Shown here: in pieces, positions 1-64,000 of the stretch
How positions within the stretch are numbered: the stretch's first letter is position 1
How the letters are laid out: each line of letters opens with the position of its first letter
Source of the DNA: a virus
Strand: one strand, 5' to 3'
DNA length: 64,000 nucleotides
Virus record (IMG/VR): IMGVR_UViG_3300042882_001046
Span: 54,269 to 118,268 of that record
Program-made: the position numbers and the translations under genes
Notes under the pieces: model-generated
Database searches by the model: none
The model's input: only the letters and a program-made list of their open reading frames with translations
What the model was told of the DNA's origin: nothing

Positions 1-360
1 TTTATTGACGAAATTTCAAAAATAGAAGAACAAATTAAATCAAACACAGGTGAAAGCGGAAAAATTATGAGAGCCCTATTGGTTAAATTAACGGCAGGTA
101 AATTAATTAGACCTCACGTTGATACCGTAGGGTTTAGTTTAGTTGTTTGTAGAAGAATCCATATTCCAATTCAAACTAATGATGAATGTTTCTTTACTGT
201 CGGTGATGATAAAAGAAATTTAAAGATTGGTGAAATGTGGGAAATCAACAACGACAAAAAAATGCACTCGGTTGAAAATTTTGGAAGTACTGACAGAATA
301 CATTTGATTGTAGATTGGGTTGAGGAATCATTATTTGAAAAATATGATAGACAAAACTAA
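1..360 (+). CDS. Asp/Asn beta-hydroxylase-like 2OG-Fe(II) oxygenase, 5'-partial
   Basis: Frame open from base 1; motifs IRPHVD, RIHIPIQTN, MHSVENFGSTDRIHLIVD. Confidence 0.8.
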   Translation, partial: FIDEISKIEEQIKSNTGESGKIMRALLVKLTAGKLIRPHVDTVGFSLVVCRRIHIPIQTNDECFFTVGDDKRNLKIGEMWEINNDKKMHSVENFGSTDRIHLIVDWVEESLFEKYDRQN

Positions 361-1009
361 AAAACTTATTGTTTTGATGCCGCCCAAAACCGCATCAAAT
401 TCTATACGAGTCTTATTGGAGCAACATGGTTACTTTTTTTCTAAAGACTCTAAAAAAACAAATTACCCCCAAATACATTTAAGGTTAAGTGAAATTGTGG
501 ATTTCTACAATATCAATAATTTAGACGAATATAGAATAATACAAATTACCAGAAACCCATATCATCGGTACGTCTCGTCTTTTTACTTTCAAAAAAAAAT
601 TATCCCTCAAAACTTCTCTGTTAAATTTAAAGATTATACTTTAGAACAATTTTCAAACCATTTATTGGAATCAAAAAAAACAAATAATTTTATTGATAAT
701 TTTTATGGTGATTCGTCATTTGTTAATCACACAATTAATAATGGTATTAGTTGGGGTGGGACCAGATTTTATGATAAACAATTTGATTGGAATGATTTGG
801 GGATGGACGTAAAATATTTTAAGTTAGAAAACATAATTGATGATATAAGTGAATTAGAAAATTTTTTAAATCTACCTATTAAAACTTTACCATTAATAAA
901 TTCACAAGGATTGAATGTTGATTATCTATCTTTAATAACACCAAAAATTCAAGATATTATTATTGAATTATTTGGAGAAGATTTTGATAAACTTAACTAC
1001 TCAAAATAA
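344..1009 (+). CDS. Sulfotransferase family protein
   Basis: PAPS-binding motifs PPKTASNS and RNPYHRYVSSFY; ATG at 344 preferred to the track start at 320. Confidence 0.75.
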   Translation: MIDKTKKLIVLMPPKTASNSIRVLLEQHGYFFSKDSKKTNYPQIHLRLSEIVDFYNINNLDEYRIIQITRNPYHRYVSSFYFQKKIIPQNFSVKFKDYTLEQFSNHLLESKKTNNFIDNFYGDSSFVNHTINNGISWGGTRFYDKQFDWNDLGMDVKYFKLENIIDDISELENFLNLPIKTLPLINSQGLNVDYLSLITPKIQDIIIELFGEDFDKLNYSK

Positions 1010-1010
1010 A

Positions 1011-1034
1011 AAACCCCCGATATGTCGAGGGTTT
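1011..1034. terminator. Probable bidirectional intrinsic terminator
   Basis: AAACCC-CCGA/TCGA-GGGTTT hairpin between convergent genes. Confidence 0.6.
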
Positions 1035-1038
1035 AATT

Positions 1039-1419
1039 TTACTTTTTCAAGTTTTTAATTTGGTCTCTAAGCTCAATTGATTTTTCAAACTCTTGGTTTT
1101 CAATTGACTTCTTTAATTCCAATTCAAGTTTCTCAATAGATTTTTGATTTTTTTCAAAGCCTTTGATTTGGTCTCTAAGTTTAACTGCCGATTCAAAATC
1201 TTCGTTCTCAATTGCTCTTTCAAGTTGATACTTTAAAGATTCTAATCCTCCTGTTTCTTTAGATGAGTCTCCTCCTCTATAATAAGTTGTTACTTTTATT
1301 GTACCATCATCAGATACTCTACTTTGCGATTTCCATTCCCCTTGGGTTAAATCAAAATGAGAGAACATTTCATCAAACGCTCTAAAGATGTCATTGTAGT
1401 TTTTTCTGTTTCCAAACAT
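1039..1419 (-). CDS. Tandem UvrB/UvrC (UVR) motif protein
   Basis: Two copies of the UVR coiled-coil motif: LERAIENEDFESAVKLRDQIK and LKKSIENQEFEKSIELRDQIK. Confidence 0.85.
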   Translation of the reverse strand: MFGNRKNYNDIFRAFDEMFSHFDLTQGEWKSQSRVSDDGTIKVTTYYRGGDSSKETGGLESLKYQLERAIENEDFESAVKLRDQIKGFEKNQKSIEKLELELKKSIENQEFEKSIELRDQIKNLKK

Positions 1420-1491
1420 AATTTTATTTTTTTAATTCAGATTTATTAATTACCTTTGTGGTATTCAAATAATATACCAACTGAATCTTAA

Positions 1492-1535
1492 TGTCAAGAT
1501 GTCAGGTAAAATAATTATAACCTGACAATTTGTCA
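1492..1535. promoter_or_regulatory. Array of TGTCA/TGACA half-sites, possible operator
   Basis: TGTCAGGT(1500-1507)-N12-ACCTGACA(1520-1527); TGACA-ATT-TGTCA (1523-1535); further TGTCA at 1492. Confidence 0.45.
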
Positions 1536-1589
1536 AAAGATTTGGAGAAGTCCAATATTTGATATTACTTTGTAAAAAATTAGAAACAT

Positions 1590-3605
1590 ATGAACGACTT
1601 AATGGACGATGACGACAAAATGATGAGTAAGAAACAGAAATCGACTGGCGACAGTACGACTCCTGTGTTAGACAACTTCAGTCGAGATTTGAATAAACTT
1701 GCTGAGGAAGGTAAATTGGACCCTGTCATTGGACGTGACAGAGAGATTTTGAGAATAGCTCAAATTTTATCTCGTAGAAAAAAGAACAACCCAATCATCG
1801 TTGGTGAACCTGGTTGTGGTAAGACCGCAATTGTGGAAGGTTTGGCGATGAAGATTGTTAGTGGTGAATGTCCACGTAATCTTTTGGATAAACGTTTAGT
1901 CAATCTTGACTTAACTTCTGTTGTTGCTGGTACAAAATACCGTGGACAATTTGAAGAGAGAATGAAGGTAATTATCGAAGAACTTCAAGCAAATCCTAAC
2001 ATCATTGTATTCATTGATGAAATCCATACTCTTGTAGGTTCTGGTAATTCTGCAGGTTCTATGGATGGTTCAAACATTTTTAAACCCGCACTTGCTCGTG
2101 GTGAAGTCCAAGTAATTGGTGCCACCACATTGGATGAGTTCCGTAAGAATATTGAAAAAGACGGAGCGTTAGAACGTAGGTTTCAAAAAGTTGTGGTTGA
2201 ACCTTCAACTGTTGTTGAGACAATTCAAATCTTGAAAAACGTTCGCGACAAATATGAGTCTTATCATAAAGTCACGTATTCTGACGAGGTTATTGAAACT
2301 TGTGTTAAGTTGGCAGACCGTTATATCACGGACCGTGAGTTCCCTGATAAAGCATTTGACATCTTAGATGAAGTTGGAGCTCGTATGCAAACAGAACTTA
2401 AAGTTCCTGAAGTTGTTGAAGAGTTAAAACGTAAAGCGGCTGAAATCAAACAACAAAAAATTGATGTTGTTAAGAAACAAAACTACGAACAAGCTGCTCA
2501 GTTAAGAGACAAAGAGAAAAAGGTATTGGATAAATTGGAGGATGAAAAACGTAAGTTTGAAGAACAGATGTCAAAAGACAAACAAAAAGTTACATTAGAG
2601 GATGTGTACGATGTTGTTTCAAACATGACCAAAATTCCTGTAAACAAAATGTCTGTTGATGATACCAAAGCTTTGTTGAACTTGGATAAACACATTGTTG
2701 GTACCGTAATCGGTCAGGACGCCGCTGTTATTAAAGTGGCTAAATCTATCAAAAGAAATAGATTGGGTATTAAAGACCCGAACCGTCCGATTGGTTCATT
2801 TGTGTTCCTTGGTTCAACAGGTGTTGGTAAAACTCACTTGGCAAAACAATTGGCTAAGGAAATGTTTGGTAGCGAAGATTCATTAATTCGTGTGGATATG
2901 TCCGAGTACCAAGAGAAACACACCGTATCTAAATTGGTTGGAGCCCCTCCAGGTTATGTTGGATACGAAGAAGGTGGATTGTTAACTGAAAAAGTTAAAA
3001 ACAAACCATATTCAGTGATTTTATTTGATGAGGTTGAAAAAGCTCACAAAGATGTATTCACAGTATTACTACAAATCTTGGACGATGGTCACGTTACAGA
3101 TAGTTTAGGTAGAAAGATTAACTTCAAAAATACCTTAATTATCTTAACCTCAAACCTTGGGGTTAAAAAATTACAGGACTTTGGAACGGGTATTGGATTC
3201 GGTACAAACTCTTACAGTAATGAAGAGGCAAAAAAAGACATTTTGATGAAAGAGATGAAGAACTTCTTCTCTCCTGAGTTTATCAACCGTATTGACGATA
3301 CTATTGTTTTTAACTCACTTTCTCAAGAAGATATCAAAAAGATTACGGATATCGAACTTAAAAAATTGATGAAACGTCTTGAAGATATGAAGTACAAGAT
3401 TAATTATGACGATAGTTTAGTTGAGTACATTGCAAAAATTGGATATGATGAAAGTTATGGGGCAAGACCTATGAAAAGAGCAATCCAAGACAAAGTGGAG
3501 GACTTACTATCCGAAGAAGTTCTAACCGACAAAATTGTGGAAGGTAAATCTTACGTGATTAAGGTTGAGGACGAAACGGTAAAGGTCGTTAAAAAAGGAC
3601 GATAA
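1590..3605 (+). CDS. clpC: ClpC-type two-AAA+ Clp ATPase lacking the N-terminal Clp_N domain
   Basis: Walker A GEPGCGKT and GSTGVGKT; KYRGQFEER and GAPPGYVG pore loops; UVR-type M domain; IGF tripeptide in GIGFG (ClpP docking). Confidence 0.93.
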   Translation: MNDLMDDDDKMMSKKQKSTGDSTTPVLDNFSRDLNKLAEEGKLDPVIGRDREILRIAQILSRRKKNNPIIVGEPGCGKTAIVEGLAMKIVSGECPRNLLDKRLVNLDLTSVVAGTKYRGQFEERMKVIIEELQANPNIIVFIDEIHTLVGSGNSAGSMDGSNIFKPALARGEVQVIGATTLDEFRKNIEKDGALERRFQKVVVEPSTVVETIQILKNVRDKYESYHKVTYSDEVIETCVKLADRYITDREFPDKAFDILDEVGARMQTELKVPEVVEELKRKAAEIKQQKIDVVKKQNYEQAAQLRDKEKKVLDKLEDEKRKFEEQMSKDKQKVTLEDVYDVVSNMTKIPVNKMSVDDTKALLNLDKHIVGTVIGQDAAVIKVAKSIKRNRLGIKDPNRPIGSFVFLGSTGVGKTHLAKQLAKEMFGSEDSLIRVDMSEYQEKHTVSKLVGAPPGYVGYEEGGLLTEKVKNKPYSVILFDEVEKAHKDVFTVLLQILDDGHVTDSLGRKINFKNTLIILTSNLGVKKLQDFGTGIGFGTNSYSNEEAKKDILMKEMKNFFSPEFINRIDDTIVFNSLSQEDIKKITDIELKKLMKRLEDMKYKINYDDSLVEYIAKIGYDESYGARPMKRAIQDKVEDLLSEEVLTDKIVEGKSYVIKVEDETVKVVKKGR

Positions 3606-3634
3606 TAAAAAGGGGGATTATTCCCCCTTTTTTT
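3606..3634 (+). terminator. Intrinsic terminator
   Basis: AAAAGGGGGA-TTAT-TCCCCCTTTT followed by T-run. Confidence 0.85.
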
Positions 3635-3646
3635 GTATTTATAATC

Positions 3647-4255
3647 ATGAGTAATTTTTCAAAACTATTAGACCATTTTAGACAAAGTTTCCCAGACGAA
3701 TTAAAGTCCAAGGTTGACGTTATTGAAAAATTTGTTGTTAACTATATTAAAAAACACAACATTACAGTTAAGTTTTTAAATTCGTGTGGTACTGGTTTTA
3801 GTGGGGTTAGAACAAGAGACCAAGTAATTATTTGCTCACCAGCAAACATGAGAACTATCGGTGATTTTTTATACACCATATTTCATGAAATTCGGCACGA
3901 ACAACAAGTTAGGGATATAAAAATGGATAACCCACTTACTGATTACGATTTAGAAGATTTTGAAAAATTATATCAGCAATATTGGGAAATGGAGTTGGAT
4001 GCCGACCAGTTTGCAAAAAATATGATTGCTAAATTAGTTATTAAATTAAACATACCCATTTGGTTTGCAAAAGGTCAATTCGGACTATCTTATTATATTG
4101 AACAATATCCTTCTATGTCAAAATCAGTTGAGATGTCTTTGAGGTCAATTGTGTCAACAATTCAACACCTAAAAAAATCGGGGGCCGAGTATGAAGACAT
4201 ACAAGACCACCCGATGGTTAAAAGGTTTATAGATAAGTTAGAAAATTTTATCTAA
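3647..4255 (+). CDS. Hypothetical zincin-like protein
   Basis: HEIRH (HExxH) plus downstream ELDAD; TATTTATA 3 nt before ATG. Confidence 0.55.
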   Translation: MSNFSKLLDHFRQSFPDELKSKVDVIEKFVVNYIKKHNITVKFLNSCGTGFSGVRTRDQVIICSPANMRTIGDFLYTIFHEIRHEQQVRDIKMDNPLTDYDLEDFEKLYQQYWEMELDADQFAKNMIAKLVIKLNIPIWFAKGQFGLSYYIEQYPSMSKSVEMSLRSIVSTIQHLKKSGAEYEDIQDHPMVKRFIDKLENFI

Positions 4256-5101
4256 TTAGAATAACAAATCTCTATTGTTATAACTGTATTGTTTTGCTTC
4301 TTTAAAGTGTAGGGTGTGTCCCAAATCCTGAATCATTTTTCTACCCATTTCAATCCCATTGAACACGTCATCAATAACGACATATTCATTTGGAGTGTGA
4401 TAATCATAATACCCAATCGAGAAGTTAATACAAGAGAAGTCAAATTTACCTCTTAAGGCATAAACGTCAGTATATGGGTGAACCATGTATCTCATATCTT
4501 CATTAACCATTCCTTCGGTTAGGACTTTATCAATTTTTTGGAAGAAGTCTGAATCTCTATCAAACAAAACTTGACCAAAACATTTTTCAGTAATCATCCA
4601 GTTTTCAGGGGCATCAAATTGGATTCCGTATCCAACATTTTCAAAAAACTTTGGGTCGGCAACTCTTGAGCCATGACATCCTGTTTCTTCAGATACAAAA
4701 AATGCTGCTTTTAGATATGGTAATTCTTTTAATAATGTTAAACAAGCAAATACACCACATTTGTCATCACCACCAATACCAGTTGGTTTCCCCTCATTGT
4801 TATAGGCTTTGAGGGATGGTTTTAACACGTCTTGTGCGTTTGGTAACATCATTTCTTTGATGTTAATTGTATCAATATTGTGAACGGTGTCTGTGTGAGA
4901 AATTACACACGGGAAATAAAAATCTTCAGGTAGTTCTGAATTTTCTTGTTTTGTTGCATAGACATTCATTTTGTCATCAACATAATGGTCTATATTGTTT
5001 TCAGTCAACCAATTAACCAAGAATTCCACCATTTGGTGTTCTTGATAGGTTTTTGTGGGTACACTTAAAACTTCTTTTAGAAGTGCTATTTTTTCTGTCA
5101 T
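4256..5101 (-). CDS. M20/M28-family metallopeptidase
   Basis: SHTDTVH, GGDDKCG, SEETG, QFD, YHTPNE metal-binding motifs. Confidence 0.8.
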   Translation of the reverse strand: MTEKIALLKEVLSVPTKTYQEHQMVEFLVNWLTENNIDHYVDDKMNVYATKQENSELPEDFYFPCVISHTDTVHNIDTINIKEMMLPNAQDVLKPSLKAYNNEGKPTGIGGDDKCGVFACLTLLKELPYLKAAFFVSEETGCHGSRVADPKFFENVGYGIQFDAPENWMITEKCFGQVLFDRDSDFFQKIDKVLTEGMVNEDMRYMVHPYTDVYALRGKFDFSCINFSIGYYDYHTPNEYVVIDDVFNGIEMGRKMIQDLGHTLHFKEAKQYSYNNRDLLF

Positions 5102-5121
5102 AGCACAAAGATAAGAATAAT

Positions 5122-6168
5122 TTATATTTCATCCAAATTAAATAATGTTGGTTGATATAATAAATTATAAAAATTATCCTCAGACAATTTAACTTTTTTC
5201 TGTTGGAATCCTTTTTGTAGTATTACCACTACTTTCATACCAGGGTATTCAAATCCTTCGATTTTGAATCTGGTTTCTTTTTTTGGGTCTTTAGGTAGAT
5301 TATAAAATTTGTCTTGTTCAAATTTTTTAGTAATTCTATCAGTCATTTCAGTGAAGTCGTGAACAGTAACTCCGTCTTCTCCTGGACCGTCTTCCAATTT
5401 TTCTAAAATATCATCTAATTTTCTCGAAGTATAATTATTGAAACTTTCTGTGTCAAAATTATCGTCGTTCATATATTGATACGTGTCATCGGCCCAACCT
5501 CCTGGAGATGTTACGTTTCGTATTATATCATCAATCAAATCTTCAAGAGATAAGTGTATTTTATTTTCTTTTAAATACAACATTATCAGGTTAGCAACCG
5601 TGGTTCTGAATCCGTCACCATAAGATTCAAACCCAAGTTGGTCCAAGAATTCATCAAATTCTTTATTAACCGAGTCTCTAGCACTTGTCCGAGCCTCACT
5701 GTTTCTTTCTGATTGATAATCTGAAATTATATCTTCCGTTTCACGTCTAAAGTTAGTTAATAGTTTTTCTGAAAGTTGGTTTCTAAATTGTTCACTGTCA
5801 AAATCTACTTTAATTGGTAGAATTATCTTTGAAATTTGTGCGAGTTTTTCTTTATTATCATCATTCAAATTATAATATAGTCCCCAACCATTCTCAAAAT
5901 CTTCTTTAGCCGAATGCCAATCCATAAATTCGTAATCACTATATGGAGAATTGATTACACGATAGAACCAACTGTCATCATCACTAAGACCCATCGCCTC
6001 TAAAAACTTTTCCTCGTTTTTAAACTCAACGTTAATCTTACTTTGACCTCTGTTCTGTCTATCTTCCCTTACTTCAGTGAATAACTCGTCCGCGTTTTCA
6101 AGTTCGTAAGCATTTATCTTACCTCTAACGTAGTTCCTTAAAGCAATGAATGTGTCTAATACCGCCAT
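5122..6168 (-). CDS. Hypothetical acidic protein
   Basis: 348-aa ORF; TATTTATA 5 nt before ATG. Confidence 0.7.
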   Translation of the reverse strand: MAVLDTFIALRNYVRGKINAYELENADELFTEVREDRQNRGQSKINVEFKNEEKFLEAMGLSDDDSWFYRVINSPYSDYEFMDWHSAKEDFENGWGLYYNLNDDNKEKLAQISKIILPIKVDFDSEQFRNQLSEKLLTNFRRETEDIISDYQSERNSEARTSARDSVNKEFDEFLDQLGFESYGDGFRTTVANLIMLYLKENKIHLSLEDLIDDIIRNVTSPGGWADDTYQYMNDDNFDTESFNNYTSRKLDDILEKLEDGPGEDGVTVHDFTEMTDRITKKFEQDKFYNLPKDPKKETRFKIEGFEYPGMKVVVILQKGFQQKKVKLSEDNFYNLLYQPTLFNLDEI

Positions 6169-6241
6169 ATGAATATAAATACAACTTCCACTTGGATTTA
6201 AACATATTTATACTTACCTTTGTAATGTTCTTTGAAAATAT

Positions 6242-6664
6242 GGGGATGAAATGGTATCGATTGGCATTGTTGGGGATAAGTGGCACGTAGTCAGAATTCA
6301 TCTATGACTTTAATCTATGGTGAAGACAATTAGCTGGCAATACTTTTGCTAAGATGGCGACTTTAGGTTTAACTAGAGAAGCTTCTGTTGTAGCTGCCTA
6401 AGAGGTAGTCACAACCGTTACTCCAACCAAGTTGGTGTAACCTCGGGTCGATTAGGACGTTAACCTAGGAACAGAAGTCCAATATACGGGTCACAGGTCA
6501 GAGCTCGTTTAAAATAATTCTGAGACCAGGTTGTTTGTAAGTTTGGTTCCCACATACATCAAACTTAATATTTCGGAACGTTGAGAAACAACGTTGTACT
6601 AAACGTGTAGTCATTTATTGTCAAAGTGAGCAAGACGCGGGTTCGACTCCCGCCATCTCCACCA
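6242..6664 (+). ncRNA. ssrA: tmRNA
   Basis: Acceptor GGGGATG/CATCTCC with G3:U70, discriminator A and encoded CCA; T-arm GCGGG-TTCGACT-CCCGC; tag ORF 6336-6401 GNTFAKMATLGLTREASVVAA* after UAGCU resume context. Confidence 0.93.
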
Positions 6665-6675
6665 ATTTAAATTTT

Positions 6676-7068
6676 ATGGGAGTAGATTGTAATATATGTA
6701 GCAACAAGTGTTTCGGGGTACCAGGGTACCACGGAAGTTGTTGCACCATAGAGGACCGTGATTATATCATAGGTTCTCATCACGACACCCAAGAATTTAT
6801 TGACTCTCTATCTAATAAATTTGGTAGAGAAGTTTCCTATAATGAAGTGTTTGTTGATTACGAAGAGGGAAAAACTTTATTCCCAAACAAATCAACTTGG
6901 CAAAATCCAAATAGCTATCCCGCACTTCGAGTTGATTTTTACAACCCAAGATTCCCATGTATTTTTTATAACACAAAAATTAAGGCGTGTTCTGTATACG
7001 ACATACGTCCTAAAACCTGTAGAGAATACGAGTGTGATTATTTAAAGGAGCACACAACCAACATTTAA
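6676..7068 (+). CDS. YkgJ-type cysteine cluster (Fe-S/Zn) protein
   Basis: CxxCxxxC...CC then CIFY...CSVYDIRPKTCREYEC. Confidence 0.8.
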   Translation: MGVDCNICSNKCFGVPGYHGSCCTIEDRDYIIGSHHDTQEFIDSLSNKFGREVSYNEVFVDYEEGKTLFPNKSTWQNPNSYPALRVDFYNPRFPCIFYNTKIKACSVYDIRPKTCREYECDYLKEHTTNI

Positions 7069-7143
7069 TAATTTCATAATACATTATTAATACACTTACA
7101 GACATACTTTCATAGTTATTGGGGAACTAATTTAAATAATTTT

Positions 7144-9621
7144 ATGAAGTATTTTCTTTTATTTTTATTGCTACTTCCAACATTAGCAATTGGACAAATA
7201 ACCGTAAACGGTTTAACAAAATCAAAATCCGAAAACATATATTTTTCACATATAAGTTTTAAACACTCAGACGGTGCCACATATTCAACAATTTCAAATG
7301 AAAACGCGGAATATAAATTAAACCTTAAATCTGGTTTATATACAATAAAAGCGTCATACATTGGATATAAAGAATTCACAAAAGAATTAAATGTAACGTC
7401 CGACTTAACCTTTGATATAATATTTGAAGAAACTGAAACTCAGTTGTCAGAAGTTGTTGTAAGGGCGGCTCCACAAAAAGTAACCGAAGCATCAATTGTT
7501 AGGTCAATACGAAATAATAATGTCGTATCCGATGGACTATCAATTGAATTTATTAAGAAAACTCCTGACAGAAACGTTGGTGACGCACTTAAAAGAGTTG
7601 GTGGGGTAACCATCCAAAACGATAAATTTGTATTGGTAAGAGGTTTGGCAGACCGTTATAATTCTGCATTATTAAATAAAACCCCACTACCGTCAACTGA
7701 ACCAGATAAAAGAGCGTTTTCTTTTGACATAATCCCAACTTCTTTAATTGACAACATTATTGTTGCTAAATCATCGTCAGCAAATTTGCCTGGTGATTGG
7801 AGTGGGGGATTAGTTCAAATAACAACAAAAGAAGTTTCTGATAAATTTTTTAATCTGTCATTGGGAAGTGGTTGGGGTTCGGTTTCAACCTTTAGAGATT
7901 TTAAGTTAGTTCAAGCTACCGATTTCCCTTCCACATTCCCTTCAACTTATAGATACCGTATATCATCAAACGGAGATAAAAGGGCGTATACTAAATTAAT
8001 TGGTAATCCATCAGTTGAACAGACTAAATCAACCCCTAATTTAAATGGAGGATTATCATTTGGTCACGCAAATGGAAAATGGAATTCATTATTTAGTTCT
8101 ACAATTAGAAATTCATATACACTAAACAATATTGAAAGAAAAGATTATCAATCATCAACAGAGTTAGCTTATGACTATAAAGATGTTTTATTTACAAAAA
8201 GATTTTCAACAAACAGTTTGTTTAATTTAACTTACTTGGGTGAAAATAGATACAGTTGGAAAACTTTAGTAAACTACCAAATTGAAGATTCATATCTAAA
8301 CCGTAATGGCGATAATTTTGATAACGTTCAGAATGTTTTAACAACGTCTTCGAATCATGTTAACAACGTTGTAATTAGTTCTCAATTTGACGGTAAAATT
8401 AAAACATTAAATTTTAATTTAGGATACAATTATACGTTTAGAGAACAACCAGATTATAGGATTAATCCAATCACAAAATCATTAGGTGTTAACGAACCTT
8501 ACGCAACTGCGTGGAGAGACACATATCGTTTTTGGAGTGTAATGGATGAAAACTCATTTAACGGTAACATAAATAAAGAACTCAATAATATTAAAATTGG
8601 TGGTGGGTACATTAAAAGGTTTAGAGGTTTTAACGCTAGAATATTTCGTTATCTATCAACAGACATGATGGATGAAATAACAAACAACACCGACAGATAT
8701 ACTGCCGATTTTGATTTGGGGTCTCTTTACTCGATGTATGAAAACGAATTTGGTAAATGGAAAATAAATGGTGGAATAAGAGGTGAATATAATTTATTTA
8801 ATGTTCAAACCGCAGATTTTAGTGGTACGGAAGTGAATGTTAACAGAAAATATTTAGACCTTTTACCTTCGTTAAATCTCTCATACAACGAAGAAAAAAC
8901 AAAGTATAGATTCTCAGTAAGTAAAACATTGGCAAGACCTGAATTCAGAGAAGTTGCTAATTTTGCTTATTATGATTTTGTAAGAAATGCTCAAATATTG
9001 GGAAATTCAAAGTTAGAAAAATCTGACATATATAATTTAGACCTTAAATACGAATGGTACCCAAAGACAGGTGAAAACATTTCGGTTTCTTTATTTGGTA
9101 AAAATTTCATTAAACCAATTGAACAAATTGTTGCAGACGGCTCAGTTCCTTCAAATCTTCTTTTAACTTACACAAACCCTAATTCAGCAATCTTATACGG
9201 TATTGAATTTGAAGTTCGTAAAAAGATAAGTGATTGGTTTGATGTTTATACAAATGCTTCGGTAATGAATTCAGAAGTAGAAGTTAATGGTATCAAAAGA
9301 CAATTACAGGGTCAATCAAACTATGTTTTAAACGGAGGAGTAAACATACATAAAAAGAAAAACACCCTTAATTTAACTTATAATAGAGTTGGTGATAGAA
9401 TATCATCTGTAGGGTTTCAGGGGTATCCTGATATATTCGAAAATAGTAGAGATGTATTAGACATTACATTCTTACATAAACTTTCAAAAGGAGAAATAAA
9501 ATTGGCAATAGGTGATGTATTTGCTCAACCATCAATTTATTACCAAAAGGTACAAAACCGAAATCTAATAAAAATAAACAATGAGCAAACAATTTCATTA
9601 ACATTAAATCTAACATTATGA
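7144..9621 (+). CDS. TonB-dependent outer-membrane receptor (Bacteroidota type)
   Basis: Signal peptide, carboxypeptidase-regulatory-like N-domain, plug (VRGLADRYN...FSFDIIPTSLID), barrel motifs LARPEFRE and GNSKLEKSDIYNLDLKYEWY. Confidence 0.9.
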   Translation: MKYFLLFLLLLPTLAIGQITVNGLTKSKSENIYFSHISFKHSDGATYSTISNENAEYKLNLKSGLYTIKASYIGYKEFTKELNVTSDLTFDIIFEETETQLSEVVVRAAPQKVTEASIVRSIRNNNVVSDGLSIEFIKKTPDRNVGDALKRVGGVTIQNDKFVLVRGLADRYNSALLNKTPLPSTEPDKRAFSFDIIPTSLIDNIIVAKSSSANLPGDWSGGLVQITTKEVSDKFFNLSLGSGWGSVSTFRDFKLVQATDFPSTFPSTYRYRISSNGDKRAYTKLIGNPSVEQTKSTPNLNGGLSFGHANGKWNSLFSSTIRNSYTLNNIERKDYQSSTELAYDYKDVLFTKRFSTNSLFNLTYLGENRYSWKTLVNYQIEDSYLNRNGDNFDNVQNVLTTSSNHVNNVVISSQFDGKIKTLNFNLGYNYTFREQPDYRINPITKSLGVNEPYATAWRDTYRFWSVMDENSFNGNINKELNNIKIGGGYIKRFRGFNARIFRYLSTDMMDEITNNTDRYTADFDLGSLYSMYENEFGKWKINGGIRGEYNLFNVQTADFSGTEVNVNRKYLDLLPSLNLSYNEEKTKYRFSVSKTLARPEFREVANFAYYDFVRNAQILGNSKLEKSDIYNLDLKYEWYPKTGENISVSLFGKNFIKPIEQIVADGSVPSNLLLTYTNPNSAILYGIEFEVRKKISDWFDVYTNASVMNSEVEVNGIKRQLQGQSNYVLNGGVNIHKKKNTLNLTYNRVGDRISSVGFQGYPDIFENSRDVLDITFLHKLSKGEIKLAIGDVFAQPSIYYQKVQNRNLIKINNEQTISLTLNLTL

Positions 9622-10823
9622 AAAAATTATTAATTGCTATTTTAGCATTAGGATTATTGAGTTGCGAAAAAGATTTAGGTGGTGGAGAAGATGGACCAAT
9701 TAACATTCCAACTTCAACAACACTTTCAGGTAACATCAATACAACAACAACTTTAACTGCAGATAAAGTTTGGACACTAAAAGGTTATGTATACGTAACC
9801 GACGGAGCAAAACTTATTATTCAACCAGGTACGACAATCGTTTCTGACATTGCAGAAAAAGGAGCATTATGTATTGAAAGAGGTGCTCAAATTATTGCAG
9901 AAGGAACCGTAACAAAACCAATTATTTTTACATCTGGTAGAGCGGTTGGAGAAAAATCACCTGGTGATTGGGGTGGTATTGTAATATTGGGTAGAGCAAA
10001 AACCAATAGAACATCAGAACCAACAATCGAAGGTGGTATTGGCAGACCGTTTGGTGGAACAAACGATTTAGATAATAGCGGTATTCTTCGTTATGTAAGA
10101 ATTGAATACGCTGGTATCGCGGCAATGCCGAATTCTGAAATAAATGCATTGACATTAGGTGGTGTTGGTAGTGGAACAATAATTGAATATGTTCAAACAA
10201 TTTACGCTAACGATGATGCATTTGAATTCTTTGGAGGAACTGTATCACCAAGAAACTTATACGCGTTTGCGACCGCAGATGATGATTACGATTTTGACTT
10301 TGGATATAACGGAACCGTAACAAACAGTGTTTCAAAAAGAGACCCTCAATTTGTAGACAACGGAGATGCAGGAAATGGTGTAGAATGTGATAACGATGGA
10401 ACAGGTTCATCATCACAACCTTTTACACATCCTAAATTAAGTGGTATGATTTTAATTGGACCGTTTGATGTGTCATCACTATCAAACCATAATTTAGGGT
10501 TAAGATGGAGACGTGCAACACAGTTTACAATAACAAACTCAAAGATATTAGGTTATCAAAAAGGTTCGTTTTCTATTGAAAGTAATGAAACCGCACAATC
10601 ATATAGAGATGGGGTATCTAAATTTCAAAATAATGAGGTTCAATCGTTTGACCCATTATTAAATTTTAAATCAACCTCAACAGTGTTTACCGCATTACAA
10701 ATGAAAGAAAAATCGTTAAGTGAAGGTAACCTTGAGAAAAATTATACGAGAGCAGAATTAGAAATACTTTCTAAACCAACATGGACTAATGGTTGGACAA
10801 GATTTCCATCAAGAGGAAATTAA
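9618..10823 (+). CDS. Surface lipoprotein, beta-helix-like, TBDR partner
   Basis: Lipobox LLSC followed by EKD; GDWGGIVILG and DNSGILRYVRIEYAG motifs; ATGA overlap with receptor. Confidence 0.8.
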   Translation: MKKLLIAILALGLLSCEKDLGGGEDGPINIPTSTTLSGNINTTTTLTADKVWTLKGYVYVTDGAKLIIQPGTTIVSDIAEKGALCIERGAQIIAEGTVTKPIIFTSGRAVGEKSPGDWGGIVILGRAKTNRTSEPTIEGGIGRPFGGTNDLDNSGILRYVRIEYAGIAAMPNSEINALTLGGVGSGTIIEYVQTIYANDDAFEFFGGTVSPRNLYAFATADDDYDFDFGYNGTVTNSVSKRDPQFVDNGDAGNGVECDNDGTGSSSQPFTHPKLSGMILIGPFDVSSLSNHNLGLRWRRATQFTITNSKILGYQKGSFSIESNETAQSYRDGVSKFQNNEVQSFDPLLNFKSTSTVFTALQMKEKSLSEGNLEKNYTRAELEILSKPTWTNGWTRFPSRGN

Positions 10824-10900
10824 TATTCTTTTAATTAAAATTTTAAGCCCTCACCTATGGTGGGGGTTTTTTATTTTAAATAATTTACTATTATTACGTT

Positions 10901-11248
10901 ATGAGTTTAACAAAAGTATTAATTGCAACTATCATTATGATTTTTGGTCAGATAGGTTCATTTCTGCAATTACAAGGGGCCATCAAATATGGATGGTACG
11001 AAAAATATATGTGGGTGGTTTTACTTTCAAGTATCCCAATAAGTTATTTGTACATTGTAGCCGTTAGAATGTATGTGGAAGGTTTTGGTGGTCAAATTTG
11101 GCCGAGTAGATTGATTGGATTCGCGCTTGGTATCATGGTTTTTACATCTATGTCTTCAATGTTGTTTGGGGAACATATGTCATTAAAAACTGTTGTGTGT
11201 ATATTACTGGCGTTAACAATTGTTGGAATCCAATTGTTTTGGAAGTAA
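10901..11248 (+). CDS. Small 4-TM membrane protein
   Basis: Four hydrophobic segments in 115 aa. Confidence 0.6.
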   Translation: MSLTKVLIATIIMIFGQIGSFLQLQGAIKYGWYEKYMWVVLLSSIPISYLYIVAVRMYVEGFGGQIWPSRLIGFALGIMVFTSMSSMLFGEHMSLKTVVCILLALTIVGIQLFWK

Positions 11249-11263
11249 TTGGTATTTATTGGT

Positions 11264-12748
11264 ATGAAATTCATGTCAATTCTTATATTAGAAGGTAGAA
11301 AAGAAGACCTAAAGAAAAAATACTCAAACAAGTTTGATGAAGAAACATTAAACTGGATTTTGAATATTTCCGACCTTGTAGATTTCAATCACAAATACAC
11401 TGACTTTATTTTAAAGGCTTTAGACCCAAATTCAGATATTGATATGAATGTTGATATTGCCGTTGGGTTAATACAAGATTTTGACAAATATCAATCTCAA
11501 TTAAATAAGAAAGATATTAATCAATATAATACTTTTTCTGAATTAGAAGGAGCTTTATTACCATTCCATGAAAAAGAGAAAGAAAAAGAATTAGAAGGTC
11601 AATCTAAAAAAATCTATGAAAAAGGAGATTTTGTGGTGATTCAACCAAAAACTGAAGAAGCTTCTTGTAAGTATGGCTCAAACACTAAGTGGTGTGTTAC
11701 ATCAAAAGGTTCAGGTCATTTTGGTAGATATACCTCAGGTCGTCAATCGTTATATTTTATTATCAACAAAGCCAAATCCACAAACAAAAATTATTCAAAA
11801 GTTGCAATCCATTTTGATGATGAAGGGTTTATGAGATATTGGGATGCTCAAGATTCACCAATGAGTCAAAGAGAAATTGATGTATTTGAATATGCATTTC
11901 CTGAAATGATTGAGTCAATTAAAAATGACTATAAGGTTTACAAGGGGTCAATGACAGACAGATTTTTGATAGAAACTTTTGATAAAGTGGGTGAGAATTC
12001 TGTTGAAGCTAAAAATTACTTAAATTCTAATTATAATTTAACAACTTATATAAGAGGGTTCCAAAACATCCTCGATTTAGGTTTTGGACATTCCGAAGCC
12101 CGCTTATCAGTTTCTTTAAAATCGGACACAGAAAATAAATTAATTGACGAATATCAAGTTTTTATTACGTACAAAAGTAAAGATGATAGAACGTTCTCTG
12201 CCAGCATAGGGTTTATGGGGAATGATGAGGTTGCGGGTGATGATTTTGAGGACCTTGGTCTTGAAGGGTGGGGAATTGATTCAACATACTATCTTGGTAA
12301 AACCCCCGCAGAAACCGCTGAAGGTGTTAGAAGACACATTGTAACAAGAGTATTAGACCACATTAAAAACAATCCAAAATTACTTCAAAAAGTTGCAGGT
12401 TCTTCAAGAGTTTTTAGGTCTACCTATGGTTACAAATTTGGTAAAAATAAAGGTTGGGTTAAAAAACTTGTTGATTATTTGGATAAAGGAAAGATAGGAA
12501 CAAAACTAGATTTCCTCACAGATATTGGTTATTTAGAAAAAATAACTCAAGACGGTAAAACACAATTTAGAAAAAGTAAACTTGGTTTTCTATATAATCC
12601 TCGAGACTTAAGAGGTCAACATTCTTCATTCTTTGCCGCAGCAAAAAATGCTGGAATTTTAAATTATAGAAAAATAGGAAAAGATTATTTCCTCATCAAA
12701 GGTCCAAATTTTGAGGCCTTCAAAGAAGGTAAGCTCAAGGCTCTTTAG
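11264..12748 (+). CDS. Hypothetical phage protein, paralogous in part to 51082..52098
   Basis: Shared block VIQPKTEEASCKYGSNTKWC...LYFIINK; TATTTATT 3 nt before ATG 11264. Confidence 0.7.
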   Translation: MKFMSILILEGRKEDLKKKYSNKFDEETLNWILNISDLVDFNHKYTDFILKALDPNSDIDMNVDIAVGLIQDFDKYQSQLNKKDINQYNTFSELEGALLPFHEKEKEKELEGQSKKIYEKGDFVVIQPKTEEASCKYGSNTKWCVTSKGSGHFGRYTSGRQSLYFIINKAKSTNKNYSKVAIHFDDEGFMRYWDAQDSPMSQREIDVFEYAFPEMIESIKNDYKVYKGSMTDRFLIETFDKVGENSVEAKNYLNSNYNLTTYIRGFQNILDLGFGHSEARLSVSLKSDTENKLIDEYQVFITYKSKDDRTFSASIGFMGNDEVAGDDFEDLGLEGWGIDSTYYLGKTPAETAEGVRRHIVTRVLDHIKNNPKLLQKVAGSSRVFRSTYGYKFGKNKGWVKKLVDYLDKGKIGTKLDFLTDIGYLEKITQDGKTQFRKSKLGFLYNPRDLRGQHSSFFAAAKNAGILNYRKIGKDYFLIKGPNFEAFKEGKLKAL

Positions 12749-12959
12749 ATAACCTTCGAAAGTAGATATATAATCCAAAAAACAACCCCGCAACACAATA
12801 CAAAACGAAGTTTGCGCTCCATAAACTTCCTGTCAGTAATATTAGGGAGTATTGAACGGCATCGAATCCAAAAGGATTGAAAAATAACGCGAGCATTAAA
12901 AATACCTGTGATAGGTTGTCTTGGAGGCTCCTTCTCCACGTTTTCATTCTTTTCACCAT
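12735..12959 (-). CDS. Small membrane protein
   Basis: Two hydrophobic helices; upstream TATTTATA at 13011-13018. Confidence 0.5.
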   Translation of the reverse strand: MVKRMKTWRRSLQDNLSQVFLMLALFFNPFGFDAVQYSLILLTGSLWSANFVLYCVAGLFFGLYIYFRRLSKEP

Positions 12960-13032
12960 CTTCCATATGTAGGTATTTAAAATTTATGCGAATTCCGCGT
13001 TGTTTTTTATATAAATACATTATCTTTGTGAT

Positions 13033-13485
13033 ATGGAAAAATTTAATGACAAAGAGGCATTCAAAACTTGGGTCAAACAGAAAACTGAGACCAAAGAAGA
13101 GAGATATGCTCGTGTCAAAGAATATTGGAAAACTCGAGGTCCGTTTAAGGATAAAAACGATATTCCACAATTACCAATAGTAGATAAAGAAGAATGGGAA
13201 CAGTTTTATATCCCAAAATTAATTGAGTTGGGTGCAATTCCAAAAAAAGACTTGGTTGTTGGCGAGTATTACATTGGTGACCACAGGTGTACAGGAATTG
13301 CGAGATGGAATGGTGATGTGTTTGAATATTGGAAATGGGAGTTTTTTCCTATGGAAGACGAATGTAACCATTTTGAAGATGATAATGGATTTGCCCTTTT
13401 TGTCCCAATAGGAATTGGGACTAAAGAAGAATTTGATAAATATGGTTATGACGCATGGCTAAAAGAAAAAGAAAAAAAGAATTGA
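13033..13485 (+). CDS. Hypothetical protein
   Basis: 150-aa ORF; TATCTTTG 4 nt before ATG. Confidence 0.7.
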   Translation: MEKFNDKEAFKTWVKQKTETKEERYARVKEYWKTRGPFKDKNDIPQLPIVDKEEWEQFYIPKLIELGAIPKKDLVVGEYYIGDHRCTGIARWNGDVFEYWKWEFFPMEDECNHFEDDNGFALFVPIGIGTKEEFDKYGYDAWLKEKEKKN

Positions 13486-13486
13486 T

Positions 13487-14110
13487 ATGAAAGTTATATT
13501 TTTAGACCATGACGGAGTAATATGCTTATCTACTGAGTGGGGTGGTCGCCATAAAAAACAAAAGGAATGGGGCGGACGAAAATTGTCTATGACAAATAGT
13601 GAAGTCCCTTTAGATTGTAGATTTGATAACTTCAATAAAAAGGCAATCAAAATCTTAAATGAAATCTTAGAAGAAACAGGAGCGGAAATCGTTGTGTCGT
13701 CTGATTGGAAAAGATGGGCAAACGTTGAGGAGATGGGTGAATATTATGAGTCTCAGGGAATCAAAAAGAAACCTATTGCATTTACCCCTAATTTGGGTCA
13801 ATGTACTTGGTACATTGATGCATATCCTGCTGGTTTTATGTGGTCTCGAGCATGGGATTTGGAACAAACTAGAGTTATTGAAATTAAACAATACCTACAT
13901 GACCATCCCGAGATTACTCATTGGGTTTCTATTGATGATTTGAGAATGGGTAAAGAAGGTCTTGACTATAGTATACCTTACGAGCATGAGTGGGGATTAG
14001 ATAATTTTGTTGAGACTCCGAAAAGTACTGAGGGTATCAAACAAACAGGTATTAAAGAAAAAATTATAAAATTTTTAAATAGTGAAATACAGGACAAGAA
14101 GATTAATTAA
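13487..14110 (+). CDS. HAD-superfamily protein (Swiss-Army-knife RNA-repair HAD type)
   Basis: KVIFLDHDGV, IVVSSDWKR, WVSIDD motifs. Confidence 0.75.
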   Translation: MKVIFLDHDGVICLSTEWGGRHKKQKEWGGRKLSMTNSEVPLDCRFDNFNKKAIKILNEILEETGAEIVVSSDWKRWANVEEMGEYYESQGIKKKPIAFTPNLGQCTWYIDAYPAGFMWSRAWDLEQTRVIEIKQYLHDHPEITHWVSIDDLRMGKEGLDYSIPYEHEWGLDNFVETPKSTEGIKQTGIKEKIIKFLNSEIQDKKIN

Positions 14111-14456
14111 ACCAGAAGATTTAAATCCAAGAGGAACCCTATTTGGTGGCAGGGTTCTTCAATGGATTGATGAAGAGTCTGCAATTTATGCAATATGCCA
14201 ATTGAACAGTTCGAACATTGTAACCAAAGCAATGTCTGAAATAAATTTTGTGTCTACAGCAAAAGTTGGTGATGTTATTGAATTTGGATTAGATTTAGTT
14301 AAAATTGGTACTACATCCATTACAATAGCTTGTGATGTTAGAAATAAAAAAACAAAAGATTCTATTATTAAAATTGATGAGATTGTATTTGTGTTATTAG
14401 ACGGAAACGGAAAACCTTACCCTCATGGAAAAACAAGAAAAACTGACGACAATTGA
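14082..14456 (+). CDS. Acyl-CoA thioesterase (hotdog fold)
   Basis: PEDLNPRGTLFGGRVLQWIDE motif. Confidence 0.85.
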   Translation: MKYRTRRLIKPEDLNPRGTLFGGRVLQWIDEESAIYAICQLNSSNIVTKAMSEINFVSTAKVGDVIEFGLDLVKIGTTSITIACDVRNKKTKDSIIKIDEIVFVLLDGNGKPYPHGKTRKTDDN

Positions 14457-14640
14457 CATTAAGAAATTAATCAAAGAAGAAGGTCATATCAGAAAATTTC
14501 ATGGAATCGCCCCTGAAGGGTTTGTTTTAGTTCACGAAAATACATTAGAACAACTAAAGGACATGGATGTATGGTTAGAGTGGAAAATGGAAAAATTATC
14601 TATAGAAGAAATGAATAAAATCAATTTTGATAATAATTAA
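14425..14640 (+). CDS. Hypothetical protein
   Basis: 71-aa ORF overlapping upstream gene end. Confidence 0.5.
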   Translation: MEKQEKLTTIDIKKLIKEEGHIRKFHGIAPEGFVLVHENTLEQLKDMDVWLEWKMEKLSIEEMNKINFDNN

Positions 14641-14683
14641 AAATATACTATATTTGTATTAAAGAAGTTAAATCGTTGAATGT

Positions 14684-14779
14684 ATGTCTTATTTGGATTT
14701 TGAGGTAGAACTCGACCCAAATTGCTCTCAAGATTCTCAGGATGATTGGGACCAACACGGTGACAATTGCACATTTTAA
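14684..14779 (+). CDS. Candidate 31-aa acidic peptide MSYLDFEVELDPNCSQDSQDDWDQHGDNCTF
   Basis: Read by hand; below ORF-track cutoff; downstream of TATATTTG promoter at 14649-14656. Confidence 0.4.
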   Translation: MSYLDFEVELDPNCSQDSQDDWDQHGDNCTF

Positions 14780-14784
14780 CGTAT

Positions 14785-14873
14785 GATGGTCAAGTTGGTG
14801 TAACTGTCTGCAGCAGTGAACGGGTGCTAGCTCCAAGGGTTAATATTCCCACCAACCTCTGACCATCTTTTTT
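14785..14873 (+). ncRNA. Shrunken tRNA-like cloverleaf inside a terminator-like outer stem
   Basis: Outer stem GATGGTCA/TGACCATC then T6; inner GTTGGTG/CACCAAC, ACTG/CAGT and two 3-bp arms with 7-nt loops. Confidence 0.4.
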
Positions 14874-14891
14874 ATTAAAAACAATTTTTTT

Positions 14892-15080
14892 ATGAAAAGA
14901 CTATTAAGACGCGAACACGGAGAGATTGGAGGAGTTTGCGGAGGAATTGGAGATTATTTTAACATTGACGAAACTGTAGTACGAGTTTTGTTTTTAATTG
15001 GAATTTTCACTCCGTTTCCTACGATTTTCACTTATTTTTTACTTTGGATATTCATTCCAAAAGATAGATTAATACCATGA
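14892..15080 (+). CDS. pspC: PspC domain protein
   Basis: IGGVCGGIGDYFNIDETVVRVLF motif. Confidence 0.85.
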   Translation: MKRLLRREHGEIGGVCGGIGDYFNIDETVVRVLFLIGIFTPFPTIFTYFLLWIFIPKDRLIP

Positions 15081-15469
15081 GTAAAGTAATTAAAAACCCA
15101 ACATTATTTGTTGACATAGACGGTACACTAGTTGAGTATCGTAAGTTTAGTGAGTTATCTGAATCAATACTTACCCCAATTCAGGATGTGATTGATTTTG
15201 TTAATAACCACTATGATAATGGTTCAGTTGTTATGATAACAACAGCCAGACCTTCAACCTACGAATTATTTACCAAACAAGAATTAGAAAAGATTGGTGT
15301 AAAATACCATCAATTAATTATGGATTGTGGTAGAGGTACAAGAGTCATTTTGAATGACAAAGACCCTGAAAATCCGATAGACAGAGCGGTTGGGATAAAC
15401 TTAGATAGAAACGGTGGGTTAAAAAATATAACCATACCTGAGAGTGTAAAATCTTATGAGTCAAATTAA
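15077..15469 (+). CDS. HAD-like phosphatase
   Basis: FVDIDGTL and ITTAR motifs. Confidence 0.7.
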   Translation: MSKVIKNPTLFVDIDGTLVEYRKFSELSESILTPIQDVIDFVNNHYDNGSVVMITTARPSTYELFTKQELEKIGVKYHQLIMDCGRGTRVILNDKDPENPIDRAVGINLDRNGGLKNITIPESVKSYESN

Positions 15470-15755
15470 AGTATCTGCTAAGAGACACTTAGCAAAAACA
15501 ATTAGTTATCGTATAATCAGCACATTAATAGGATTTTTAATAATGTGGGCAGTTAGTGGAAGTATAACAGTTGGAGCAGCATTTGGAGTTGCGGAATTAG
15601 TATATAAACCAATTCAGTATTATATTCATGAAAGAATTTGGTATAGATATATAAAATATGGTTTGATTAAGATTAAAGACGAAAAACCAAAAAAAGAAGA
15701 ACAAAAAGAAGAACAAAAAACTAAGAGATTAGTTTATACTAAAAAGGCCAATTAA
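15456..15755 (+). CDS. DUF2061-like membrane protein
   Basis: RHLAKTISYRIIST...YYIHERIW pattern. Confidence 0.7.
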   Translation: MSQIKVSAKRHLAKTISYRIISTLIGFLIMWAVSGSITVGAAFGVAELVYKPIQYYIHERIWYRYIKYGLIKIKDEKPKKEEQKEEQKTKRLVYTKKAN

Positions 15756-15796
15756 TATTGGTCTTTTTTATTTATGTCTATGATATTTATTTCAAT

Positions 15797-17674
15797 ATGA
15801 GCATAGATAAAAAAATCTTAGAAATCTACAATCAGATTACCGAATCACAAAAGTCAATTATAAAAACGATTGGTTTAAATGAAGCCGCTTTGGAAGCTCC
15901 ATTAGATACTGTAAGAGTAAATTCTGGTTTTGGACCAAGATGGGGTAGATTACATAATGGTGTTGATTTAGCTGCGGACGCAGCAAATGTTAAATCTCCT
16001 GCGGATGGTGTTGTTGACATTGCCGCAATCAAAAATGATGATTGTGGAGGTACTATCATGATTAATCATGCTGACGGTTATAAATCAGGGTATTGCCACA
16101 TGCAAAAAATTAATGTAAGAGCAGGTCAAAAAGTTCAAAAAGGTGAAGTAATCGGAATTAGTGGTGGTGGTCCTAATGACCCTGGTAAAGGTAGAAGTGA
16201 TGGTAGACATTTACATTTTACTTTAAGAAAAGATGGTCAAGTTGTTGACCCTATGAATTTTATTGGCAAAGAAGGTATTGTCATGACAGGAAGTACCCCT
16301 GAATCCTCGTCTAAAGCATCAGAAGATGCGTATGATTATGCAACGTCTAAAAATAAATCCACAACAAGTTCATCACCAAAATATGCTGAGGTTGTTGGTA
16401 CAGTAACAAGTGCAGAAGGAATGAACGAAGAAATACAAGAAATTTTAAAACTTTACGATATAATTCTTAAAGAAGCCTCTTCCGCAAGTAGTGAATTATT
16501 TGGTGGTAATAACGTAAAAATACCTGTAGACGGGGCTCACGCAGGTCAATCAGGATGGCAAAGTAATAATGCTTGGGATATTGCGGCACCCGTAGGTACA
16601 CCTGTTTATGCATTAGCCGATGGAGTTGCCCAAACATTTTCAGACTATGGAAGAGAGGTTAGAGCAACCCAAGGAAAAAAACTTTACGGTCAAAGTTTTA
16701 CAGTGAAAAGTGACGGAGGTCTTCCAAGTATTTATTACACACATTTGGAAGGCTCACCTGTAACAAAAGGAGCAACAATCAAGTGCGGTCAATTTTTAGG
16801 TTATATTATGGATTTTCCTAATAGTAGTTACGACCACGTTCACATTGGAGTTGAGACTGGAAACATACGACAGTTTTTGAATGATGATGGTACAATGAAA
16901 TGTGCAAAAGGTCAACAAATTACTGGAGGAGAAATTAGTAATTCTCCTTCTACTGATGACGCATCATCAAAAGCGTATGATTATGCCGTTAGTAAACAAT
17001 CTTCACAAACATCATCAAGTATTCCAAAATATGCAGAAGTTGTTGGGACTGTGACAAGTGCCGAAGGGTTGAATGAGCAGAGAAATTTTGGTAAAAATAT
17101 ATCAAACAGATATGGTAGGGTTATAATTCCAAAAGATGATAATCCAAAAATTAAATCTCCAATATCTGGTGTTATTAACAATAAAAAGTATTTTTCGGGT
17201 TGCGCAAATCAATTAACTATTGAAAATAATGACAACGGAACTGTTTATTTACAATATTGTGGTATATCAAATGTAAAAGTTAGTAATGGTAGGAGAGTAA
17301 ATGTTGGTGATGTATTAGGTACTACTGATTCGGATGTAGAAGCTATTATGTATGATAGTAGGTGGAATAGAATTAATATTCCTTCTAAGGATTTAAAAAT
17401 AGATAAAAAAGAAAAGGATAAAGAAGAAGAGGTAGATAAAACAAGAAAAAGTTCTGACCCTGAGTATTTTGACCCTCTTATGGCATCTATTATGGGTATT
17501 CCAGGTAAATTGTTTCAAGATAAATATGATAAGTCAGGTAACAGAACAGAAAAAAGATATGGTGGTGTTGCCGACAAACAACAAGTAGACCCATGGGTTT
17601 TAAATTTCTTAAAAGACCCATTCAATAGAAAAAAGGTTAATGAAAATATAGAAAAAATTAAAAAGATGTTATAA
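15797..17674 (+). CDS. Multi-domain M23 peptidase (probable virion-associated lysin)
   Basis: M23 domain 1 HNGVD...HM...HLHF; domain 2 WDIAAPVGTPVYA...YYTHL...HVHIG; degenerate third domain; TATTTATT 5 nt before ATG 15797. Confidence 0.85.
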   Translation: MSIDKKILEIYNQITESQKSIIKTIGLNEAALEAPLDTVRVNSGFGPRWGRLHNGVDLAADAANVKSPADGVVDIAAIKNDDCGGTIMINHADGYKSGYCHMQKINVRAGQKVQKGEVIGISGGGPNDPGKGRSDGRHLHFTLRKDGQVVDPMNFIGKEGIVMTGSTPESSSKASEDAYDYATSKNKSTTSSSPKYAEVVGTVTSAEGMNEEIQEILKLYDIILKEASSASSELFGGNNVKIPVDGAHAGQSGWQSNNAWDIAAPVGTPVYALADGVAQTFSDYGREVRATQGKKLYGQSFTVKSDGGLPSIYYTHLEGSPVTKGATIKCGQFLGYIMDFPNSSYDHVHIGVETGNIRQFLNDDGTMKCAKGQQITGGEISNSPSTDDASSKAYDYAVSKQSSQTSSSIPKYAEVVGTVTSAEGLNEQRNFGKNISNRYGRVIIPKDDNPKIKSPISGVINNKKYFSGCANQLTIENNDNGTVYLQYCGISNVKVSNGRRVNVGDVLGTTDSDVEAIMYDSRWNRINIPSKDLKIDKKEKDKEEEVDKTRKSSDPEYFDPLMASIMGIPGKLFQDKYDKSGNRTEKRYGGVADKQQVDPWVLNFLKDPFNRKKVNENIEKIKKML

Positions 17675-17676
17675 TA

Positions 17677-17701
17677 AAAAACCCACCATTAGGTGGGTTT
17701 T
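17677..17701. terminator. Bidirectional intrinsic terminator ending the tRNA region
   Basis: AAAACCCACC-ATTA-GGTGGGTTTT between convergent genes. Confidence 0.8.
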
Positions 17702-17723
17702 GTTTTTAAGGGAAAGTTATAAA

Positions 17724-17915
17724 TTATTTTACTTCTTCTACTTTCTCAACATCAGCTTTAACTGAATCAACTGCCACTGCAGATGAATCAACTTTAACTG
17801 AATCAACAGCTACTGCAGTTGAATCAACCGCTTCTGTAGATTTACCAGTCCCGTTTCCGCAAGATGCTAACATTGTTGTTGCTGCAATTGCAAATAGTGC
17901 TACGATTTTTTTCAT
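17724..17915 (-). CDS. Small Bacteroidota-type lipoprotein with AVDS/KVDS repeats
   Basis: MKKIVALFAIAATTMLASC lipobox; repeated D-S motifs; ATG 17915 preferred to track start. Confidence 0.75.
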   Translation of the reverse strand: MKKIVALFAIAATTMLASCGNGTGKSTEAVDSTAVAVDSVKVDSSAVAVDSVKADVEKVEEVK

Positions 17916-18031
17916 GTTTTTTTGTTTTTTGTTTGTTATGTATTTTATTAACTTATGAACCATAAATATATGAAGAATTATCTTATGTGTCAATTATTTT
18001 AAAAGTTTTTTTTTGTTAAAATTTTGTTATG

Positions 18032-18117
18032 CGGAGAGTGTTGGGCTCGAACCAACGCGGCTGTTACACCCTACCTGTTTAGCAAACAGGCCCCTTCACC
18101 AACTTGGGTAACCCTCC
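18032..18117 (-). tRNA. trnS: tRNA-Ser(GCT)
   Basis: Cloverleaf; anticodon arm CCTGT-TTGCTAA-ACAGG; long variable arm. Confidence 0.93.
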
Positions 18118-18456
18118 TTATTGTAATAATTGTATTAAATAATAAGATAATTTATATCCTGTAAACGCACCAAGAGCTGATGGTAATGGGAAAACAATCA
18201 TTTTACCTAAATCTGTAACGTATTTTGGTCTGTTAACAATCTTACCCATATAAAAGTAATATGTTAAGTACCCTAATAACACCGCTAAATCCGTTCTTGT
18301 TGCAATGAATACAACAATAGTCGCACCAATAAAACCAAAAGTAAAATTATCTCTAACTCCTTCCCAAATTTCAAATGTGGTAGCCTCTTTGTACTCTTTA
18401 ACAATTTTTTTAAACTTTGTTCTGTTTGTCTGTTTTTTTTTAATTTGTGATTCCAT
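18118..18456 (-). CDS. Membrane protein inside the tRNA array
   Basis: 112-aa ORF with hydrophobic helices filling the gap between two tRNAs. Confidence 0.65.
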   Translation of the reverse strand: MESQIKKKQTNRTKFKKIVKEYKEATTFEIWEGVRDNFTFGFIGATIVVFIATRTDLAVLLGYLTYYFYMGKIVNRPKYVTDLGKMIVFPLPSALGAFTGYKLSYYLIQLLQ

Positions 18457-18457
18457 G

Positions 18458-18531
18458 TTGGAATAGATGGATTCGAACCATCGACATCTACCGTATCAGG
18501 ATAGCGCTCTAACCAACTGAGCTATATTCCA
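18458..18531 (-). tRNA. trnI: tRNA-Ile(GAT)
   Basis: Cloverleaf; CTATC-CTGATAC-GGTAG. Confidence 0.92.
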
Positions 18532-18536
18532 ATGTG

Positions 18537-18706
18537 CTGTAAGGGAAGGAGTCGAACCTTCAAGAGGAGATTCAATTGATAACACAACGCTTGCAAGCTG
18601 GTGGTCTACCCCATATTATCAATCTATTTCTTTGTCCCCGCCCCCGAGACAGGAGGGTGCGTATGCCAAGGTCATAACTGAGACAACCTAATTTCGCCAC
18701 CTTACA
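18537..18706 (-). ncRNA. Oversized (170 nt) tRNA-like RNA with insertions in D-loop and variable arm
   Basis: Perfect acceptor TGTAAGG/CCTTACA, T-arm GAAGG-TTCGACT-CCTTC, Leu-like D-arm GCG...CGC. Confidence 0.75.
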
Positions 18707-18711
18707 ATTTG

Positions 18712-18798
18712 CGGAGGAACAGGGATTCGAACCCCAGATACCCTTTCGAGTATGCCAGTTTTCAAGACTGGTGCAATCAACCGCTCTGCCATTCCTCC
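18712..18798 (-). tRNA. trnS: tRNA-Ser(TGA)
   Basis: Cloverleaf; CCAGT-CTTGAAA-ACTGG; long variable arm. Confidence 0.93.
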
Positions 18799-18802
18799 AA
18801 AT

Positions 18803-18902
18803 AAAAGTGTTTTGGTCAACCACTCGCTACCCACCGCAGTATGACGATTCCCCCTGTGGTCATCGTACTTACGCCTAAGCCTTGTCCGTTGTAAACACTT
18901 TT
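18803..18902 (-). ncRNA. Structured inter-tRNA element
   Basis: 10-bp closing stem AAAAGTGTTT/AAACACTTTT. Confidence 0.45.
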
Positions 18903-18903
18903 G

Positions 18904-18977
18904 GGTGACTAACGGGAATCGAACCCGTGACAACTTGAACCACAATCAAGCGCTCTACCTACTGAGCTATAGACACC
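18904..18977 (-). tRNA. trnH: tRNA-His(GTG)
   Basis: G-1:C73; CTTGA-TTGTGGT-TCAAG. Confidence 0.9.
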
Positions 18978-18982
18978 ATATG

Positions 18983-19052
18983 TTGCGTGTATGAGGTTCG
19001 AACTCACTTGACCTTCCTTATGAGAGAAAGTTCTTTCCCACTAAGCCACGCA
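18983..19052 (-). tRNA. trnM: Atypical tRNA (CAT), probably elongator Met
   Basis: CTCATAA loop and normal T-arm; 6-bp acceptor and shortened acceptor/D junction. Confidence 0.6.
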
Positions 19053-19058
19053 GTTTAG

Positions 19059-19130
19059 TGGTTTTATTAGGACTCGAACCCAAACTCCGAAATCCGTAGT
19101 TTCGTGTGCTATCCATTACACCATAAAACC
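19059..19130 (-). tRNA. trnR: tRNA-Arg(ACG)
   Basis: CGAAA-CTACGGA-TTTCG. Confidence 0.92.
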
Positions 19131-19134
19131 GTTG

Positions 19135-19205
19135 TTGTCCCTCAGGGATTCGAACCCCAACTGGATGGACCAAAACCACCTGTACTACCGTTATACTAAA
19201 GGACA
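19135..19205 (-). tRNA. trnQ: tRNA-Gln(TTG)
   Basis: GGTGG-TTTTGGT-CCATC. Confidence 0.92.
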
Positions 19206-19213
19206 CTTTAGTG

Positions 19214-19293
19214 TGGGAGTGGAGGGATTCGAACCCCCAATGTCGACGACCACAGATTTACAGTCTGCTAAGCAACCGTTGCTCAACACTCCC
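19214..19293 (-). tRNA. trnY: tRNA-Tyr(GTA)
   Basis: GCAGA-CTGTAAA-TCTGT; long variable arm. Confidence 0.92.
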
Positions 19294-19296
19294 AAG

Positions 19297-19477
19297 TTAG
19301 GAAAGGAGAAGATGGTCGAGTGGACATCTCCTTTTACGATTGGCATTACTCAGGTGTATTTCTCCCAACTCCGATGATACCGACCAAAATACACTCTCAT
19401 GTCATAGGTACCACCATTCCCCAATCAACCTATAAAACGATAATAGAATGTCCCAGCCGTCTCCTTCTCTTATCTAA
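19297..19477 (-). ncRNA. 181-nt structured RNA with probable pseudoknot, family unknown
   Basis: 5'/3' purine-pyrimidine closing helix, GGACAT/ATGTCC, ATAGGT/ACCTAT, GTGTATTT/AAATACAC, loop GATTGG complementary to distal CCAATC. Confidence 0.6.
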
Positions 19478-19526
19478 CATACACTAACAGCTAAATACGG
19501 CTTGACTGATTATACTGTATGTTTTG

Positions 19527-19600
19527 CACGGGTGGAGAGGTTCGAACTCCCGACAACTGGTTTTGGAGACCAGTACTCTACCAAACTGAGCTACACCCGC
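19527..19600 (-). tRNA. trnW: tRNA-Trp(CCA)
   Basis: CTGGT-CTCCAAA-ACCAG. Confidence 0.93.
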
Positions 19601-19605
19601 TTATA

Positions 19606-19848
19606 TTACCTATACTTCCTGATAATCTTCATTATCTCTCCGATATCTGTAAGTTCCATCTTTTGTCCGACACGGATTGGATAGAATGCCACGGTAAATC
19701 CGTGGTTTCCACAAAAACGTTCGGTTACTCTTTTTCCATTAACTTTTTCAAGATAAATCCATGGAATGTTACCTGCGAATTCACATTTGATTCCCAGTTT
19801 GTCCATTCTTCTTCTGAAATCGTTTAATACTCTTGTGTCTGTTTCCAT
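19606..19848 (-). CDS. Hypothetical protein inside the tRNA array
   Basis: 80-aa ORF between trnC and trnW. Confidence 0.65.
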   Translation of the reverse strand: METDTRVLNDFRRRMDKLGIKCEFAGNIPWIYLEKVNGKRVTERFCGNHGFTVAFYPIRVGQKMELTDIGEIMKIIRKYR

Positions 19849-19862
19849 AAGTTTATTTTTTG

Positions 19863-19934
19863 AGGTCGAACCCAGAATCGAACTGGGGTAATTAGTTTTG
19901 CAGACTAACGCCTAAGCCGCTCGGCCACCCGACC
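19863..19934 (-). tRNA. trnC: tRNA-Cys(GCA)
   Basis: TTAGT-CTGCAAA-ACTAA; U73. Confidence 0.93.
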
Positions 19935-19940
19935 ATTGTT

Positions 19941-20174
19941 TTATTTAACCATATCAAAGTTAATCATATTCTCTGACATTAATTCACGAAGTTCATTTCT
20001 TATTTCCTGATATGCGTCATACTTGTCCTGTGGTAAATCATCGGAAGCATATTTAGTTTTCGCTCTCAATGATTGGTCCAAATCCCAAAGTATTGACCAC
20101 ATCTTCATTCCTTTAGTTGCCAAGTCGAAATCTTGTTGGTCCTCAGGTAAATTAAATTCTAAAACAGCTTTCAT
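19941..20174 (-). CDS. Hypothetical phage protein
   Basis: MKAVLEFNLPEDQQDF...; ATG 20174 preferred to track start. Confidence 0.65.
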   Translation of the reverse strand: MKAVLEFNLPEDQQDFDLATKGMKMWSILWDLDQSLRAKTKYASDDLPQDKYDAYQEIRNELRELMSENMINFDMVK

Positions 20175-20352
20175 TTTTTTTCTCTTTATATTTTTTACAT
20201 CTCTTTTTTGGTACTTCAACGTAATATGAACCCATAAACGATGAGAATACACCAACGTAGTTGGACCCAACCTCTTTTACATCATGGAGCACTGAACCCT
20301 CAAAAAGGTTGAAGAAGATGTCAGTACAGTCTTTTTTTGTTACAACTTTCAT
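20152..20352 (-). CDS. Hypothetical protein
   Basis: TATATTTG (20357-20364) 4 nt before ATG 20352. Confidence 0.6.
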   Translation of the reverse strand: MKVVTKKDCTDIFFNLFEGSVLHDVKEVGSNYVGVFSSFMGSYYVEVPKKRCKKYKEKKNESCFRI

Positions 20353-20390
20353 ATTACAAATATACACAATTTTATTTAATTTTTCTAATG

Positions 20391-20464
20391 TGACCCCGCC
20401 GAGATTCGAACTCGGGACTCCTTCATTAAAAGTGAAGTGCTCTAGCCAACTGAGCTACGAAGTC
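20391..20464 (-). tRNA. trnK: tRNA-Lys(TTT)
   Basis: CTTCA-CTTTTAA-TGAAG. Confidence 0.93.
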
Positions 20465-20470
20465 TTATTG

Positions 20471-20543
20471 TGGTAACGGTCAGAATCGAACTGACGACAC
20501 CTTGGTCTTCAGCCAAGTGCTCTACCAACTGAGCTACATCACC
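20471..20543 (-). tRNA. trnF: tRNA-Phe(GAA)
   Basis: CTTGG-CTGAAGA-CCAAG. Confidence 0.93.
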
Positions 20544-20548
20544 ATTTG

Positions 20549-20621
20549 TAGTCCCTGTAGGAATCGAACCTACGACATCTTGCATGTAAAACAAGCGCTC
20601 TCCCAACTGAGCTAAAGGACT
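20549..20621 (-). tRNA. trnV: tRNA-Val(TAC)
   Basis: CTTGT-TTTACAT-GCAAG. Confidence 0.92.
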
Positions 20622-20626
20622 GTTTG

Positions 20627-20700
20627 TACTCCGTACGGGGCTCGAACCCGTAATCTTCACCGTGAAAGGGTGACGACTTAACCAATTTGTCCAACGGAGC
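20627..20700 (-). tRNA. trnE: tRNA-Glu(TTC)
   Basis: TCACC-CTTTCAC-GGTGA. Confidence 0.93.
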
Positions 20701-20754
20701 AATTATTCAACAAAAATACGACCAATAAATCAAAGAACCAAAAAACATCAAAAT

Positions 20755-20787
20755 AAAAAACCCCGAACCTTTTTACGAGTTCGGGGT
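20755..20787 (-). terminator. Attenuator-type terminator upstream of tRNA array A
   Basis: ACCCCGAAC-N10-GTTCGGGGT followed by T-run; 5' arm complementary to AGTTCGG in leader ORF. Confidence 0.85.
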
Positions 20788-20820
20788 ATATAAAAAATTT
20801 AGTTTATTAATCTAAAAAAA

Positions 20821-20919
20821 TTATCCTATTTTGACATCCGAACTACATAATAGCATACGCTCATACCAACAAATCGATTGTTGTGTACTAAAGACCATAT
20901 GTTTAAATGTAGTTTTCAT
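20821..20919 (-). CDS. Leader peptide A (32 aa) MKTTFKHMVFSTQQSICWYERMLLCSSDVKIG
   Basis: Read by hand; sits between a consensus promoter and a terminator; codon content mirrors downstream tRNAs. Confidence 0.85.
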   Translation of the reverse strand: MKTTFKHMVFSTQQSICWYERMLLCSSDVKIG

Positions 20920-20937
20920 TGTTTCTTATATATAGTA

Positions 20938-20968
20938 CAAAGATACAAAAAAATCTTTGGGTGTCAAA
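20938..20968 (-). promoter_or_regulatory. Bacteroidota primary-sigma promoter for leader A
   Basis: TTTG(20968-20965)-N19-TATCTTTG(20945-20938). Confidence 0.8.
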
Positions 20969-20993
20969 TATTTTTTTTAACTATTTATAAAAG

Positions 20994-21413
20994 ATGAAAA
21001 CATTGAGACAAATCATTAAGGAAGAATTATTACTTGAAAAAAGAATCACTCAAGTTAATTCGTCTTTAGAAGTAGTATTCCTATTTGACGTAAACAGGAC
21101 CACTCACGCCTTTGATAGAGACACAAGAGATGATATTGAAGGGTATAATGTAAGACCGATTGTTAACGCTGAAATTAGAGAGATTATCAGTACAGTAAAA
21201 AAAGATATTGCCGAAAAAATAGTTTCAAGGGAAATTAACCCTGAAGTAGATTTTGTTGTAAAGTCCTTAAAATGGGAATTAGCCATGGCAATAACTCCTG
21301 TTCATATTGGAGGAACTTATTGGCAATTAATTATCAAAACAGTATTCAGAGAATCCAAATACAACCCTTTTAGAGTGGGTGAAAACCAATTGGTGATTTA
21401 CTCAGACATTTAA
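20994..21413 (+). CDS. Hypothetical, probable virion protein
   Basis: TATTTATA 4 nt before ATG; N-terminal IIKEELLLE. Confidence 0.65.
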   Translation: MKTLRQIIKEELLLEKRITQVNSSLEVVFLFDVNRTTHAFDRDTRDDIEGYNVRPIVNAEIREIISTVKKDIAEKIVSREINPEVDFVVKSLKWELAMAITPVHIGGTYWQLIIKTVFRESKYNPFRVGENQLVIYSDI

Positions 21414-21504
21414 AAAAAAAAAGGGTAACACTAGTATCTGAATCGTTCCCGTGTTACCCAGTTTGTAATTGAGCTTGTGTATCTAAATCGTGCTCCTCAA
21501 TCAC
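21412..21504 (-). ncRNA. Two-hairpin small RNA with duplicated loop motif ACGATTYAGATAC
   Basis: TATCTTTG (21509-21516); stems GTGATTGAG/CTCAATTAC and GGGTAACAC/GTGTTACCC; 11-nt U tail. Confidence 0.75.
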
Positions 21505-21543
21505 AATACAAAGATACAAAAATATTTCGTACCACAAAAAATA

Positions 21544-22254
21544 TTATCCCTGAATATTAAAATTAATCACACATCTGTGAGTTTTTCCGTAAAAAGGTTT
21601 AACCGAATGAACAATATCGTAAGGCCAAATTATTAACATCCCTTTCTTTGGTCTAATAAAGTAAGACATTCCCCTAACGTGAAATGTAAATACCCCACTA
21701 TATGGATGGTCATCAACTGGGTCTCCGTCAGATAGATAATAACCACCAGAAAAGTTTAAAGTTGTTTCTTCATTTGGTTGCCATCTACAATGATTATGAG
21801 CGTTATGTCCACGACCTTCAGTTGGATTATAATATTGCATCCAACTCTCAGTAATCATTGGTTTTCTGTTGTGTTCAAATCCAAGTTTGTCCAGCATCTC
21901 CATATAACCCAATTCTACCCTTTTTTTAATTTTCTTAACACATTCCTCATCTATATTAAGAAAATCGTTTGGCGGGGTCCAAAATCGACTACCAATGGGG
22001 TTATGTTCCGTTGGTTCCACCCACATGTCTTGCCTATTGTAGTTTACTTGATATGTAGATTGTCTTTGTTCGTCGTATTGTTCTGGTAACTCTTGACCCA
22101 TCAATTTTTGTTGGTCGGTTAGAGCATTAAAACCAAAATTATAAACTTCGTCTTGAAGTTCGTCATCTGTGAATACTTTCATAAACACAGGAATAGGTGC
22201 AAGATGAAAAAGATTCTCCTGACTTGTTTTAACTAATGGATTTTTTACGTACAT
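21544..22254 (-). CDS. Putative 2OG-Fe(II) oxygenase
   Basis: HNAHNH, SGGYYL, IWPYDIVHSVKP, RCVINFN. Confidence 0.7.
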   Translation of the reverse strand: MYVKNPLVKTSQENLFHLAPIPVFMKVFTDDELQDEVYNFGFNALTDQQKLMGQELPEQYDEQRQSTYQVNYNRQDMWVEPTEHNPIGSRFWTPPNDFLNIDEECVKKIKKRVELGYMEMLDKLGFEHNRKPMITESWMQYYNPTEGRGHNAHNHCRWQPNEETTLNFSGGYYLSDGDPVDDHPYSGVFTFHVRGMSYFIRPKKGMLIIWPYDIVHSVKPFYGKTHRCVINFNIQG

Positions 22255-22267
22255 AATTTAAATCTTG

Positions 22268-22348
22268 TACCCCAAGAGAGACTCGAACTCTCACGACCGA
22301 AGTCATTGGTTCCTAAGACCAACGCGGCTACCGTTACGCCATCGGGGT
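22268..22348 (-). tRNA. trnL: tRNA-Leu(TAG)
   Basis: TTGGT-CTTAGGA-ACCAA; variable arm. Confidence 0.92.
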
Positions 22349-22351
22349 GTG

Positions 22352-22443
22352 TCATTATCGCTTCAGCCACATCGGGAAAGGCGCCTCTCCCGCGTTGTTT
22401 AAGTGTGTAACTTGCGCCGTATCTCACTGAGGTACGATAATGA
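22352..22443 (-). ncRNA. Structured inter-tRNA element
   Basis: 9-bp closing stem TCATTATCG/CGATAATGA; inner hairpin CGGGAGAG-GCGC-CTTTCCCG. Confidence 0.5.
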
Positions 22444-22446
22444 TTG

Positions 22447-22520
<74 letters not shown>

Positions 22521-22524
22521 ATTG

Positions 22525-22610
22525 TACCGAGGGAGGGACTCGAACCCTCACGGCCGTTTACTGACCAAGGGATTTTAAGTCCCTCGTGGCTACCATTACA
22601 CCACCTCGGC
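22525..22610 (-). tRNA. trnL: tRNA-Leu(TAA)
   Basis: AGGGA-CTTAAAA-TCCCT; own promoter TATATTTG at 22620-22627. Confidence 0.93.
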
Positions 22611-22648
22611 ATTGTCTTACAAATATAACCTTTATGGAATCATAAATC

Positions 22649-22683
22649 AAAAAAAACCCCAAACTTTTTTTTTAGTTTGGGGT
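22649..22683 (-). terminator. Intrinsic terminator
   Basis: CCCCAAACT/AGTTTGGGG followed by T8. Confidence 0.75.
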
Positions 22684-22709
22684 CCTATTATATAAAGTTA
22701 TTACCTTTT

Positions 22710-23441
22710 TTATTGAGCATCAAACTCTTCTTCCCATAACGTATCAGAAGAATTTTCTTCTGTATTATAAGTGTGATTTAATTCAATTGTCATGTCATTG
22801 AAATTAAATACGAACTCTCCGTCTGACCCTTCATTAATTTCCCAACCACCATAATGACTTTCAAGTTGATTATAACACCAATCTTCAATTGTTGACGGAA
22901 CTGAATCACCATTTTCTTCAAATGAACTTTCAATATAACCAGAATCCCCCGAACCATTATATCTTAGAGTTAATATTCCATCTTGTGGAATTTCTAAATC
23001 AGATAGAACCCCATCTTTTTCCCATTCTTCAAAAATTTCTTGACCTTCTTCTTCTGACCATTCAGTCCCACTAGCGTCTCCTCTATCATACCAAGACCAA
23101 TAATGGTTAAATGAAATGTCTTTGTTTGCAGAATTAATACTAATCTCAAACTTTTGCCATGACATCGCATCAATATCTGGTGTCTCACTACTATATAATT
23201 CTTGGTCAGACGCATACTTCGTAATTTTTTGAAGTATCGGTATCAACCCTGACGGAACGTCCGCTCTCCAGTTATTGGAGAAATGTGTCATTTGATTCCA
23301 ATCTATATTATTATAGTTAAGTGTATCACCATAATCATCCATCTCGAATTCAAACTCACCGACTTCCATTCCGAGAGAGCTCAAATAATTACAAACTCTT
23401 CTCAGGTATTGTTTTTCTTCTGTTGTTAAAAGTTTTTCCAT
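22710..23441 (-). CDS. Acidic protein with DUF6878-like C-terminal region
   Basis: YNGSGDSGYIE and GGWEINEGSDGEF motifs (family name from memory). Confidence 0.55.
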   Translation of the reverse strand: MEKLLTTEEKQYLRRVCNYLSSLGMEVGEFEFEMDDYGDTLNYNNIDWNQMTHFSNNWRADVPSGLIPILQKITKYASDQELYSSETPDIDAMSWQKFEISINSANKDISFNHYWSWYDRGDASGTEWSEEEGQEIFEEWEKDGVLSDLEIPQDGILTLRYNGSGDSGYIESSFEENGDSVPSTIEDWCYNQLESHYGGWEINEGSDGEFVFNFNDMTIELNHTYNTEENSSDTLWEEEFDAQ

Positions 23442-23452
23442 ATAAATAAATA

Positions 23453-23806
23453 TCAGTCTTCAAACTCTAATTTCATTGTTTTTAACATCCATTGGGGTCT
23501 TTGATTTGACGAGATGTTACTAATCCACTCTTTGGCTGAAGGTATGTAATTATTACAATCTTCTTTTACGTGTTGTTCTCCAACATATCGGGTATAAACT
23601 GTTTTTCCGTCTGAGTTTAAGAACTCAGTTCCAAATCTTTTTTCCATTTCAAAAATTCCTTCACTATGATGTCTAAACATTCTATGAAGAGAATCTCCAA
23701 ACCAAGATTTGGTTTCATCTAACCATTCATGTAAATGAATGTAATCCTCAGGTTTTCCTCCAAACTTTTTGGCGGATGATTTTGCATGTAAATTTGGATG
23801 TGCCAT
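23453..23806 (-). CDS. DUF6915-like His-rich protein
   Basis: MAHPNLHAKSSAKKFGG...HRMFRHHSEGIF...HVKEDC (family name from memory). Confidence 0.65.
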   Translation of the reverse strand: MAHPNLHAKSSAKKFGGKPEDYIHLHEWLDETKSWFGDSLHRMFRHHSEGIFEMEKRFGTEFLNSDGKTVYTRYVGEQHVKEDCNNYIPSAKEWISNISSNQRPQWMLKTMKLEFED

Positions 23807-23808
23807 GA

Positions 23809-24042
23809 TTATTTAATTTGTGAGTTGTTTCTTCTTGCTTCCTCAGCTTCTTTGTAAACCCTAACCCATGTTAAAAATACATCAATAGGTGCTAAAATCC
23901 AACACATAATAATTAACGCCATACTCTCAAGACCTGGAGATATTCCAAGACCACCTGACATAACATCTCTGTTCCATTTTCTAATTGACATGATTACGCA
24001 GTAAATGAAACAAACAACGTAATACGACCAAAATAATTGCAT
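23809..24042 (-). CDS. Small membrane protein
   Basis: Two hydrophobic helices; ATG 24042 (track start overlaps trnA). Confidence 0.6.
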   Translation of the reverse strand: MQLFWSYYVVCFIYCVIMSIRKWNRDVMSGGLGISPGLESMALIIMCWILAPIDVFLTWVRVYKEAEEARRNNSQIK

Positions 24043-24057
24043 AAATAAAAGTTTTAG

Positions 24058-24130
24058 TGGAGAATGAGGGAATCGAACCCACGACAACTTGAATGCAAAT
24101 CAAGCGCTCTACCAACTGAGCTAATTCCCC
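24058..24130 (-). tRNA. trnA: tRNA-Ala(TGC)
   Basis: G3:U70; CTTGA-TTTGCAT-TCAAG. Confidence 0.93.
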
Positions 24131-24136
24131 TGTTTG

Positions 24137-24209
24137 AGCCTCCTGTCGGAATCGAACCAACGACCTACTGATTACAAATCAGTTGCTCTACCTGCTGAGC
24201 TAAGGAGGC
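24137..24209 (-). tRNA. trnT: tRNA-Thr(TGT)
   Basis: ACTGA-TTTGTAA-TCAGT. Confidence 0.93.
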
Positions 24210-24259
24210 ATTTGTGGGTGTATGCTCATCACATACTCATGGGTTCCCACAACCCGTTG

Positions 24260-24332
24260 AGCGGAAGACCAGGCTCGAACTGGCCACCCCCGACTTGGAA
24301 GGACGGTGCTCTACCAAATGAGCTACTTCCGC
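24260..24332 (-). tRNA. trnG: tRNA-Gly(TCC)
   Basis: CCGTC-CTTCCAA-GTCGG (one T-T mismatch); U73. Confidence 0.9.
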
Positions 24333-24337
24333 AATTT

Positions 24338-24413
24338 TGGCGGTCCCGACGGGATTCGAACCCGTATCTCGCACCGTGACAGGGTGGAATTGTAACCATT
24401 CAACCACGGGACC
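24338..24413 (-). tRNA. trnD: tRNA-Asp(GTC)
   Basis: CTGTCAC loop; the only tRNA here with encoded CCA. Confidence 0.92.
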
Positions 24414-24441
24414 GTGTGTGGGGAGTTTCACCCCAAACTTT

Positions 24442-24933
24442 TTAATTTGTTAAGATGTGTTGATGTTCTCCGATTACTCGTTTTAAACTACTAACATATC
24501 TCTTATCAGACGCATATACCCTTCCGAGTAGTGCAAGATACTGATTTTTTGTCAAATCGTCTTTACCTTTTAACATATAATCTTGCCATAAAAAGTAATC
24601 ATATACGCTAAGGTTCCAATCTGTATATTTTGAGTATCCGCTCTGAGTTTTACCAACTGAAGACGTTTCTCTTTTTGTTGGAACTCTCATTCCAAACAGA
24701 TTGTTTGCCGTTTTGAACAATTTTGATGTAAATGCTCCTGACTCTAACACAGCTTGTGCAAACACAATATCAGGAAATTTTATACCAAACTTAATTATCT
24801 GCTCGTACAATTCTTCTTTTGTCAACCTATCATCTTGTGTCTGATAAGTTGTTTGTACTTGCTTCTCTTGTGCTTTTGTTGTCATTGTTCCTAACAATAA
24901 CAACACAGTCAATAAGAATGTTTTTAACTTCAT
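24442..24933 (-). CDS. Glucosaminidase-domain (GH73-like) peptidoglycan hydrolase with signal peptide
   Basis: AQAVLESG, NNLFGM, YASDKRY motifs. Confidence 0.8.
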   Translation of the reverse strand: MKLKTFLLTVLLLLGTMTTKAQEKQVQTTYQTQDDRLTKEELYEQIIKFGIKFPDIVFAQAVLESGAFTSKLFKTANNLFGMRVPTKRETSSVGKTQSGYSKYTDWNLSVYDYFLWQDYMLKGKDDLTKNQYLALLGRVYASDKRYVSSLKRVIGEHQHILTN

Positions 24934-25013
24934 TTCTTTCTTTTTGTCTGTTTATGCTTCAGGATTACTCCATCCACGATACCACAACATTGGAAATTTT
25001 CCACCCACCTCAG

Positions 25014-25085
25014 CTGCTCCACCTGGGCTCGAACCAGGATAAAAGGATTAACAGTCCTCCGTAATAACCATTATACGATAGAGCA
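25014..25085 (-). tRNA. trnN: tRNA-Asn(GTT)
   Basis: GAGGA-CTGTTAA-TCCTT. Confidence 0.92.
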
Positions 25086-25122
25086 AAATTATAATCAAAT
25101 TTTCCAACAAAGGAAACTTTTG

Positions 25123-25196
25123 TCGGGATGGCTGGATTCGAACCAACGGCCTCCACGTCCCAAACGTGGCGCGATACCTGACTACGCTACATCCCG
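25123..25196 (-). tRNA. trnP: tRNA-Pro(TGG)
   Basis: CCACG-TTTGGGA-CGTGG. Confidence 0.93.
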
Positions 25197-25201
25197 TACA
25201 T

Positions 25202-25232
25202 AAAAAAACCCTGAAGTATTAGTTCAGGGTTT
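25202..25232 (-). terminator. Attenuator-type terminator 5 nt upstream of trnP
   Basis: AAACCCTGAA-N7-TTCAGGGTTT-TTTT; 5' arm and loop complementary to AGTTCAG in leader ORF. Confidence 0.88.
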
Positions 25233-25254
25233 AGATAATTGGCTATAATATTGT

Positions 25255-25353
25255 TTACCAACCACTCGCTTCTGAACTTACGCAAATAGTGCCCGCATCC
25301 CCATTAGGAGTTGTCGGTGTGTCTAAATTCGTATTTGTGTTCATAGTTTTCAT
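25255..25353 (-). CDS. Leader peptide B (32 aa) MKTMNTNTNLDTPTTPNGDAGTICVSSEASGW
   Basis: Read by hand; TATTTATT at 25367-25374; codon content mirrors downstream tRNAs. Confidence 0.85.
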   Translation of the reverse strand: MKTMNTNTNLDTPTTPNGDAGTICVSSEASGW

Positions 25354-25398
25354 AGTGCAATATTACAATAAATATATTTAAAAACCAAAAAATAAATA

Positions 25399-26181
25399 TT
25401 AGTTACTAAAACCTCTCAAATAAACATCATTTGTCATATTGAAATTAATCCTCATTGATGAGTTTGGATAAGTACTATAAACTCTATATTGACCCTGTGG
25501 AATTACATTCCCTGTATAATTAATCAAGTATGATGACAACTGAGTATTTGTGTTCAACACTGTTTGACTATTGTTAGCACTTGACACTATTCTTGTACCG
25601 TTTTTCGCATAATAACCAATTCTAGTTTGTCTTTTTGTATCATTATTCATTGCCGAGACAGGAATCAAAACTAAAACCCAAGCGTTATCATTAACAGTAT
25701 TTTTAGATATTTTTACTGTTGTAAAATTATATGCCATTTTAGGGTTACCGTGTTCATCAACTCCACCACTTACTTGTGGTATGTCAGCCTGAATAACTTG
25801 TGGTAACACACCATTAGTCCAAAATGGCATGTTTAAATAATTGTTTAAATCTCGGTAATTGGTATTTTGAATACTCACCATTGTCCAACAAGAGTAAAAT
25901 GGAACGCTTGTAGATTGTGGGTTTCTTGGAACTGAGTTTTTAAGGTAATTAACAATTAATGTTGTTTTAGCTTGCTTTTCAATAAAAACATACGCCTTCA
26001 AATTAGGTGTTGAACTTGTCGTAACCCTTAAATTAGGGTTCGTACTTGAAGTTGAGTTAAGTTCTTGGGATTGCTCAATTTTAGTTTTTTCGAAGTCTAC
26101 TCCAGTGATGTCTTCTTTAGAACAAGACACAACAAATACCGATAAGGTAAGGAATGATAATAATAATTGTTTGATTTTCAT
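25399..26181 (-). CDS. Hypothetical lipoprotein
   Basis: Lipobox VVSC followed by SKED. Confidence 0.7.
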   Translation of the reverse strand: MKIKQLLLSFLTLSVFVVSCSKEDITGVDFEKTKIEQSQELNSTSSTNPNLRVTTSSTPNLKAYVFIEKQAKTTLIVNYLKNSVPRNPQSTSVPFYSCWTMVSIQNTNYRDLNNYLNMPFWTNGVLPQVIQADIPQVSGGVDEHGNPKMAYNFTTVKISKNTVNDNAWVLVLIPVSAMNNDTKRQTRIGYYAKNGTRIVSSANNSQTVLNTNTQLSSYLINYTGNVIPQGQYRVYSTYPNSSMRINFNMTNDVYLRGFSN

Positions 26182-26191
26182 GATTGTTTGT

Positions 26192-26473
26192 TTAAATGTA
26201 TTTTTTAAAAATTGTTTCTAAGGTGTCTTCATCTTCCCTACTTATAACATGAAATTTTTGAGATAACTTATCCATTTTCTCTAAAAATTCATCTTCTAAA
26301 ATAGATGTTTTTGGTTTACCATTTTTATCAGTTTGTATTTGAGACAACACTGATTTAGGTAAATGGTTTTCTTCAACTAACCCTTCAATTAATTCTTTAA
26401 TTTCTCTTGGGTCACAGGCCGTAACAAATTCATACGGGTCAATGTCGATTTCTTCTACACAAAATTCAGGCAT
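26192..26473 (-). CDS. Hypothetical protein
   Basis: 93-aa ORF in operon-like spacing. Confidence 0.65.
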   Translation of the reverse strand: MPEFCVEEIDIDPYEFVTACDPREIKELIEGLVEENHLPKSVLSQIQTDKNGKPKTSILEDEFLEKMDKLSQKFHVISREDEDTLETIFKKYI

Positions 26474-26498
26474 AATTATTTTTTTTTTAATAGTTTAG

Positions 26499-26572
26499 TG
26501 GACCAGCCTGGGCTCGAACCAGGGACCTTCACATTATGAGTGTGTTGCTCTAACCAACTGAGCTACAAGTCC
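26499..26572 (-). tRNA. trnI: tRNA(CAT), probably Ile2 (lysidine type)
   Basis: CTCATAA loop; Ile-like acceptor and D-arm; own promoter TATCTTTG at 26582-26589. Confidence 0.8.
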
Positions 26573-26637
26573 AATTTGATACAAAGATAAACAATAAATT
26601 TGATTTTGGAAATTTTTTTGTGATATTTATAGATATT

Positions 26638-26739
26638 ATGACAGACAAAAATATAACGTGTCTTTTGGGAACTAACCAAAAATATGAGAACTCGGGCGAT
26701 TTGAGACGTGGAAAACCTCGAACCATAAACTATTGCTAA
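26638..26739 (+). CDS. Candidate 33-aa ORF MTDKNITCLLGTNQKYENSGDLRRGKPRTINYC
   Basis: TATTTATA 6 nt before ATG; terminator 26756-26783 downstream. Confidence 0.45.
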   Translation: MTDKNITCLLGTNQKYENSGDLRRGKPRTINYC

Positions 26740-26755
26740 ATCTGTAGTATAATAT

Positions 26756-26783
26756 AAAGGGGTCGACTAAATTGACCCCTTTT
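26756..26783 (+). terminator. Intrinsic terminator
   Basis: AAAGGGGTCGA/TTGACCCCTTT hairpin. Confidence 0.75.
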
Positions 26784-26822
26784 GTTTTTAATAAAAATAA
26801 TATATCTTTGTAAAAAATTTTA

Positions 26823-27314
26823 GTGATGAGCACTGTATTGGTATTAAATTTTGACTACACTCCGTTAAACACAACTAGTGTTTGGAGGGGGTTTGTGTTA
26901 GTTGATAAAGGAAAGGCAGAAATTGTAAAATCAGACGAAAATCCGATTGTTGCAGGATATAATACTTATGTACGTCCACTTATTATTAGATTACTGAAAT
27001 ATATCAAACATCGTTCAAGGACATTAAGGGCAAACAGAAGTCGAATATATAAAAGAGACGGATATGAGTGTGTTTATTGTGGGTCAAAAAAAGAGTTGAC
27101 CTTAGACCACGTATTACCCAAATCAAGAGGTGGGACAAATGAATGGACTAACCTTGTTACGTCTTGTATGAAATGTAATCGTAAAAAAGCAGATAGAACA
27201 CCAGATGAGGCCAAAATGAACATGAAATCTAAACCATACATTCCACAAATTATGTACGAAGACAAAACTTTATTGAATGTTTGGAATGCGTATCAAGAAT
27301 CATTCATTTCTTAA
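26823..27314 (+). CDS. HNH endonuclease (McrA-like)
   Basis: RDGYECVYCG...TLDHVLPKSRGG...NLVTSCMKCNRKK. Confidence 0.92.
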   Translation: MMSTVLVLNFDYTPLNTTSVWRGFVLVDKGKAEIVKSDENPIVAGYNTYVRPLIIRLLKYIKHRSRTLRANRSRIYKRDGYECVYCGSKKELTLDHVLPKSRGGTNEWTNLVTSCMKCNRKKADRTPDEAKMNMKSKPYIPQIMYEDKTLLNVWNAYQESFIS

Positions 27315-27331
27315 AAATAAAACCTATAATT

Positions 27332-27652
27332 ATGAGTAATATGTCAGACAAATCATTGAGAATTACAATTGTTATCCTTGGATTAATTCTTTGCTGGGGA
27401 ACTGTTATGTACAGTAAACAAGAACAAAAATTAAAAGAAAAAGAATTAAAAATTGAGGTGTTTAGTGGCGGAGATATTTCTAAAGTTCAAACTATGGATT
27501 CATTACAAAATGTAATTGATTCTTTAGAGGTTGAAATTTTCCCATGTCAAGTTGAGCTTGGAAGATATCAAATCGCATATGAAATTTTTAAGGAGAGAAA
27601 TCCAAAAGCCGCGTCACAATACGGTGACATAATATCACAAGAAACAGAATAA
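27332..27652 (+). CDS. Hypothetical membrane-anchored protein
   Basis: N-terminal hydrophobic helix. Confidence 0.6.
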   Translation: MSNMSDKSLRITIVILGLILCWGTVMYSKQEQKLKEKELKIEVFSGGDISKVQTMDSLQNVIDSLEVEIFPCQVELGRYQIAYEIFKERNPKAASQYGDIISQETE

Positions 27653-27664
27653 AAATAAAATAAA

Positions 27665-27970
27665 ATGCAAGATTCAAATTACACAAACCCAGAACAATCA
27701 GGTCAGGGACAAAACCCTCAAGACCTTATTAACGCATCATTAATTTTTGCCAGAGCTTTAGGTTTAATTCTTAAAGAAGGTGAAGGTATTGTTGTCGACA
27801 TCAAAGGAGACATTAATTTAGGAGAAGACGTAAAAAAAGTTATCGTTTTTGAATATCAAAACCAAGTTCACATATATAAGTGTGAAGAAGACCTTGAAGA
27901 AGGGACCGCGGTAAATATGGACCAAAAAAATGAGGGTCCTGAAGTTGTGGAACCAACCGAAGAGGTATAA
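27665..27970 (+). CDS. Hypothetical protein
   Basis: 101-aa ORF. Confidence 0.6.
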   Translation: MQDSNYTNPEQSGQGQNPQDLINASLIFARALGLILKEGEGIVVDIKGDINLGEDVKKVIVFEYQNQVHIYKCEEDLEEGTAVNMDQKNEGPEVVEPTEEV

Positions 27971-27992
27971 TTTTTTTAAAAACAAATTTTAA

Positions 27993-29660
27993 ATGAGGGT
28001 ATTAGGGTTTTCAGTAGGCCACGATAAAGGAGCGGTTATTATTGAAGATGGGAAAGTTATTGTGGGTATAACACAAGAAAGAATTTCTCGTGTTAAACAT
28101 GATGGAGCACATCAAGGAGGACTTATACCTTTTGAGTCAATAAATTATTGTCTAAACTCAATTGGTATTACTTATAAAGAAATTGACCTTTTTGTTTATA
28201 GTACAACGGAGCTTGAGGATAAAACAGCTGCGGATTTTTTCAGAAAATATAATGACATTAGTTACGATAGATTATTTTTTATACCTCACCATTTAGCACA
28301 CGCTTATTCAACATTCTTTAGTTCAGGATTTGATGACGCTGCGGTTATTGTTGCCGACGCGTCAGGTAGTATATTAAACTTCAAAAATAAATTACATTTA
28401 TGGTATGAAGTTGACCGTACGGGATTGAACCCTGATGAAGATTGGACAGAAGGAATTTCAATATATCATTTTAAGAAAAATGAATATAATGAAGTTTATA
28501 AAAAATGGATAAAATATCCTGTACCTATTGATACTAATGAAGGTGTGTCGGTTGGTACCGTATATTCACAAGGTTCTTTACAGTTAATCTATGAACCAAA
28601 TGAACATACTTGGCCTGCAGGTAAATTAATGGGACTGGCATCTTATGCGGATGATGAAATTGTAAAAGAAGCCCCTGAATATGTTCAAGATTTAGGTGAT
28701 GATATCTATATTCCCAATAACGCAATATACCCAAAAGTTACTTGGGGGTCTGATTTCTTTTCAAGAGCATGTGTTGCGGGAATATATCAAAGAGAACAAG
28801 AAAGAGCATCCTTAATTTTAGCAAAAATCGCAAAAGATAAAACAGGTTCAGAAAATGTATGTGTTGCGGGTGGTTCTTTTTTGAATTGTAATTCTAATGA
28901 AAGAATTTTAAATTCAGGTTTATATGAAAATTGTTATTTCATTCCGCCAAGCGATGATAGTGGAATTCCATTAGGTTGTGCTTGGTTTGCATATCAAAAA
29001 TTAACCGATATTTCGGAAGTAGAACAATTAAGCCCTTATCTTGGTAAATCATACAGTAAAAACGATGTTGTTGAAGCACTTAACGAGTATCCAGGTTTAA
29101 AGTATACTGAATACGATAATTTTGATTTACTAATCAATGAAATTAGTTATTGGTTAACACAAAATAGAGTTATTGGGTGGTTTCAAGGAGGTTCGGAGAT
29201 TGGTCCAAGAGCGTTAGGTAATCGTTCTATATTGGCATCTCCAATTAAGTCATGGATGACTGGTCATATAAACTCAGACATAAAGAAAAGAGAGTGGTAT
29301 AGACCTTTTGCACCTGCAGTATTATTTGAGCATCAATCAGAAGTTTTTGAATCTGATGTATATTCACCTTACATGTTGTTGACAACAACAGTTAAAGAAG
29401 ATTGGATAAATAAAATACCAGCCGTAGTTCATATTGATAATTCTGCAAGACATCAATCGGTTACCGAAAAAAATAACCCTAAATTCTATTCTTTGATTAA
29501 AAAATTCTACGAAAAAACTAATGTTCCTGTTTTATTGAACACAAGTTTTAACGGACCAAAAGAACCTATTGTAGAAACACCTAAAGAAGCAATTAATACA
29601 TTCTTAGAAAACAATTTAGACTACTTGGTCATCAATAATTTTATTATCTCCAAAAATTAA
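27993..29660 (+). CDS. Carbamoyltransferase (CmcH/NodU/TobZ family) 1
   Basis: HD, HHLAHA, DASG, GKLMGLA, EIGPRALGNRSIL, RPFAP, NTSFN. Confidence 0.92.
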   Translation: MRVLGFSVGHDKGAVIIEDGKVIVGITQERISRVKHDGAHQGGLIPFESINYCLNSIGITYKEIDLFVYSTTELEDKTAADFFRKYNDISYDRLFFIPHHLAHAYSTFFSSGFDDAAVIVADASGSILNFKNKLHLWYEVDRTGLNPDEDWTEGISIYHFKKNEYNEVYKKWIKYPVPIDTNEGVSVGTVYSQGSLQLIYEPNEHTWPAGKLMGLASYADDEIVKEAPEYVQDLGDDIYIPNNAIYPKVTWGSDFFSRACVAGIYQREQERASLILAKIAKDKTGSENVCVAGGSFLNCNSNERILNSGLYENCYFIPPSDDSGIPLGCAWFAYQKLTDISEVEQLSPYLGKSYSKNDVVEALNEYPGLKYTEYDNFDLLINEISYWLTQNRVIGWFQGGSEIGPRALGNRSILASPIKSWMTGHINSDIKKREWYRPFAPAVLFEHQSEVFESDVYSPYMLLTTTVKEDWINKIPAVVHIDNSARHQSVTEKNNPKFYSLIKKFYEKTNVPVLLNTSFNGPKEPIVETPKEAINTFLENNLDYLVINNFIISKN

Positions 29661-29661
29661 T

Positions 29662-31254
29662 ATGAGTTCAATTTATTCTTTTTTTGCGGGTTCACATAGT
29701 GCAACATCATCATTAATCATTGATGGTGAAATAAAATATGTTATTGAGGAAGAGAGATTAAGTAGAATCAAAGCAGGAGATAAATACGAATCATTTCCAA
29801 ATTTATCGTCATCCAAAATTGTTGAATTATCTGGTTTACAAATAAAAGATGCGGACTATAGAATAATGGTAGAGCCAGTACCTGATTTGTATGCAGATGA
29901 ACTTACAAATGGTAAATATGAAAGAGTTAGTCACCACGACTCACATTGTTACGGTTCATATTTTACAAGTGGAATGGACGGAAAAGTTATGACAATATCC
30001 TATGATGGTGGAGGTGATAAGTCAGTTATGAAAATTTACCTATGTGAAAATGGTAAAATGACATTACTTAAAAGTTTGGATTATTCAACCTTTGGAAGTT
30101 TATCACATCTTTGGGGATTTTCTACTACAGGTATTTTAGGGGTTGGTGAGAACGGTGCATCAATTTGGAAAATTTGTAAAGATGAAGGTAAATTAATGGG
30201 TATGGCGGCGGACGGATATTACGATGAAAACATTATTAATATGTTAAAGTCCGTTATAAAATATAAAGATTTAAAATTTAGTCCATCAACAACAGGAGAA
30301 AGAACTAAATTTTTAATGGACTCATTACGATTACAAGGTGCCTTTGATACCAAAGAACAACGAGAAGTTTTTTCATATAATTTACAACATTATACAAACA
30401 AAATGTTTGTTGAGTTTTTAACTGACCTAAACAAACTTTACCCTGAGTATAGAAAATTTGCGTTCTCGGGTGGACTTTTTGCAAACGTAAAGTTGAACCA
30501 AAAGATAAATGAATTAGATTTTGTTGATGAGATTTTTGTTTATCCCCCAATGGGTGATGAAGGACTTCCATTAGGTGCCTGTATTAAAAAAGCTGTGGAG
30601 TTGGGTGAAATAACAAAACCAATTAAGTTAAAAAATGTGTTTTTTGGTATTGAATACACAAATGAAGAAGTGGACAACATATCAAAAGATTATGACTTCA
30701 ATAAGTCACTATATGTACCTGAAGAAATTGCATCAGACATCGATAATGGTGGTATTATAGGATGGTTTCAGGATAGATTTGAACATGGTCCAAGAGCATT
30801 AGGCGCACGAAGTATATTGGTTAAACCAACCGAAATTGGTACGCACCGAGTTCTAAATGAAAGACTTAAGAGGTATGAAATAATGCCATTTGCACCAATT
30901 GTAATGGAAGAATATTTTGACGAAATTTTTTATCCTTCCAAATCAAAATACTCTTCTGAATTTATGACAATTTGTTATTCCACAAGAGAATCTTGGATAA
31001 ACAAAATTCCCGCAGTTATTCAAAAATCCGATAAAACGGCAAGACCTCAGATTGTTGTAAAAAATAAAAACAAAAAGTTTTGGGAAATATTAAACGCGTA
31101 TTATAAAATTTCAGGAATCCCTGTTTTATTGAATACGTCATTTAATTCTCACAACGAACCAATTATAGATTCTCCACAACAAGCGTTTGATACGTTAAAA
31201 AAAGGAATCATAGATAAATTAATTATAGGAGATTATGTTTATTATCGTAAATAA
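29662..31254 (+). CDS. Carbamoyltransferase (CmcH/NodU/TobZ family) 2
   Basis: EERLSR, HHDSH, DGGG, EGKLMGMA, EHGPRALGARSIL, NTSFN. Confidence 0.92.
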   Translation: MSSIYSFFAGSHSATSSLIIDGEIKYVIEEERLSRIKAGDKYESFPNLSSSKIVELSGLQIKDADYRIMVEPVPDLYADELTNGKYERVSHHDSHCYGSYFTSGMDGKVMTISYDGGGDKSVMKIYLCENGKMTLLKSLDYSTFGSLSHLWGFSTTGILGVGENGASIWKICKDEGKLMGMAADGYYDENIINMLKSVIKYKDLKFSPSTTGERTKFLMDSLRLQGAFDTKEQREVFSYNLQHYTNKMFVEFLTDLNKLYPEYRKFAFSGGLFANVKLNQKINELDFVDEIFVYPPMGDEGLPLGACIKKAVELGEITKPIKLKNVFFGIEYTNEEVDNISKDYDFNKSLYVPEEIASDIDNGGIIGWFQDRFEHGPRALGARSILVKPTEIGTHRVLNERLKRYEIMPFAPIVMEEYFDEIFYPSKSKYSSEFMTICYSTRESWINKIPAVIQKSDKTARPQIVVKNKNKKFWEILNAYYKISGIPVLLNTSFNSHNEPIIDSPQQAFDTLKKGIIDKLIIGDYVYYRK

Positions 31255-31873
31255 TGAACGGATAGAGATTAAGTTTGACCCTTACATTTATGTTAATGTT
31301 TGGGGTCCTGAACATTTTTATTATGTTGAGGTTCGTGAATATGTTAAAGACAATCCTGAATCAAAATTTGTAGAAGGATTTCATTTTAACAGAAACGCCA
31401 ATGTTGTCAAAGATTATAATTTTTATTTCTTTGGTGAATTCTACGGAGACTATGAAATATCAATTTTCAAATTTGTAAAAAATGTTGGCTTACAAAAAAT
31501 ACATTCTCATAGGTATAATGATTGTGGCCAATTAGTTCAATTTAATTTAGTTACGGATAATATTGAAGATGCCAAGATTTGGACTAAAAGTATTGATGAA
31601 TATCAAAAAAAACACGGGTGTATTGTAAAAGTTAATTCTAAATTTGAGGAAATTAACAATCAATACTCAACTGAAATCCAGTCTCCATATAAAACATACA
31701 ACATAGGTAGGTTTCATAAAACAGTAAATGATTTCAAAAGTGTTGGTGAAACAAGAAAATATGGTAATCTTTGGTTTGGAAACTGGAAAGTTTTTTGGTC
31801 TTATCAACACCCAAGAAATTGGAAGGAGTTATCCGCAAAAGAAATTTCAGATGATATTTTGGGTTTAAGTTAA
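31235..31873 (+). CDS. Hypothetical protein coupled to the carbamoyltransferases
   Basis: 212-aa ORF overlapping the upstream stop. Confidence 0.65.
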   Translation: MFIIVNNERIEIKFDPYIYVNVWGPEHFYYVEVREYVKDNPESKFVEGFHFNRNANVVKDYNFYFFGEFYGDYEISIFKFVKNVGLQKIHSHRYNDCGQLVQFNLVTDNIEDAKIWTKSIDEYQKKHGCIVKVNSKFEEINNQYSTEIQSPYKTYNIGRFHKTVNDFKSVGETRKYGNLWFGNWKVFWSYQHPRNWKELSAKEISDDILGLS

Positions 31874-31905
31874 TTTTTCTTATCTTTGTTCAAAATAAAA
31901 CATAT

Positions 31906-32586
31906 ATGAATATAGGACAAGATTTTCAAAACTACTACGTTAAACATTTAGGTAAGTCTTCATTGGATTTACATAATTTTTCAAACCATATCGAATCTTC
32001 CATGACTCCTTATATTTTGGAAGAAAGGGAATTGAGGGCAACTCAAATTGATATCTTTTCAAGATTAATGAGAGATAGGATTCTATGGGTTGCGGGTCCT
32101 GTTAATGACCATATGTCAACAATAGTTCAAGCTCAATTAATGTTCTTGGATTCAAGCGATAAAACAGATATTACAATGCATATTGACTCTCCAGGTGGAA
32201 GTGTTAAATCTGGTTTATCTATGGTTGATGTTATGAATTACATCGCTTGTGATATTAGAACTATTAACACAGGTATGGCAGCATCTATGGGGTCAGTATT
32301 GTTAGGTGCAGGAACTAAAGGTAAAAGAAGTTCATTAAAGTTCTCAAGAACTATGTTACACCAATCTTCAGGAGGTGCTGGTGGAAATATCCAAGACGCT
32401 AGAGTATCATTTAAAGAATGGGAAAAAATCAACGATACTTTATTTGACCTTTTAGGTGAATATTGTGGTAAAACCGCAGAACAAGTTAAACTTGATGCAA
32501 CTCGTGATTTATGGTTAGATAGTGAAGAGGCGTTAGCTTACGGAATTATTGATGAAATTGTTAAAACAAAAAAGAAGGGTAAATAA
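31906..32586 (+). CDS. clpP: ClpP protease subunit
   Basis: DIFSRLMRDRI, DSPGG, GMAASMG (catalytic Ser), MLHQ (catalytic His), RDLWL. Confidence 0.95.
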   Translation: MNIGQDFQNYYVKHLGKSSLDLHNFSNHIESSMTPYILEERELRATQIDIFSRLMRDRILWVAGPVNDHMSTIVQAQLMFLDSSDKTDITMHIDSPGGSVKSGLSMVDVMNYIACDIRTINTGMAASMGSVLLGAGTKGKRSSLKFSRTMLHQSSGGAGGNIQDARVSFKEWEKINDTLFDLLGEYCGKTAEQVKLDATRDLWLDSEEALAYGIIDEIVKTKKKGK

Positions 32587-32656
32587 CCCTTCTTTTTTTA
32601 GACTTTAGAACACCCCCTTTATTTTTGTTCGTCAGTTTATCACAAAATAGTTTTAC

Positions 32657-33361
32657 TTATTTTGGCGTAGCTGAAGTTCCCAAAGATGGAATTAGACCTC
32701 CAAGACCACCACTAGTAACATCAGTTTTAAGTTTGTCGTAAACTCCTGAAGCTTTATCATTCATTTTTCCAAACAATTCACAAACTATTCCACTTATCTG
32801 TTTTTCAATACTTTGTATAAACCCATAATCTTTAACCGCGCCTCCTAAAGCATTTCTAAGGAACGTATATCCTTGACCTTCTAATCCTTGTTGTCTTTGA
32901 ATCATCATGAAGACCGCCTCAGACAACGCCTCAGCAATTAATTTTGTAAGTTCTTCACAACTTTTCATTGCTTTAGCTAATCTTGCAGGGTTTGTTGTTA
33001 TAAATGAAACTAAAAAATCTTTAAAATATCCTTTTAGTCCAATTGCACTTAATACTGAATTAACTAAAGGTTCAGCAACCGTTTGAAAAATACCTCCTAA
33101 ACTATTCCCAAAGATTTTACCTAAAAAGTCCATAAGTTGTTCATTCAACAAACTTGTTTCTTGTAGGTAATTAATTTCTTCTAAAAGTTTATAAGCAATT
33201 TTTTCTTGTTTTTTCTTAGGAAGAGAACTAAAATTTTTGATGTTTTTTTCTGACTCAAAAATCATCATAATTCTACTTTTGACTAAATTTTCTTCAATCA
33301 AAAGTTTTTCTTTCCTTTCTTTAGTTTCTAAAATTGCTTTTTTGATGTTTTTATCTAACAT
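32657..33361 (-). CDS. Hypothetical, probable virion protein
   Basis: 234-aa ORF with several L/I-x-E motifs. Confidence 0.65.
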   Translation of the reverse strand: MLDKNIKKAILETKERKEKLLIEENLVKSRIMMIFESEKNIKNFSSLPKKKQEKIAYKLLEEINYLQETSLLNEQLMDFLGKIFGNSLGGIFQTVAEPLVNSVLSAIGLKGYFKDFLVSFITTNPARLAKAMKSCEELTKLIAEALSEAVFMMIQRQQGLEGQGYTFLRNALGGAVKDYGFIQSIEKQISGIVCELFGKMNDKASGVYDKLKTDVTSGGLGGLIPSLGTSATPK

Positions 33362-33370
33362 ATTCTCAAA

Positions 33371-34387
33371 TTACTTTATTCTCCAAATTGAATCGTCTCC
33401 GTATGATGTTGGACCACCTTCTTTATTTCCTGATAATATATCTAAATAATTGTCTAATCTATTTCCACCACCTGCAATACCCCATTTACCATAGTGTTCA
33501 TCCTTACAAGCTTGTACAATTCTTTTCGCTTTGTTAATTGTTGCTGGGTCAATGACAATACTATTTTTTCTTCTGAATGTTTCGAAGTAATCCGTAACAT
33601 TTTTTCTACAAGCTTGTCTATTAATTGATTGATTTGAAAGAACATCCGAAAGAACGCTTCCATCATTTCTTTTAATATCGTCTTGAGTATTAGGATTATA
33701 CCACATAACCAATCCATTAGGGAAAAGGTCTGCAGGTGCACCTAAATCTTTATCGGTAACCTTTACCAAAGTTGATTGTTCGATTCTACTTGGATTTAAC
33801 TTATATCCTTTTTGTTCAAACGTAGAAATGAATGATAATTGGTCTTTGTTAAAATCTGTTGTTGAAGTGTTTGGTGTAAAATTTGTTGAGGAACCTTTTG
33901 GTCTGTATAATGTTACGTTACCAACAACTTGAGTGTCGTAAACTTTATCTAATGTTGTTAAATCAACTCCTTCAGCTCTTAAAGTTTCTAATTTTTTCCA
34001 ACCTTTTTTAATTTCGGTCGCAATTTTAGATTCGTTATCTGCCGTTGTTTGTTGTGTTGTAATTTCAGTCGCAGTTGCATTTGCTAATTGAGGACAAACC
34101 CATTTTCCTTTTCTACTTCCGTCTTCAAATGCAAAAGTCATGTCAGGAAAAAATCTAACAAATTTTCCAACTTGTTTAGTACTTTCTTTCTTGTAGTATA
34201 GTTTACCTGTAGATTTTTGACGTTTTAATGAACCGTTTTTCAAACATCCAGCACTAATAGCTTTACGTAAAAGACCTTCTTCAGGAGATAATTCTCCCGT
34301 CGCTTTAGTTTGTTCTTTCATCAAAGATTTGTGCATTGACAAAATATTTTTCTTTTCTGATTCTTCTTCTATTAAAAACTGTTTCAT
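33371..34387 (-). CDS. Hypothetical, probable virion protein
   Basis: N-terminus EKKNILSMHKSLMKEQ. Confidence 0.65.
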   Translation of the reverse strand: MKQFLIEEESEKKNILSMHKSLMKEQTKATGELSPEEGLLRKAISAGCLKNGSLKRQKSTGKLYYKKESTKQVGKFVRFFPDMTFAFEDGSRKGKWVCPQLANATATEITTQQTTADNESKIATEIKKGWKKLETLRAEGVDLTTLDKVYDTQVVGNVTLYRPKGSSTNFTPNTSTTDFNKDQLSFISTFEQKGYKLNPSRIEQSTLVKVTDKDLGAPADLFPNGLVMWYNPNTQDDIKRNDGSVLSDVLSNQSINRQACRKNVTDYFETFRRKNSIVIDPATINKAKRIVQACKDEHYGKWGIAGGGNRLDNYLDILSGNKEGGPTSYGDDSIWRIK

Positions 34388-34390
34388 ATT

Positions 34391-35278
34391 TTAAATTTGA
34401 TTTGGGTCTACTCCATCAACATCTTCTTCATCAGAATCTACTGTAGGTGTTGTTGTTGGTTTATTACAGATTTTATCAACCTCTGCATCTGTAAATGATG
34501 AAAATCCTTTTGCCTTTAACGCCGCTTCAGTTTTTGGACCAAATTTACCGTCGGTAACTAATCCTAAACATCCTTGAACTTTTGCAATTGCATCAGACTT
34601 ACATCCTTTAGTGTAGCTTCCTGAACATGGTTTATATCCGCCACCAGTTCCTCCGCCTCCGCCTTTTTTCTTTTTACCATCACCTTCTTCTTTACCACCT
34701 TCTTCTTTTGATTTTGCCAAATCTTCTTCAGCGTCGTCAACTATAGGTGCAATTGCTGACCAAACATATTTTCTAAAATCTTCTCCATCAATATCACTAT
34801 CTAAGTCATCATATAAATCACCATAAACTTTATTGTAGTATTTCGCCATTGCACAAAGGTCGGCAACAGTTTCCATCGATGATATAGCTCCTTTAATTGC
34901 ATCCTCATCAGTACCTATTCCTTGAATAGCGTTGTATATTGAATCCGCAGCCTCTCTGTGGTCTCCTTTACTTTGAGTTGGTTTTAAGTTTTTATCAAGT
35001 GAAGAACATCCTTGTAAAAATGTTTGGGTTTTACTAAAAGCGTCTCCTCCTCCTTGGACCTTATAAATCCAAGCACCTACAGCTGCTGCTGCGGTTGCCC
35101 CTGCGGCCCAAAGCCAAGGTGCTGCGATTGTAATTGCAGGAATAACTAATGGGGCAACCTCATTTACTGGTTGTTTAATTGTTTCAACGTTTTCATTTAA
35201 CGTTTTTGAAGTATCATACTTCATCATCAATTTTATTCTGTCTAGCGCCTCTTGTGGGCTGTATTGTGGTTGTACCAT
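34391..35278 (-). CDS. Probable virion protein with peptidoglycan-binding-like C-terminus
   Basis: VQGCLGLVTDGKFGPKTEAAL; hydrophobic Ala-rich segment; LNE motif; TATTTATA upstream. Confidence 0.65.
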   Translation of the reverse strand: MVQPQYSPQEALDRIKLMMKYDTSKTLNENVETIKQPVNEVAPLVIPAITIAAPWLWAAGATAAAAVGAWIYKVQGGGDAFSKTQTFLQGCSSLDKNLKPTQSKGDHREAADSIYNAIQGIGTDEDAIKGAISSMETVADLCAMAKYYNKVYGDLYDDLDSDIDGEDFRKYVWSAIAPIVDDAEEDLAKSKEEGGKEEGDGKKKKGGGGGTGGGYKPCSGSYTKGCKSDAIAKVQGCLGLVTDGKFGPKTEAALKAKGFSSFTDAEVDKICNKPTTTPTVDSDEEDVDGVDPNQI

Positions 35279-35311
35279 GATAAGTAATTTTTATTTATAA
35301 ATATACGATTA

Positions 35312-35560
35312 TTACCAAATTTGATTAGCAGCACCTCTTGTGAGGCCAGTTTCCCATTTTTCTCCCGAAGCACCTAATTTATTTGCCTTTCCTCTTGTTA
35401 TATTATATGAATCAGACCATTTAGGAACTTTCCCACCTCCTCCTGATGAAGGTGCTGGTGAAGCAGCTGCGGCTGCGTCTTGTTCACCCATTTCACCTTT
35501 TGATTCTGTGTTTGAAAATTTTTTAAAAAAATCTATAAGGAAATCTACGTCTAATGTCAT
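35312..35560 (-). CDS. Hypothetical protein
   Basis: 82 aa with repeated TRGxAN. Confidence 0.55.
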   Translation of the reverse strand: MTLDVDFLIDFFKKFSNTESKGEMGEQDAAAAASPAPSSGGGGKVPKWSDSYNITRGKANKLGASGEKWETGLTRGAANQIW

Positions 35561-35608
35561 GTTAATAAATATTTTGTAATTTGAAAAGAATTTGATTATC
35601 TTAGCCCC

Positions 35609-36139
35609 ATGAGAAAACTTATTTTATTATTAGGTATATTTTTAACCTCTTGTGAACAATATGTGGTTGAAATTAAAGATGTTACATTAAGTGGTAAGTA
35701 CGTGGTATCAAAGTTAGAGATTACAAATGTGGACCAAAACTATACAAGGGATTCTTTATACCTTGTTGGTACAACATATGTAAATCCTAACTTACCTCAT
35801 CCATTTAATAATATTCCCATTAACAACTCTTATTTTCATTTTGACTATTCTACAGTTAGAATGAAATTATTAGGGGTTTCAAATGCTGGCCAAGATATTT
35901 GGCAGTATGGAAATTCTCCTAATGAAATTTTTTATAAAACTTTTGGTGGAACTCCGTATCATGCGGGTTATCTACAATATGACTACACCTCACAAAGCGG
36001 CGGGCATCGTCTGATTACATTTTTAATTGAGGACGATGGTTTACAATCCCTCCAATTAAAAACAGAAGGAGCGTGGTTTAACGGTAAATTTGGTCAGAAA
36101 CAAGTTATGACACTTTCATTAACAAGAGTGGGTCCTTAA
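35609..36139 (+). CDS. Hypothetical lipoprotein
   Basis: Lipobox LTSC; TATCTTAG 4 nt before ATG. Confidence 0.7.
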   Translation: MRKLILLLGIFLTSCEQYVVEIKDVTLSGKYVVSKLEITNVDQNYTRDSLYLVGTTYVNPNLPHPFNNIPINNSYFHFDYSTVRMKLLGVSNAGQDIWQYGNSPNEIFYKTFGGTPYHAGYLQYDYTSQSGGHRLITFLIEDDGLQSLQLKTEGAWFNGKFGQKQVMTLSLTRVGP

Positions 36140-36438
36140 TAGAACTCACTCTTTGGTAATACCTCAGGGTTAATCGTATAATATTCGTTTAAAAACGTAA
36201 TTAATTCATCCTCATCTAATTCAACTTTGTCCATTGGTAAGACTTCGTCATCTTCAAAGTCATCATCAAAAAAGTCAAAAGATTCGGTCACTAAATCAAA
36301 TCCGTAATCTTCAACAATACTATAATCTATACTGTCGGTTCTCATAACCTCTTCGTCGTCTTCAATAGTTCTGAAAGACACGTCTAAAATGTTGGAGTCA
36401 CTATTAAGGAAATAGGACACAATTTCTTTTATTTCCAT
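36136..36438 (-). CDS. Hypothetical acidic protein
   Basis: 100-aa D/E-rich ORF. Confidence 0.6.
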   Translation of the reverse strand: MEIKEIVSYFLNSDSNILDVSFRTIEDDEEVMRTDSIDYSIVEDYGFDLVTESFDFFDDDFEDDEVLPMDKVELDEDELITFLNEYYTINPEVLPKSEFY

Positions 36439-36535
36439 AAACACAATTTATAAAGAAATATCTAAAAACAAATTAAAAGTCATATTTTTTTATTTGTATT
36501 TATGATTATAATTAAGATAGAAAAATACGCAACAT

Positions 36536-37117
36536 ATGAGATTTAATTCATTAACAATCGATAACTTCTATGAAAACCCAATGGAGGTTAGAGAATTTGC
36601 CCTTAATCAAGAATTTAAAGTAAGAGGGAACTACCCTGGAATGAGAACTGAATCGTTCTTATCTGACGGAATTAGAAAAAAATTTAGAGATATTCTTTAT
36701 CCATTTGCGGGTGAGATTACTTGGTGGGGTGGTGAATATACTGGGTCATTCCAATACACAACAGCATCAGATAGGTCATGGATTCATGCGGACTCAACAA
36801 CTGATTGGGCGGCATTGATTTACCTTACTCCTAACGCACCTTTGTCATCAGGTACAGGTATTTTTAGACACAAAGAAACTGGTTGGCAACATTTTGATTA
36901 TAAGAGAGAAAACGAACCAGGATATAAAGAATCGGCTCCTCCAGGTCACGATATGCAAGATTATACAAAATGGGAAATGGTTGACAGATATGGAAACTCA
37001 TTTAATAGATGTGTAATGTACAGAGCAGACAATTACCACGTATCATTAGATTATTTTGGTAAGGATATGTACGACGGAAGACTGTTTCAAGTATTCTTTT
37101 TCAACACTGAAAAATAA
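36536..37117 (+). CDS. DUF6445-like putative 2OG-Fe(II) oxygenase
   Basis: IDNFYENP, YPGMRT, WIHAD, WAALIYLTP, RLFQVFF. Confidence 0.7.
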   Translation: MRFNSLTIDNFYENPMEVREFALNQEFKVRGNYPGMRTESFLSDGIRKKFRDILYPFAGEITWWGGEYTGSFQYTTASDRSWIHADSTTDWAALIYLTPNAPLSSGTGIFRHKETGWQHFDYKRENEPGYKESAPPGHDMQDYTKWEMVDRYGNSFNRCVMYRADNYHVSLDYFGKDMYDGRLFQVFFFNTEK

Positions 37118-37149
37118 AAATAAACCCCGATTTTGGTCGGGGTTTTTTA

Positions 37150-37572
37150 TTACAAACTATTATTTAATTCTTCTATAAACTTTGGGTCTAAGTCATTTAG
37201 TATACTTATAACTCCATCGTGACAATAACAATAATCAAATGTGGAAGATATTTTGGTAAATTTTTTGAACCCGATTATAACAGGACTAAATTTTCTTTTT
37301 TGTTCTATTTTAGCATTTCTATATAAGTTTTCATATCTAATCCCCAATTCCATTAAAAAATCAATACTGTCCTCCGTATAAGATTCAAAATAAGGTATAT
37401 TAATGTTATCAATTATAAACGGTAACGTGTTTGTTTCCTTTATATCCCCAATTAATGTGGATATCGCAAGACTACCTTCATTTTGGTCCTTTTGCAAAAA
37501 ATGCCAAAGAAAATATTCATTCTCTTTGGCAATTTTGAAATAATCTTTATGTGATACTTTTTCCCTAATCAT
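37150..37572 (-). CDS. Hypothetical protein
   Basis: 140-aa ORF coupled to the upstream oxygenase. Confidence 0.55.
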   Translation of the reverse strand: MIREKVSHKDYFKIAKENEYFLWHFLQKDQNEGSLAISTLIGDIKETNTLPFIIDNINIPYFESYTEDSIDFLMELGIRYENLYRNAKIEQKRKFSPVIIGFKKFTKISSTFDYCYCHDGVISILNDLDPKFIEELNNSL

Positions 37573-38171
37573 TATCTAAGATTTGCCCCGCAAAACCAAG
37601 TAACCAATGATTTTCTAACACCTGATGTTAGTGGAGTTACTCTATGTAATAAAAACGAAGGGAAAAAAACCATTGTTCCCAATCCTTTTGGTACTTCAAT
37701 TATATTCCCACCTGGATTAATTTGTAATTGACCTCCTTCATATTCTTCTGGTGTTGATAATTGTAACACACAAGAAAGTTTTCTATTTGAAATGCCAGGA
37801 CCTAAATCAACATGCCAATCGTAATGACCACCATCTCCATAGTATTTTGTATATTGTAATCCGTCTCCAAATCCCCATATATCAAAGTTCCACATTTCTT
37901 TATTGGCAATAATAGCATATTCCGCCAATTTGTCATAAATGAATGCGGTTTCTGGTGTTTCATTCAACCAAGCAATCTCACTTATTCTATAATCGGAAAC
38001 ATCCTGACTTTGGTCGTGACCCACTGTTGTTGCGGCTTGTTTAGGGTACGATTCCCCTATTTCAATTATTTTTTCAATTTCTTTAGGTGTAAATGCGTTT
38101 GTGAAATAATAATAATTTAAGTGGTTTACGTTATTTCTCTGTTCGTCTAAAAATTTGTTTGCTGCTGACAT
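37572..38171 (-). CDS. 2OG-Fe(II) oxygenase (prolyl-4-hydroxylase/PKHD-like)
   Basis: HYDWHVD, RKLSCVLQLS, YEGG, FPSFLLHRVTP, RKSLV; ATG 38171. Confidence 0.88.
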   Translation of the reverse strand: MSAANKFLDEQRNNVNHLNYYYFTNAFTPKEIEKIIEIGESYPKQAATTVGHDQSQDVSDYRISEIAWLNETPETAFIYDKLAEYAIIANKEMWNFDIWGFGDGLQYTKYYGDGGHYDWHVDLGPGISNRKLSCVLQLSTPEEYEGGQLQINPGGNIIEVPKGLGTMVFFPSFLLHRVTPLTSGVRKSLVTWFCGANLR

Positions 38172-38225
38172 TTTATTTAAATTTTGTATTTTAATTATAA
38201 ACAATAACAAATCTAATTTCAATAG

Positions 38226-39440
38226 ATGGAAATGAATATAGAAAAAAAATTTAAGGTTGTTGATTCCGTATTTTTTAACGGGGAGATAGATTATTTGCAA
38301 TTCAGATTTACGGAACTAAACAACATGGTAGATTTTTTTATTATCTTAGAAATAACAGGTGAAAATGAAAAAACATCATTATTTGAAAGTAATATAGAAA
38401 AATTTGAATTGTGGAAAGATAAGATAATACATATCAAATCGACTCACCCTTCGGAAGAAACTATTAGTGATATGCTTGAAAAGCATGAATTAAATGAAAA
38501 AAATAACCTTAAAGTTGTACCAATTAAACTTAGTCAAATCCACGATTTATCCGTTTGTCTAATCTCTTTAAATTTAAATTTTGATGATATAATTTTAATT
38601 TCAAACATTGATGAGATTCCGATTCTACCTAAGTCAGAGGTTTTACAATCTTTCCTTTCTTTTGAACCTGTTGTTTTTTTACAAAAAAATTTTTTGTGGA
38701 ATAAAGGTTTTGTTAAGCAAGAGAATCATTTAGGGTCGTTGTGTTTTCAATATTCACATTTTATAACAAACAACCACATTTCCCACATTTTTACTGAAAA
38801 TAGTTCAAGAGAAATAACTTTAAATTTTACTCCAATAAACTCAGGATTTAAATTTGAATTATTCCAAAACTTAGAAAATTCCGTACATAGTATTGCATCA
38901 AAATACGGTCACGATGACCTTGAAAAAATTAATTCAATTGTTTCTAATAGTAGAAATGAGTTAATTTATTATGATTTTAAAACGTTATTAAACCCAATGT
39001 CGTTAGTAAAATATGATGGGGATTTACCAGTATATGTTGATATGTTAGATAGCCAAGAAATTGGTAGGGTATTACCTAAAAAACATTTAGTTGTTGTTGG
39101 GATTGATGCTTCTCAAAATATCGATACTGATAATTTTGAAACAGTGTCTATAATATCCCATACTACTTCAATTGATACGGAACCATATAAACAAGTTTCA
39201 GATAACGTTAAAATACACTACATTCAAATTCCAAACATAAATTATTATGACGTATTAATAGAAGATAATAATTTGAAAAATTTTCAGAAAATGTATGTTT
39301 TAAATGAAATTAAGTCGGTTTTAATTTCATTACACCCATTAGATATTGATATTTTTGAGTTTTATTTTGCTGGTAAAACCATATCATATCCTTGGTCAAT
39401 AATTAAAGATAATTTTATATACGATTTACTACATAAATAA
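38226..39440 (+). CDS. GT17-like glycosyltransferase with C-terminal extension
   Basis: DSVFFNGEIDYLQFRFTEL...DFFIILE and DDIILISNIDEIP. Confidence 0.55.
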   Translation: MEMNIEKKFKVVDSVFFNGEIDYLQFRFTELNNMVDFFIILEITGENEKTSLFESNIEKFELWKDKIIHIKSTHPSEETISDMLEKHELNEKNNLKVVPIKLSQIHDLSVCLISLNLNFDDIILISNIDEIPILPKSEVLQSFLSFEPVVFLQKNFLWNKGFVKQENHLGSLCFQYSHFITNNHISHIFTENSSREITLNFTPINSGFKFELFQNLENSVHSIASKYGHDDLEKINSIVSNSRNELIYYDFKTLLNPMSLVKYDGDLPVYVDMLDSQEIGRVLPKKHLVVVGIDASQNIDTDNFETVSIISHTTSIDTEPYKQVSDNVKIHYIQIPNINYYDVLIEDNNLKNFQKMYVLNEIKSVLISLHPLDIDIFEFYFAGKTISYPWSIIKDNFIYDLLHK

Positions 39441-39466
39441 AAAACCCCTCTTTTGGAGGGGATTTT
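39441..39466. terminator. Bidirectional terminator; identical hairpin recurs at about 62345-62369
   Basis: CCCCTCTTTTGGAGGGG between convergent genes. Confidence 0.75.
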
Positions 39467-39467
39467 T

Positions 39468-40505
39468 TTATTTTATAATTTTCATTCTGTTCATCATTTC
39501 CATTACTTTGTTCTTTTGTGAGATAAAAGACTCTTGTAAATCTTCGTCAACCTCATCCCAATCACCTGTGTAAGATTTGATTTCTTCCCACGATTTGTCT
39601 CTCGGGTCAAATTTGCCAAAATCAATTTCTAACTCATCTTCTTCAAAGTCGTCATCATCTCTTTTTCTTCTTTGTTCTTCAACTTCGTTTTCATTGTATG
39701 ATGAACGTTGGTAAGGTCCTGCCTTTCCTGGTCCTTCACTATCAAAGTCATAAGCACTTTCCATGTCACCATAAATTCCTTGAGAACCTGATACATCTAC
39801 TTCGTCCATTTCTGATTCCGCCCACGCAGATTCCATAGTTTCATACTCTTCATCACAATCTAAACATTGTTCGTCCATTTCTTCAGTTGGATAGACATCT
39901 CCTCCCGCCATTGGTCCGTCAGAAATGAAATCATATGCTGGGTCAATGTTACTTAAGTCCATATCAGGGGCGTTTCCACCACCAGTATATCCTTGTTCGT
40001 CCATTTCTTCACCTGATTCAATATCTTCAAATCCATCATCTTCATTGTCCGTATTTTCATATTCATCTTCTTTGTAAAGATTTTTATGCATACCTTCAAA
40101 CGTATCAACATCATTAGATGGTCCTTCAATGTAATCAAACCCACCTGTTGGGTCTAAATCTTGTTCATCATAGATATCATCTAAATGTCCAGTTTCTTCT
40201 TCCATGTAACCCGAACCACATTCATTACAAACACCTTCTTCCATGTAACCCGAACCACATTCTGAACACATTTGTTTTTCTTCAACTTGTTCATTGATTC
40301 CCATGTTTGTGTATTTCTTAACTTCACCTTTATTGTTTACAACCATACCGTCTTTATCACCAGCAAAATCATACACGTACAAAGGTTGTGTATTTGAAAC
40401 TTGTGGCTGCATTGTTTGGTATCCGTTATATAAACTTTTATGTTGGTTCAAGATGTCTGACTTCTCAGTTGCAGACAATTGACCTAATCCAAAGTATCCT
40501 CTCAT
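39468..40505 (-). CDS. Very acidic protein, possible head core/scaffold component
   Basis: D/E-rich, repeated MDE/MEE/INE motifs, tandem CxECGSGYMEE. Confidence 0.6.
   Translation of the reverse strand: MRGYFGLGQLSATEKSDILNQHKSLYNGYQTMQPQVSNTQPLYVYDFAGDKDGMVVNNKGEVKKYTNMGINEQVEEKQMCSECGSGYMEEGVCNECGSGYMEEETGHLDDIYDEQDLDPTGGFDYIEGPSNDVDTFEGMHKNLYKEDEYENTDNEDDGFEDIESGEEMDEQGYTGGGNAPDMDLSNIDPAYDFISDGPMAGGDVYPTEEMDEQCLDCDEEYETMESAWAESEMDEVDVSGSQGIYGDMESAYDFDSEGPGKAGPYQRSSYNENEVEEQRRKRDDDDFEEDELEIDFGKFDPRDKSWEEIKSYTGDWDEVDEDLQESFISQKNKVMEMMNRMKIIK
40197..40262. repeat. 27-bp direct repeat, period 39 bp
   Basis: TTCTTCCATGTAACCCGAACCACATTC at 40197 and 40236. Confidence 0.9.
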
Positions 40506-40587
40506 AGTTTTTAGTTTTCTTAATAAATAGTTTTGTTTTTTAATTTATTTCGTTTGACATTATTCAGAACTAATTCTATTATTTGTT

Positions 40588-40674
40588 GAGACAAGTGAGA
40601 CCCGTATTTCATTCGATAGTATCTTGGTAATTTATTTATCGCCTTAATCTACACGGTCCACTTGTTTCTTTTTT
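40588..40674 (+). ncRNA. Candidate structured small RNA or cis-leader
   Basis: TTGACA-N17-TATTAT upstream; closing stem GAGACAAGTG/CACTTGTTTC then T6. Confidence 0.55.
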
Positions 40675-40676
40675 AT

Positions 40677-40931
40677 ATGACTATTAACAACTATGATATT
40701 GACCAATATGCGGAAGGAGCCATCATTCTTGATGGACTTGATGATGCCATTATCGGTATTGTTGAGGAGTTTGGTAATGGTCCTCGTATCCTATATTCAA
40801 AAAACAAAATTCTTAACATTTTGTGTGAAAGAGACCTGATGACAATGGGAGAGGCTGAAGAATTTTTTGACTACAATATTATCGGTCTTTACGCTGGAGA
40901 ACAAAATCCTGTTTTTTTAGTTTCAGAATAA
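40677..40931 (+). CDS. Conserved-looking phage hypothetical protein
   Basis: LDDAIIG...EAEEFFDYNIIGLYAGEQNP. Confidence 0.7.
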   Translation: MTINNYDIDQYAEGAIILDGLDDAIIGIVEEFGNGPRILYSKNKILNILCERDLMTMGEAEEFFDYNIIGLYAGEQNPVFLVSE

Positions 40932-40952
40932 TTTTTTTATTATCTTTGCTCT

Positions 40953-41627
40953 ATGATAAAAGTAGACGTAAATAGCAAAGGTCGGCCAGAGAACAATGTT
41001 TGGATATTCTCTGACCCTCACTATAACCACAAGAATATATGTCGTGGTGTAACCAATTGGAAAACTTCTGATGGTGAAATCCCTATTGCTCAAACCCGTG
41101 ATTTTCCAACCATAGAAAAAATGAACGCAGCAATTGTTAATAACATTAACAACTGTGCAATGCCTGACGATACACTAATATGTCTTGGTGATTGGTCTTT
41201 TGGTGGGTTTGAAAGTATCCGCGAGTTCTGGGATAGAATTATGTGTAAAAATATTCACTTAATTCTTGGTAATCACGACCACCACATCGATAGAAATAGA
41301 GACGGGTCCCAAGGACTTTTTAAAAGTGTTTCTCACTACAATACTCTTGAGATGGGTCAGTTTAAGTTCCGTTTGATGCACTATCCTATTAGTTCATGGG
41401 ATGGTCTTAATAAAGGTGTTATGCACTTACACGGACACTGTCACTTACCAACAAATTTAAGATTTGGTAAAGGACAAAGAATGGATGTCGGTATGGACGG
41501 ACACCCTGAATTCAGACCTTACAATGTTATGGATGAAGTGGTACCATTACTTAGACATAGAGAAAAATTATCAGAAATGCCAAATGACCACCATTTAGAT
41601 GACCTTGTAAATAAAGACAATGGATAA
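40953..41627 (+). CDS. Calcineurin-like metallophosphoesterase
   Basis: SDPH, LGD, GNHD, HYP, HGHCH. Confidence 0.88.
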   Translation: MIKVDVNSKGRPENNVWIFSDPHYNHKNICRGVTNWKTSDGEIPIAQTRDFPTIEKMNAAIVNNINNCAMPDDTLICLGDWSFGGFESIREFWDRIMCKNIHLILGNHDHHIDRNRDGSQGLFKSVSHYNTLEMGQFKFRLMHYPISSWDGLNKGVMHLHGHCHLPTNLRFGKGQRMDVGMDGHPEFRPYNVMDEVVPLLRHREKLSEMPNDHHLDDLVNKDNG

Positions 41628-41985
41628 GTCAGTCAAATTGTTTTATAAACCACCCAAAGACGAGTGTTTTGAGGAGTTAAAATCTCTTTGCATTCGTTTT
41701 TGGAATGTGTTTCCAGGATTTGCGGTTTGGGATGAAGAACATCATAAATTACAACGTGAATATGCAAAATCTAAAATTGACGAAATAAAAGATTTAAAAA
41801 ACGAGGGGTCTAATTTTGTAATGATGGTTCAAATGATTCATCAAAATAGTAGAGAACATCTTTCAAAATTCCTATCTTTGGAGACTCGTAATGAAATTAG
41901 TATGAGGATATATGGGTGGGAAAAAGAAAACGAGTTTGACCCTTTCAATATTTGGAAAATAGAAAACAATATACGCGATGCCTAA
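41620..41985 (+). CDS. Hypothetical protein
   Basis: Coupled ORF in + strand operon. Confidence 0.6.
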   Translation: MDKSVKLFYKPPKDECFEELKSLCIRFWNVFPGFAVWDEEHHKLQREYAKSKIDEIKDLKNEGSNFVMMVQMIHQNSREHLSKFLSLETRNEISMRIYGWEKENEFDPFNIWKIENNIRDA

Positions 41986-42181
41986 TAAAATAATTTGTGT
42001 CGAATTAAACGACAAACAACAAAAAATGTACGAAGAATGGTTGTCTCATCTGAAGGCTTTGTATGGTGAATACGGTTCTTTGACTTGGAAAATTACTCCA
42101 ACAGGGATTGGAGAAGGGATTTACGTTTACAGCGAAAAAGCAAGGGTAGAATTAGATTTAACCGATATAGATTCTTGGTAG
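41978..42181 (+). CDS. Hypothetical protein
   Basis: Coupled ORF in + strand operon. Confidence 0.6.
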   Translation: MPNKIICVELNDKQQKMYEEWLSHLKALYGEYGSLTWKITPTGIGEGIYVYSEKARVELDLTDIDSW

Positions 42182-42182
42182 T

Positions 42183-42593
42183 ATGGAAAAAAATTTATAT
42201 ATTATAAGGGGAGTTCCTGGAAGTGGTAAATCCACTTTCGCGAAGTCTATTGCCAAACCTTGGCAAATTTTTGAGGCCGACCAATTTTTTATGAAACATG
42301 GAAAATATGATTTTGACTTCACAAAACTTAGGTTGGCACATGAATCCTGCAAACGTAGAGTTCATTATTGGATGCACCCTGGTTTGTTTAATTGGTTATT
42401 TTTTCGTAATATTGTGGTGTCAAACACATTTACTCAAGAATGGGAGATGAAGTTTTACCAAATAATTGCAAAGAAATACGGTTATAAGGTAACAACTATT
42501 ATTGTTGAAAATAGGCATGGGGGGAACAATGAACATGGGGTTCCTAATGAAAAAATTCAACAAATGAAAGACAGATTTGAAATTAAACTTTAA
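42183..42593 (+). CDS. P-loop polynucleotide-kinase-like protein (AAA_33 type)
   Basis: RGVPGSGKST, EAD, VVSNTF, HGVP. Confidence 0.8.
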   Translation: MEKNLYIIRGVPGSGKSTFAKSIAKPWQIFEADQFFMKHGKYDFDFTKLRLAHESCKRRVHYWMHPGLFNWLFFRNIVVSNTFTQEWEMKFYQIIAKKYGYKVTTIIVENRHGGNNEHGVPNEKIQQMKDRFEIKL

Positions 42594-42604
42594 AATAAAA
42601 TAAA

Positions 42605-42826
42605 ATGCAGACACTCGTATTTAACACAAAAACCAAGACAGTGGTCGTTTATGAAGGCGTACCAGAAGAGTCAAAAATAATCCACACATTTAACGATGTT
42701 CCAACCGTATCTGTTGCCGTAGCACATTATGAGGTAAAGGCAAAAGTGATGATTAATGAAATTGAAAACAGAGTACCTGTTGCCAGATTTCCAATTTCTA
42801 ACACAAACATGTTAATTCAAAATTAA
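42605..42826 (+). CDS. Hypothetical protein
   Basis: 73-aa ORF in operon. Confidence 0.55.
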   Translation: MQTLVFNTKTKTVVVYEGVPEESKIIHTFNDVPTVSVAVAHYEVKAKVMINEIENRVPVARFPISNTNMLIQN

Positions 42827-42829
42827 TAT

Positions 42830-43051
42830 ATGAAAGAGAAAATCAAAAATGGTTTAAAAATCCTATTTTCAGTATTGGGTGTTGTGGCAATTTTTGATTG
42901 GATTATTGCACCTGGACTAACATCTCAAAGTATAACAATTAACATTTTATCATTTATATTGTCAGGTATTGTTTCAACAATAGTTGGGGTCATTATTTGG
43001 AATGAAATAACTGAAAACCAAGAAGATGATAAAGATGGAAAAATATATTAA
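42830..43051 (+). CDS. Small membrane protein
   Basis: Two hydrophobic helices. Confidence 0.55.
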   Translation: MKEKIKNGLKILFSVLGVVAIFDWIIAPGLTSQSITINILSFILSGIVSTIVGVIIWNEITENQEDDKDGKIY

Positions 43052-43067
43052 TATTCAATAATAAAAA

Positions 43068-44129
43068 GTGGTATTCGATATAGACATATTAAATGATTAC
43101 ATAGAGAAGGGGTTGGTGGTTAAAAATGACCACCCAACCCTTCCTTTATCTATATACAACTATTCTCGTACTACTCAGTATGAAGGTAAATGGGACAATA
43201 TAACCAAAAGTTGCCGAGGGCTGATATTGGATAGAGAAGGAAATGTTGTCGCAAAATCATTTGATAAGTTTTTTAATCTTGAGGAGCACAATCCTGAAGA
43301 AATACCAAACGAAGAATTTGAAGTTTACGAAAAACTTGATGGTTCATTAGGAATATTGTTTTGGTACCAAGGTAAATGGATACTTGCAAGTAAGGGTTCT
43401 TTTATTTCCGACCAAGCAATTAAGGGAAAAAACATATTGAATTCAAAATACAACGTAGAACCAATACCTAAAGGATATACCACTTTGGTTGAGATAATAT
43501 ACCCTGAGAATCGTATAGTTTGTAGCTACGGAAATGATGAAGTTTTAGTTGTTTTATCTATGGTAAGTAACGCTTCAGGTAAAGAACTTGATTACGATTC
43601 TCTTCTAAAAATAAATGAAGAAACTGGCCTTCCTGTTATAAAAAAATATGACGGAATTCAAGATTATAAGACCCTAAAAACTTTAATATCTAAAGATAGA
43701 GAAGGATATGTTGTTCGTTTCAGAAACGGTTTTAGAATAAAGATAAAAGGTGATGAATATGTTCGTCTTCATAGAATACTTACTGGATTTTCTAACGTAG
43801 ATATATGGGAATACCTTAAAGACAAAAAAGATTTAAACGAACTTTTAGACAAAGTTCCTGACGAATTTGATGCATGGGTTAGAAATACAGTAAACGAATT
43901 AAATTCACAATTTGAGGGTATAGAAAAAGAATATCAGTGGATTTTTAAGGTAACTAAACGAGTTGAAGGTATTGAAGACAGAAAAATATTTGCAGAATAC
44001 GCAATGAGATATAAAAACCCATCAATTTTATTTTCAATGTTAGATAATAAAAATTATGATGAAATAATTTGGAAGTTAATAAGACCACAATATTCAAAAC
44101 CGTTTTGGCAAAAAGAAGATGAATCATGA
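43068..44129 (+). CDS. T4 Rnl1-like RNA ligase
   Basis: CRGLI, FDKFFN, motif I EKLDGS, EIIYPENRIV, motif IV EGYVV, KIKGDEY. Confidence 0.9.
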   Translation: MVFDIDILNDYIEKGLVVKNDHPTLPLSIYNYSRTTQYEGKWDNITKSCRGLILDREGNVVAKSFDKFFNLEEHNPEEIPNEEFEVYEKLDGSLGILFWYQGKWILASKGSFISDQAIKGKNILNSKYNVEPIPKGYTTLVEIIYPENRIVCSYGNDEVLVVLSMVSNASGKELDYDSLLKINEETGLPVIKKYDGIQDYKTLKTLISKDREGYVVRFRNGFRIKIKGDEYVRLHRILTGFSNVDIWEYLKDKKDLNELLDKVPDEFDAWVRNTVNELNSQFEGIEKEYQWIFKVTKRVEGIEDRKIFAEYAMRYKNPSILFSMLDNKNYDEIIWKLIRPQYSKPFWQKEDES

Positions 44130-44326
44130 AATCAGAATTAGAAAAAATAATAGAAAAAAACATAGTCCACAATAGTTTTTTAGACAAACAATCAGTTGAA
44201 AAATGTGTTGAGGAATCTTATAATTTAGGGGTTAATGACGTGTTAGGTTGGTTATCCAAAATGGATTACCTATCTGACAACGTCAAGTACATAATTGAAG
44301 AATGGAACAACCAACATAAATCATGA
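44126..44326 (+). CDS. Hypothetical protein
   Basis: ATGA-coupled ORF. Confidence 0.55.
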   Translation: MKSELEKIIEKNIVHNSFLDKQSVEKCVEESYNLGVNDVLGWLSKMDYLSDNVKYIIEEWNNQHKS

Positions 44327-44487
44327 CAAACGAAGAAATTGTTGAAGAACTGCTTCACGAGGCAGAACAATTGAAATTAAGAATAGAGGTGTTAGACCTT
44401 GCTACTAAAATAAAAGAAGTATCTCCAAATATGTCTTTTTTAGAATCATTGGAGCACGCAATGAAACACATAAAAGAACACGTTTAA
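44323..44487 (+). CDS. Hypothetical 54-aa protein (below track cutoff)
   Basis: ATGA overlap with upstream gene; ends 2 nt before thyA. Confidence 0.55.
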   Translation: MTNEEIVEELLHEAEQLKLRIEVLDLATKIKEVSPNMSFLESLEHAMKHIKEHV

Positions 44488-44489
44488 TT

Positions 44490-45722
44490 ATGAATAACAT
44501 AGATAAAAAATATACGGAGCTTCTTCAAGACATTCTTGACAACGGAGTAGAAAAGAAAGACCGAACTGGAACAGGGACCCTTTCGGTTTTTGGTAGACAA
44601 ATCAGACATAAAATGTCTGAAGGGTTTCCATTACTTACCACAAAAAAAATGGCTTGGAATTCGATTGTTACCGAGCTTTTGTGGTTTTTAAGAGGAGAAA
44701 CAAATATTAAATTCTTGTTAGACTACGACTGTCATATATGGGATGGGGATGCATACAAAAGATATGAAAGGTCTCGTACTTGGGAATTGCAAGAAACTCC
44801 AACAATGAGTGAGTTTATCAAAAAAATAAAAGAGGACGAATTGTTTAGAAAAACATGGGGAGAATTGGGTCCAATTTATGGTAAACAATGGAGGCATTGG
44901 GAAAATGAAGTGGTTAATTATGCGGGTATGAAATATGATAGGGAACATATCGACCAAATTAAAAACTTAATTGATGAACTTAAAACAAACCCTGATTCAA
45001 GACGATTAATGGTTAATGCGTGGAATGTTGGAGAGTTAGACCAAATGGTTCTTCCTCCTTGTCATTATGGGTTTCAGGTTTACACAAGAGAGTTGAGATA
45101 CAAAGAAAGATATGATTATTGGTTTTCCAGAAACTATGAAACAGGGATGGAGAAAAACTATAATCTAATTCCCGATATGGAAAACCCATATTATGAGCCA
45201 ACACCAAAACGTGCAATTTCTTTAATATGGAACCAACGTTCTGTGGACACATTTTTGGGATTACCTTTTAATATTGCATCATACGCCTTGTTATTAGAAA
45301 TTATCGCCAAAGAGGTTGGAATGATTCCCGATGAATTAATTGGCAATCTTGGTGACACTCACTTATATTTGAATCATATTGAACAAGCAAAAGAACAAAT
45401 AGGAAGACCATTAACATTTGATGAGAGATATTCAATGTATACTGGCGATAATAAAACTTGGGAAGATGGTGGAGGAAATGCTTGGGGTAAAATAAACGGA
45501 TTAGATATTATGGACGACGCTGGAATCCCAACTCGAACTAGACAACCATTTAAATTACCAAGATTAAAAATTACAGAAAGAAATTGGTACCAACACGAAT
45601 TAGTTAAGGAACATTTAGGTGAAAAAACTTTAGATGAGAAAATCAAAAGTTATCGACCTGATTGTTTTGAACTAATCAATTATCAATCACACCCAAAAAT
45701 TAAAGCTCCTTTATCAAACTAA
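44490..45722 (+). CDS. thyA: Thymidylate synthase with two insertions
   Basis: DRTGTGT, PLLTTKK, ELLWFL, LPPCH, QRSVD, GLPFN, HLYLNH. Confidence 0.95.
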   Translation: MNNIDKKYTELLQDILDNGVEKKDRTGTGTLSVFGRQIRHKMSEGFPLLTTKKMAWNSIVTELLWFLRGETNIKFLLDYDCHIWDGDAYKRYERSRTWELQETPTMSEFIKKIKEDELFRKTWGELGPIYGKQWRHWENEVVNYAGMKYDREHIDQIKNLIDELKTNPDSRRLMVNAWNVGELDQMVLPPCHYGFQVYTRELRYKERYDYWFSRNYETGMEKNYNLIPDMENPYYEPTPKRAISLIWNQRSVDTFLGLPFNIASYALLLEIIAKEVGMIPDELIGNLGDTHLYLNHIEQAKEQIGRPLTFDERYSMYTGDNKTWEDGGGNAWGKINGLDIMDDAGIPTRTRQPFKLPRLKITERNWYQHELVKEHLGEKTLDEKIKSYRPDCFELINYQSHPKIKAPLSN

Positions 45723-45943
45723 TGGAATACGAAATTATACTACCCGAAATAATCGGTGACGAATGGCATAACATTGGAATTGATTTTGCCCCTCAAACAA
45801 TTACTGGAGTTATCCGAGGTGAAAATGTGGATAAAACAATTATCGATTTGAAAAAATATTGTCTTTCATTAGATAATCGCTATTTGAAAGAATATAAAAT
45901 AATAAAGAAAGAAGATAAAACGATAATTCAAATTACTGTTTAA
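45722..45943 (+). CDS. Hypothetical protein
   Basis: TAATG-coupled ORF. Confidence 0.55.
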   Translation: MEYEIILPEIIGDEWHNIGIDFAPQTITGVIRGENVDKTIIDLKKYCLSLDNRYLKEYKIIKKEDKTIIQITV

Positions 45944-46371
45944 TGAAAAAATACGGAATAACCTCAATGTATGGAAACCCTATCCATCCAGGACATATCG
46001 AATGTCTTATGTTGTCCAAAGAACTTGTGGACGAATTATGGGTAATCGTAAATAACGATAAACAGGCTGAATTAAAGAGAGGGGTTCCTTCCTTTCAAGA
46101 TGAGGAATATCGTAAAGTGGTTATTGAATCAATTAGATACGTTGACCATGCAGAAATCGCTATTGACCAAGATGGTAGTGTTTGTGAAACAATTAAATTA
46201 TTCCACAATAAAATTAAATCATTAGACTCTGAGTCTGAAATCATCTTCACAAAGGGTGGAGACCGATTCGCAAATGAAATCCCTGAGAAAGTAGTTTGTG
46301 ATTCATTAGCTATAAAAATAGTTGATGGGTTAGGATTAAAAACTCACAACTCAAGTGACATGATTAAGTAA
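45943..46371 (+). CDS. Cytidylyltransferase-like nucleotidyltransferase
   Basis: HIGH-type NPIHPGH, VIVNND, FTKGGDR. Confidence 0.85.
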   Translation: MKKYGITSMYGNPIHPGHIECLMLSKELVDELWVIVNNDKQAELKRGVPSFQDEEYRKVVIESIRYVDHAEIAIDQDGSVCETIKLFHNKIKSLDSESEIIFTKGGDRFANEIPEKVVCDSLAIKIVDGLGLKTHNSSDMIK

Positions 46372-46376
46372 AAACT

Positions 46377-47231
46377 ATGAAAAAAATTTTAGTAACGGGT
46401 GGTAATGGATTTATCGGTAGTAATTTAATTAAGAGATTAGTTAGTGAAGGTCATAACGTAGTGTCATTAGATGACTTATCAACAGGTTTGAAAGAATATG
46501 AAGTTAAAGGATGTAGTTACTCGTATGGCGACATTGAACAACTTTTATATTGGAAAAATGATAACTTTGATTTGTGTTACCATCTTGCTGCGTTGTCTCG
46601 AATCCAAACTTCATTTGATGACCCAATGGAAAACTTCAGAGTAAACGCGGGAGGTACTCAAACTGTTGCTCAATGGGCAAAAGAAAATAATGTTAAAGTA
46701 GTTTATGCTGGTTCATCATCTCGTTGGTGTAATCCTCAAACTTCTCCTTACGCAACAAGTAAAAAAATTGGTGAGGACATTCTTAAGATGTACAGGACGG
46801 CATATAATTGTGATTTTGAAATTTGTAGATTCTATAATGTTTATGGTCCAAACGAATTAGTCGACAGTAAGATGGCGGCGGTTATTGGAATTTGGAGATA
46901 TCAAATTAATAATGGATTACCAATTACAATAGTTGGTGATGGTAACCAACGTAGAGACTTTACCCATGTTGAAGACATTGTAGATGGTCTATATAGAGTT
47001 GGCATGTCTTCAGAAAAACATGAGGACGCTTGGGAATTAGGAACAGGGGTTAATTACTCAGTAAATGAAGTTTATGAAATGATGGTAGAAAGATTTGGTG
47101 AGATTAAAAAAATCCATATTCCTGACCAAGCGGGAAACTATCCTTCAACACTAAGAGAAAATTTTGACACATTGGCCCGATTGGGGTGGAGTCCATCAGA
47201 TAAATTAAAATTATATATTCAATCATTATGA
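46377..47231 (+). CDS. NAD-dependent epimerase/dehydratase
   Basis: GGNGFIG, HLAA, YATSK (YxxxK), RFYNVYGP, RDFTHV. Confidence 0.92.
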   Translation: MKKILVTGGNGFIGSNLIKRLVSEGHNVVSLDDLSTGLKEYEVKGCSYSYGDIEQLLYWKNDNFDLCYHLAALSRIQTSFDDPMENFRVNAGGTQTVAQWAKENNVKVVYAGSSSRWCNPQTSPYATSKKIGEDILKMYRTAYNCDFEICRFYNVYGPNELVDSKMAAVIGIWRYQINNGLPITIVGDGNQRRDFTHVEDIVDGLYRVGMSSEKHEDAWELGTGVNYSVNEVYEMMVERFGEIKKIHIPDQAGNYPSTLRENFDTLARLGWSPSDKLKLYIQSL

Positions 47232-47569
47232 GAGAAGAAAGACCTTGGGGATTTTATGAAATCCTATTAGATAAAGAATACACTAAAGTAAAACAGATAA
47301 CGGTAAACCCTGGTCAAAAATTGTCCTACCAATACCATAACTTTAGGAAAGAATATTGGACAATAGTTCAGGGTTCTGCAACTATAATTTTAGATGATGA
47401 AAAAGTTTTCAGGTATCAAGGAGAATCAATCCACATTCCACTTGGTGCAAAACATAGAATCATCAATGAAGAAGAATTCCCATTAGTTTTTATTGAAGTA
47501 CAGGTTGGTGAATACTTTGGTGAAGATGATATCGTAAGATTAGAAGATGATTATGGTAGACAGGATTAA
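47228..47569 (+). CDS. Mannose-6-phosphate isomerase type II cupin domain
   Basis: ERPWG, LSYQYH, IEVQVGEYFGEDDIVRLEDDYGR. Confidence 0.9.
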   Translation: MREERPWGFYEILLDKEYTKVKQITVNPGQKLSYQYHNFRKEYWTIVQGSATIILDDEKVFRYQGESIHIPLGAKHRIINEEEFPLVFIEVQVGEYFGEDDIVRLEDDYGRQD

Positions 47570-48189
47570 GATAGATTACCTGTCATTCCCGCCAAAGTTA
47601 TATATAAACCAAGTATTTTTTGAGAAAAGTTTTTCGCATAATGATTAACCATTCCCATATTGTCAAGGTCTTTGTTATGCTTAATCATATAACTAATCAC
47701 ACCTTGTACAATTTTGTCCTTGGACTCGTCAGCATCTTCTAAAACCGCTTGAAATTCCTCCTCGTCTTCTCTACCTTCACCATAATATCTGTCAATGTGT
47801 TCTTTACCTGCATATAATAAAGGAGACGCTCCGAACATATTAATAATCCCTGAATCCCTAATTTTAGTTAAGTACTCTCTAAACCATCTCCAATCGAAGT
47901 GGTCATAAATGTCTGGATTTTGTGTTATATAATTCCAATTACCATCTTTGGCTTCTTTAATTGATTCCGACTCAACTTTTTTCCAAGCGTCGGTTGTAGA
48001 TAAAAGGCCTAACGTGCTTCCGTTTTCCCAATTAACATTATAAATTAATTCACCTGCAGGTTCAAATGGGTCTCTTGATAAACTCCTAACAGTTCCTCTT
48101 GTACCTGGTGGTACTGATGTTTCACCATCCATATGGTAACAAACTACTACATCACCCTCTTTTAATGGTGGATTTAACTGTCCTTTCAT
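47566..48189 (-). CDS. Fusion of DUF4314-like and DUF5049-like regions
   Basis: VPPGTRGTV...VNWENGSTLGL and KIRDSGIINMF (family names from memory); TATTTATT 3 nt before ATG 48189. Confidence 0.55.
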   Translation of the reverse strand: MKGQLNPPLKEGDVVVCYHMDGETSVPPGTRGTVRSLSRDPFEPAGELIYNVNWENGSTLGLLSTTDAWKKVESESIKEAKDGNWNYITQNPDIYDHFDWRWFREYLTKIRDSGIINMFGASPLLYAGKEHIDRYYGEGREDEEEFQAVLEDADESKDKIVQGVISYMIKHNKDLDNMGMVNHYAKNFSQKILGLYITLAGMTGNLS

Positions 48190-48223
48190 AATAATAAATA
48201 TATACAGTATATTTATAAGTTGT

Positions 48224-48844
48224 ATGGAGTTTTTAATTACAGAATCACAACTTAAAAAAATATTAACTGAACAGGAAAGGTCCAGAATGGATGGGTATAT
48301 GAAACAATTAAACTCATTCACAAAACAAATTGTCAATAGAGTTCTTAAATCTTACGGTTTGAACTTAAGAATGTTATTAACATGGGGTACTTCTGTTGGT
48401 GGTATGGTTTTACCTTTGGACCGTTATCTTAGGACAGGTAATTTTGATTTAACTGACAATCAAAGGATGTTAGTTTTGGCGGGAATTGCGTTTACTCTTT
48501 TCTTTGAGACTAAAAGTCCTTTAAGTAAATTATTAAAATTAATTAAAGAAGAGGGTCTTTCTGATGTTTATAAAGTTGGACTTAACAAGGGTAAACAACT
48601 TAAAGAATCTTTTTTGAATTTTATGAGTTCTGTGAATGTAAGCACTGGTAGTTTTATGGATACCGTGGCTTATAGTTTTTTAATACCTATAATTACAGAC
48701 ATACAAGAAGCGGCAATGAGTGGTGGAGACCCAAAAGAAACCGCGATTATGATTGCTCAAAGATTATCCGCATCGGGTGTGGTTATAATTGGAAGTCAGG
48801 TTTTATCAAGAACTATTAAGAAAATTATAGATAGAATTAAGTAA
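48224..48844 (+). CDS. Hypothetical membrane-associated probable virion protein
   Basis: MEFLITESQLKKILTEQ; TATTTATA upstream. Confidence 0.65.
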   Translation: MEFLITESQLKKILTEQERSRMDGYMKQLNSFTKQIVNRVLKSYGLNLRMLLTWGTSVGGMVLPLDRYLRTGNFDLTDNQRMLVLAGIAFTLFFETKSPLSKLLKLIKEEGLSDVYKVGLNKGKQLKESFLNFMSSVNVSTGSFMDTVAYSFLIPIITDIQEAAMSGGDPKETAIMIAQRLSASGVVIIGSQVLSRTIKKIIDRIK

Positions 48845-49577
48845 ATAATTCTCGAGTTATATAGACACCCCAATCACTCCCTGAAACTTCAATTCCATCT
48901 ATTTTGTTAACGTAGAATGAGACATTATAATATAAGTCATCAACATTCATAACTCTCATATCTGGTTCTAATATTCTATAGATTACATTCTCAACAAAAT
49001 TTCTAATGTAATCATTATCATTCATTCCTTCTGAAATTGCCGCACCTAAATCATCTATTTTATCTAAATTAGGGTTAATTGGTTTCCCGTTTTCTTGAAA
49101 AGAACTCGCTTGTACGGTAAAATAAAAATTAATATTAACATCACTTAACTCATAAAAATAATCTTTTGCGGGTCTGAATCCAGTATTAAAATCAACTCTA
49201 AATTCTTTACCTCTAAGTTCTATTCTCCCAACATCGTTATTTAAACTTGATATAATTTCTTTTTGTTTTTCGGGTGTAATGTATATTGGGTATTCAGGTA
49301 TTTTTCCATTAACAAATATTTTATCTATTGAATATGAAAATTGCGTTCCAATATAATTCCAAAGATTGATTAATATGTCTTGTATGTTCCCGTCAAATTT
49401 TGGTACAGCATAACACATATTTTCTCTTGGTAATATGACATTAACCTTGAATCTGAAGGCCATCTTACTATGAAGGTCATACGGTTCAACGGAAAGAAAT
49501 TTGAATCGGTTTTCATCAATTTCAAATTCGTTTTCAAGTAAAAATCTTTTAATTATATTTTCTATTCTACTCGTCAT
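48837..49577 (-). CDS. Hypothetical protein
   Basis: 246-aa ORF. Confidence 0.65.
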   Translation of the reverse strand: MTSRIENIIKRFLLENEFEIDENRFKFLSVEPYDLHSKMAFRFKVNVILPRENMCYAVPKFDGNIQDILINLWNYIGTQFSYSIDKIFVNGKIPEYPIYITPEKQKEIISSLNNDVGRIELRGKEFRVDFNTGFRPAKDYFYELSDVNINFYFTVQASSFQENGKPINPNLDKIDDLGAAISEGMNDNDYIRNFVENVIYRILEPDMRVMNVDDLYYNVSFYVNKIDGIEVSGSDWGVYITRELFT

Positions 49578-50557
49578 TATTTTGTGTCCAAAATTTTCTG
49601 AATAACTCTCTCTTTTTGGTTAGGATTCAAGTTATGTTTATGAGAATTTTTTTCAAACCATTGTCTTACAATAGTTTCAAAATCGGACTTTTCTGATTTG
49701 GCTCTTTTTCTAAAACCAGCTCTCTGAGCTCCAAGTTCGTGTGGTTGTGTGTAATATTTTTCAGGAGATTTTGGTTCTTTTTTCGGAATTTTCATACCCT
49801 CCCTATGTTGTTTGATATGTTCTAACTCGTGTCTTATAATGTCATTAAGTTCTCTAGTTAATTCATCCAAATTAGAATATCCTGATTCAGGGTTAGATAT
49901 AATTGTAATGTTTACCAAATCATCGTCAAAATATAAATCACCGTCAACATCTACACCTTCAATGTTCTCATCAGTTTGTAAATCTAAAAATATGGTAAAC
50001 CCTTCAAACCCTGGTAAATTATATACCATCTCCTCGTCACTCAAATCTTCAGGTAATCCGAACTCACCCTTTCTTTGGTGCTTAAAAAACTTAATAACGT
50101 CTTGAACCAGCTTTCTTGTTGTCTTATCTAAAACACCTTCTGTTATAATACCTTCTGTTAATTTCATTGCCCTTACCTCATTTATTACTTTAGTACATAT
50201 TGCTGGCATTTCAATGCCAAAATATTTTAAAAAATTTGTTAGTTTATCACTAATAACCCACCTTAAATTTGCATATTCTTGACTACTTGTATTGATATCA
50301 ATGTCGTTACCGTACACCTGACCGAACACACTACTCCATCTGTCTGAGTTTTCGTTTGTTGGTAGAATATATGCGGTATACTCAACGTGAGGTTTTTTAT
50401 CTCCAATACTAATATAATCTTTAACACCTGTTAGTTTTACCTTAACATTTGTTGGCAGAGAAAAATCCTCATCATGTGTTGGTTGTAAATAAACCTCAAA
50501 GATGTGGTTTTCAAAAAACTGATTTATTCTTTCTATTGGAAAATCTATTAGATTCAT
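49577..50557 (-). CDS. Hypothetical protein with HExxH motif
   Basis: HELEH...HELGA; TATTTATT 4 nt before ATG. Confidence 0.65.
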   Translation of the reverse strand: MNLIDFPIERINQFFENHIFEVYLQPTHDEDFSLPTNVKVKLTGVKDYISIGDKKPHVEYTAYILPTNENSDRWSSVFGQVYGNDIDINTSSQEYANLRWVISDKLTNFLKYFGIEMPAICTKVINEVRAMKLTEGIITEGVLDKTTRKLVQDVIKFFKHQRKGEFGLPEDLSDEEMVYNLPGFEGFTIFLDLQTDENIEGVDVDGDLYFDDDLVNITIISNPESGYSNLDELTRELNDIIRHELEHIKQHREGMKIPKKEPKSPEKYYTQPHELGAQRAGFRKRAKSEKSDFETIVRQWFEKNSHKHNLNPNQKERVIQKILDTK

Positions 50558-50559
50558 CT

Positions 50560-50994
50560 CTAATAAATACCATCAAATGGAATTGCAATCCCAACTCCGA
50601 AACGAAAACCCTTCATGTAGTTAACTCCGAATGTGAAATCGAACCCTCTTTCAGTATTTGTAATGATTCTTAATGGATAAACTTTAACCCAAACATCTGG
50701 CTCAAGTTCAATTTTATCAACATAACTTTCAATAAACGCACCACCCATCACACTAATTTTGTTGTTTGTTAAACTAATTCCAACCCGATTCATAAATGAT
50801 ATTGGGGTGGTGTAGATATACGGTTGTGGGAAGCTGGTTCTGAAATACCCCCCAACGTAATAACCTATTGGAGAATAGTTGCTATTGTAAGTTGCAACCA
50901 ATGTGTTTTGGTCTTTAACGTACATTACATCTGCTGTCTGCCCATACACAATGGAACATAATAACACAAAAATTGAGGTGATGGTTGTTTTCAT
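50560..50994 (-). CDS. Secreted/outer-membrane beta-strand protein
   Basis: Signal peptide, alternating beta pattern; TATATTTG 4 nt before ATG. Confidence 0.6.
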   Translation of the reverse strand: MKTTITSIFVLLCSIVYGQTADVMYVKDQNTLVATYNSNYSPIGYYVGGYFRTSFPQPYIYTTPISFMNRVGISLTNNKISVMGGAFIESYVDKIELEPDVWVKVYPLRIITNTERGFDFTFGVNYMKGFRFGVGIAIPFDGIY

Positions 50995-51081
50995 AATGCA
51001 AATATATTATTTTTGGGAATACAAAACGAATGTTGATTATAATTTTTATTATTTGTAAATTTAAAAAAAAATACGTTAAAG

Positions 51082-52098
51082 ATGTCGAGATTAGATGAAT
51101 TAAAAAAACAGTACCCTGAGTTGAACATTAGCTTGTTTGACCTTTTAAACCGTATGGATACGTCAAAAACCTACAAATACATGCCGTTGTTATGTAAAAT
51201 TTTTGGCGAAAGGTTTGATGCGGAAAAACAATATGGATTTAATAAAAAATCAAAAATTGATGGTCAAAAAGATGAGTTAGTAAGCGGATTAACACATAAA
51301 GGAATTACGTGTTCAGATTTAACATTTTCTGAACTTTACACAATTCACCAATTCACTGATTTTTATAACTATGAAACTTTTACAACTGTTAAAGAATTCA
51401 TGGAAAGAATGGATAAAAATCAAATGGAAAATAAAGATGTTACATCTTATCCAAACTTGGAATCTTTAAGGACTGCTGTAAGTTTGGCATCTTTAAAAGA
51501 ATTAGATAAAGAACTTGAATTACAAGTTGTTAAAGAATTTGAAGACGAAAAGTGGTTGGTGGTTAGACCTCTAACATTCCAATCATCTTCAAAGTACGGA
51601 GCATCAACAAGATGGTGTACAACCTATCAAAAAGAAAAACAATATTTCGCAAGATATTGGAAAAAAGGTATTTTGGTTTACTTTATCAATAAAGAAAGTG
51701 GATATAAATTTGCGGGATTTAAAGCGTTAGATGGTGATACAGAATTAAGTTTTTGGAATTCGGCGGATAGTCGTGTTGATTATTTAGATGTACAAGTGGA
51801 TGATTACTTGTTCCCAATTGTTAAAAAAATCTTGAGCTCGACAAAAACAAACAAAGATTTTTGTTCTGAAGAATTGGCTGATAGCGTTTTAAAAGAATGC
51901 GAATATTATGAGATAAAATCTGAAATAGAAGTACCAAGAGAAATCGGATATGAACAACCAATGATGGATGAAATGGCTGAAGAAGGAATTATTGAAACTG
52001 TTCGTGACTTTGGTAGATTATTACAAGAAAGAATTAATACGGAAGAAGTTATGGAAATGGAGGTTCAATCCGAAATTGTTCCTACTATGAGAGCATAA
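51082..52098 (+). CDS. Hypothetical phage protein, paralogous in part to 11264..12748
   Basis: VVRPLTFQSSSKYGASTRWC...LVYFINK. Confidence 0.7.
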   Translation: MSRLDELKKQYPELNISLFDLLNRMDTSKTYKYMPLLCKIFGERFDAEKQYGFNKKSKIDGQKDELVSGLTHKGITCSDLTFSELYTIHQFTDFYNYETFTTVKEFMERMDKNQMENKDVTSYPNLESLRTAVSLASLKELDKELELQVVKEFEDEKWLVVRPLTFQSSSKYGASTRWCTTYQKEKQYFARYWKKGILVYFINKESGYKFAGFKALDGDTELSFWNSADSRVDYLDVQVDDYLFPIVKKILSSTKTNKDFCSEELADSVLKECEYYEIKSEIEVPREIGYEQPMMDEMAEEGIIETVRDFGRLLQERINTEEVMEMEVQSEIVPTMRA

Positions 52099-52132
52099 AT
52101 AAATAACCCACCTATTGGTGGGTTTTTTATTT

Positions 52133-52399
52133 TTAAAATTCTTCTATTTCTACAATTAAAGGTGTTTCTCCTTTTATGACTCTATGCCAAACAAATTTTG
52201 GAATTAGAATTTGTTCGGCATTTAACAATTTGTTTGGCAAACCATCATCCATTTGAAATGACCAACCTCCAGATTCTATAATTGTAACTTTTCGGTCCAT
52301 TAGGTCTTGATGCCACTTTAATTCGTCTGAATCAACATCAGGACTAAAAGTCCTAACTAATTTTCCTTCTTTTTCTATTTGTTTAAAGGGATGTTCCAT
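52133..52399 (-). CDS. Cupin-like small protein
   Basis: LKWHQD...WHRVIKG. Confidence 0.55.
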   Translation of the reverse strand: MEHPFKQIEKEGKLVRTFSPDVDSDELKWHQDLMDRKVTIIESGGWSFQMDDGLPNKLLNAEQILIPKFVWHRVIKGETPLIVEIEEF

Positions 52400-52400
52400 A

Positions 52401-52721
52401 TTATAAATCTTTGGTTCCGTAAAAATCCGTATTTTTGAATGCGGGGGTTTTATTCCAGTGTACCTTTATTCTATTATTAATAGAAAAAACTTTAAAAAAG
52501 TCAGCAATGTTTGATTCAGTTTTTTTTAATAAACTTTTTAATGTATCGTGAGGCTCAATTTGGATAAAAACATGATATATTGGTGGTTGATAACTCCCTT
52601 TTAGAACATCTGTCACATTCATAGTAATAGGTTCAATCAAAGATTCATCTGTATTGATTTTTGGTATAAGAACTGAGTCTACATAGTTTTGTAAATACTC
52701 TTTTATTATTTCTAAATCCAT
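52401..52721 (-). CDS. Hypothetical protein, paralog of 52723..53022
   Basis: Shared YLQxYxDxVxxPKIN...I..FF....I....++WNKxP. Confidence 0.65.
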   Translation of the reverse strand: MDLEIIKEYLQNYVDSVLIPKINTDESLIEPITMNVTDVLKGSYQPPIYHVFIQIEPHDTLKSLLKKTESNIADFFKVFSINNRIKVHWNKTPAFKNTDFYGTKDL

Positions 52722-52722
52722 A

Positions 52723-53022
52723 TTAAAATAAAGGTCTTTTGTTCCAATAAATGCGTAAGTCTTTGTTAATACCTAACAATCTAAAAAAACTTGAAATGTC
52801 TGAATTAATGTTGTTGATAATACTACCTTTAGACCAATCTGGGTCCATATCTAAGAAAAAAACAATTCTGTTAGGATTTGTTTCAGCATGATGTACTTTA
52901 TAAACCGTAATTTTTATTGGTTCGTCATCTTCGCCGACTAACTCATCATTAATTTTCGGCTCAACAACATCATCAATATACGTTTGTAAGTATCTTTCAA
53001 TTTTATCTGATTCCATTACCAA
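52723..53022 (-). CDS. Hypothetical protein, paralog of 52401..52721
   Basis: Same shared pattern. Confidence 0.65.
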   Translation of the reverse strand: MVMESDKIERYLQTYIDDVVEPKINDELVGEDDEPIKITVYKVHHAETNPNRIVFFLDMDPDWSKGSIINNINSDISSFFRLLGINKDLRIYWNKRPLF

Positions 53023-53639
53023 GAGTTTGAAGAAGAAAGTCCTAATTGTTTTGCATATCTCCCAACATTACAAGACCAGTATCCTGCGGTGGTTCTATCT
53101 TTCTTTTGGTCACATTTGTGTCTTGCTCTAAAAGATTTTGCAGCTCCTTTGTTCTTATTTCTTACTCTTAAATTAGGGTCACCAAACGATACCTTTTTAA
53201 TACCTCCACTTTTTGATTTAACGTAAACCGAAAACTTTTTTGCCCCACCAGAAGTTCTGAATGGTTTATTAAGTTTAACATTTTTACCTCTGTGTTTTGC
53301 TTCCTCTAAAACTTCCTCGTCTTCCTCATCTTCATAAATGAAAGGAGCATCAAGATAAATTAATTTTCCATTAACCATAATTTTTTTACCTAAGTCGGAT
53401 TCAACCATAAGAGTATCCTCTTCGTTCAATTTAATTAACCCGTTCTCCCAAAGAGCTCTTACTTCGTTTACTAAATTGAAATAACTCTCAGAGTATGTTC
53501 TGAAGATATTGTTCGTTAATGTCATACCATTTTCAACATGGTATTTCAATGCATCGGACATTTCAACCGACTCTTTAAGAACTAAAGATTTGTCTAAATG
53601 TTCTTCTAATGTTTCTTTAATTAATTCTTTTAAATTCAT
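53016..53639 (-). CDS. Probable virion protein with basic C-terminal domain (DUF6321-like)
   Basis: KKFSVYVK...KVSFGDP...SFRARHKC...YWSC; L-x-E-rich N-terminus. Confidence 0.65.
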   Translation of the reverse strand: MNLKELIKETLEEHLDKSLVLKESVEMSDALKYHVENGMTLTNNIFRTYSESYFNLVNEVRALWENGLIKLNEEDTLMVESDLGKKIMVNGKLIYLDAPFIYEDEEDEEVLEEAKHRGKNVKLNKPFRTSGGAKKFSVYVKSKSGGIKKVSFGDPNLRVRNKNKGAAKSFRARHKCDQKKDRTTAGYWSCNVGRYAKQLGLSSSNSW

Positions 53640-53642
53640 ATG

Positions 53643-54743
53643 TTAAGGTTTTAATACAGCAACAACCTCGGGGTATTCTTTTTCTAAGACTTTTTTGTCT
53701 TTACCCTCATAAGGAATATTTTGTAAAATGTATCTAATGGCGTTTAATCCCGATATTCTTTTATCTTGTGAATCAATAATAACCCAAGGATTGTTAACTG
53801 TGGAGGTTTTATCAAAAAGTTTTTCTTTAAATTCTGTAAATCTATCCCATAGGTCTTGCATTTTTGAATCATTTGGAGAATATTTCCAATATTTTAATGG
53901 CGATTTTTGTCTGATGTCAAATCTTCTTTTTTGAGTATCTTTTTCAATTGAAAACCATAACTTAAACAAATAATCTCCTTCTCTAACTAAATCGTTTTCA
54001 AAATTCTCAACGTTTTCCATAAAGTCCTCATACTCTTCTGGTGACCCGTATCCCATAACAGGCTCAACTAAACCTCTGTTATACCAACTTCTATCAAAGA
54101 AATTAATCATTCCTGGTTTAATTTCTCTTTTGTATCTTCCCCACCAATCTTTTCTATCTTCAGGACTTGGTATCCCTAAAGCAACCACATTGTAGTATCT
54201 TGGATTTAAATTTTCTGTAAATTTCTTAATTGTAGAACCTTTACCTGCAGAATCCCTACCTTCAAAAACTATGATTACTGTTTTACCTGTTTTCTTTAAC
54301 CATTCTTGTAATTTCAACAATTCAACTTGAAGTTCAAACATTTCTTTTTTGTAAACTTTCTTTGGGACGATTGATGGTTCTTCGTCAAAGTCAAATTCAT
54401 AATCTTCAGCGTCAGGTTCAACACCATACCCTTTTTTTTCTCTAAATTTTAAAGAACTGATTATTTTACCAAAATAGTCTGATACGTTTCTTTTTTTGTC
54501 TCCCTTCTTAAGTAGAACTTTTCTAAGTCCTCTCTCTAACAATCCAAAATCAATAATTTGTTCTTTGGCTAAATTGGTAATTTCAATCAACATCCTCTCA
54601 ATTGTCGGGTTATAGATTTTAAGATACCTTAAAGCCTCCACACTTTTTGATAAATTAATGTTAAGATGTTTTGGCGAATTTTTATCTTCGGTCATCACAC
54701 CCATTACACTTTTGATTCTATCTATCTCATTTAATAACTGCAT
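53643..54743 (-). CDS. ppk2: Polyphosphate kinase 2 with about 120-aa N-terminal extension
   Basis: FEGRDSAGKG, FDRSWYNR, KLWFSI, KYWKYSP. Confidence 0.92.
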   Translation of the reverse strand: MQLLNEIDRIKSVMGVMTEDKNSPKHLNINLSKSVEALRYLKIYNPTIERMLIEITNLAKEQIIDFGLLERGLRKVLLKKGDKKRNVSDYFGKIISSLKFREKKGYGVEPDAEDYEFDFDEEPSIVPKKVYKKEMFELQVELLKLQEWLKKTGKTVIIVFEGRDSAGKGSTIKKFTENLNPRYYNVVALGIPSPEDRKDWWGRYKREIKPGMINFFDRSWYNRGLVEPVMGYGSPEEYEDFMENVENFENDLVREGDYLFKLWFSIEKDTQKRRFDIRQKSPLKYWKYSPNDSKMQDLWDRFTEFKEKLFDKTSTVNNPWVIIDSQDKRISGLNAIRYILQNIPYEGKDKKVLEKEYPEVVAVLKP

Positions 54744-54879
54744 CGTTATTTATAATTTAACTATAAATACCTCTCAAGTTGGTCTTTTTTGATATTTATC
54801 TATACCAAGATACTATCTAAAAGTTTTTTTAGCTTTTTAGATTTAATAAACGGTATTAATTAATAAAAATTAGATAAAA

Positions 54880-55998
54880 ATGAAAAATTTATCAAAGGAA
54901 GAGCTATTAAGTAGAATTGAGGCAATTAATAGAAGTAATGCAATAATATATTTTGACCTAAATGGTTTTATTTTAGGGGTTAATCCCATTTTCTTAAAGA
55001 CCATGGGATATTCGGAGAATGAACATGAAAAAGTTATAGGCCAGCATCATAGTATTTTTGTTTCACCTGAAGTTGTAAAGTCGGATGATTACAAGGAGTT
55101 TTGGAAAAAACTATCAGAGGGAAAGTTCTACGAGGGAGAGTTCGAAAGAATAAAATCAGATGGTAGTATTATTTATCTTCAAGCAACCTATAACCCAATA
55201 ATTAATGAAGATGGTACAGTTACAAAGATAATGAAAATTGCTACCGATATTACTACAACTGTAATAGCTAAAAATGAAATCGGGGCCGTGGGTAGAAGTA
55301 ACGCTATCATCTATTTTGATTGTGACGGTTACATACTTGGAGCAAATTCTATTTTTTTAAAGGCGATGGGGTTCGATGAAAAAGATGAAAAAAGAATTAT
55401 TGGTAAACACCATAGTATTTTTGTAAGTCATGAGTATTCAAAATCGGAGGAATATAAAGAATTTTGGGTAAAACTGAGTAGTGGAAAGTTTTTCGAAGGG
55501 GAATTCGAAAGAAGAAAACTAGATGGTTCTCCAATCTTTTTGAAAGCAACCTACAATCCAATACTTAATAACGACGGTATTTGTAAAAAAGTAATGAAAA
55601 TTGCTAATGATATTACCGAGACTGTTGTTAGTAAGAATAAAATAGATGAACTTTCAAAAAATTTACAAACAGAATTAGATAATTCAAACAAACTTCGTAT
55701 GTCAATCGAGCTCGAGAAAAACGCAGCGTTAGAGGACTTAGATGCTACAATCAAAAAAAGTCAAAACCAATTGATAGGAACTATTGTTAAATCAGCTCTG
55801 TTTGTAATTATGAGTGTTGGATTTATTACCACTATAATGTACTCATTTGCAATACTGTCGAATAAAGATACACAAATAATTGGCTCAACGTGGAGTAATA
55901 TGTTCAGTGTCTTACTCACAAACGCGTTCTCCATCGTAGGTACGATTATGGGTATCAAATACGCTACCTCAGATGATAAAAAAAATAAATTAGAATAA
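54880..55998 (+). CDS. Tandem PAS-PAC sensor with coiled coil and two C-terminal TM helices, no output domain
   Basis: Two near-duplicate repeats RSNAIIYFD...IGxHHSIFV...YKEFW...GEFER...ATYNPI...MKIA. Confidence 0.85.
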   Translation: MKNLSKEELLSRIEAINRSNAIIYFDLNGFILGVNPIFLKTMGYSENEHEKVIGQHHSIFVSPEVVKSDDYKEFWKKLSEGKFYEGEFERIKSDGSIIYLQATYNPIINEDGTVTKIMKIATDITTTVIAKNEIGAVGRSNAIIYFDCDGYILGANSIFLKAMGFDEKDEKRIIGKHHSIFVSHEYSKSEEYKEFWVKLSSGKFFEGEFERRKLDGSPIFLKATYNPILNNDGICKKVMKIANDITETVVSKNKIDELSKNLQTELDNSNKLRMSIELEKNAALEDLDATIKKSQNQLIGTIVKSALFVIMSVGFITTIMYSFAILSNKDTQIIGSTWSNMFSVLLTNAFSIVGTIMGIKYATSDDKKNKLE

Positions 55999-56077
55999 AG
56001 TATTTTTTTTAGAGAAACATACTCTCATCTTACTCCCCATAATTAAAGAATATTTATAGTAATAAAAATAAATTACT

Positions 56078-56920
56078 ATGATACTAAAAGTTGGGTCTAA
56101 AGGAGAAGACGTAAAAAAACTCCAACAGAAATTAGGATTAGGTGCCGATGGAATTTTCGGTACAGGAACTGAAGCTGCGGTAAAAAAATGGCAAGCAGCT
56201 AACGGATTAACGGCTGATGGAATTGTAGGAGAAGGTACATGGGGTAAAATGTTTAGTTCAGGTCAACAATTAATTACTGAACCATCAACTCCGTCCACAC
56301 CTATTAAATCAGTTGGTAATCTTAAATTAGAAAACCTTAAGGGGCATATTCCTGAGGCGGTAATTGCACAAATCCCTGATACCGCAGCAAAGTTTGAATT
56401 AAACACTCCATTAAGATTGGCACACTTCTTAGCTCAGTGTGGGCATGAAAGTGGCGGATTCAAAGCAACTCAAGAGAACTTAAACTATTCGGCGAGTGGT
56501 CTTAAAGGTATTTTTGGTAAGTACTTTAAAGAAGCTGGATTAGCGGAATCATACCAAAGAAATCCTCAAAAAATTGCAAGTAGAGTTTATGGTGGAAGAA
56601 TGGGTAACGGACCTGAATCTACAGGTGAAGGTTACAAATTCAGAGGTAGAGGGTATATTCAGTTAACTGGTAAAGATAATTACACCGCGTTTGGTAAAGC
56701 AATAAATGAAGATATGACGGCATCTCCTGATAAAGTTGCAACACATTATCCATTATTATCAGCAGCATGGTTCTTTACAAAAAATGGTTTACATAAACTT
56801 GCAGACCAAGGGTCAACTGATGCGGTTGTTACACAAATTACAAAAAGAGTTAACGGTGGTACAATCGGATTGGCAGATAGAATCAAACATTTTAAAGAAT
56901 ATTATCATTTACTTGCGTAA
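56078..56920 (+). CDS. Endolysin: peptidoglycan-binding domain plus GH19 catalytic domain
   Basis: LKVGSKGEDVKKLQ...ADGIFG; HFLAQCGHESGG, FRGRGYIQLTG, TKRVNGG. Confidence 0.92.
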   Translation: MILKVGSKGEDVKKLQQKLGLGADGIFGTGTEAAVKKWQAANGLTADGIVGEGTWGKMFSSGQQLITEPSTPSTPIKSVGNLKLENLKGHIPEAVIAQIPDTAAKFELNTPLRLAHFLAQCGHESGGFKATQENLNYSASGLKGIFGKYFKEAGLAESYQRNPQKIASRVYGGRMGNGPESTGEGYKFRGRGYIQLTGKDNYTAFGKAINEDMTASPDKVATHYPLLSAAWFFTKNGLHKLADQGSTDAVVTQITKRVNGGTIGLADRIKHFKEYYHLLA

Positions 56921-56970
56921 TATTTTTGTAATATAAAAATTAACCCTATCTTTGTAGTAAAGATATTATC

Positions 56971-57210
56971 ATGATAGCAATGAATAGAACAACAGCAATT
57001 AACGACTTTAAGTGGGTAATTAAAGTATTGGATTCATCCGAAAGTAAAGAACATATGGACACAACTCTAAAGTGTTTTACTCTATGGGAAAACAAACATG
57101 TTGATAAATCATTAACTACAGTTGATAAAAAAATAATAACTGAATTAAAATCCAAATTTTGGTCTAAATTCAAAAATAAAGTATCATGTATTGGAACCTT
57201 TAACATTTAA
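56971..57210 (+). CDS. Hypothetical protein
   Basis: 79-aa ORF after TATCTTTG. Confidence 0.55.
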   Translation: MIAMNRTTAINDFKWVIKVLDSSESKEHMDTTLKCFTLWENKHVDKSLTTVDKKIITELKSKFWSKFKNKVSCIGTFNI

Positions 57211-57598
57211 AAGTCAATTTGACCCAAACATAACAATTGTAATAATTTTATCTGACCATCCTCAATATGAACAGGTAAAACCGATGTTTGACGAGTATGG
57301 TTATGGATTTATGGTACCAGGTCAAAACTTAATTATTATTGATGGGGAACAATTTATTGATAATTTTAACTCAGATGTTTTAAAGTTCATTGAAGCTCAT
57401 GAAGTGGCCCATTTTATGTTAAACCATAATGGACCAAGAGATGATGATGATGAGATGGATGCTGATTTAGGGGCTTATTTGTTATTACAAAATATTGGGG
57501 CAACAGATTCAATTAAATTATTAGTGAAACACTTCAAAAATAGACATGGAGTTAGATTTGACGAAAAATTGTTAGAAAGAGTAAAAAATTCATTCTGA
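57191..57598 (+). CDS. Small zincin-like protein
   Basis: HEVAH then EMDAD. Confidence 0.6.
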   Translation: MEPLTFKSQFDPNITIVIILSDHPQYEQVKPMFDEYGYGFMVPGQNLIIIDGEQFIDNFNSDVLKFIEAHEVAHFMLNHNGPRDDDDEMDADLGAYLLLQNIGATDSIKLLVKHFKNRHGVRFDEKLLERVKNSF

Positions 57599-57644
57599 CG
57601 CTAATGAAAAGTGGACTTTTTTAAAAAAAAGTCATATTTATTAG

Positions 57645-57727
57645 TACAATCGCTCCAATAAGGAGTGTTCTCATATATCCCTTTCCAAAAGACCCGCGAA
57701 ATTTATTTTGTCGGGTCTTATTTTTTT
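57645..57727 (+). ncRNA. Candidate small RNA
   Basis: TATTTATT at 57635; hairpin CGCTCC/GGAGTG; terminator AAGACCCG/CGGGTCTT plus T-run; no ORF. Confidence 0.5.
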
Positions 57728-57741
57728 ACTATATTTGTACT

Positions 57742-58479
57742 ATGGAAAATACACTATATCAAAAGATTGAAACCGCAATCATAAGATGGAATATCGATGG
57801 TACAAAAACCGCAGGAACATTAACAAGAGAAATTTTAGAAATTATGGAACCAGAAAAAGACATATTTGAACAATGGGATGAAGAAAGGTCCAAAAAACCT
57901 TGGATTATGCGAAAATTAGAATTTATCCCGTTATGGTGGAATCATGAAGGCAAGTACCTACATAAAGAAATTCGGACTGGAATAAAGAATATTTGGTATT
58001 GGCTACCTATAATTTGGAAAGACCGAAATTGGGATTCTCATTATATATTTGAGATAATGATGCACAAATTAAAGGCTCAGTCCAAATATATTGGAGGTAG
58101 GGGTATTCATTTACGTGCTGAAAGAGATGCTGAAGTTATGATGACATGTGTCAAATTAATGAAACTTATTCAAGATGATTTTTATAGTTCAGAGTACTCA
58201 GGTTATCATAAAACAAAACATTGGTTTGAAGATGTGCCAGGAAAAGAAGGTTATAGCTCTTGGGAGTCTAAATTAGTTAAAGAAAATTTTGATGATTATT
58301 TTAAAAAATACCCATTAATTTATAAAAGAGTATTAAACGGTGAAGGTGTATTTAGAAAAGAAGGTCGTGAAGAGGACAAACAAGTTATTGCCATGAGTAT
58401 TGCACACATTAATCATGACAGAGCGAGGAAATTATTATTTAAATTAATGGAAGAAAACATCGAAAGATGGTGGGATTAA
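57742..58479 (+). CDS. Hypothetical phage protein
   Basis: 245-aa ORF; TATATTTG 4 nt before ATG. Confidence 0.7.
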   Translation: MENTLYQKIETAIIRWNIDGTKTAGTLTREILEIMEPEKDIFEQWDEERSKKPWIMRKLEFIPLWWNHEGKYLHKEIRTGIKNIWYWLPIIWKDRNWDSHYIFEIMMHKLKAQSKYIGGRGIHLRAERDAEVMMTCVKLMKLIQDDFYSSEYSGYHKTKHWFEDVPGKEGYSSWESKLVKENFDDYFKKYPLIYKRVLNGEGVFRKEGREEDKQVIAMSIAHINHDRARKLLFKLMEENIERWWD

Positions 58480-58493
58480 TAAATTAAAAAATT

Positions 58494-58649
58494 ATGTGGA
58501 AAGTTTATACATTAATGTTTATTGTAGTCGCAGTTATTTCATACCTTTGGGTTCGTGGAATTGACTACATGAAAGAAAATTATCCTGATTATAAAGGAGA
58601 CGATTTATTTGGGCCATTTAACGAAGACGATAAAGACAATATATTATGA
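58494..58649 (+). CDS. 51-aa single-TM protein (below track cutoff)
   Basis: MWKVYTLMFIVVAVISYLWV...; ATGA overlap with next gene. Confidence 0.6.
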   Translation: MWKVYTLMFIVVAVISYLWVRGIDYMKENYPDYKGDDLFGPFNEDDKDNIL

Positions 58650-59323
58650 AAATAACATTCATCAGCGACACTCACAACAAACACAACCACCTTACAAGTA
58701 AGGGGATGGGTAATATATTGGGTAGTGGAGACGTACTTGTACACGCTGGTGATATCAGTAGTATGGGTAAACAACATGAAATCCAAAATTTCTTGAACTG
58801 GTTTGCCCGCACTGATTTCAAACATAAAATCTTTATTGCGGGTAACCACGATTTCGGATTTGAACATGGGTTTGAAATTGACCAAGAATTCAAGGATATG
58901 GGGGTTATCTATCTTCAAGATAGTGAAGTTGTAATCGATGGTGTTAAGTTCTACGGAAGTCCATGGCAGCCTGAATTTTACAATTGGGCCTTCAACCTAC
59001 CAAGAGGAGAGAAACTAGCTGAGAAGTGGTCTAAAATCCCTGGTAACACAGATATCCTTATTACTCATGGTCCTGTTTACGGATTGTTGGATTACGCACC
59101 TATGGGTGGTCACGTTGGATGTGAAATGTTGTACCAAAGAGTTTTTGAAGTAAAACCAAAAATTCACGTTTGTGGTCATATCCACAGTGGGTATGGACAA
59201 AAAAGTATCGATGGTGTTGAGTTCCTTAATGCATCCGTACTTGACGAAAGATACGAACATGCTCACAAACCAATTGTTGTAAACTTCAACACTGAAACTA
59301 AGGAAGTTGAGGGATATGCTTAA
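58646..59323 (+). CDS. Metallophosphoesterase (MPPED-like)
   Basis: SDTH, HAGD, GNHD, THGP, GHIH. Confidence 0.9.
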   Translation: MKITFISDTHNKHNHLTSKGMGNILGSGDVLVHAGDISSMGKQHEIQNFLNWFARTDFKHKIFIAGNHDFGFEHGFEIDQEFKDMGVIYLQDSEVVIDGVKFYGSPWQPEFYNWAFNLPRGEKLAEKWSKIPGNTDILITHGPVYGLLDYAPMGGHVGCEMLYQRVFEVKPKIHVCGHIHSGYGQKSIDGVEFLNASVLDERYEHAHKPIVVNFNTETKEVEGYA

Positions 59324-59639
59324 AGAATATTGTGATTGTGGAAAATTGGCGACTTGGTGTTATATGCCTGGTTATAGTAGTGGTGAAAGCTCATATTCTT
59401 GTGACGAATGCGTTCCAAGGGGGTGTGATTGTAATCACATTTATTGTAAGGGTAGTGCACATGACCCGCCTTTAGAACACGAACAATGTCCTGAAGGTGA
59501 TGAGAGTTCAAATTGGAAATGGATTGAAAAAGATATCATTTGGACACATATTGATGACAAAGGTAGAGAGTATCCATGTGCGGAATATGATTGGGACCCT
59601 GATGGGTACGAACGGGATATTAATCCTCATATAAAATAA
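59316..59639 (+). CDS. Cys-rich hypothetical protein
   Basis: CDCG...CDECVPRGCDC. Confidence 0.6.
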   Translation: MLKEYCDCGKLATWCYMPGYSSGESSYSCDECVPRGCDCNHIYCKGSAHDPPLEHEQCPEGDESSNWKWIEKDIIWTHIDDKGREYPCAEYDWDPDGYERDINPHIK

Positions 59640-59644
59640 ATGTT

Positions 59645-59938
59645 ATGGAATTAAAAAAAACAAAAGAAGTATTAATTTGTGATTGTCATTCAAGTGACCA
59701 TCAGATTTTATTAATGTACAGCGAAGATGAATATTCTACTGGTGAAACTTTTCCTACTTGTTACGCTCATATACATCTTAACCGAAGACCGTTTTGGGAA
59801 AGAGTAAAATATGGTATAAAATATATTTTTGGATATAGATGTAGATTCGGTGCATTTGACGAATTTTTATTCAATCCTGATGACGTTGAAAAATTAGAAA
59901 AACTTGTAAAATACCTAAAAAATGAAACAAATGATTAA
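59645..59938 (+). CDS. Hypothetical protein
   Basis: CDC..H motif; operon spacing. Confidence 0.6.
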   Translation: MELKKTKEVLICDCHSSDHQILLMYSEDEYSTGETFPTCYAHIHLNRRPFWERVKYGIKYIFGYRCRFGAFDEFLFNPDDVEKLEKLVKYLKNETND

Positions 59939-60335
59939 AGTATATTTGGACGACGTAAGAACTCCTGTTGATAAAGATTGGGTTGTGGTTCGCTCTTACG
60001 ATGAGTTTGTTGACAAAGTGAATGAAATTGGTTTAAATAAGATTGAAGTAATTTCTTTGGACCATGATTTGGGGGATACTGCAATGGCTGAATGGCATCG
60101 TAATGTATACCACAACTACACCTTGGATTACAACAATATCAAAGAAAAAACAGGGTATGATTGTGCTAAGTGGTTAGTAGACCAATGGATGGAAGGTGAG
60201 CCTGTTGTTGATGTTTATACTCACTCAGCGAATGCTATCGGTAGTGCGAATATTATGGGGTACGTAAATAACTACAGACACGTTAATCGATTACCTCAAA
60301 ATTGTGTAAGAGTTCAAATCGAACATACGGTATAA
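59922..60335 (+). CDS. Receiver-like domain of the cyclic-phosphate-processing type
   Basis: YLDDVR, SLDHDLG, TGYDCAKWL, HSAN. Confidence 0.7.
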   Translation: MKQMIKVYLDDVRTPVDKDWVVVRSYDEFVDKVNEIGLNKIEVISLDHDLGDTAMAEWHRNVYHNYTLDYNNIKEKTGYDCAKWLVDQWMEGEPVVDVYTHSANAIGSANIMGYVNNYRHVNRLPQNCVRVQIEHTV

Positions 60336-60375
60336 AGAAAGATGGAGAAATCCATCTTTTTTTGTATTTATTAAT

Positions 60376-61041
60376 ATGGCATCACAGAGTCAATTTTCTA
60401 AACTATCAAAAAAACAATTAGTATTCATTTGTGAAAAACTAGTTGACGATGAATTTCCAATAGGAAATCCATACGAACAGGATTTTGACCACGCGTATAA
60501 TACGTTGAAGGATGTTTCGAAATATTTCAACATTGAACCAGCTCATGAAGATGTTGAGTTTTTTTCAAAACTTTTAGAAATCAATGGAGAGATTATTGGG
60601 GACTTTTTTGCAAATAATCGTGAAGAAATGAGAAATAAGGAATTAATTGAGCAATTAGTTCTTCCTGTATCAAAAACATATGATTTACATTATACCACAA
60701 ACGGTACTTGTAATTTTGAAGAATTCATGGGGCAGTACTTTGATTGTTACGATAAAGACTGGGTTAGAGATTCTGCAGAACAACAAAGACAAGACGGAAA
60801 TTGGGACTTGTATGATGGTAGAAATCTAAGAGAAACCGAATACGACAATTACGAAATAAATGACGAAAGTTATGGTCATGTCTATGAGGTAACCGAGGAC
60901 TATATTAAGGATGGTTTTGTAAACGAATCAATCTTAGATAGAATTGTTTTAGAAAATACTAAAGACGTTGTTAATTCTTTAGACAAAAAAACTCTATTAA
61001 AATTAAGAACCATTATTGAATCAAGGCTTCGTTCTCTTTAA
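60376..61041 (+). CDS. Hypothetical, probable virion protein
   Basis: TATTTATT 3 nt before ATG; VNE/VLE near C-terminus. Confidence 0.65.
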   Translation: MASQSQFSKLSKKQLVFICEKLVDDEFPIGNPYEQDFDHAYNTLKDVSKYFNIEPAHEDVEFFSKLLEINGEIIGDFFANNREEMRNKELIEQLVLPVSKTYDLHYTTNGTCNFEEFMGQYFDCYDKDWVRDSAEQQRQDGNWDLYDGRNLRETEYDNYEINDESYGHVYEVTEDYIKDGFVNESILDRIVLENTKDVVNSLDKKTLLKLRTIIESRLRSL

Positions 61042-61263
61042 CCTTGCATCTTTTCTGGCATCTTTAGCCAATTCCCCTAAAGTTTTTTTCTTTTTTTCCA
61101 ACGGATGAGTATACCCTTTCTTATACTTATGCTCAACTTCTACGGGTCCTGCAGTTGTTATTTTTGAGTTATATTTCCAAATAGAAATACATTCATCATC
61201 TTCATATACTACCTCCCATTTTGTAGGTTTTTCTGTTGGTTTTGTGTTTGTTAAAATTGCCAT
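61021..61263 (-). CDS. Hypothetical protein
   Basis: TATCTTTG 4 nt before ATG. Confidence 0.6.
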   Translation of the reverse strand: MAILTNTKPTEKPTKWEVVYEDDECISIWKYNSKITTAGPVEVEHKYKKGYTHPLEKKKKTLGELAKDARKDARLKRTKP

Positions 61264-61284
61264 AAGACAAAGATACGGATATTT

Positions 61285-62319
61285 TTAATCTTCTCCAAAC
61301 TCTTCTTCAGGTGAAGAATAACAGAATTGCATTTGATTTGATTGGTCTGGATTACCATGAACGTTCAAGAAAGTTGTTTGGTCTAATTCTAACGTTTTAC
61401 ATTGTTTCTTGGACTTAGCCATTCTCTCTCCGTCGTATACTCTAATATTAAAATATTTGGCCTCGTTTGAGACACACCAGTTTTCGCACATATGTTGTCT
61501 CGCATATTTGATTGTGGTGTCATCACATCCACCAACATATTTTTTTACTTGAACTGGAACCCAATTTCCTTCAGGATTTCTAACTAACATGTCAATACCA
61601 ATCATATCCATAAATGAATAATCTCCAGAATACATAACAACATTTTCAGACCCAATTTGTTCTGAAATATACTCATAAAATTTATCTTCAATTAAAGACC
61701 CTTCTTTTGTTTTCTGTGCAATTGTTTGATTAATCCTATCCCTAATTTCTTTTTTATTTTCACCCTCAATTCTACCCATAAATTGTTCAAATGGTGTAAC
61801 ACCATCTTCATTTACACGATTAAAGAAATATTCTAAAGCATTTTCAAAAGAAACATTGGTTTTATAATGTTCTGGGAGTTCAGAGGTCATCATGTATGCC
61901 GCGGCTGTGTAATTCGTGTTTAACTTATTAAGTAAGTCGTATTGTTTTTCTTCATTCCAAATCACATATTGTTCTGTAAACTTAACCATTCTATCTATAA
62001 CATATTTTCTGAGTTTTGGACATGAAGATTTGAATTTGGTTAAAGCATCAACAACCATCTCTCTCCTTTCAGAAAAAAATTCATTCTCTTTGTCGTATTT
62101 TACAGCTCTAATTCCTGTGGTATAGGTTGATAAGTAATTTTTAATGTACTCATCCATGGCTTGTTTTACCTTTCTGGTGTTTCTCATAAGTTTGTTTTCC
62201 GCAAACTTGCACCATCTATGGTCGTTGGTGTGTGGAGGAAAAAAATCACACCCAACCAAATTCTTTTTTGAACCTTTCTGTTCTTTTAAAACTTCTTTAA
62301 TTTTTGCACGAATATCCAT
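61285..62319 (-). CDS. Hypothetical, probable virion protein
   Basis: MDIRAKIKEVLKEQ; TATTTATA 4 nt before ATG 62319. Confidence 0.65.
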   Translation of the reverse strand: MDIRAKIKEVLKEQKGSKKNLVGCDFFPPHTNDHRWCKFAENKLMRNTRKVKQAMDEYIKNYLSTYTTGIRAVKYDKENEFFSERREMVVDALTKFKSSCPKLRKYVIDRMVKFTEQYVIWNEEKQYDLLNKLNTNYTAAAYMMTSELPEHYKTNVSFENALEYFFNRVNEDGVTPFEQFMGRIEGENKKEIRDRINQTIAQKTKEGSLIEDKFYEYISEQIGSENVVMYSGDYSFMDMIGIDMLVRNPEGNWVPVQVKKYVGGCDDTTIKYARQHMCENWCVSNEAKYFNIRVYDGERMAKSKKQCKTLELDQTTFLNVHGNPDQSNQMQFCYSSPEEEFGED

Positions 62320-62376
62320 CAAGTATAAATACCTACATTAACTAAAAATCCCCTCTTTTGGAGGGGATTAGTTAAT

Positions 62377-62628
62377 TTACTCTTCAGTACTGTCAGATTT
62401 TCCTTTGTTAATCCATTTGTCAATGGAACCGATTCCAAAAGACCCAAGAACTAACCATAGGAACGCGTTAAAGATGAACTCGTTAATTACAAGGTCTTTT
62501 CCTAAAGAACCTGTTACGATGTCTGCAATTGCAAACCCTGTCATCATTACAAAAGCTAAAAATCCAACGACACTTTTTTCGTTGATTGCGTTGTTGTCGT
62601 TAAACAACTGTGAGAAAAATTTTTTCAT
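62377..62628 (-). CDS. Two-TM membrane protein (holin-like size)
   Basis: Two hydrophobic helices and charged tail; ATG 62628. Confidence 0.55.
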   Translation of the reverse strand: MKKFFSQLFNDNNAINEKSVVGFLAFVMMTGFAIADIVTGSLGKDLVINEFIFNAFLWLVLGSFGIGSIDKWINKGKSDSTEE

Positions 62629-62685
62629 AGTATTTGGTAATTTACTTACCAATAAATATCTAAAACTTCACTAAGATACTACAAA

Positions 62686-64000
62686 TTAAAATGGTTCATC
62701 ACTTGTTTGTGTCACACCATTATTGTTTGTTACAGTTTGTGTTCCTGAACTATCAGTTGTTACCACAGCACCCAACATCAAATATTGAGTGTTTGCTAAC
62801 GATGTAAGAGGTCCTCTTGGTGTTGATTGAGTTGTTTGAGTTGAATCATATACTGCAGTTCCAATTGTCATTCTCATATTAGTCCAATAACCTGGCCAAT
62901 ATCCACCGTAGAATCTACCAATAGTGTCAGTTGCAGTGGTATAATTTAATGTATCAGATTGTGTACCACCTGCTCTAACTCCATCAATATACACCGCAGT
63001 AGTTCCATCTGCATTTCTATTGTAAATCAAATAGTGCCAAACGTTGGCACTAATTGCTGATGATGTTACGTAACTAAACGAACCACCTCCACCATTTCTG
63101 TCCGAAGTTATTGTTGTACCATTAGCAAAATATAAATTCAAACATCCTGTAGGACTAGTAACTGGAGAACCTACTATTCCCTTATCAACAAAAAGGTCAT
63201 TATTATAAAACCATCCTTCCAACGTAAATGCACCCGCTCCAAAAGTTACTCCAGGACTTAAACTTAATGATTGATTGGTACCATTGAATAGTAAACTACC
63301 CGCTAATGTTTGGAATGGTGTAGGACTTGGAGTTTGTGTTAATGTTGGTGTAGGTGTTGGTGTTGATGAAGTCCTTGTAGGTGTTGGTGTTAATGTTGGT
63401 GTAACTGATGATGTTTGAGTATTAGTTACACTTGGCGTAGGTGTACTTGTATTTGTTGGTGTTGCCGTAGGTGTTGGTGTTACTAATGAAGCCTCACAAT
63501 CATCACAGTTAAAATAGAAAGTTAGTGGTGCTCCTGTATCTGTTGGGGTAGCAACAATCTTATTGACAATTCTGTAACATCCACTTGGAGTTGCTCCTGT
63601 AAATGTCATGTTGAATATATCACCAGCACCGAATGCTCCTGGTCCTAAATCAGCGACTAATACATTCAAAGTAGTACATCCTGAAATTGTGTAAGTTGTG
63701 GTTGTTCCGTCAATACAATCGGCACAATTAGGATAGGAAGATATTGGGTTACCACCATCTGTAGGTGTTGCGTTGATTTTATTGATAATTGTGTAACATT
63801 CAGTTGCAGTCGCTCCTGTAAAGTCCAAATAGAATGTATCACCAGGGAAAAATGCTCCTGGTCCTAAATCAGCAACAATCACATTTGAACTACTACATCC
63901 TGAGATGGTGTAAGTGGTAATCGCACTTAAATCAGTTGGAGTTGGTGTTTGTGTTAATGTTGGTGTAACTGATGGTGTTTGAGTTGCCGCCGCAGTTCCT
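62686..64000 (-). CDS. Large virion-surface-type protein, 5'-partial: T/P linkers, repeated Cys modules, LamG/ConA-like C-domain
   Basis: Frame open to window end; two TTYTISGC..NV.VADLGPGAF modules; TPTPT tracts; FTLEGWFY...WHYL LamG-like region. Confidence 0.75.
   Translation of the reverse strand, partial: GTAAATQTPSVTPTLTQTPTPTDLSAITTYTISGCSSSNVIVADLGPGAFFPGDTFYLDFTGATATECYTIINKINATPTDGGNPISSYPNCADCIDGTTTTYTISGCTTLNVLVADLGPGAFGAGDIFNMTFTGATPSGCYRIVNKIVATPTDTGAPLTFYFNCDDCEASLVTPTPTATPTNTSTPTPSVTNTQTSSVTPTLTPTPTRTSSTPTPTPTLTQTPSPTPFQTLAGSLLFNGTNQSLSLSPGVTFGAGAFTLEGWFYNNDLFVDKGIVGSPVTSPTGCLNLYFANGTTITSDRNGGGGSFSYVTSSAISANVWHYLIYNRNADGTTAVYIDGVRAGGTQSDTLNYTTATDTIGRFYGGYWPGYWTNMRMTIGTAVYDSTQTTQSTPRGPLTSLANTQYLMLGAVVTTDSSGTQTVTNNNGVTQTSDEPF

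Follow-up and report, generated by a model that had tools for sequence, protein, structure and literature searches.

A tRNA array in the DNA of an uncultivated virus, a large lake phage, contains an element that resembles a tRNA and is 170 nucleotides (nt) long, and the question that it raises is whether this is a gene for a functional RNA and, if so, what such an RNA would do. We analyzed it within a stretch of 64,000 nt (positions 54,269 to 118,268 of IMG/VR record IMGVR_UViG_3300042882_001046; this entire stretch is referred to below as the window). The source record is a 118-kb fragment with an estimated completeness of 39%, and the nearest cultured relatives of the phage, judged from one neighboring protein gene only, are Flavobacterium phages. 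The array around the element comprises 23 tRNAs called by ARAGORN that cover all 20 amino acids; ARAGORN makes no tRNA call on the element. It is encoded on the minus strand (18706 to 18537, so that RNA position p equals 18707 minus the window coordinate) and is separated from the preceding tRNA-Ser(UGA) by 4 nt and from the following tRNA-Ile by 5 nt. This is the spacing found elsewhere in the array, as a preliminary description made from the letters alone had remarked, and it is so tight that the neighbors could not mature without freeing the RNA between them; maturation of both would thus release it, in keeping with the tRNA-like processing proposed in that description. The same description had the CA trailer in common with the neighboring genes; a CA does follow the discriminator of the element and of two Leu, two Ser, and the Tyr genes, 6 of the 8 genes inspected in all.

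The element has a cloverleaf of the tRNA type whose D loop contains a hairpin of 21 nt and whose variable arm is branched and 80 nt long (all features that follow are on the minus strand). The perfect acceptor stem of 7 bp and the canonical T arm that had been described are both present: UGUAAGG at 18700 to 18706, which includes U1, G2, and U3, pairs with CCUUACA at 18538 to 18544, which is followed by the discriminator G73 at 18537 (3' strand with discriminator, 18537 to 18544) and by C74 at 18536, and the T arm reads GAAGG-UUCGACU-CCUUC (18545 to 18561). After the acceptor stem come U8, G9, and a 3-bp D stem, whose 5' strand GCG (18695 to 18697) pairs with CGC at 18659 to 18661. The D loop holds A14, G18, and G19; its alpha part is occupied by the hairpin AGGUUGU-CUCAGUU-AUGACCU (18669 to 18689), and the remainder, UGGCAUA, which contains G18 and G19, together with the 3' strand of the D stem extends from 18659 to 18668. 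A single base separates G19 from A21, so there is no nucleotide 20a. The anticodon-like arm (18641 to 18657) has a stem of 5 bp, CCCUC/GGGGG, and the loop CUGUCUC (18646 to 18652), with the GUC triplet and the nonpurine at position 37, here U, that had been read from it. The variable arm (18562 to 18640) has the same junctions as that of the tRNA-Leu of the window, with one base between it and the anticodon stem and two between it and the T stem. It is built from the helices V1 (18636 to 18639 with 18564 to 18567), V1b (18629 to 18631 with 18568 to 18570), and V2 (18613 to 18623 with 18575 to 18585) and from internal loops that read GAAAUAG opposite UGAAUC. Its apex consists of a hairpin, GGGGUAGACCACC (18600 to 18612), which carries a GACCAC motif and a bulged A, and of the palindrome GCUUGCAAGC (18589 to 18598). 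The long stem expected in this region was therefore found, although the arm is longer than the approximately 75 nt first given.

The folding energy of the single sequence is ordinary in comparison to shuffled sequences (z = −0.16), so that the evidence for this fold is comparative. A pattern search with the D arm yielded five near-identical copies in which compensatory changes were already visible; an exact 22-nt apex motif occurred in 93 viral contigs, all of which carried the giant-armed RNA, and a pattern independent of the apex matched at least 118. A covariance model of the family (R1), built from 56 sequences including that of the window, confirmed at least 164 viral contigs, most with one copy each and one with two. 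The window element scores 196.6 bits against this model (E = 5e-52, model positions 1 to 169), independent members score 87 to 201 bits, and bacterial copies, described below, score 70 to 123 bits. The best-scoring ordinary tRNA is tRNA-Leu(UAA), at about 38 bits, which fits the Leu-like D arm, interrupted by a hairpin, of the preliminary description.

Applied to 56 distinct phage sequences, RNAalifold returned the acceptor, D, anticodon, and T stems, V1, V1b, V2, and two small apical hairpins, with changes on both sides in 24 of 43 pairs. When the D-loop hairpin was added, 98.9% of the cells were paired and 27 of 49 pairs had double, compensatory changes. None of 500 shuffles equaled any of five measures, and 3' partners that had been slid along the alignment were only 40 to 59% paired. 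The changes are spread over the whole structure: in the 56 copies, all 7 acceptor pairs are kept and 5 of them have compensatory changes, as do 3 of the 4 pairs of V1, 2 of the 3 of V1b, and 6 of 9 in V2, while both-side changes affect 2 of the 3 D-stem pairs and 3 of the 5 pairs in each of the anticodon and T stems. The D-loop hairpin is paired to 96%, with both-side changes in 3 of its 6 pairs; it is missing from many phage copies and from all bacterial copies and is thus an optional part of the family. Only the two small apical hairpins lack compensatory support; the one with GACCAC is conserved in sequence and shows no covariation. The window element is therefore a functional gene for a real, selected tRNA-shaped RNA, and the covariation in homologs that had been named as a check on it exists. 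An alternative refold that had been suggested for the central arm, UGUCUC/GGGACA, is possible in the window sequence and is not conserved: 81.3% of its cells can pair, compared to 80.9% in shuffles, and, as it has no covariation support either, we rejected it as a real structure.

Another check, a search of Rfam, gave no match over 18537 to 18706 in Rfam 15 even at a permissive E value of ≤1, including the models for tRNA (RF00005), YrlA, tmRNA, and phi29 pRNA, and no Rfam intron or ribozyme matched over the element. Among 50,697 cultured-phage records, there was no copy; the T arm alone matched, in a Prochlorococcus phage tRNA-Asn. A full-text literature search found no description of the giant-armed family. 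A candidate structured RNA from IMG/VR, csRNA DNAVirus_1850, is reported with 27 occurrences, one of which overlaps a tRNA-Asp prediction (PMC10690425), and it may be the same family; no host homologs, anatomy, or function are given in that paper.

The family is not confined to viruses. A scan of a genome collection gave 81 loci, 76 of which were confirmed by model R1; five matches outside or at the edge of the Bacteroidota failed the model, as expected of chance matches. Confirmed loci come from cultured Arcicella species, Cytophaga aurantiaca, and Cnuella takakiae and from many genomes of Saprospiraceae, Chitinophagales, and Lewinella. Each genome has one locus, often with tandem genes (1 to 6 copies). 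In the order that contains Arcicella, the RNA was found in 107 of 151 sampled genomes, and many of those listed without a match are very small; in a phylum-wide sample of Bacteroidota, it was found in only 14 of 151. The RNA belongs to a large family, shared by Bacteroidota and their phages and not represented in Rfam, that is nearly universal in a major bacterial order, is often present in several copies, and probably does not serve ordinary codon reading. The family is native to chromosomes of Cytophagales, Chitinophagales, and Saprospirales-type Bacteroidota, with the window element as a phage-borne member.

The bacterial genes have their own signals, a TAnnTTTG box about 20 nt upstream and a terminator hairpin downstream. 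The base after G73 is C in each of 64 bacterial copies, 23 of which encode CCA; the invariant C74 and the frequent CCA indicate a functional aminoacyl-acceptor end. Five bacterial loci were also compared with Rfam and subjected to tRNA calling, and their copies were likewise unmatched and below the threshold of the tRNA model; tRNA finders therefore overlook this RNA in annotation. The neighbors are housekeeping genes that differ among lineages: a divergent regulator of the AsnC/Lrp type followed by sufB lies upstream at 25 of 56 bacterial loci, in two orders, and hisG and hisD lie downstream at the Arcicella loci. No partner gene, that for aspartyl-tRNA synthetase (AspRS) included, is consistently adjacent among these 56 loci. 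In one of them (L213), aspS is convergent with a tandem array at a distance of about 140 nt, and we discarded this adjacency as a functional clue because it is limited to one genome. Tandem arrays of 3 to 6 copies are found at this locus (L213:7144-7661, minus strand) and in genomes G072, G151, and G120. Tandem bacterial paralogs keep the tRNA core and the loop and have swapped modules at the apex of the arm, some of them without GACCAC. About 2.7 kb from the Arcicella copy in L171, a DUF805 RNA motif (RF03081, 69.7 bits; L171:7259-7325, minus strand) was detected, which is probably unrelated.

In phages, several arrays hold the giant-armed RNA among ordinary tRNAs, and 50 of 95 phage loci have no other tRNA in the fetched flanks, so the many lake phages that carry it include some without another tRNA gene nearby. 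The largest synteny group has the order 170-amino-acid protein, RNA, 111-amino-acid protein, and large terminase, with both small proteins uncharacterized. It is a single related clade, and neighbors differ in other clades; a conserved protein neighbor in phages was therefore rejected. Two of the phage contigs that carry the giant-armed RNA also encode oversized Leu-like tRNA-shaped RNAs of 148 nt (L111:7683-7830, minus strand) and 123 nt (L103:4977-5099, plus strand); their long variable regions are unrelated, and by sequence they look like a different family.

A pattern scan of the window located a match to the Bacteroidota-type promoter TTTG..TAnnTTTG at 20711 to 20742 (minus strand), just upstream of the first tRNA of the sub-array that includes the element, and a second upstream of the sub-array at 20938 to 20968 (minus strand). 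The first of these would be the promoter that drives the tRNA array. TTTG-N17-21-TAnnTTTG has 19 matches on both strands of the window, compared to 4.4 expected, a number reached in 0 of 100 shuffles, and this enrichment supports a Bacteroidota host whose type of promoter the phage probably uses. Additional consensus matches on the minus strand lie at 21509 to 21538 and 22620 to 22651. The unspliced element is covered by contigs of RNA libraries from three studies, which may be DNA derived and from which RNA ends, strand, and level cannot be read. These contigs keep the inserts and have no joint that skips them, although a rare spliced form could escape detection in contigs; they are weak evidence that the element is transcribed and not spliced.

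We counted the conserved nucleotides in 159 distinct copies (96 phage and 63 bacterial). U1:A72 and G73 are present in all 159, G2:C71 in 156, and U3:A70 in 155. U8, G9, A14, G18 and G19, the GGC and A of the D region, and the T loop (UUCRA, within GGUUCGA..CC) are invariant in the alignment. The anticodon-like loop has the form Y-N-G-U-C-Y-C, with the GUC triplet in every copy. All 159 copies carry a pyrimidine (U or C) at position 37, and all 63 bacterial ones carry U at position 33, where phage copies have U, C, or A (C or A in 24 of 96); in the nearest relative among the matches listed (L002), C33 is the sole difference from the window element. The window copy itself displays U1:A72, G73, the Y-N-G-U-C-Y-C loop, and the GACCAC hairpin. 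The pyrimidine at position 37 and the variable position 33 in phage copies make routine decoding unlikely, as had been surmised. The window also contains a canonical tRNA-Asp, whose loop, CUGUCAC, differs from CUGUCUC of the element at position 37 alone. The aspartate identity set consists of G73, G34, U35, C36, C38, and G2:C71 (PMC9976931); from G73, G2:C71, and the loop ..GUC.C, it follows that the family has kept this set.

The apical hairpin, GG(G)(G)U-N-GACCAC(C) with a bulged A, is conserved in phage copies found with the apex-independent pattern and in 54 of 63 bacterial copies, and bacteria and phages also have conserved internal loops of the arm in common. In 94 of 95 phage copies, a perfect palindrome of 6 to 10 nt comes after GACCAC, at the same place as in the window and with 16 different sequences, some of them too short for folding back on themselves. 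An apical palindrome is absent from most bacterial copies, and ≥8 nt is reached by 5.8% of shuffles. This pattern suggests selection for self-complementarity, most simply for pairing between RNA molecules, although the palindrome can also be merely a hairpin with a self-complementary tetraloop. In a rough cofold model, replacing the palindrome by a hairpin with a UUCG loop lowered the predicted homodimer stability by about 7.7 kcal/mol. RNAcofold predicts domain-swapped dimers for any hairpin-rich RNA, bacterial copies included; for this reason, only the contrast between palindrome and UUCG is informative, and we did not accept the homodimer energies themselves as evidence for dimers. The D-loop inserts of phage copies are often perfect palindromes as well, of 8 to 20 nt and 14 kinds (20 of 40 flagged inserts compared to 7.9% of shuffles), and such copies thus have two self-complementary loops. 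Examples are L035, L008, L088, L104, and L130; the insert of the window element is not palindromic. A codon-anticodon-like pairing of the GAC in the arm with the GUC of the loop was rejected: neither side varies, and paralogs without GACCAC still keep GUC.

The reading that best accommodates these results, with a probability of roughly 0.45, is that the giant-armed RNA is a mimic of tRNA-Asp that acts off the ribosome, that it is processed like a tRNA, recognized by AspRS, and probably charged, and that its arm serves as a handle for a partner. The phage element would be transcribed together with the tRNA array and excised by the enzymes that mature its neighbors, namely, RNase P at the 5' end and the activities that trim the 3' end and complete CCA. 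The excised RNA would adopt the normal L shape, from which the branched arm of 80 nt would project. It would then display the marks that AspRS reads (G73, G2:C71, G34, U35, C36, and C38), while it lacks those of a routine decoder, namely, a purine at position 37 and, among phage copies, a constant U at position 33; from the presence of the former and the absence of the latter, we infer recognition and probable charging by AspRS and a role off the ribosome. The GACCAC hairpin would serve a second partner as its handle, and the self-complementary loop of the phage copies might allow two RNA molecules to pair into a dimer. One exchange runs counter to recognition by AspRS: bacterial tRNA-Asp has a strictly conserved G1:C72, which positions the 3' end in Escherichia coli AspRS (PMC9976931), and this pair is replaced by U1:A72. 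G1:C72 is likewise found in the host tRNA-Asp, along with an additional U after G19 for which the giant-armed RNA has no counterpart. Class II AspRS comes at the tRNA from the side of the variable region, where an arm of 80 nt might clash. The invariant GUCYC loop could also be read by another protein. More tentatively, and with clearly less confidence than in the mimic itself, we propose that the family is a novel class of tRNA-shaped RNA that belongs to the core of several Bacteroidota orders, has repeatedly been captured by phages, is charged through its aspartate marks, and acts outside the ribosome as a sensor or as a dedicated aminoacyl carrier; its arm might recruit a partner through GACCAC, and the phage loops, in the arm and often in the D loop, might form dimers or assemblies by which a host pathway is taken over or blocked. 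The identity nucleotides make AspRS, GatCAB, and SerRS the enzymes to consider, and cultured hosts exist in Arcicella, Cytophaga aurantiaca, and Cnuella.

A doubtful, though by no means negligible, alternative is that the RNA is never charged and has the shape of a tRNA for processing and stability only. As a decoy or regulator, it would titrate a protein that reads the loop or the acceptor, such as AspRS, tRNA-guanine transglycosylase, or an anticodon nuclease, or it would sense amino acid status, and phage copies would hijack or counteract this function. Such a role would account for an anticodon-like loop and first three acceptor pairs that are invariant (allowing for the few exceptions given above) while decoding features are relaxed, and it gains from the amino-acid-responsive type of the regulator upstream of the bacterial loci, from the phage loci that stand apart from other tRNAs, and from the different apical modules of tandem paralogs. 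It is harder to reconcile with the invariant C74 and the frequently encoded CCA, no nuclease or other partner was identified, and a near-universal, often multicopy chromosomal gene suits a stoichiometric role better than that of an antidefense decoy. The preliminary description had named a decoy for anticodon nucleases, synthetases, or RNase P, or else a tRNA-scaffolded regulatory RNA, as candidates; a pure reading as a decoy against defense is weakened because the window RNA is a copy of a chromosomal family of Bacteroidota and not an invention of phages.

If the RNA is charged, an unlikely variant is that its aspartate is modified, i.e., that AspRS loads aspartate and GatCAB amidates it to asparagine (or that another aspartate-derived product is made) off the ribosome. 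U1:A72 and the absence of nucleotide 20a allow bacterial GatCAB to amidate Asp-tRNA(Asn), and the G1:C72 and extra D-loop U of the host tRNA-Asp, in comparison to the U1:A72 and the single base between G19 and A21 of the giant-armed RNA, correspond exactly to these determinants and antideterminants (PMC1635274). All five host genomes inspected have gatB, and four of the five have both GlnRS and AsnRS, so that GatCAB looks redundant for translation in these hosts. Arcicella gelida (G001) has AsnRS, GlnRS, and gatB and has neither AsnA nor an AsnB-family match above the cutoff. Thermus and Deinococcus, which make asparagine on tRNA, have the same constellation of genes. The regulator beside many loci is, moreover, of the AsnC type. 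However, of 107 genomes with the RNA, 101 have AsnB-family genes above the cutoff, as do 34 of the 44 that lack it, which is no anticorrelation, and gatB does not track the RNA, since it is found in 126 of 151 genomes of the phylum-wide sample, compared to 14 with the RNA. We therefore rejected the stronger idea that the RNA is the sole route to asparagine, for which the distribution of gatB is uninformative. Amidation would also leave the conserved GACCAC arm and the carriage by small phages unexplained. An aminoacyl-tRNA transferase of the MprF/ErdS type (PF09924) was considered as a consumer of the charged RNA and dropped, as it is absent from all five host genomes.

Slightly less probable still is a genuine tRNA-Asp isoacceptor or a special-purpose decoder of GAY codons whose expansions the ribosome tolerates. 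The complete cloverleaf and elbow, the 7-nt loop with GUC, the U33 of all bacterial copies, and the position among ordinary tRNAs in several phage arrays are what such a tRNA would show. They have to be set against the pyrimidine 37 of every copy and the C or A that a quarter of the distinct phage copies have at position 33; in addition, a canonical tRNA-Asp coexists not only in the window but in four of five host genomes, and the RNA stays below the Rfam tRNA threshold and escapes ARAGORN.

We regard it as improbable that the RNA carries serine or a product made from it. The main determinants of serine identity are G73 and the long variable arm, the anticodon being ignored, and a change of A73 to G73 switches a leucine tRNA to serine (PMC9976931); a Leu-like body with an invariant G73 and a long arm is the very combination that turns class II tRNAs over to SerRS. 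In most bacterial tRNA-Ser, however, G1:C72 is absolutely conserved (PMC9976931), where the giant-armed RNA has U1:A72, the arm is four to five times as long as that of tRNA-Ser, and charging by SerRS would leave the invariant GUCYC loop unexplained. A last possibility, a tRNA gene that is decaying and has acquired junk insertions or a fold that arose by chance, has only the unremarkable folding energy in its favor and is refuted by covariation and distribution: homologs number in the hundreds, every main helix has compensatory changes, the loops are invariant, and the bacterial genes have promoters and terminators of their own.

Among known RNAs, the closest in architecture are class II tRNAs, especially tRNA-Leu (RF00005), which have the same 7/5 acceptor/T arrangement, 3-bp D stem, A14, and G18 and G19. 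Their arms have 10 to 25 nt instead of a branched 80 nt, and tRNA-Leu has A73, whereas the giant-armed RNA has G73, the GUC loop, and pyrimidine 37. Bacterial tRNA-Asp(GUC) has G73, G2:C71, G34, U35, C36, and C38 in common with it and differs in G1:C72, in the extra base of the beta part of the D loop, in a short class I variable loop, and in positions 37 and 33, the latter being free in phage copies. The tRNA-Asn that is the substrate of nondiscriminating AspRS and GatCAB shares U1:A72, G73, and the lack of 20a (PMC1635274); its anticodon is GUU compared to GUC in every giant-armed copy, and hosts of the giant-armed RNA have AsnRS and mostly AsnB-family genes. Allo-tRNAs are irregular class II-type metagenomic tRNAs with 8/4 or 9/3 branches, normal-sized arms, and decoding loops (Mukai et al. 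2017, PMC5389517). They, too, are noncanonical long-armed tRNA-shaped genes mined from bacteria and phages (PMC5389517), but the giant-armed family has 7/5 branches, an arm of 60 to 80 nt, and a loop unlike that of a decoder.

Other parallels concern the way in which a tRNA shape is used. tRNA-shaped RNAs with jobs other than decoding, such as tmRNA, the tRNAs of tRNA-dependent amino acid and cell wall pathways, and viral mimics, have each opened a field. In tmRNA, YrlA (Y RNA-like), and the tRNA-like structures of plant viruses, the acceptor/T elbow is likewise a handle while another domain does the work, whereas the giant-armed RNA keeps a full cloverleaf including the anticodon arm and has its extra domain in place of the variable loop. 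Species 1 and 2 RNAs of phage T4 (rnaC/rnaD) are small stable RNAs that are cotranscribed and processed with tRNAs and have no assigned function. No host homologs of them are known, and they have no sequence similarity to the giant-armed RNA, for which nothing beyond the T arm matched in the cultured-phage records. The dimerization initiation site (DIS) of HIV-1 is a palindromic kissing-loop dimerization site; as there, the letters of the self-complementary apex of 6 to 10 nt in phage copies change while the palindrome stays, with the difference that dimerization is only putative here and would concern a tRNA-like RNA of DNA phages.

Three further RNA features were observed in the window. A phage-encoded tmRNA lies at 6242 to 6664 (plus strand), with a tag of 21 residues that ends in VVAA. 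Between tRNA-Ser(UGA) and tRNA-His, a spacer of 104 nt (18799 to 18902, minus strand) has a closing stem of 10 bp (z = −2.07; 6 of 200 shuffles were as good) and contains UUGACCA, which is similar to the GACCAC motif of the arm; it may be another processed small RNA. A tRNA-like sequence at 18977 to 19057 (minus strand), with a closing stem of 6 bp, a hairpin resembling a T arm, and a loop that contains CAU, scores 24.7 bits against the Rfam tRNA model (threshold, 29) and is not called by ARAGORN; it may be an irregular, Ile2/Met-like 24th tRNA of the array.

Follow-up and report, generated by a model that had tools for sequence, protein, structure and literature searches.

The tRNA Array and Its Trp-Tyr Spacer

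The 64,000-nt stretch of DNA analyzed here (the window) comes from a 118-kb IMG/VR virus record whose completeness is estimated at 39% and whose G+C content is about 32%; the carrier is an uncultured lake-water giant phage. The window holds one tmRNA gene and 23 tRNA genes, the latter all encoded on the minus strand in the interval 18031-26572. Reading 5' to 3' on that strand, tRNA-Trp is followed by a 232-nt spacer and then by tRNA-Tyr (Table 1). Neither a promoter-like nor a terminator-like site was found on the minus strand of this spacer, in which a first-pass annotation had placed a pseudoknotted RNA of 181 nt (19297-19477). Sequences below are given in the RNA (minus-strand) sense.

Several other features of the window lie around or outside the array. 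A strong terminator-like hairpin (10 bp, six of them GC, with a U-run) at 20760-20787 (-), just upstream of the tRNA-Glu-Val-Phe-Lys block, suggests that the array is divided into several transcription units. The 81-nt gap between tRNA-Arg(ACG) and tRNA-His (18977-19057, -) scores 24.7 bits with the Rfam tRNA model (threshold 29), contains the anticodon-loop-like CUCAUAA and is also found in relatives; the probable explanation is an atypical or degenerating tRNA(CAU) overlooked by ARAGORN. The phage-encoded tmRNA (6242-6664, +; 98.6 bits) carries the tag GNTFAKMATLGLTREASVVAA, and in two relatives described below (L164 and L183) a tmRNA gene lies within about 1 kb of the RNA element that is the subject of this report. 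Two neighboring paralogous genes for Nol-like carbamoyltransferases (PHROG 1601, E = 5e-106 and 2e-81) occupy 27993-31254 (+).

A Conserved RNA Element and Its Family

Thermodynamic folding of the 181-nt and 232-nt sequences gave no signal on either strand, with z between -0.08 and -0.9 relative to dinucleotide shuffles. Because the folding energy is no better than chance, the decision on whether the spacer encodes a structured RNA rests on comparison with relatives. Two small ORFs beside the tRNAs retrieved the first of these, 68 IMG/VR phage loci; nhmmer with the spacer then found only its 3' 140 nt (19294-19433) to be conserved, ending one base before tRNA-Tyr. In most relatives the element fills the entire gap between tRNA-Trp and tRNA-Tyr, which measures 128-147 nt. 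A structured RNA is thus present where it had been annotated, but its borders differ and so does most of its fold: the 181-nt unit amounts to the element of about 140 nt plus 44 nt (19434-19477) that form half of an independent 92-nt unit, module X.

The family is large. An exact-pattern scan with a 17-nt core word yielded at least 118 further phage loci, and the nhmmer total stands at 121 matches or more (at least 83 distinct), all on IMG/VR phage contigs and always on the tRNA-sense strand. A covariance model, R1, matches the window over its full model length exactly once (124.5 bits, E = 1.3e-28), and the window copy has all the invariant family columns. R1 also finds one copy per genome in each of five large carriers, four of which are at least 90% complete; overall, a genome carries one copy or two, and in some relatives two different copies stand in tandem. 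The location between tRNA-Trp and tRNA-Tyr is the predominant one among the relatives of the window. Since several members (L185, L172, L077 and L095) have no tRNA detected in the surrounding fetched DNA, the tRNA slot is usual and not obligatory; the neighbors of copies outside tRNA arrays (YceI-like, metallophosphoesterase and peptidase-like genes) include nothing recurrent or RNA-related. The most divergent full copy, L314 (G004:C1:107277-110371), comes from a 281-kb record classed by IMG/VR as proviral; it has AAUUGG/CCAAUU as its closing helix, lies far from any tRNA and runs opposite to the ORFs on either side.

Outside uncultured phages the family was not encountered. The core pattern searched in 185,579 cellular genomes gave chance matches only, among the 120 matches listed; cultured phage genomes (INPHARED) held no family match, and an exact 32-mer of the insert, sought in viral contigs, had none. 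Two checks proposed in the first-pass annotation were a comparison with Rfam and a covariance model built from related phages: the model found homologs, the aligned sequences covary, and the element is absent from Rfam 15. The spacer matched no Rfam 15 model, whether at gathering thresholds or with E relaxed to 10, and neither did the element of the window or of two other subtypes down to E = 10; the families covered include 6S, RNase P, SRP, tmRNA, riboswitches, small ribozymes, GOLLD, ROOL and YrlA. The likeness to 6S RNA noted there is one of size and is not supported. The family is large, uncatalogued and, in the searches described, phage-only; it is found mostly in the tRNA arrays of uncultured giant freshwater phages.

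A survey of the IMG/VR collection predicted 8,495 structured-RNA candidates, some of which overlap or adjoin tRNA predictions, e.g., DNAVirus_1423 with tRNA-Tyr (Fremin and Bhatt, 2023; PMC10690425). In the text of that survey, none of the candidates is described with the fold or context of this family.

Table 1. The element, its parts and its neighbors in the window, in the order of transcription (5' and 3' refer to the RNA)
Feature	Positions	Strand	Basis or remark
tRNA-Trp (CCA)	19526..19600	-	neighbor upstream of the element in the direction of transcription
Module X, two hairpins, about 92 nt	19434..19525	-	outside the family element
Structured RNA element, about 140 nt (core plus 5-nt 3' tail)	19294..19433	-	nhmmer and covariance-model matches, alignments
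S0 5' strand, AGG	19429..19431	-	pairs with CCU at 19299-19301
P1 5' strand, UGAUUGG	19421..19427	-	100% paired in 79 sequences
P2 5' strand, GGUGGUACC	19407..19415	-	98.8% paired, 4 pairs changed on both sides
P3 5' strand	19400..19403	-	short helix with a pseudoknot strand in its loop; 3 of 4 pairs changed on both sides
Pseudoknot strand b, GUGUAUUUU	19386..19394	-	in the P3 loop; 100% paired, 5 pairs changed on both sides
P3 3' strand	19382..19385	-	pairs with the P3 5' strand
P2 3' strand, GGUAUCAUC	19373..19381	-	pairs with 19407-19415
Pseudoknot strand b', GAAAUACAC	19354..19362	-	3' of P2
P1 3' strand, CCAAUCG	19337..19343	-	last-pair U.G/U-A alternation, compatible with the minus strand only
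3' hairpin, 5' arm, AAAGGAGA	19327..19334	-	covarying pair types
Hairpin loop, 17 nt, invariant GUCCAC and CCAUC	19310..19326	-	invariant columns in the alignment of 79 sequences
3' hairpin, 3' arm, UCUCCUUU	19302..19309	-	pairs with the 5' arm
S0 3' strand, CCU	19299..19301	-	pairs with AGG at 19429-19431
tRNA-Tyr (GUA)	19213..19293	-	neighbor downstream of the element

Fold of the Core

From 5' to 3', the family reads (A)AGG; U; UGAUUGG; an insert that varies from 12 to about 100 nt; AG(U/A)AAUG; CCAAUC(A/G); UA; AAAG-NNNN; the 17-nt loop (A/U)(U/C)GUCCAC-NNN-(A/C)CCAUCU; NNNN-CUUU; CCU; and a tail of 5-8 nt, after which a tRNA usually begins. The window carries the whole signature of membership: AGG-U-UGAUUGG, AAUGCCAAUC(A/G)UAAAAG, the hairpin loop GUCCAC..CCAUC and CUUUCC. 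As read from the aligned sequences, the core is a three-way junction that joins the AGG/CCU closing helix (S0), the helix P1 with its variable peripheral domain, and a hairpin of 7-8 bp with the 17-nt loop. Across 79 sequences, 97.4% of the cells of the three core helices are paired and six pairs have changed on both sides; none of 500 shuffles did as well, and slid controls pair at 61% or less.

The three helices contribute unequally to this evidence. Covariation is clearest in the hairpin stem, where one position is GC in 36 sequences, UA in 24, CG in 10 and AU in 8, and the next is AU in 63 and GC in 13. The sequence of P1 hardly varies, with one position exchanging UA for CG in four sequences and for AU in one. 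In S0 the GG/CC pairs are invariant and the third pair is AU in 71 sequences, GU in 5 and UA in 1; being nearly invariant, the closing helix cannot be proven by covariation, and the 5' AGGU has two alternative partners inside the hairpin loop, ACC or AUCU. An extension of the closing helix by 4-7 bp into the flanks can be drawn in 39 of 80 copies, a frequency close to what AU-rich flanks give by chance, and was dropped. Column-pair statistics for a tertiary partner of the loop point to the 5' A of AGG and the last U of CCAUCU, which change A>G and U>C in a single clade; this is not decisive.

The substitutions also bear on the reading strand and on coding. The G.U pairs would turn into A.C mismatches in the opposite strand and fit the tRNA-sense strand only. 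A coding sequence was likewise rejected: there is no credible ORF, and the substitutions in the helices are compensatory. The earlier description of a non-coding, evolutionarily maintained, pseudoknotted RNA is supported. The smallest members (L185, L183 and L145) measure 73 nt from AGG to CCU.

The Insert of the Window Subtype

In 44 copies, the window's among them, the variable insert folds as an H-type pseudoknot whose helices are P2, P3 and b-b'. P2 starts right after GGGGAAU and ends right before GGAGUU, and in these copies it keeps its position while taking many different helix sequences. The P3 loop contributes 7-9 nt to a helix with sequence lying 3' of P2, in variants such as UGGUAGU/ACUACCA, UGUUGGU/ACCAACA and GAUGAU/AUCAUC. 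P2 and b-b' cross in the order a, b, a', b', and both covary; b-b' is a true pseudoknot helix because it crosses P2 (19415-19407 with 19381-19373). In 19 gap-free sequences with the full structure of the window type, 97.8% of the pairs are formed and 16 have changed on both sides, which none of 500 shuffles equaled; slid controls pair at 54% or less.

The complementary words listed in the first-pass annotation are all present in the RNA sense, and relatives separate the pairings that evolution has kept from those it has not. Two of the listed pairings are right, GATTGG/CCAATC and GTGTATTT/AAATACAC. In RNA letters, GAUUGG (19426-19421) and CCAAUC (19343-19338) form a conserved, covarying helix, which is the nested P1 that closes the insert and not, as proposed, a pseudoknot. 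The second pair, GUGUAUUU (19394-19387) and AAAUACAC (19361-19354), taken for a plain hairpin, are paired in all 19 window-type sequences with five pairs changed on both sides, but as the pseudoknot helix. The pairing of the ends, AAGGAGA (19468-19462) with UCUCCUU (19311-19305), is unconserved; UCUCCUU pairs locally with the AAGGAGA at 19333-19327, in the 3' hairpin. GGACAU/AUGUCC is unconserved as well and, like the end pairing, would join the element to the stretch of module X at 19434-19477. AUAGGU/ACCUAU occurs only in the window and its near-twin L002 and is incompatible with P1 and P2.

Neighboring Modules

Module X is not conserved together with the element. A homolog precedes the element in L150. 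In L308 and L309 the module occurs by itself, flanked by tRNA-Glu and tRNA-Thr, and these solitary copies have AAAGAAA where the window has AAGGAGA. The second hairpin of module X shows compensatory changes among the homologs. In other relatives, two more recurrent and mutually unrelated spacer modules, "Y" and "Z," lie between a tRNA and the element (L056 5182-5262; L156; and L120, L137, L142, L143 and L158, 82-84 nt before their copies). With several recurrent spacer modules, the tRNA arrays thus hold several distinct small non-tRNA modules.

Evidence for Transcription and Proposed Release from the Array

Metatranscriptome contigs from four freshwater studies cover the element with 0-2 mismatches, with DNA carry-over possible and neither RNA ends nor strand given. 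Some of them link the element to tRNA-Tyr (19212-19367), others extend from it through module X and tRNA-Trp into the upstream ORF (19362-19829 and 19353-19686), and further family members are represented too. These contigs fit co-transcription of the element with the tRNAs, to the extent that carried-over DNA does not account for them.

The position of the element in its array is tight on both sides. Of 80 distinct copies, 47 have a tRNA beginning 5-8 nt after the core, and in about 38 the core is separated by 1-5 nt from a preceding tRNA. Since the element sits in a tRNA slot, processing of the flanking tRNAs would release it; this position supports the release that had been proposed from the window. 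The element would be transcribed together with the tRNAs of the array, the cut of RNase P at the 5' end of tRNA-Tyr would leave its 3' end, and its 5' side would be freed once the upstream RNA has its own 3' end processed.

Comparison with Known RNAs

Small stable non-tRNA RNAs have been known in phage tRNA clusters since T4, whose cluster encodes rnaC (species 1, 139 nt) and rnaD (species 2, 119 nt). Their function is, to our knowledge, still unexplained. The small stable RNAs of the T4 cluster are the closest known kind: like the family, they are non-tRNA genes of similar size within a phage tRNA cluster, on the tRNA strand and directly beside tRNA genes, and the tandem of two different copies found in some relatives recalls the tandem of rnaD and rnaC in T4. 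Placement is shared, whereas sequence and fold are not. The T4 RNAs have a tRNA-like T arm (GGGUUCGAAUCCC) or a CCA end, and the family has neither. Homology was rejected, as R1 run on the T4 tRNA region with filters off overlapped these genes with at best 3.1 bits (E = 8.7).

Ornate RNAs such as GOLLD (RF02032) and ROOL (RF03087) are also phage-borne, strongly structured and often located beside tRNA genes, and we know of no explanation of their function. They are, however, four to six times larger than the family and their Rfam models do not match it; what sets the family apart is its compact core, a three-way junction that takes as little as 73 nt. YrlA RNAs (RF02553), bacterial Y RNA-like RNAs, mimic tRNA and bind Ro60. 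YrlA resembles the element in being a small non-coding RNA of similar size, with a tRNA-like module of its own, but its sole weak match in the window (20 bits, against a gathering threshold of 69) falls on tRNA-Trp and not on the element. No Ro/TROVE or RtcB gene is present in five carrier genomes, of which four are 90% complete or more. With neither gene in the carriers and no YrlA match on the element, identity with Y RNA was rejected.

Possible Functions

The sequence at 19294-19433 is probably a real, conserved and expressed structured-RNA gene of a new family. Freedom to vary is concentrated in the peripheral domain, while junction and loop are invariant, a pattern that suggests a scaffold exposing a surface for recognition. 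The RNA would be stable and trans-acting, roughly tRNA-shaped, and would occupy a tRNA slot, with the invariant loop and junction as the putative docking surface for a protein. The comparison with tRNA is one of topology. The 3' strand of the hairpin continues unbroken into the closing helix, so the two helices (8 + 3 bp) can stack, while the 5' strand is interrupted by P1, the second arm; such a stack has the topology of the acceptor/T-arm stack of tRNA. A tRNA lacking CCA measures about 73 nt. This topology and the tRNA-sized minimal members make a tRNA-slot mimic the best guess. Features of tRNA itself are not seen: ARAGORN and the Rfam tRNA model find none in 19294-19433, there is no GUUC-type T loop, and no T-loop or D-loop consensus was found in the element.

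The partner would most likely be a host or phage tRNA-binding factor, held on the RNA as on a decoy or sponge. A decoy mechanism in which the tRNA-slot mimic binds a tRNA-directed protein is offered tentatively and with low confidence. Direct pairing of the invariant loop with the tRNAs or tmRNA of the window was considered and rejected: its best duplex has an energy of -20.5 kcal/mol, no better than those of shuffled loops (mean -19.5, sd 2.0).

Alternatively, the RNA might act in cis. It would then be a processing or folding element of the tRNA operon, functionless once excised: a structured spacer that readies the following tRNA's 5' leader for RNase P or keeps neighboring tRNAs from misfolding. 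The constant spacing before the downstream tRNA (47 of 80 copies at 5-8 nt), the abutting upstream tRNA and the co-linearity with tRNAs in the RNA-library contigs speak for such a role. Yet most tRNAs of the same arrays manage with spacers of 3-8 nt and without the element, a genome has just one copy or two, some members have no tRNA detected around them, and an invariant 17-nt loop together with an elaborate covarying pseudoknot exceeds what a spacer needs, all of which makes this explanation unlikely.

Two further alternatives give the RNA an activity of its own. Small ribozymes are common in phage DNA, and their commonness, the location of the element at RNA processing borders and its compact three-way junction with invariant junction and loop nucleotides would suit a new self-cleaving class that cuts the polycistronic tRNA precursor at its own border. 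This is very improbable, as no Rfam ribozyme model matches down to E = 10, no cleavage-site signature was found, and both borders are already accounted for by RNase P and the 3'-end enzymes. Least credible of all is that the RNA works as a transcription attenuator or riboswitch, its 3' hairpin controlling by regulated termination whether the downstream tRNAs are transcribed. The 3' strand of P1 does adjoin the 5' arm of the hairpin, and a U-run follows the hairpin in a few members (L145, L183, L053 and L034). Most copies, however, have no U-tract there, the window included (tail CCUAACUU), and a tRNA begins immediately afterward; a test for intrinsic terminators found no terminator-like site in the spacer, and the hairpin loop is 17 nt long. 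The would-be aptamer is moreover the most variable part, from 12 to about 100 nt, and a terminator would hardly retain an invariant 17-nt loop.

Significance for Phage Biology

The preferred reading, a trans-acting RNA presenting its invariant loop to a protein, can be set against what is known of phage tRNA genes, which are now understood as answers to tRNA-destroying host defenses. An RNA conserved in these operons could therefore plausibly take part in that conflict at the RNA level. That it serves as a phage counter-measure or take-over tool, its invariant loop capturing a tRNA-directed protein of the host, is a speculative and rather doubtful suggestion. Candidates for the captured protein would be an anticodon nuclease, another tRNA-targeting defense, or a tRNA-processing or tRNA-modifying enzyme. 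If true, the capture of such a protein would protect or re-route the phage's own tRNA supply.

The family is also an example of the abundant phage RNA families that current RNA catalogues miss. With it, the old question raised by the T4 cluster gains a defined subject: about 100 natural variants, a fold supported by covariation and a minimal core of 73 nt, in a family that is single-copy in giant lake phages and whose invariant loop is predicted to be a binding site.

Follow-up and report, generated by a model that had tools for sequence, protein, structure and literature searches.

Short leader ORFs matched to phage tRNA arrays: probable multivalent attenuators of tRNA transcription

Large phages carry near-complete tRNA sets, and a plausible use of these genes is to replace host tRNAs lost to degradation or cleavage in the course of infection. 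The locus described here raises the question of how such genes may be controlled. A short ORF, leader A, lies ahead of a long tRNA array, and a sequence-only reading had claimed that this leader names the amino acids of the array and attenuates its transcription. Leader-peptide attenuation is a textbook mechanism, known from the operons of amino-acid biosynthesis and from a few others that encode proteins; does a phage apply it to tRNA genes? The stretch of DNA analysed (64,000 nt, "the window") belongs to a viral record of 118 kb whose completeness CheckV puts at 39%. It is AT-rich and contains 23 above-threshold tRNAs and one tmRNA (ARAGORN, Rfam), together with 18 promoter-like sites of Bacteroidota type (TTTG-N18-21-TAnnTTTG), where 3.6 were expected. 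The nearest named relatives of the window are Flavobacterium phages, which are distant. The nearest by DNA, Flavobacterium phage immuto, has four tRNAs, and neither a terminator nor a leader cassette was found in their neighbourhood.

Two leader-array units and their family

Two units consisting of a leader ORF, a terminator and a tRNA array were found on the minus strand of the window (Table 1). In unit A a promoter-like site, which relatives keep, lies 18 nt 5' of the leader ATG, and an AU-rich spacer of 36 nt separates the ORF from the terminator hairpin. The stop codon of the leader falls 14 nt past region 2 in units A and B alike. Array A reads Glu, Val, Phe, Lys, Cys, Trp, Tyr, Gln, Arg(acg), His, Ser(tga), Ile(gat), Ser(gct), and ARAGORN and Rfam agreed on this order. 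The sequence-only reading had described 14 tRNAs here; their order and 13 of them were borne out by both searches, whereas the Met tRNA corresponds to a tRNA-like element with a CAT anticodon (18983-19052, between Arg and His) that scored 24.7 bits, below the Rfam cut-off of 29, and was detected by ARAGORN at a lowered threshold only. The next strong minus-strand terminator past array A is located at 17701-17678. In unit B the possible pairing of region 1 involves ATG-AAC in codons 4-5.

Table 1. Positions of the leader-array units and of the separate Leu-Arg-Leu unit in the window
Feature	Position	Strand	Description
Promoter-like site, leader A	20938..20968	-	TTTG, 19 nt, TATCTTTG; Bacteroidota -33/-7 type
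Leader ORF A	20821..20919	-	32 codons and TAA; sensor, codons 5-22
Region 1, switch A	20907..20914	-	Within codons 2-5; partner 20841-20848 in MFE folds
Region 2, switch A	20838..20848	-	AGTTCGG (20844-20838) complementary to the terminator 5' arm CCGAACT (antiterminator)
Intrinsic terminator A	20750..20787	-	Regions 3 and 4; GC-rich 10-pair stem 20787-20760, then T tract
Second promoter-like site	20711..20742	-	TTTG, 20 nt, TATTTTTG; past terminator A, 10 nt before tRNA-Glu
tRNA array A	18031..20700	-	13 tRNAs, a sub-threshold CAT element and four small ORFs
Leader ORF B	25255..25353	-	32 codons and stop; paralogous to unit A
Region 2, switch B	25272..25278	-	AGTTCAG complementary to CTGAACT of terminator B
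Intrinsic terminator B	25199..25232	-	Stem 25232-25206; T tract adjoins tRNA-Pro
tRNA array B	24057..25196	-	Pro, Asn, 163-aa glucosaminidase ORF, Asp, Gly, Thr, Ala
Separate Leu(taa)-Arg(tct)-Leu(tag) unit	22267..22686	-	Terminator 22686-22653; full promoter match 22651-22620; tRNAs 22610-22267; no leader

Related cassettes were sought with a pattern consisting of a GTTCRG-type antiterminator core and a terminator, which required most of helices 2:3 and 3:4. The pattern matched the window exactly twice, at units A and B, where 0 matches were expected. In viral contigs more than 115 stretches matched it; these gave more than 110 related cassettes, and 67 distinct leaders were present among the matches listed. 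Nearly all of the listed matches had an ORF of 25-37 codons with a tRNA array immediately behind it. An ATG-initiated ORF of at least 22 codons that runs across region 2 and ends before the terminator was observed in 95% of the 87 distinct listed sequences (median 32), compared with 22% of shuffles. Ten loci with the same layout were reached independently via a neighbouring 139-aa protein. The GTTCRG core falls in all three reading frames among different listed leaders and is therefore conserved as an RNA-level element and not as a peptide. Among the matches listed the stop codon occurs 2-27 nt past region 2, with a mode of 14 nt, and in one clade it stands immediately before region 2. Two distinct pattern matches (L026 and L044, the latter the same as L109) had neither leader nor tRNAs and were set aside as chance matches. 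A search of prokaryote genomes (596 Gb) with the same pattern gave 25 matches, two of which were tRNA cassettes, both on phage-like contigs that had been binned into MAGs. In the Rfam search of the window only tRNA and tmRNA reached threshold, and nothing was detected on either leader even at E <= 1.

A unit of the same design and of a different sequence family was observed in a cultured phage, Cellulophaga phage phi38:1 (NC_021796.1; host Cellulophaga baltica). There a 29-codon ORF (37987-38076) is followed by a terminator and then by tRNAs. Residues 5-17 of this ORF consist of Leu, His, Gln, Glu, Pro and Arg only, and the tRNAs behind it are Pro, Glu, Gln, His, Leu and Arg.

Leader composition and array content

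Residues 5-22 of leader A had been said to name all 13 amino acids of array A, with T12 as the sole foreign residue, and the codon listing agreed: 17 of the 18 residues belong to the array set and 13/13 amino acids are covered, a count that includes Met, whose tRNA-like element is sub-threshold. Against a background given by the amino-acid usage of the 46 long ORFs of the window, the chance probability of this composition match was p = 5e-7. For codons 2-25, a range that was not chosen post hoc, it was p = 4e-5, and for the whole ORF p = 3e-4. Also correct were the descriptions of the Arg codon as CGT, of the Ser codons as AGT and TCG, and of the absence of Pro, Asn and Ala, and the statement that Asp and Gly occur only past the antiterminator (Asp28 and Gly32 are positioned at or after it). 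Similar results were obtained with leader B, in which 17 of the 18 sensor residues (5-22) are Asn, Thr, Asp, Pro, Gly or Ala and thus in the array set, with 6/6 amino acids covered (p < 5e-7; codons 2-25, p = 3e-5). When each leader was compared with the array of the other unit, just 1/18 and 0/18 residues matched. No other observation in the window carries as much weight as this second leader. At the level of codons, 16/18 codons of leader A can be read by the anticodons of the array under strict wobble rules and 17/18 under extended ones, with a background of 0.48-0.54 (p ~3e-4). Chance is excluded as the source of the match between leader and array composition.

Two further claims of the sequence-only reading fared less well. 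The run Cys-Trp-Tyr in leader A does mirror the gene order, but this match is local and reflects no general rule, as the mean Kendall tau between leaders and genes was 0.05 (p = 0.24). Codons 23-24 of leader A are indeed CTA TTA; the proposed link of these codons to the two Leu tRNAs of the separate cluster did not hold, since close relatives carry Arg-Asp, His-Asp or Gln-Ser at this place. In this clade the Leu cluster stands apart as a unit that has a terminator and a promoter of its own. Codons 23-24 adjoin the 3' strand of helix 1:2.

The match was not restricted to the window. Fifteen leaders with less than 55% mutual identity and with complete arrays, among the matches listed, each fitted their own array, with p values from 0.02 to <3e-6. 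Permutation of the arrays among these 15 diverged leaders gave p <= 1e-5, and p <= 3e-5 for the A-like type alone. These numbers bear on the explanation that the match is a chance composition or a by-product of shared descent. Close relatives do inherit leader and array together, so that independent observations are far fewer than 67. However, both leaders of the window are significant, the diverged leaders fit their own arrays, and descent alone cannot equate the composition of a peptide with a list of tRNAs, so that we give this explanation next to no probability.

Differences between arrays were followed by differences between leaders. The array behind one of the listed leaders (L031:10198-10296) contains Pro, Pro, Lys, Cys, Trp, Leu, Val, Tyr, Ala, Gln, Met, His, Arg and Ile, and its leader covers 13/13 of these amino acids. 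Unlike array A of the window, this array has Pro, Leu and Ala and is without Glu, Phe and Ser; the leader has neither Glu nor Phe in its sensor, and its single Ser is encoded by the last codon ahead of region 2; Glu, Phe and Ser mark array A of the window. Another leader (L113:6706-6804) names the first 14 isotypes of its own array, and a third (L023) names 11/11 of the amino acids of its array. Relatives of unit B without tRNA-Ala, which was absent there when sought at E <= 1, carry GDGGT in place of the GDAGT of the window, with Gly replacing the single Ala codon. In a clade without tRNA-Ser(tga) the TCG codon is missing from the sensor too. The correspondence extends to codon boxes. Among the matches listed, a CGN codon was present in the leader of 10 arrays with Arg(acg) and lacking in 0; AGR tracks Arg(tct), AGY and TCN track the two Ser tRNAs, and TTR and CTN track the two Leu tRNAs. 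It extends as well to the boundaries of the unit. Behind ten distinct B-type leaders, each with 2-5 Leu codons and one or more AGR codons, the downstream Leu-Arg-Leu cluster is not preceded by a terminator; behind the window-type B leader, which has one Leu codon and zero AGR codons, a terminator occurs ~45 nt before the Leu-Arg-Leu cluster. Exceptions were also observed: the same leader sequence stands before arrays from which tRNAs have been lost (L047 compared with L099, and L117 compared with L023), and one leader (L088) is without Trp, yet its array contains tRNA-Trp. With these exceptions, the make-up of a leader tracks which tRNAs its array contains, which codon boxes they read and where the next terminator lies.

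This correspondence also bears on the view that the cassettes are working attenuators which report a general slowing of translation, caused by amino-acid starvation, host shut-off or ribosome-targeting defence, with the codon list being secondary. The sensors hold many codons, once or twice each, and would integrate over much of the code, and leaders A and B jointly cover 19 amino acids, as expected if slowing in general were reported. A general reporter would, however, need no two complementary leaders in one genome, as the cross-controls reveal them to be, and would not track single tRNA gains and losses, codon boxes and unit boundaries. We therefore regard a general reporter as quite improbable.

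Within the sensors codon usage was shifted relative to that of the phage. Among the listed leaders His was encoded by CAT in 46 cases and otherwise in 4 (background 59%), and Tyr by TAT in 47 cases and otherwise in 3. For G34 tRNAs the sensor uses the U-ending codon almost exclusively. For several U34 tRNAs G-ending codons are enriched in the sensors, as with Pro CCG (34/70 compared with 6%), Ser TCG (27/45 compared with 10%) and Glu GAG (51% compared with 21%). As an observation, the shift is toward wobble-read or rare codons, which is the direction expected of a stall sensor; part of the codon bias may instead serve internal hairpins.

Alternative helices in the leader RNA

The four segments of the leader RNA have the classical arrangement, in which region 1 resembles region 3 and region 2 resembles region 4. 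Between units A and B, region 2 and the terminator arm differ in a compensatory way (AGTTCGG:CCGAACT and AGTTCAG:CTGAACT). Since the search pattern itself required most of helices 2:3 and 3:4, the covariation evidence is limited to the helix positions that the pattern left free. At the R:Y pair of helix 2:3, the 47 aligned listed sequences contained AU in 28 cases, GC in 15, GU in 4 and a mismatch in 0. The pair flanking the core was AU in 11 cases, GC in 11, UA in 8, GU in 3 and another combination in 10. Double-change cells in helix 2:3 numbered 34, compared with 12.7 +/- 2.9 in shuffles (0/500 reached the observed value), and pairing fell from 97% to 43-54% when the partner was slid by one column. 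In the 77 distinct listed cores the forbidden A-C combination occurred 1 time where 17 were expected. The antiterminator helix has a length of 7-8 bp.

Region 2 is not a mere copy of region 4, because the two differ in their pairing with region 3. The base just past the 5' arm of the terminator pairs with region 2 in 33/43 sequences and with the 3' side of the terminator in 15/43, and 22 sequences have a U-G wobble in the terminator at the position where the antiterminator has A-U. In terminator helix 3:4, 93% of the cells were paired in the 47 sequences. Region 2 paired with the start of the ORF in 67/67 MFE folds. The median duplex energies were -8.9 kcal/mol for helix 1:2, -10.7 kcal/mol for 2:3 and -15.7 kcal/mol for 3:4. 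Compared with shuffles, helix 1:2 had p = 0.07 in unit A (-8.0 kcal/mol) and p = 0.25 in unit B (-5.9 kcal/mol), and it was significant in 54% of the family. Helix 1:2 is the weakest part of the switch model.

The RNA structure also leaves its mark on the peptides. ORFs A and B have in common the first three residues and a Cys-x-Ser-Ser tail and nothing else, and RNA structure accounts for both parts. Codons 3-4 of leader A encode the foreign amino acid Thr because they lie inside region 1, and the fold contains pairing between the Gln-Gln codons and the Cys-Trp codons. The composition of the leader is thus partly imposed by RNA structure.

Proposed control of the arrays

The anatomy of the cassettes, their statistical link to the arrays, the covariation of helix 2:3 and the conservation of the ORF together make it likely that both units are multivalent ribosome-mediated (leader-peptide) attenuators of phage tRNA array transcription. 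The claim that leader A attenuates array A gained support from the presence of a second leader for another array, from the related cassettes, which number more than 110, and from the covariation of the antiterminator. Ribosome stalling, its role in causing readthrough and the physiological trigger are what we infer. Transcription would start at the host-type promoter and the 32-codon ORF would be translated at once. Region 2, the GTTCRG element near the end of the ORF, would pair with either region 1 (codons 2-6) or region 3. The sensor of ~18 codons would carry one or two codons per tRNA species of the unit, and a ribosome slowed within it would cover region 1 and leave region 2 free, so that helix 2:3 would form and transcription would read through into the tRNAs. 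With fast decoding the ribosome would arrive at the stop codon, which stands 14 nt downstream of region 2, and would mask region 2, so that the 3:4 terminator would form. On an untranslated leader helix 1:2 would form and 3:4 would terminate again. The device would sum decoding times over exactly those codons that are served by the downstream tRNAs and would provide feedback on their supply. The response to a shortage of a single tRNA may be small, since each codon occurs once or twice, unlike the runs in his, phe and leu leaders.

How far the arrays depend on such readthrough is connected with the promoters past the terminator. The sequence-only reading had cautioned that TAnnTTTG sites behind the terminator and inside array A could be promoters independent of attenuation. 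These sites exist: the box at 20718-20711 belongs to the full two-box match 20742-20711, and that at 20364-20357 is a -7 box only. A further -7-like box inside the array, at 18343-18336, is accompanied by a -33 box. Among the listed relatives a -7 box occurs past the terminator in 44/66, far above chance. A -7 box is also found 9-10 nt 5' of the tRNA, as in array A, at the Leu cluster and at a lone Met tRNA, both of which are leaderless; the two-box match is complete at the Leu cluster, and at the lone Met tRNA the -7 box was found. Judging from these matches, which strengthen that caution, many arrays, A included, are probably transcribed independently of the switch, and array A probably has attenuation-independent transcription that gives basal expression. 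Given the full promoter match past terminator A, attenuation there would boost flux and not gate it. In unit B the distance from the T run of the terminator to tRNA-Pro is 7-9 nt, too short for a promoter, and in unit B and several other clades the spacer between the terminator and the first tRNA is 7-21 nt. Since such spacers leave no room for a promoter, unit B and these clades must depend on readthrough.

The downstream sites raise the alternative that the ORF and its hairpin form an ordinary short terminated unit and that the arrays use their own TAnnTTTG promoters, with the ORF serving a non-transcriptional role as a test message or as a peptide acting in trans. This would agree with the promoter match past terminator A, with the -7 boxes of the 44/66 relatives and with the leaderless Leu cluster and Met tRNA that share the box and its spacing. 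RNA data were considered as well, by comparing contigs from four metatranscriptome runs with positions 17900-26700. Contigs identical to the window, from two metatranscriptome studies, covered 20741-20999, 20724-20913 and some neighbouring ORFs, and may stem from DNA carry-over; the remaining matches were mostly tRNA pieces of other organisms. The two contigs of leader A span the leader and the terminator and end before tRNA-Glu, although contigs cannot show RNA ends, strand or level. Their ends are a weak hint of a short unit and fit efficient termination equally well. On the other hand, an array promoter would not fit into the 7-21 nt spacers of unit B and several other clades, and a copy of region 2 that covaries with the 5' arm of the terminator would be purposeless in a plain terminator. 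The peptides are alike in composition and not in sequence, which argues against a peptide function, and the content of the leader tracks the location of the next terminator. On this evidence we consider a short unit unlikely as the explanation of the cassettes.

Attenuation by the cassettes, as we propose it, has well-known counterparts. Multivalent attenuators of enterobacteria include the ilvGMEDA and ilvBN leaders (Ile/Val/Leu codons) and the thr leader (Thr/Ile), and trpL, hisL, leuL and pheL are further leaders of enterobacterial amino-acid operons. With the ilv and thr type the phage cassettes share a short leader, here predicted to be translated, with codons for several amino acids, mutually exclusive helices (of which 1:2 is putative here, next to 2:3 and 3:4), an intrinsic terminator and readthrough driven by stalling, which is predicted here. 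They differ in that their owner is a phage and the regulated genes encode tRNAs and not biosynthetic enzymes, in that region 2 falls within the ORF and precedes the stop codon, and in that between 6 and 14 amino acids are named once or twice each in the sensor, whereas the known leaders have runs of one, two or three amino acids. A sensible signal would likewise be the supply of tRNA and not that of amino acids. The Rfam leader families Trp, His, Leu, Thr and Phe gave no match to leaders A and B even at E <= 1. In E. coli the pheM leader attenuates pheST, which encodes phenylalanyl-tRNA synthetase, and reads the level of charged tRNA. It is similar to the phage cassettes in being a case of leader-peptide attenuation of a gene of the translation apparatus; however, pheM is cellular, senses one amino acid and controls a synthetase, while the cassettes would control tRNA genes. 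T-box riboswitches bind uncharged tRNA directly and independently of translation, by means of a specifier loop and the T-box sequence. They too couple tRNA status to terminator readthrough through an antiterminator helix, but the element here is an ORF. Identity with a T-box was rejected, as no T-box model in the Rfam search matched and the leaders were without an Rfam match at E <= 1.

In the full-text literature on attenuation or leader peptides together with phage tRNAs we found no account of tRNA genes controlled in this way, and in the literature on phage tRNA arrays as a supplement to the host we found no description of demand-sensing control of the arrays. The paper on the phi38:1 transcriptome (PMC5335546) does not discuss the control of the phage tRNAs.

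The logic of leader-peptide attenuation appears to control tRNA genes here, with a leader that checks off as many as 14 tRNA species, and cassettes of this design are spread across a large family of uncultured freshwater phages. If the device works in this way, it would account for the regulation of tRNA arrays in large phages and would offer natural, modular sensing of how fast chosen codons are decoded. The long debate over what phage tRNAs are for would become open to testing, since the leader would state which shortages matter to the phage, and the correspondence between leader and array could help to annotate transcription units and to detect the gain and loss of tRNAs in metagenomic phages. 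We tentatively entertain the further possibility that the cassettes are demand sensors for the loss of host tRNAs, in which slowing at the listed codons would switch on the matching replacement block only. Cleavage of host tRNAs by anticodon-nuclease defences, or takeover by the phage, would be a possible cause, and leaders, arrays and unit boundaries would co-evolve, keeping the codon list accurate. If the cassettes do sense demand in this manner, they would constitute a phage-encoded, codon-resolved feedback on tRNA supply, and perhaps also a circuit of counter-defence.

Proposed attenuator cassettes on other contigs

The cassette, that is, a leader ORF and an antiterminator/terminator switch ahead of a tRNA array, was found in three copies on one viral contig, L053. 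The leader of its middle copy is rich in Leu/Arg and is followed by tRNAs Arg(tct), Leu and Leu; the Leu-Arg-Leu cluster, which has no leader in the window, therefore has a predicted attenuator of its own elsewhere. On L139, a contig matched by the same switch pattern, tRNAs His, Ser, Ser, Tyr, Leu, Leu and Leu stand behind a leader rich in these same four residues. Genes nearby encode a LAGLIDADG endonuclease, a class I aminoacyl-tRNA synthetase and an adenylosuccinate synthetase, which suggests that the contig comes from a giant phage and was binned as bacterial.

The pattern also matched Anaerolineae MAGs (L148, L141, L150 and L154), where a terminator accompanies short ORFs in which Arg codons are strung together (Arg-Arg-Ile-Arg-Arg-Arg-Arg). 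On L148 these lie directly upstream of argininosuccinate synthase and lyase. This arrangement resembles a leader-peptide attenuator for arginine, here in Chloroflexota.

Features in the window and on matched contigs
Feature	Position	Strand	Remarks
tmRNA, phage-encoded	6242-6664	+	Rfam 98.6 bits; ARAGORN
Degenerate tRNA-like element, CAT anticodon	18983-19052	-	between tRNA-Arg and tRNA-His
Small ORFs among array A tRNAs (n=4)	18118-18456, 19606-19848, 19941-20174, 20152-20352	-	112, 80, 77, 66 aa
139-aa gene	20994-21413	+	conserved
Full promoter match	21509-21538	-	antisense into 139-aa gene, then toward leader A
Glucosaminidase, 163 aa, secreted-looking	24442-24933	-	Pfam PF01832; within tRNA array B
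HNH endonuclease gene	26826-27314	+	divergent from lone Met tRNA (26572-26498)
L053 leader ORFs	11628-11732, 7592-7690, 4935-5033	-	three cassettes
L139 locus with 24-codon leader	4430-4581	+	leader rich in His, Ser, Tyr, Leu; 375-kb contig binned as Bacteroidota MAG
L148 switch match	1994-2131

Contents and surroundings of the tRNA arrays

The CAT element of array A scored under both the Rfam and the default ARAGORN thresholds. Since relatives carry a good CAT tRNA at the matching place, the element may be decaying; leader A keeps two ATG sensor codons despite it. Among the four small ORFs of this array, the 112-aa one, the only one tested, had no Pfam match, and a -7 box (20364-20357) lies 4 nt upstream of the 66-aa one.

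Because the glucosaminidase gene sits inside array B, readthrough at unit B would co-transcribe it with the tRNAs. Between it and the next terminator are DUF6915, DUF6878 and a 77-aa ORF. Phage tRNA regions commonly see traffic of mobile elements, and the HNH endonuclease beside the Met tRNA is in keeping with this.

A tmRNA in the same genome

The tag peptide of the tmRNA, as given by ARAGORN, has 21 residues and ends in VVAA. One genome thus holds both a tmRNA and predicted stall-sensing leaders, and it is conceivable that ribosome rescue and the attenuators are linked.

Follow-up and report, generated by a model that had tools for sequence, protein, structure and literature searches.

Type III toxin-antitoxin systems such as ToxIN, CptIN and TenpIN encode a tandem-repeat RNA upstream of the toxin gene, the two forming one operon with a terminator between them (PMC5086642). 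Their toxins share a Kid/MazF/ToxN-like fold and process the RNA units, which are pseudoknots. An antitoxin mimic can also be carried by a phage, as with the pseudo-ToxI RNA of phage PhiTE, which neutralises an RNase and counters a host-encoded Abi toxin (PMC3475682). RegB of phage T4 (PF10715, PDB 2hx6), a small basic early protein, is a RelE/YoeB-like enzyme with H48 as its catalytic histidine (PMC3014915) that targets single-stranded sites beginning GG(A) (PMC3014915, PMC1702504), and an anti-RegB partner is an open possibility for T4 (PMC3014915). T4 regB has no neighbouring sRNA, and a literature search turned up no report of an RNA partner for any RelE/RegB-fold RNase. Small RNAs in other arrangements include those of the type I systems txpA/RatA and par of pAD1, in which convergent RNAs overlap at their 3′ ends and work through base pairing, with small membrane peptides as toxins; the CsrB/RsmZ RNAs, in which several loops display one short motif; and T4 rnaC and rnaD, small stable RNAs of unknown function in a tRNA gene region, which are co-transcribed with the tRNAs and not from a promoter of their own.

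The window analysed here comprises 64,000 nt (positions 54,269 to 118,268) of the 118-kb virus record IMGVR_UViG_3300042882_001046, which has a CheckV completeness of 39% and is therefore a jumbo phage fragment. The GC content is about 33%. The source is a large freshwater phage whose promoters are of the Bacteroidota type. Within the window, an sRNA gene and an RNase-like gene form a cassette within an island of 23 minus-strand tRNA genes (18031-26572). Protein genes interspersed in this island encode a 2OG-Fe(II) oxygenase (21544-22254), a DUF6878 protein (22710-23441) and a DUF6915 protein (23453-23806), and a tmRNA gene with the tag GNTFAKMATLGLTREASVVAA lies elsewhere at 6242-6664 on the plus strand. 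The setting recalls that of T4 rnaC and rnaD, but neither RNA resembles the sRNA in sequence or structure.

The predicted sRNA, of ∼85-93 nt, runs on the minus strand from a +1 near G21504 to a U-tract (21412-21504). Upstream lies a Bacteroidota-type promoter (21509-21538, minus strand) of the form TTTG-N18-TATCTTTG, with a −33 TTTG, an 18-nt spacer and the −7 box at 21516-21509, and a 4-nt spacer, TATT, separates this box from the first hairpin. The pattern TTTG-N17-20-TAnnTTTG is enriched in the window, with 18 occurrences against 3.7 expected and none of 100 shuffles reaching 18, and relatives keep both promoter boxes at a conserved distance from hairpin 1. Hairpin 1 (21465-21504) has an AU-rich stem of 9-11 bp, in which GTGATTGAG (21504-21496) pairs with CTCAATTAC (21473-21465), and a 22-nt loop, GAGC-ACGAUUUAGAUAC-ACAAG, that holds the first copy of the loop motif, ACGATTTAGATAC, at 21479-21491. 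Hairpin 2 (21423-21459), which is also the intrinsic terminator, has a GC-rich stem of 9 bp formed by GGGTAACAC (21459-21451) and GTGTTACCC (21431-21423) and a 19-nt loop, GGGA-ACGAUUCAGAUAC-UA, with the second copy, ACGATTCAGATAC, at 21434-21446. The two loops have ACGATTYAGATAC in common, and the stems of the two hairpins are unrelated. The U-tract of 11 T (21412-21422) follows, its last bases overlapping the stop codon of a convergent gene on the plus strand.

RNAfold returned both hairpins (-32 kcal/mol, z -2.3). The 13-mer is present exactly twice in the 118-kb record, and a search of that record for a further hairpin-displayed copy found none. Rfam scans of the sRNA by gathering score and by E-value assigned no family, the best match being of terminator type, to DapZ (E 0.21), and a DNA search of GenBank phages gave no match. 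In freshwater metatranscriptome contigs from four runs the oxygenase gene is covered and one contig stops 12 nt into hairpin 1, the sRNA itself appearing in none. On its conserved promoter and structure, we infer that the ∼90-nt RNA is a genuine, uncatalogued and independently transcribed phage gene.

The same architecture is found in more than 40 IMG/VR phage contigs and three contigs of metagenome-assembled genomes (MAGs). The sRNA family is widespread, as well as uncatalogued, in freshwater Bacteroidota phages. An IMG/VR scan gave 27 contigs with two or more motif copies 20-45 nt apart, and all 27 share a common order of −33/−7 promoter, motif-loop stem, GC-rich second motif hairpin and T-run, with the first stem starting 4-5 nt past the −7 box. 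Three or four hairpins are present at five loci, where they are tandem duplications of the two-hairpin unit. In three-hairpin variants (L121, L129, L130, L148) the inserted middle hairpin has its own conserved loop, AACGAAACAAUC, and the 13-mer may have A at its seventh base.

Among 49 distinct hairpin units there are 39 different 5′ stem strands, and the mean hairpin energy is -8.5 kcal/mol for native hairpins versus -3.5 kcal/mol for chimeras with swapped 3′ strands. When 18 hairpin units were aligned in register over eight stem pairs and compared with shuffled and slid controls, 93% of cells were paired versus 57% in shuffles, both-sided changes were found at all eight pairs, and the covariation score was 1.02 versus 0.30 in shuffles (reached by 0 of 500), with slid controls at 0.43 or below. 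The loop is nearly invariant over roughly 20 nt, with the consensus RGGNA-ACGAUUHAGAUAC-AA and 16 invariant columns. Selection thus acts on the loop motif, while the stems drift. The spacing between motif copies takes values of 35, 40, 41, 45, 46 and 53 nt, which are not multiples of three, and TAA occurs in the would-be frame of some variants; no reading frame is conserved, which makes the element a structured RNA rather than a micro-ORF.

These results agree with most of what an earlier note on this DNA had drawn from the letters alone. Its description of the −7 box, the 4-nt spacer, both hairpins, the loop copies and the 11 U on the minus strand proved correct to the base. Its proposal of a stand-alone unit is borne out in relatives, where the promoter, both hairpins and the terminator are kept, as is a predicted start at the first stem base or close to it. 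Its view that the loop motif is selected on unrelated stems is upheld by the covariation, and loop conservation in homologues, the lack of which it would have counted against its reading, is present, the motif being nearly invariant there.

The gene tail-to-tail with the sRNA, P0001 (20994-21413, plus strand), encodes 139 amino acids and is the sole plus-strand gene of a minus-strand block; a search beside it for a candidate protein antitoxin found none. Its 276 close homologues are all unnamed metagenomic or viral proteins, and the family comprises about 130 clusters at the 50% identity level. Searches of P0001 with PADLOC, Pfam, PHROGs and PDB sequences were uninformative apart from one weak DUF4258 match; the nearest named Atlas cluster was also a DUF4258 cluster (0.78), which serves as a lead only, and the Pfam RegB profile (PF10715) did not match.

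The AlphaFold model of P0001, a soluble alpha/beta protein, had a pLDDT of 80, rising to 84.8 with 55 sequences. Foldseek searches against BFVD (E 2e-5 to 1e-3, probability 1.0) matched a T4-like 'site-specific RNA endonuclease' and a protein of Tenacibaculum phage PTm1; a 575-aa protein annotated with a sigma-70-like domain was also matched. The first PDB match of the 84.8-pLDDT model was T4 RegB, 2hx6, a weak match at E 0.17. With VIA-align, 25 of the 28 best rows were RelE, HigB, YoeB, ParE, YafQ, BrnT, colicin E5, CdiA-CT or RegB (Z 3.8-6.1), and the longest alignment was to RegB, over 96 residues at Z 4.9. An hhalign comparison of the P0001 and RegB families (E 9e-4, 101 columns, probability 22%) superposed E15 and H38, both near-invariant among 55 family members, on the invariant E19 and H48 of RegB, and the second RegB histidine, H68, has no evident counterpart. 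On the structural matches and the E15/H38 alignment, we call P0001 a RegB/RelE (BECR)-fold protein, probably an RNase and outside Pfam RegB.

RNA and protein are closely linked. A P0001 homologue with 45-99% identity is present in 23 of the 27 motif-found contigs, in convergent orientation and ending 20-30 nt from the last hairpin. The unbiased direction starts from loci found by the P0001-family protein alone, of which 38 are informative: the motif RNA is convergent and immediately downstream of the gene at 36, and the remaining two have a different, pseudoknotted RNA. The protein family was sought at about 35 related oxygenase loci without the RNA and was in none. Synteny with cassette-less relatives reaches 21551 and resumes at 20975, and other genes occupy the slot there. 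As judged from this synteny, the sRNA and the P0001 gene are gained or lost together as one block of 575 bp (20976-21550), which fills a slot of variable content, flanked on one side by the 2OG-Fe(II) oxygenase gene and on the other by the next conserved block. In close relatives the slot holds a second oxygenase-like gene (L032:3772-4934, L039:3720-4298), accompanied in L032 by a 195-aa ORF; this variety of contents makes it a hot spot for accessory modules. Among 301 genomes of the probable host class, the P0001 family is all but missing.

Just past the cassette on the minus strand (20745-20968) is another small unit, with a consensus promoter at 20938-20968, a terminator at 20760-20787 and a 32-codon ORF inside a strongly folded stretch of ∼190 nt (z -6.1). 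It is kept at about 83% in cassette-less relatives and may represent either a gene for a small protein or a further sRNA.

More distant members of the P0001 family (about 25-35% identity) also have a convergent promoter, a structured RNA and a terminator, but the RNAs are others. One clade has a pseudoknotted RNA of roughly 130 nt, in which a compensatory change from CCGAG/CUCGG to UCGAG/CUCGA is found. This RNA, seen downstream of P0001-family genes at L090/L091/L092, L093/L094, L099/L100 and L150/L151, has a conserved hairpin, GGGUYGAAYCGAGAYUACCC, with a loop that pairs with a downstream CUCGR, followed by further hairpins and a terminator. In two other distant clades (L095:512-720 and L098:406-545, reverse strand) the sRNAs have two hairpins and repeat motifs of their own, with two copies of AUUCAWUUAGAGAU in the one and two of GUCAGAAKAC in the other; a YAGA core is common to both motifs and that of the window. 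An Rfam scan of these distant-clade RNAs gave nothing at the gathering score. In L090, L092 and L098 the distant RegB-like gene is convergent to a phage sigma-70 gene.

The cassette can be compared with several known systems, and it coincides with none of them. With type III systems it shares an RNase-type protein, a small non-coding repeat RNA, the lack of a protein antidote, a link to phages and clade-specific RNA/protein pairs. It differs in that there is no upstream tandem array in one operon; the RNA has its own promoter, is convergent and terminates at the protein gene's 3′ end. The repeats are hairpin loops instead of pseudoknot units processed by a toxin, the top structural matches of the protein are RelE, ParE, RegB and colicin E5 and not MazF or ToxN, and the cassette is phage-borne and essentially absent from host-class genomes.

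With T4 RegB, likewise small and basic, the protein shares a similar size, the same RelE-like BECR fold class and equivalents of the conserved E19 and H48, although the PF10715 profile does not recognise it. The sRNA loops also start with a GG-containing purine tract, but the loop sequence mismatches the RegB consensus GGAGRAYARAA. A RelE-like UAG/CAG preference was considered as an account of the variable Y of the motif and was weakened, A being found at that position too and RelE specificity being relaxed (PMC5224514).

Not every copy of the RNA has the protein beside it. Seven motif-bearing loci, three of them MAG contigs, have no P0001-family member nearby (L004, which is IMGVR_UViG_3300042890_001306, L010, L016, L020 and L086-L088). 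These orphan copies keep promoter, loops and terminator. L004 is a 31-kb phage rated 100% complete with the P0001 family nowhere in its genome, and in L020 all that is left of a deleted RNase gene is its final codons (IYSDI*). The orphan copies indicate that the RNA has value without the enzyme in cis. Pseudo-ToxI offers a model for them, as a phage-carried antitoxin mimic, with the difference that it counters a host-encoded toxin, whereas the RNase family here is phage-borne and essentially absent from the 301 host-class genomes.

Loops that are invariant and single-stranded, borne on interchangeable stems and present in two to four copies, point to a trans-acting RNA that is recognised by way of these loops. 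The sRNA shares its cassette with a RegB/RelE-fold gene, and the likeliest ligand is therefore the phage's own enzyme and not a host protein; the almost constant presence of this neighbour, its fold of toxin type, the absence of any protein antidote and the differing RNAs of different clades all favour it. The reading that we prefer, with a probability of roughly 45%, is that the sRNA is a multivalent partner or inhibitor of the phage's own RNase, antitoxin-like in the type III sense in its function, and it is the binding itself that we infer. The sRNA would be transcribed from a host-type (Bacteroidota) promoter, be terminated by its own second hairpin and present two single-stranded loops of roughly 20 nt, with the sequence of the stems immaterial. 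Each loop would be a specific docking or pseudo-substrate site for the convergent RNase, such that one RNA might bind two enzyme molecules, or up to four in the tandem-duplicated versions, and keep an otherwise toxic RNase buffered or timed during infection. In phages lacking the RNase, the orphan RNA may act as stand-alone immunity against competitors that carry it.

Several observations count against this assignment of the ligand. Besides the seven orphan loci, the 13-mer is exact beside a protein only 27% identical (L154), and a 45%-identical homologue in a 635-kb uncultured phage (L115, LR745206.1:314668-316251) has a plain terminator and no such sRNA. The fold matches are middling (Z at most 6.1, hhalign probability 22%), with no Pfam RegB match and no H68 equivalent. 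An exact 13-mer at 27% protein identity could also indicate a more conserved ligand, for example a host factor or the ribosome. Going further, to a new protein-RNA toxin/antidote module of Bacteroidota phages with a convergent, separately transcribed sRNA, cognate RNAs that are clade-specific (hairpins or pseudoknots), orphan RNAs as phage-versus-phage immunity and a first example of the 'anti-RegB' partner suggested for T4 and never found, is a tentative step that we consider somewhat unlikely to hold in full.

The strongest alternative, though a rather doubtful one, is that the loops serve, early in infection, to titrate a conserved RNA-binding protein of the host or a component of its ribosome, and it stays live because orphan copies exist, one of them in the complete 31-kb phage, with promoter, loops and terminator but no RNase gene. 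The RNase gene would then stand beside the RNA because both act in the same pathway, as T4 RegB depends on ribosomal protein S1, which stimulates its cleavage at GG^AG. The invariance of the motif across protein identities of 27-99% fits this account, as do the requirement of RegB for S1 and the modulation of the RegB-S1 interaction by T4 RIII (PMC1702504, PMC9409239, PMC3014915). In the 635-kb phage, the convergent neighbour of the RNase-like gene encodes a protein with an S1-type RNA-binding domain. We know of no requirement of S1 for a specific 13-nt sequence, and no candidate ligand was found.

The earlier note had proposed just such a bivalent sponge or decoy for a host protein. The bivalent binding role remains the most natural reading, while the host-protein ligand gives way to the convergent RNase-like gene of the cassette. 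The note's comparison with CsrB/RsmZ is apt insofar as several loops display one short motif and contain GG(N)A, but the conserved element here is 13-16 nt long rather than GGA and is present at only two to four sites. CsrA (PF02599) is found in one of 101 host-class genomes, with no signal in the Bacteroides thetaiotaomicron control, and the analogy cannot hold literally. Nor did the host search that the note had suggested, which covered three MAGs and 301 host-class genomes, show the motif as a CRISPR repeat, in a recurrent leader or otherwise as a repeated element; clustered motif copies there are sRNA loci only. Scattered one-mismatch matches seemed, by an uncounted reading, only modestly above the reversed control, and six of nine motif matches in genome contigs were unrelated tandem repeats. 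Mimicry of the 16S rRNA 790 loop (GAUUAGAUAC) was rejected as a candidate: the best local alignment to host-lineage 16S falls there, but shuffled loops do equally well (p 0.13-0.49). A host ligand would also leave unexplained the different RNAs of distant RNase clades and the near-100% presence of an RNA beside the protein.

It is less probable, and on balance unlikely, that the RNA acts in cis as an antisense regulator in the manner of type I systems, where the RNase mRNA, by read-through, would gain complementarity to the sRNA, and RNase expression would fall through duplex formation or transcriptional interference. The two genes are tail-to-tail with the U-tract abutting the stop codon, the convergent arrangement is conserved, and on the plus strand hairpin 2 is followed only by AGUUUGU, with no U-run there in relatives, so that the terminator is weak on this strand and the RNase mRNA probably reads into the sRNA gene. 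Convergent toxin and sRNA genes that share a terminator region are indeed a type I trait; here the genes abut at a shared hairpin, and the extent of overlap depends on the 3′ ends. Type I RNAs nevertheless lack an invariant loop motif repeated on unrelated stems, and P0001, as a soluble alpha/beta protein of 139 aa, is no small hydrophobic toxin. Complementarity over the overlap needs no conserved sequence, which leaves unexplained an invariant loop repeated two to four times on covarying stems, as well as the orphan copies and the pseudoknotted RNAs of other clades. A search for additional complementarity with the 5′ part of the RNase mRNA found none. In tests of pairing with phage tRNAs, tmRNA and the RNase mRNA, loop 1 did no better than shuffles, and loop 2 reached p of about 0.015 against tRNA-Ser, but through a non-conserved linker. 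An antisense component could accompany inhibition of the phage's own RNase by the loops; binding to that enzyme, titration of a host factor and antisense control are not mutually exclusive and may hold together.

That there is no RNA gene at all, hairpin 2 being a bidirectional terminator between convergent genes next to a chance hairpin, or the 16-codon frame from G21504 being a leaderless micro-ORF with GTG at +1, is highly improbable given the conserved promoter, the covarying stems around an invariant loop, and the motif spacing and in-frame TAA codons described above.

Inhibition of the phage's own RNase by the repeated loops thus remains the preferred reading, and with a cassette of only 575 bp and clear loop and catalytic-residue mutants to make, the question is directly testable. 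Should the neighbouring enzyme prove to be bound by the loops, RNA antidotes would reach beyond the ToxN/Kid fold to the large RelE/RegB (BECR) RNase superfamily, in a different gene layout, and RegB-type phage RNases would have in the sRNA the partner long suspected for them. To our knowledge, the Bacteroidota hosts of such phages lack Hfq. The sRNA family described here adds to the very scant knowledge of RNA biology in freshwater Bacteroidota phages.
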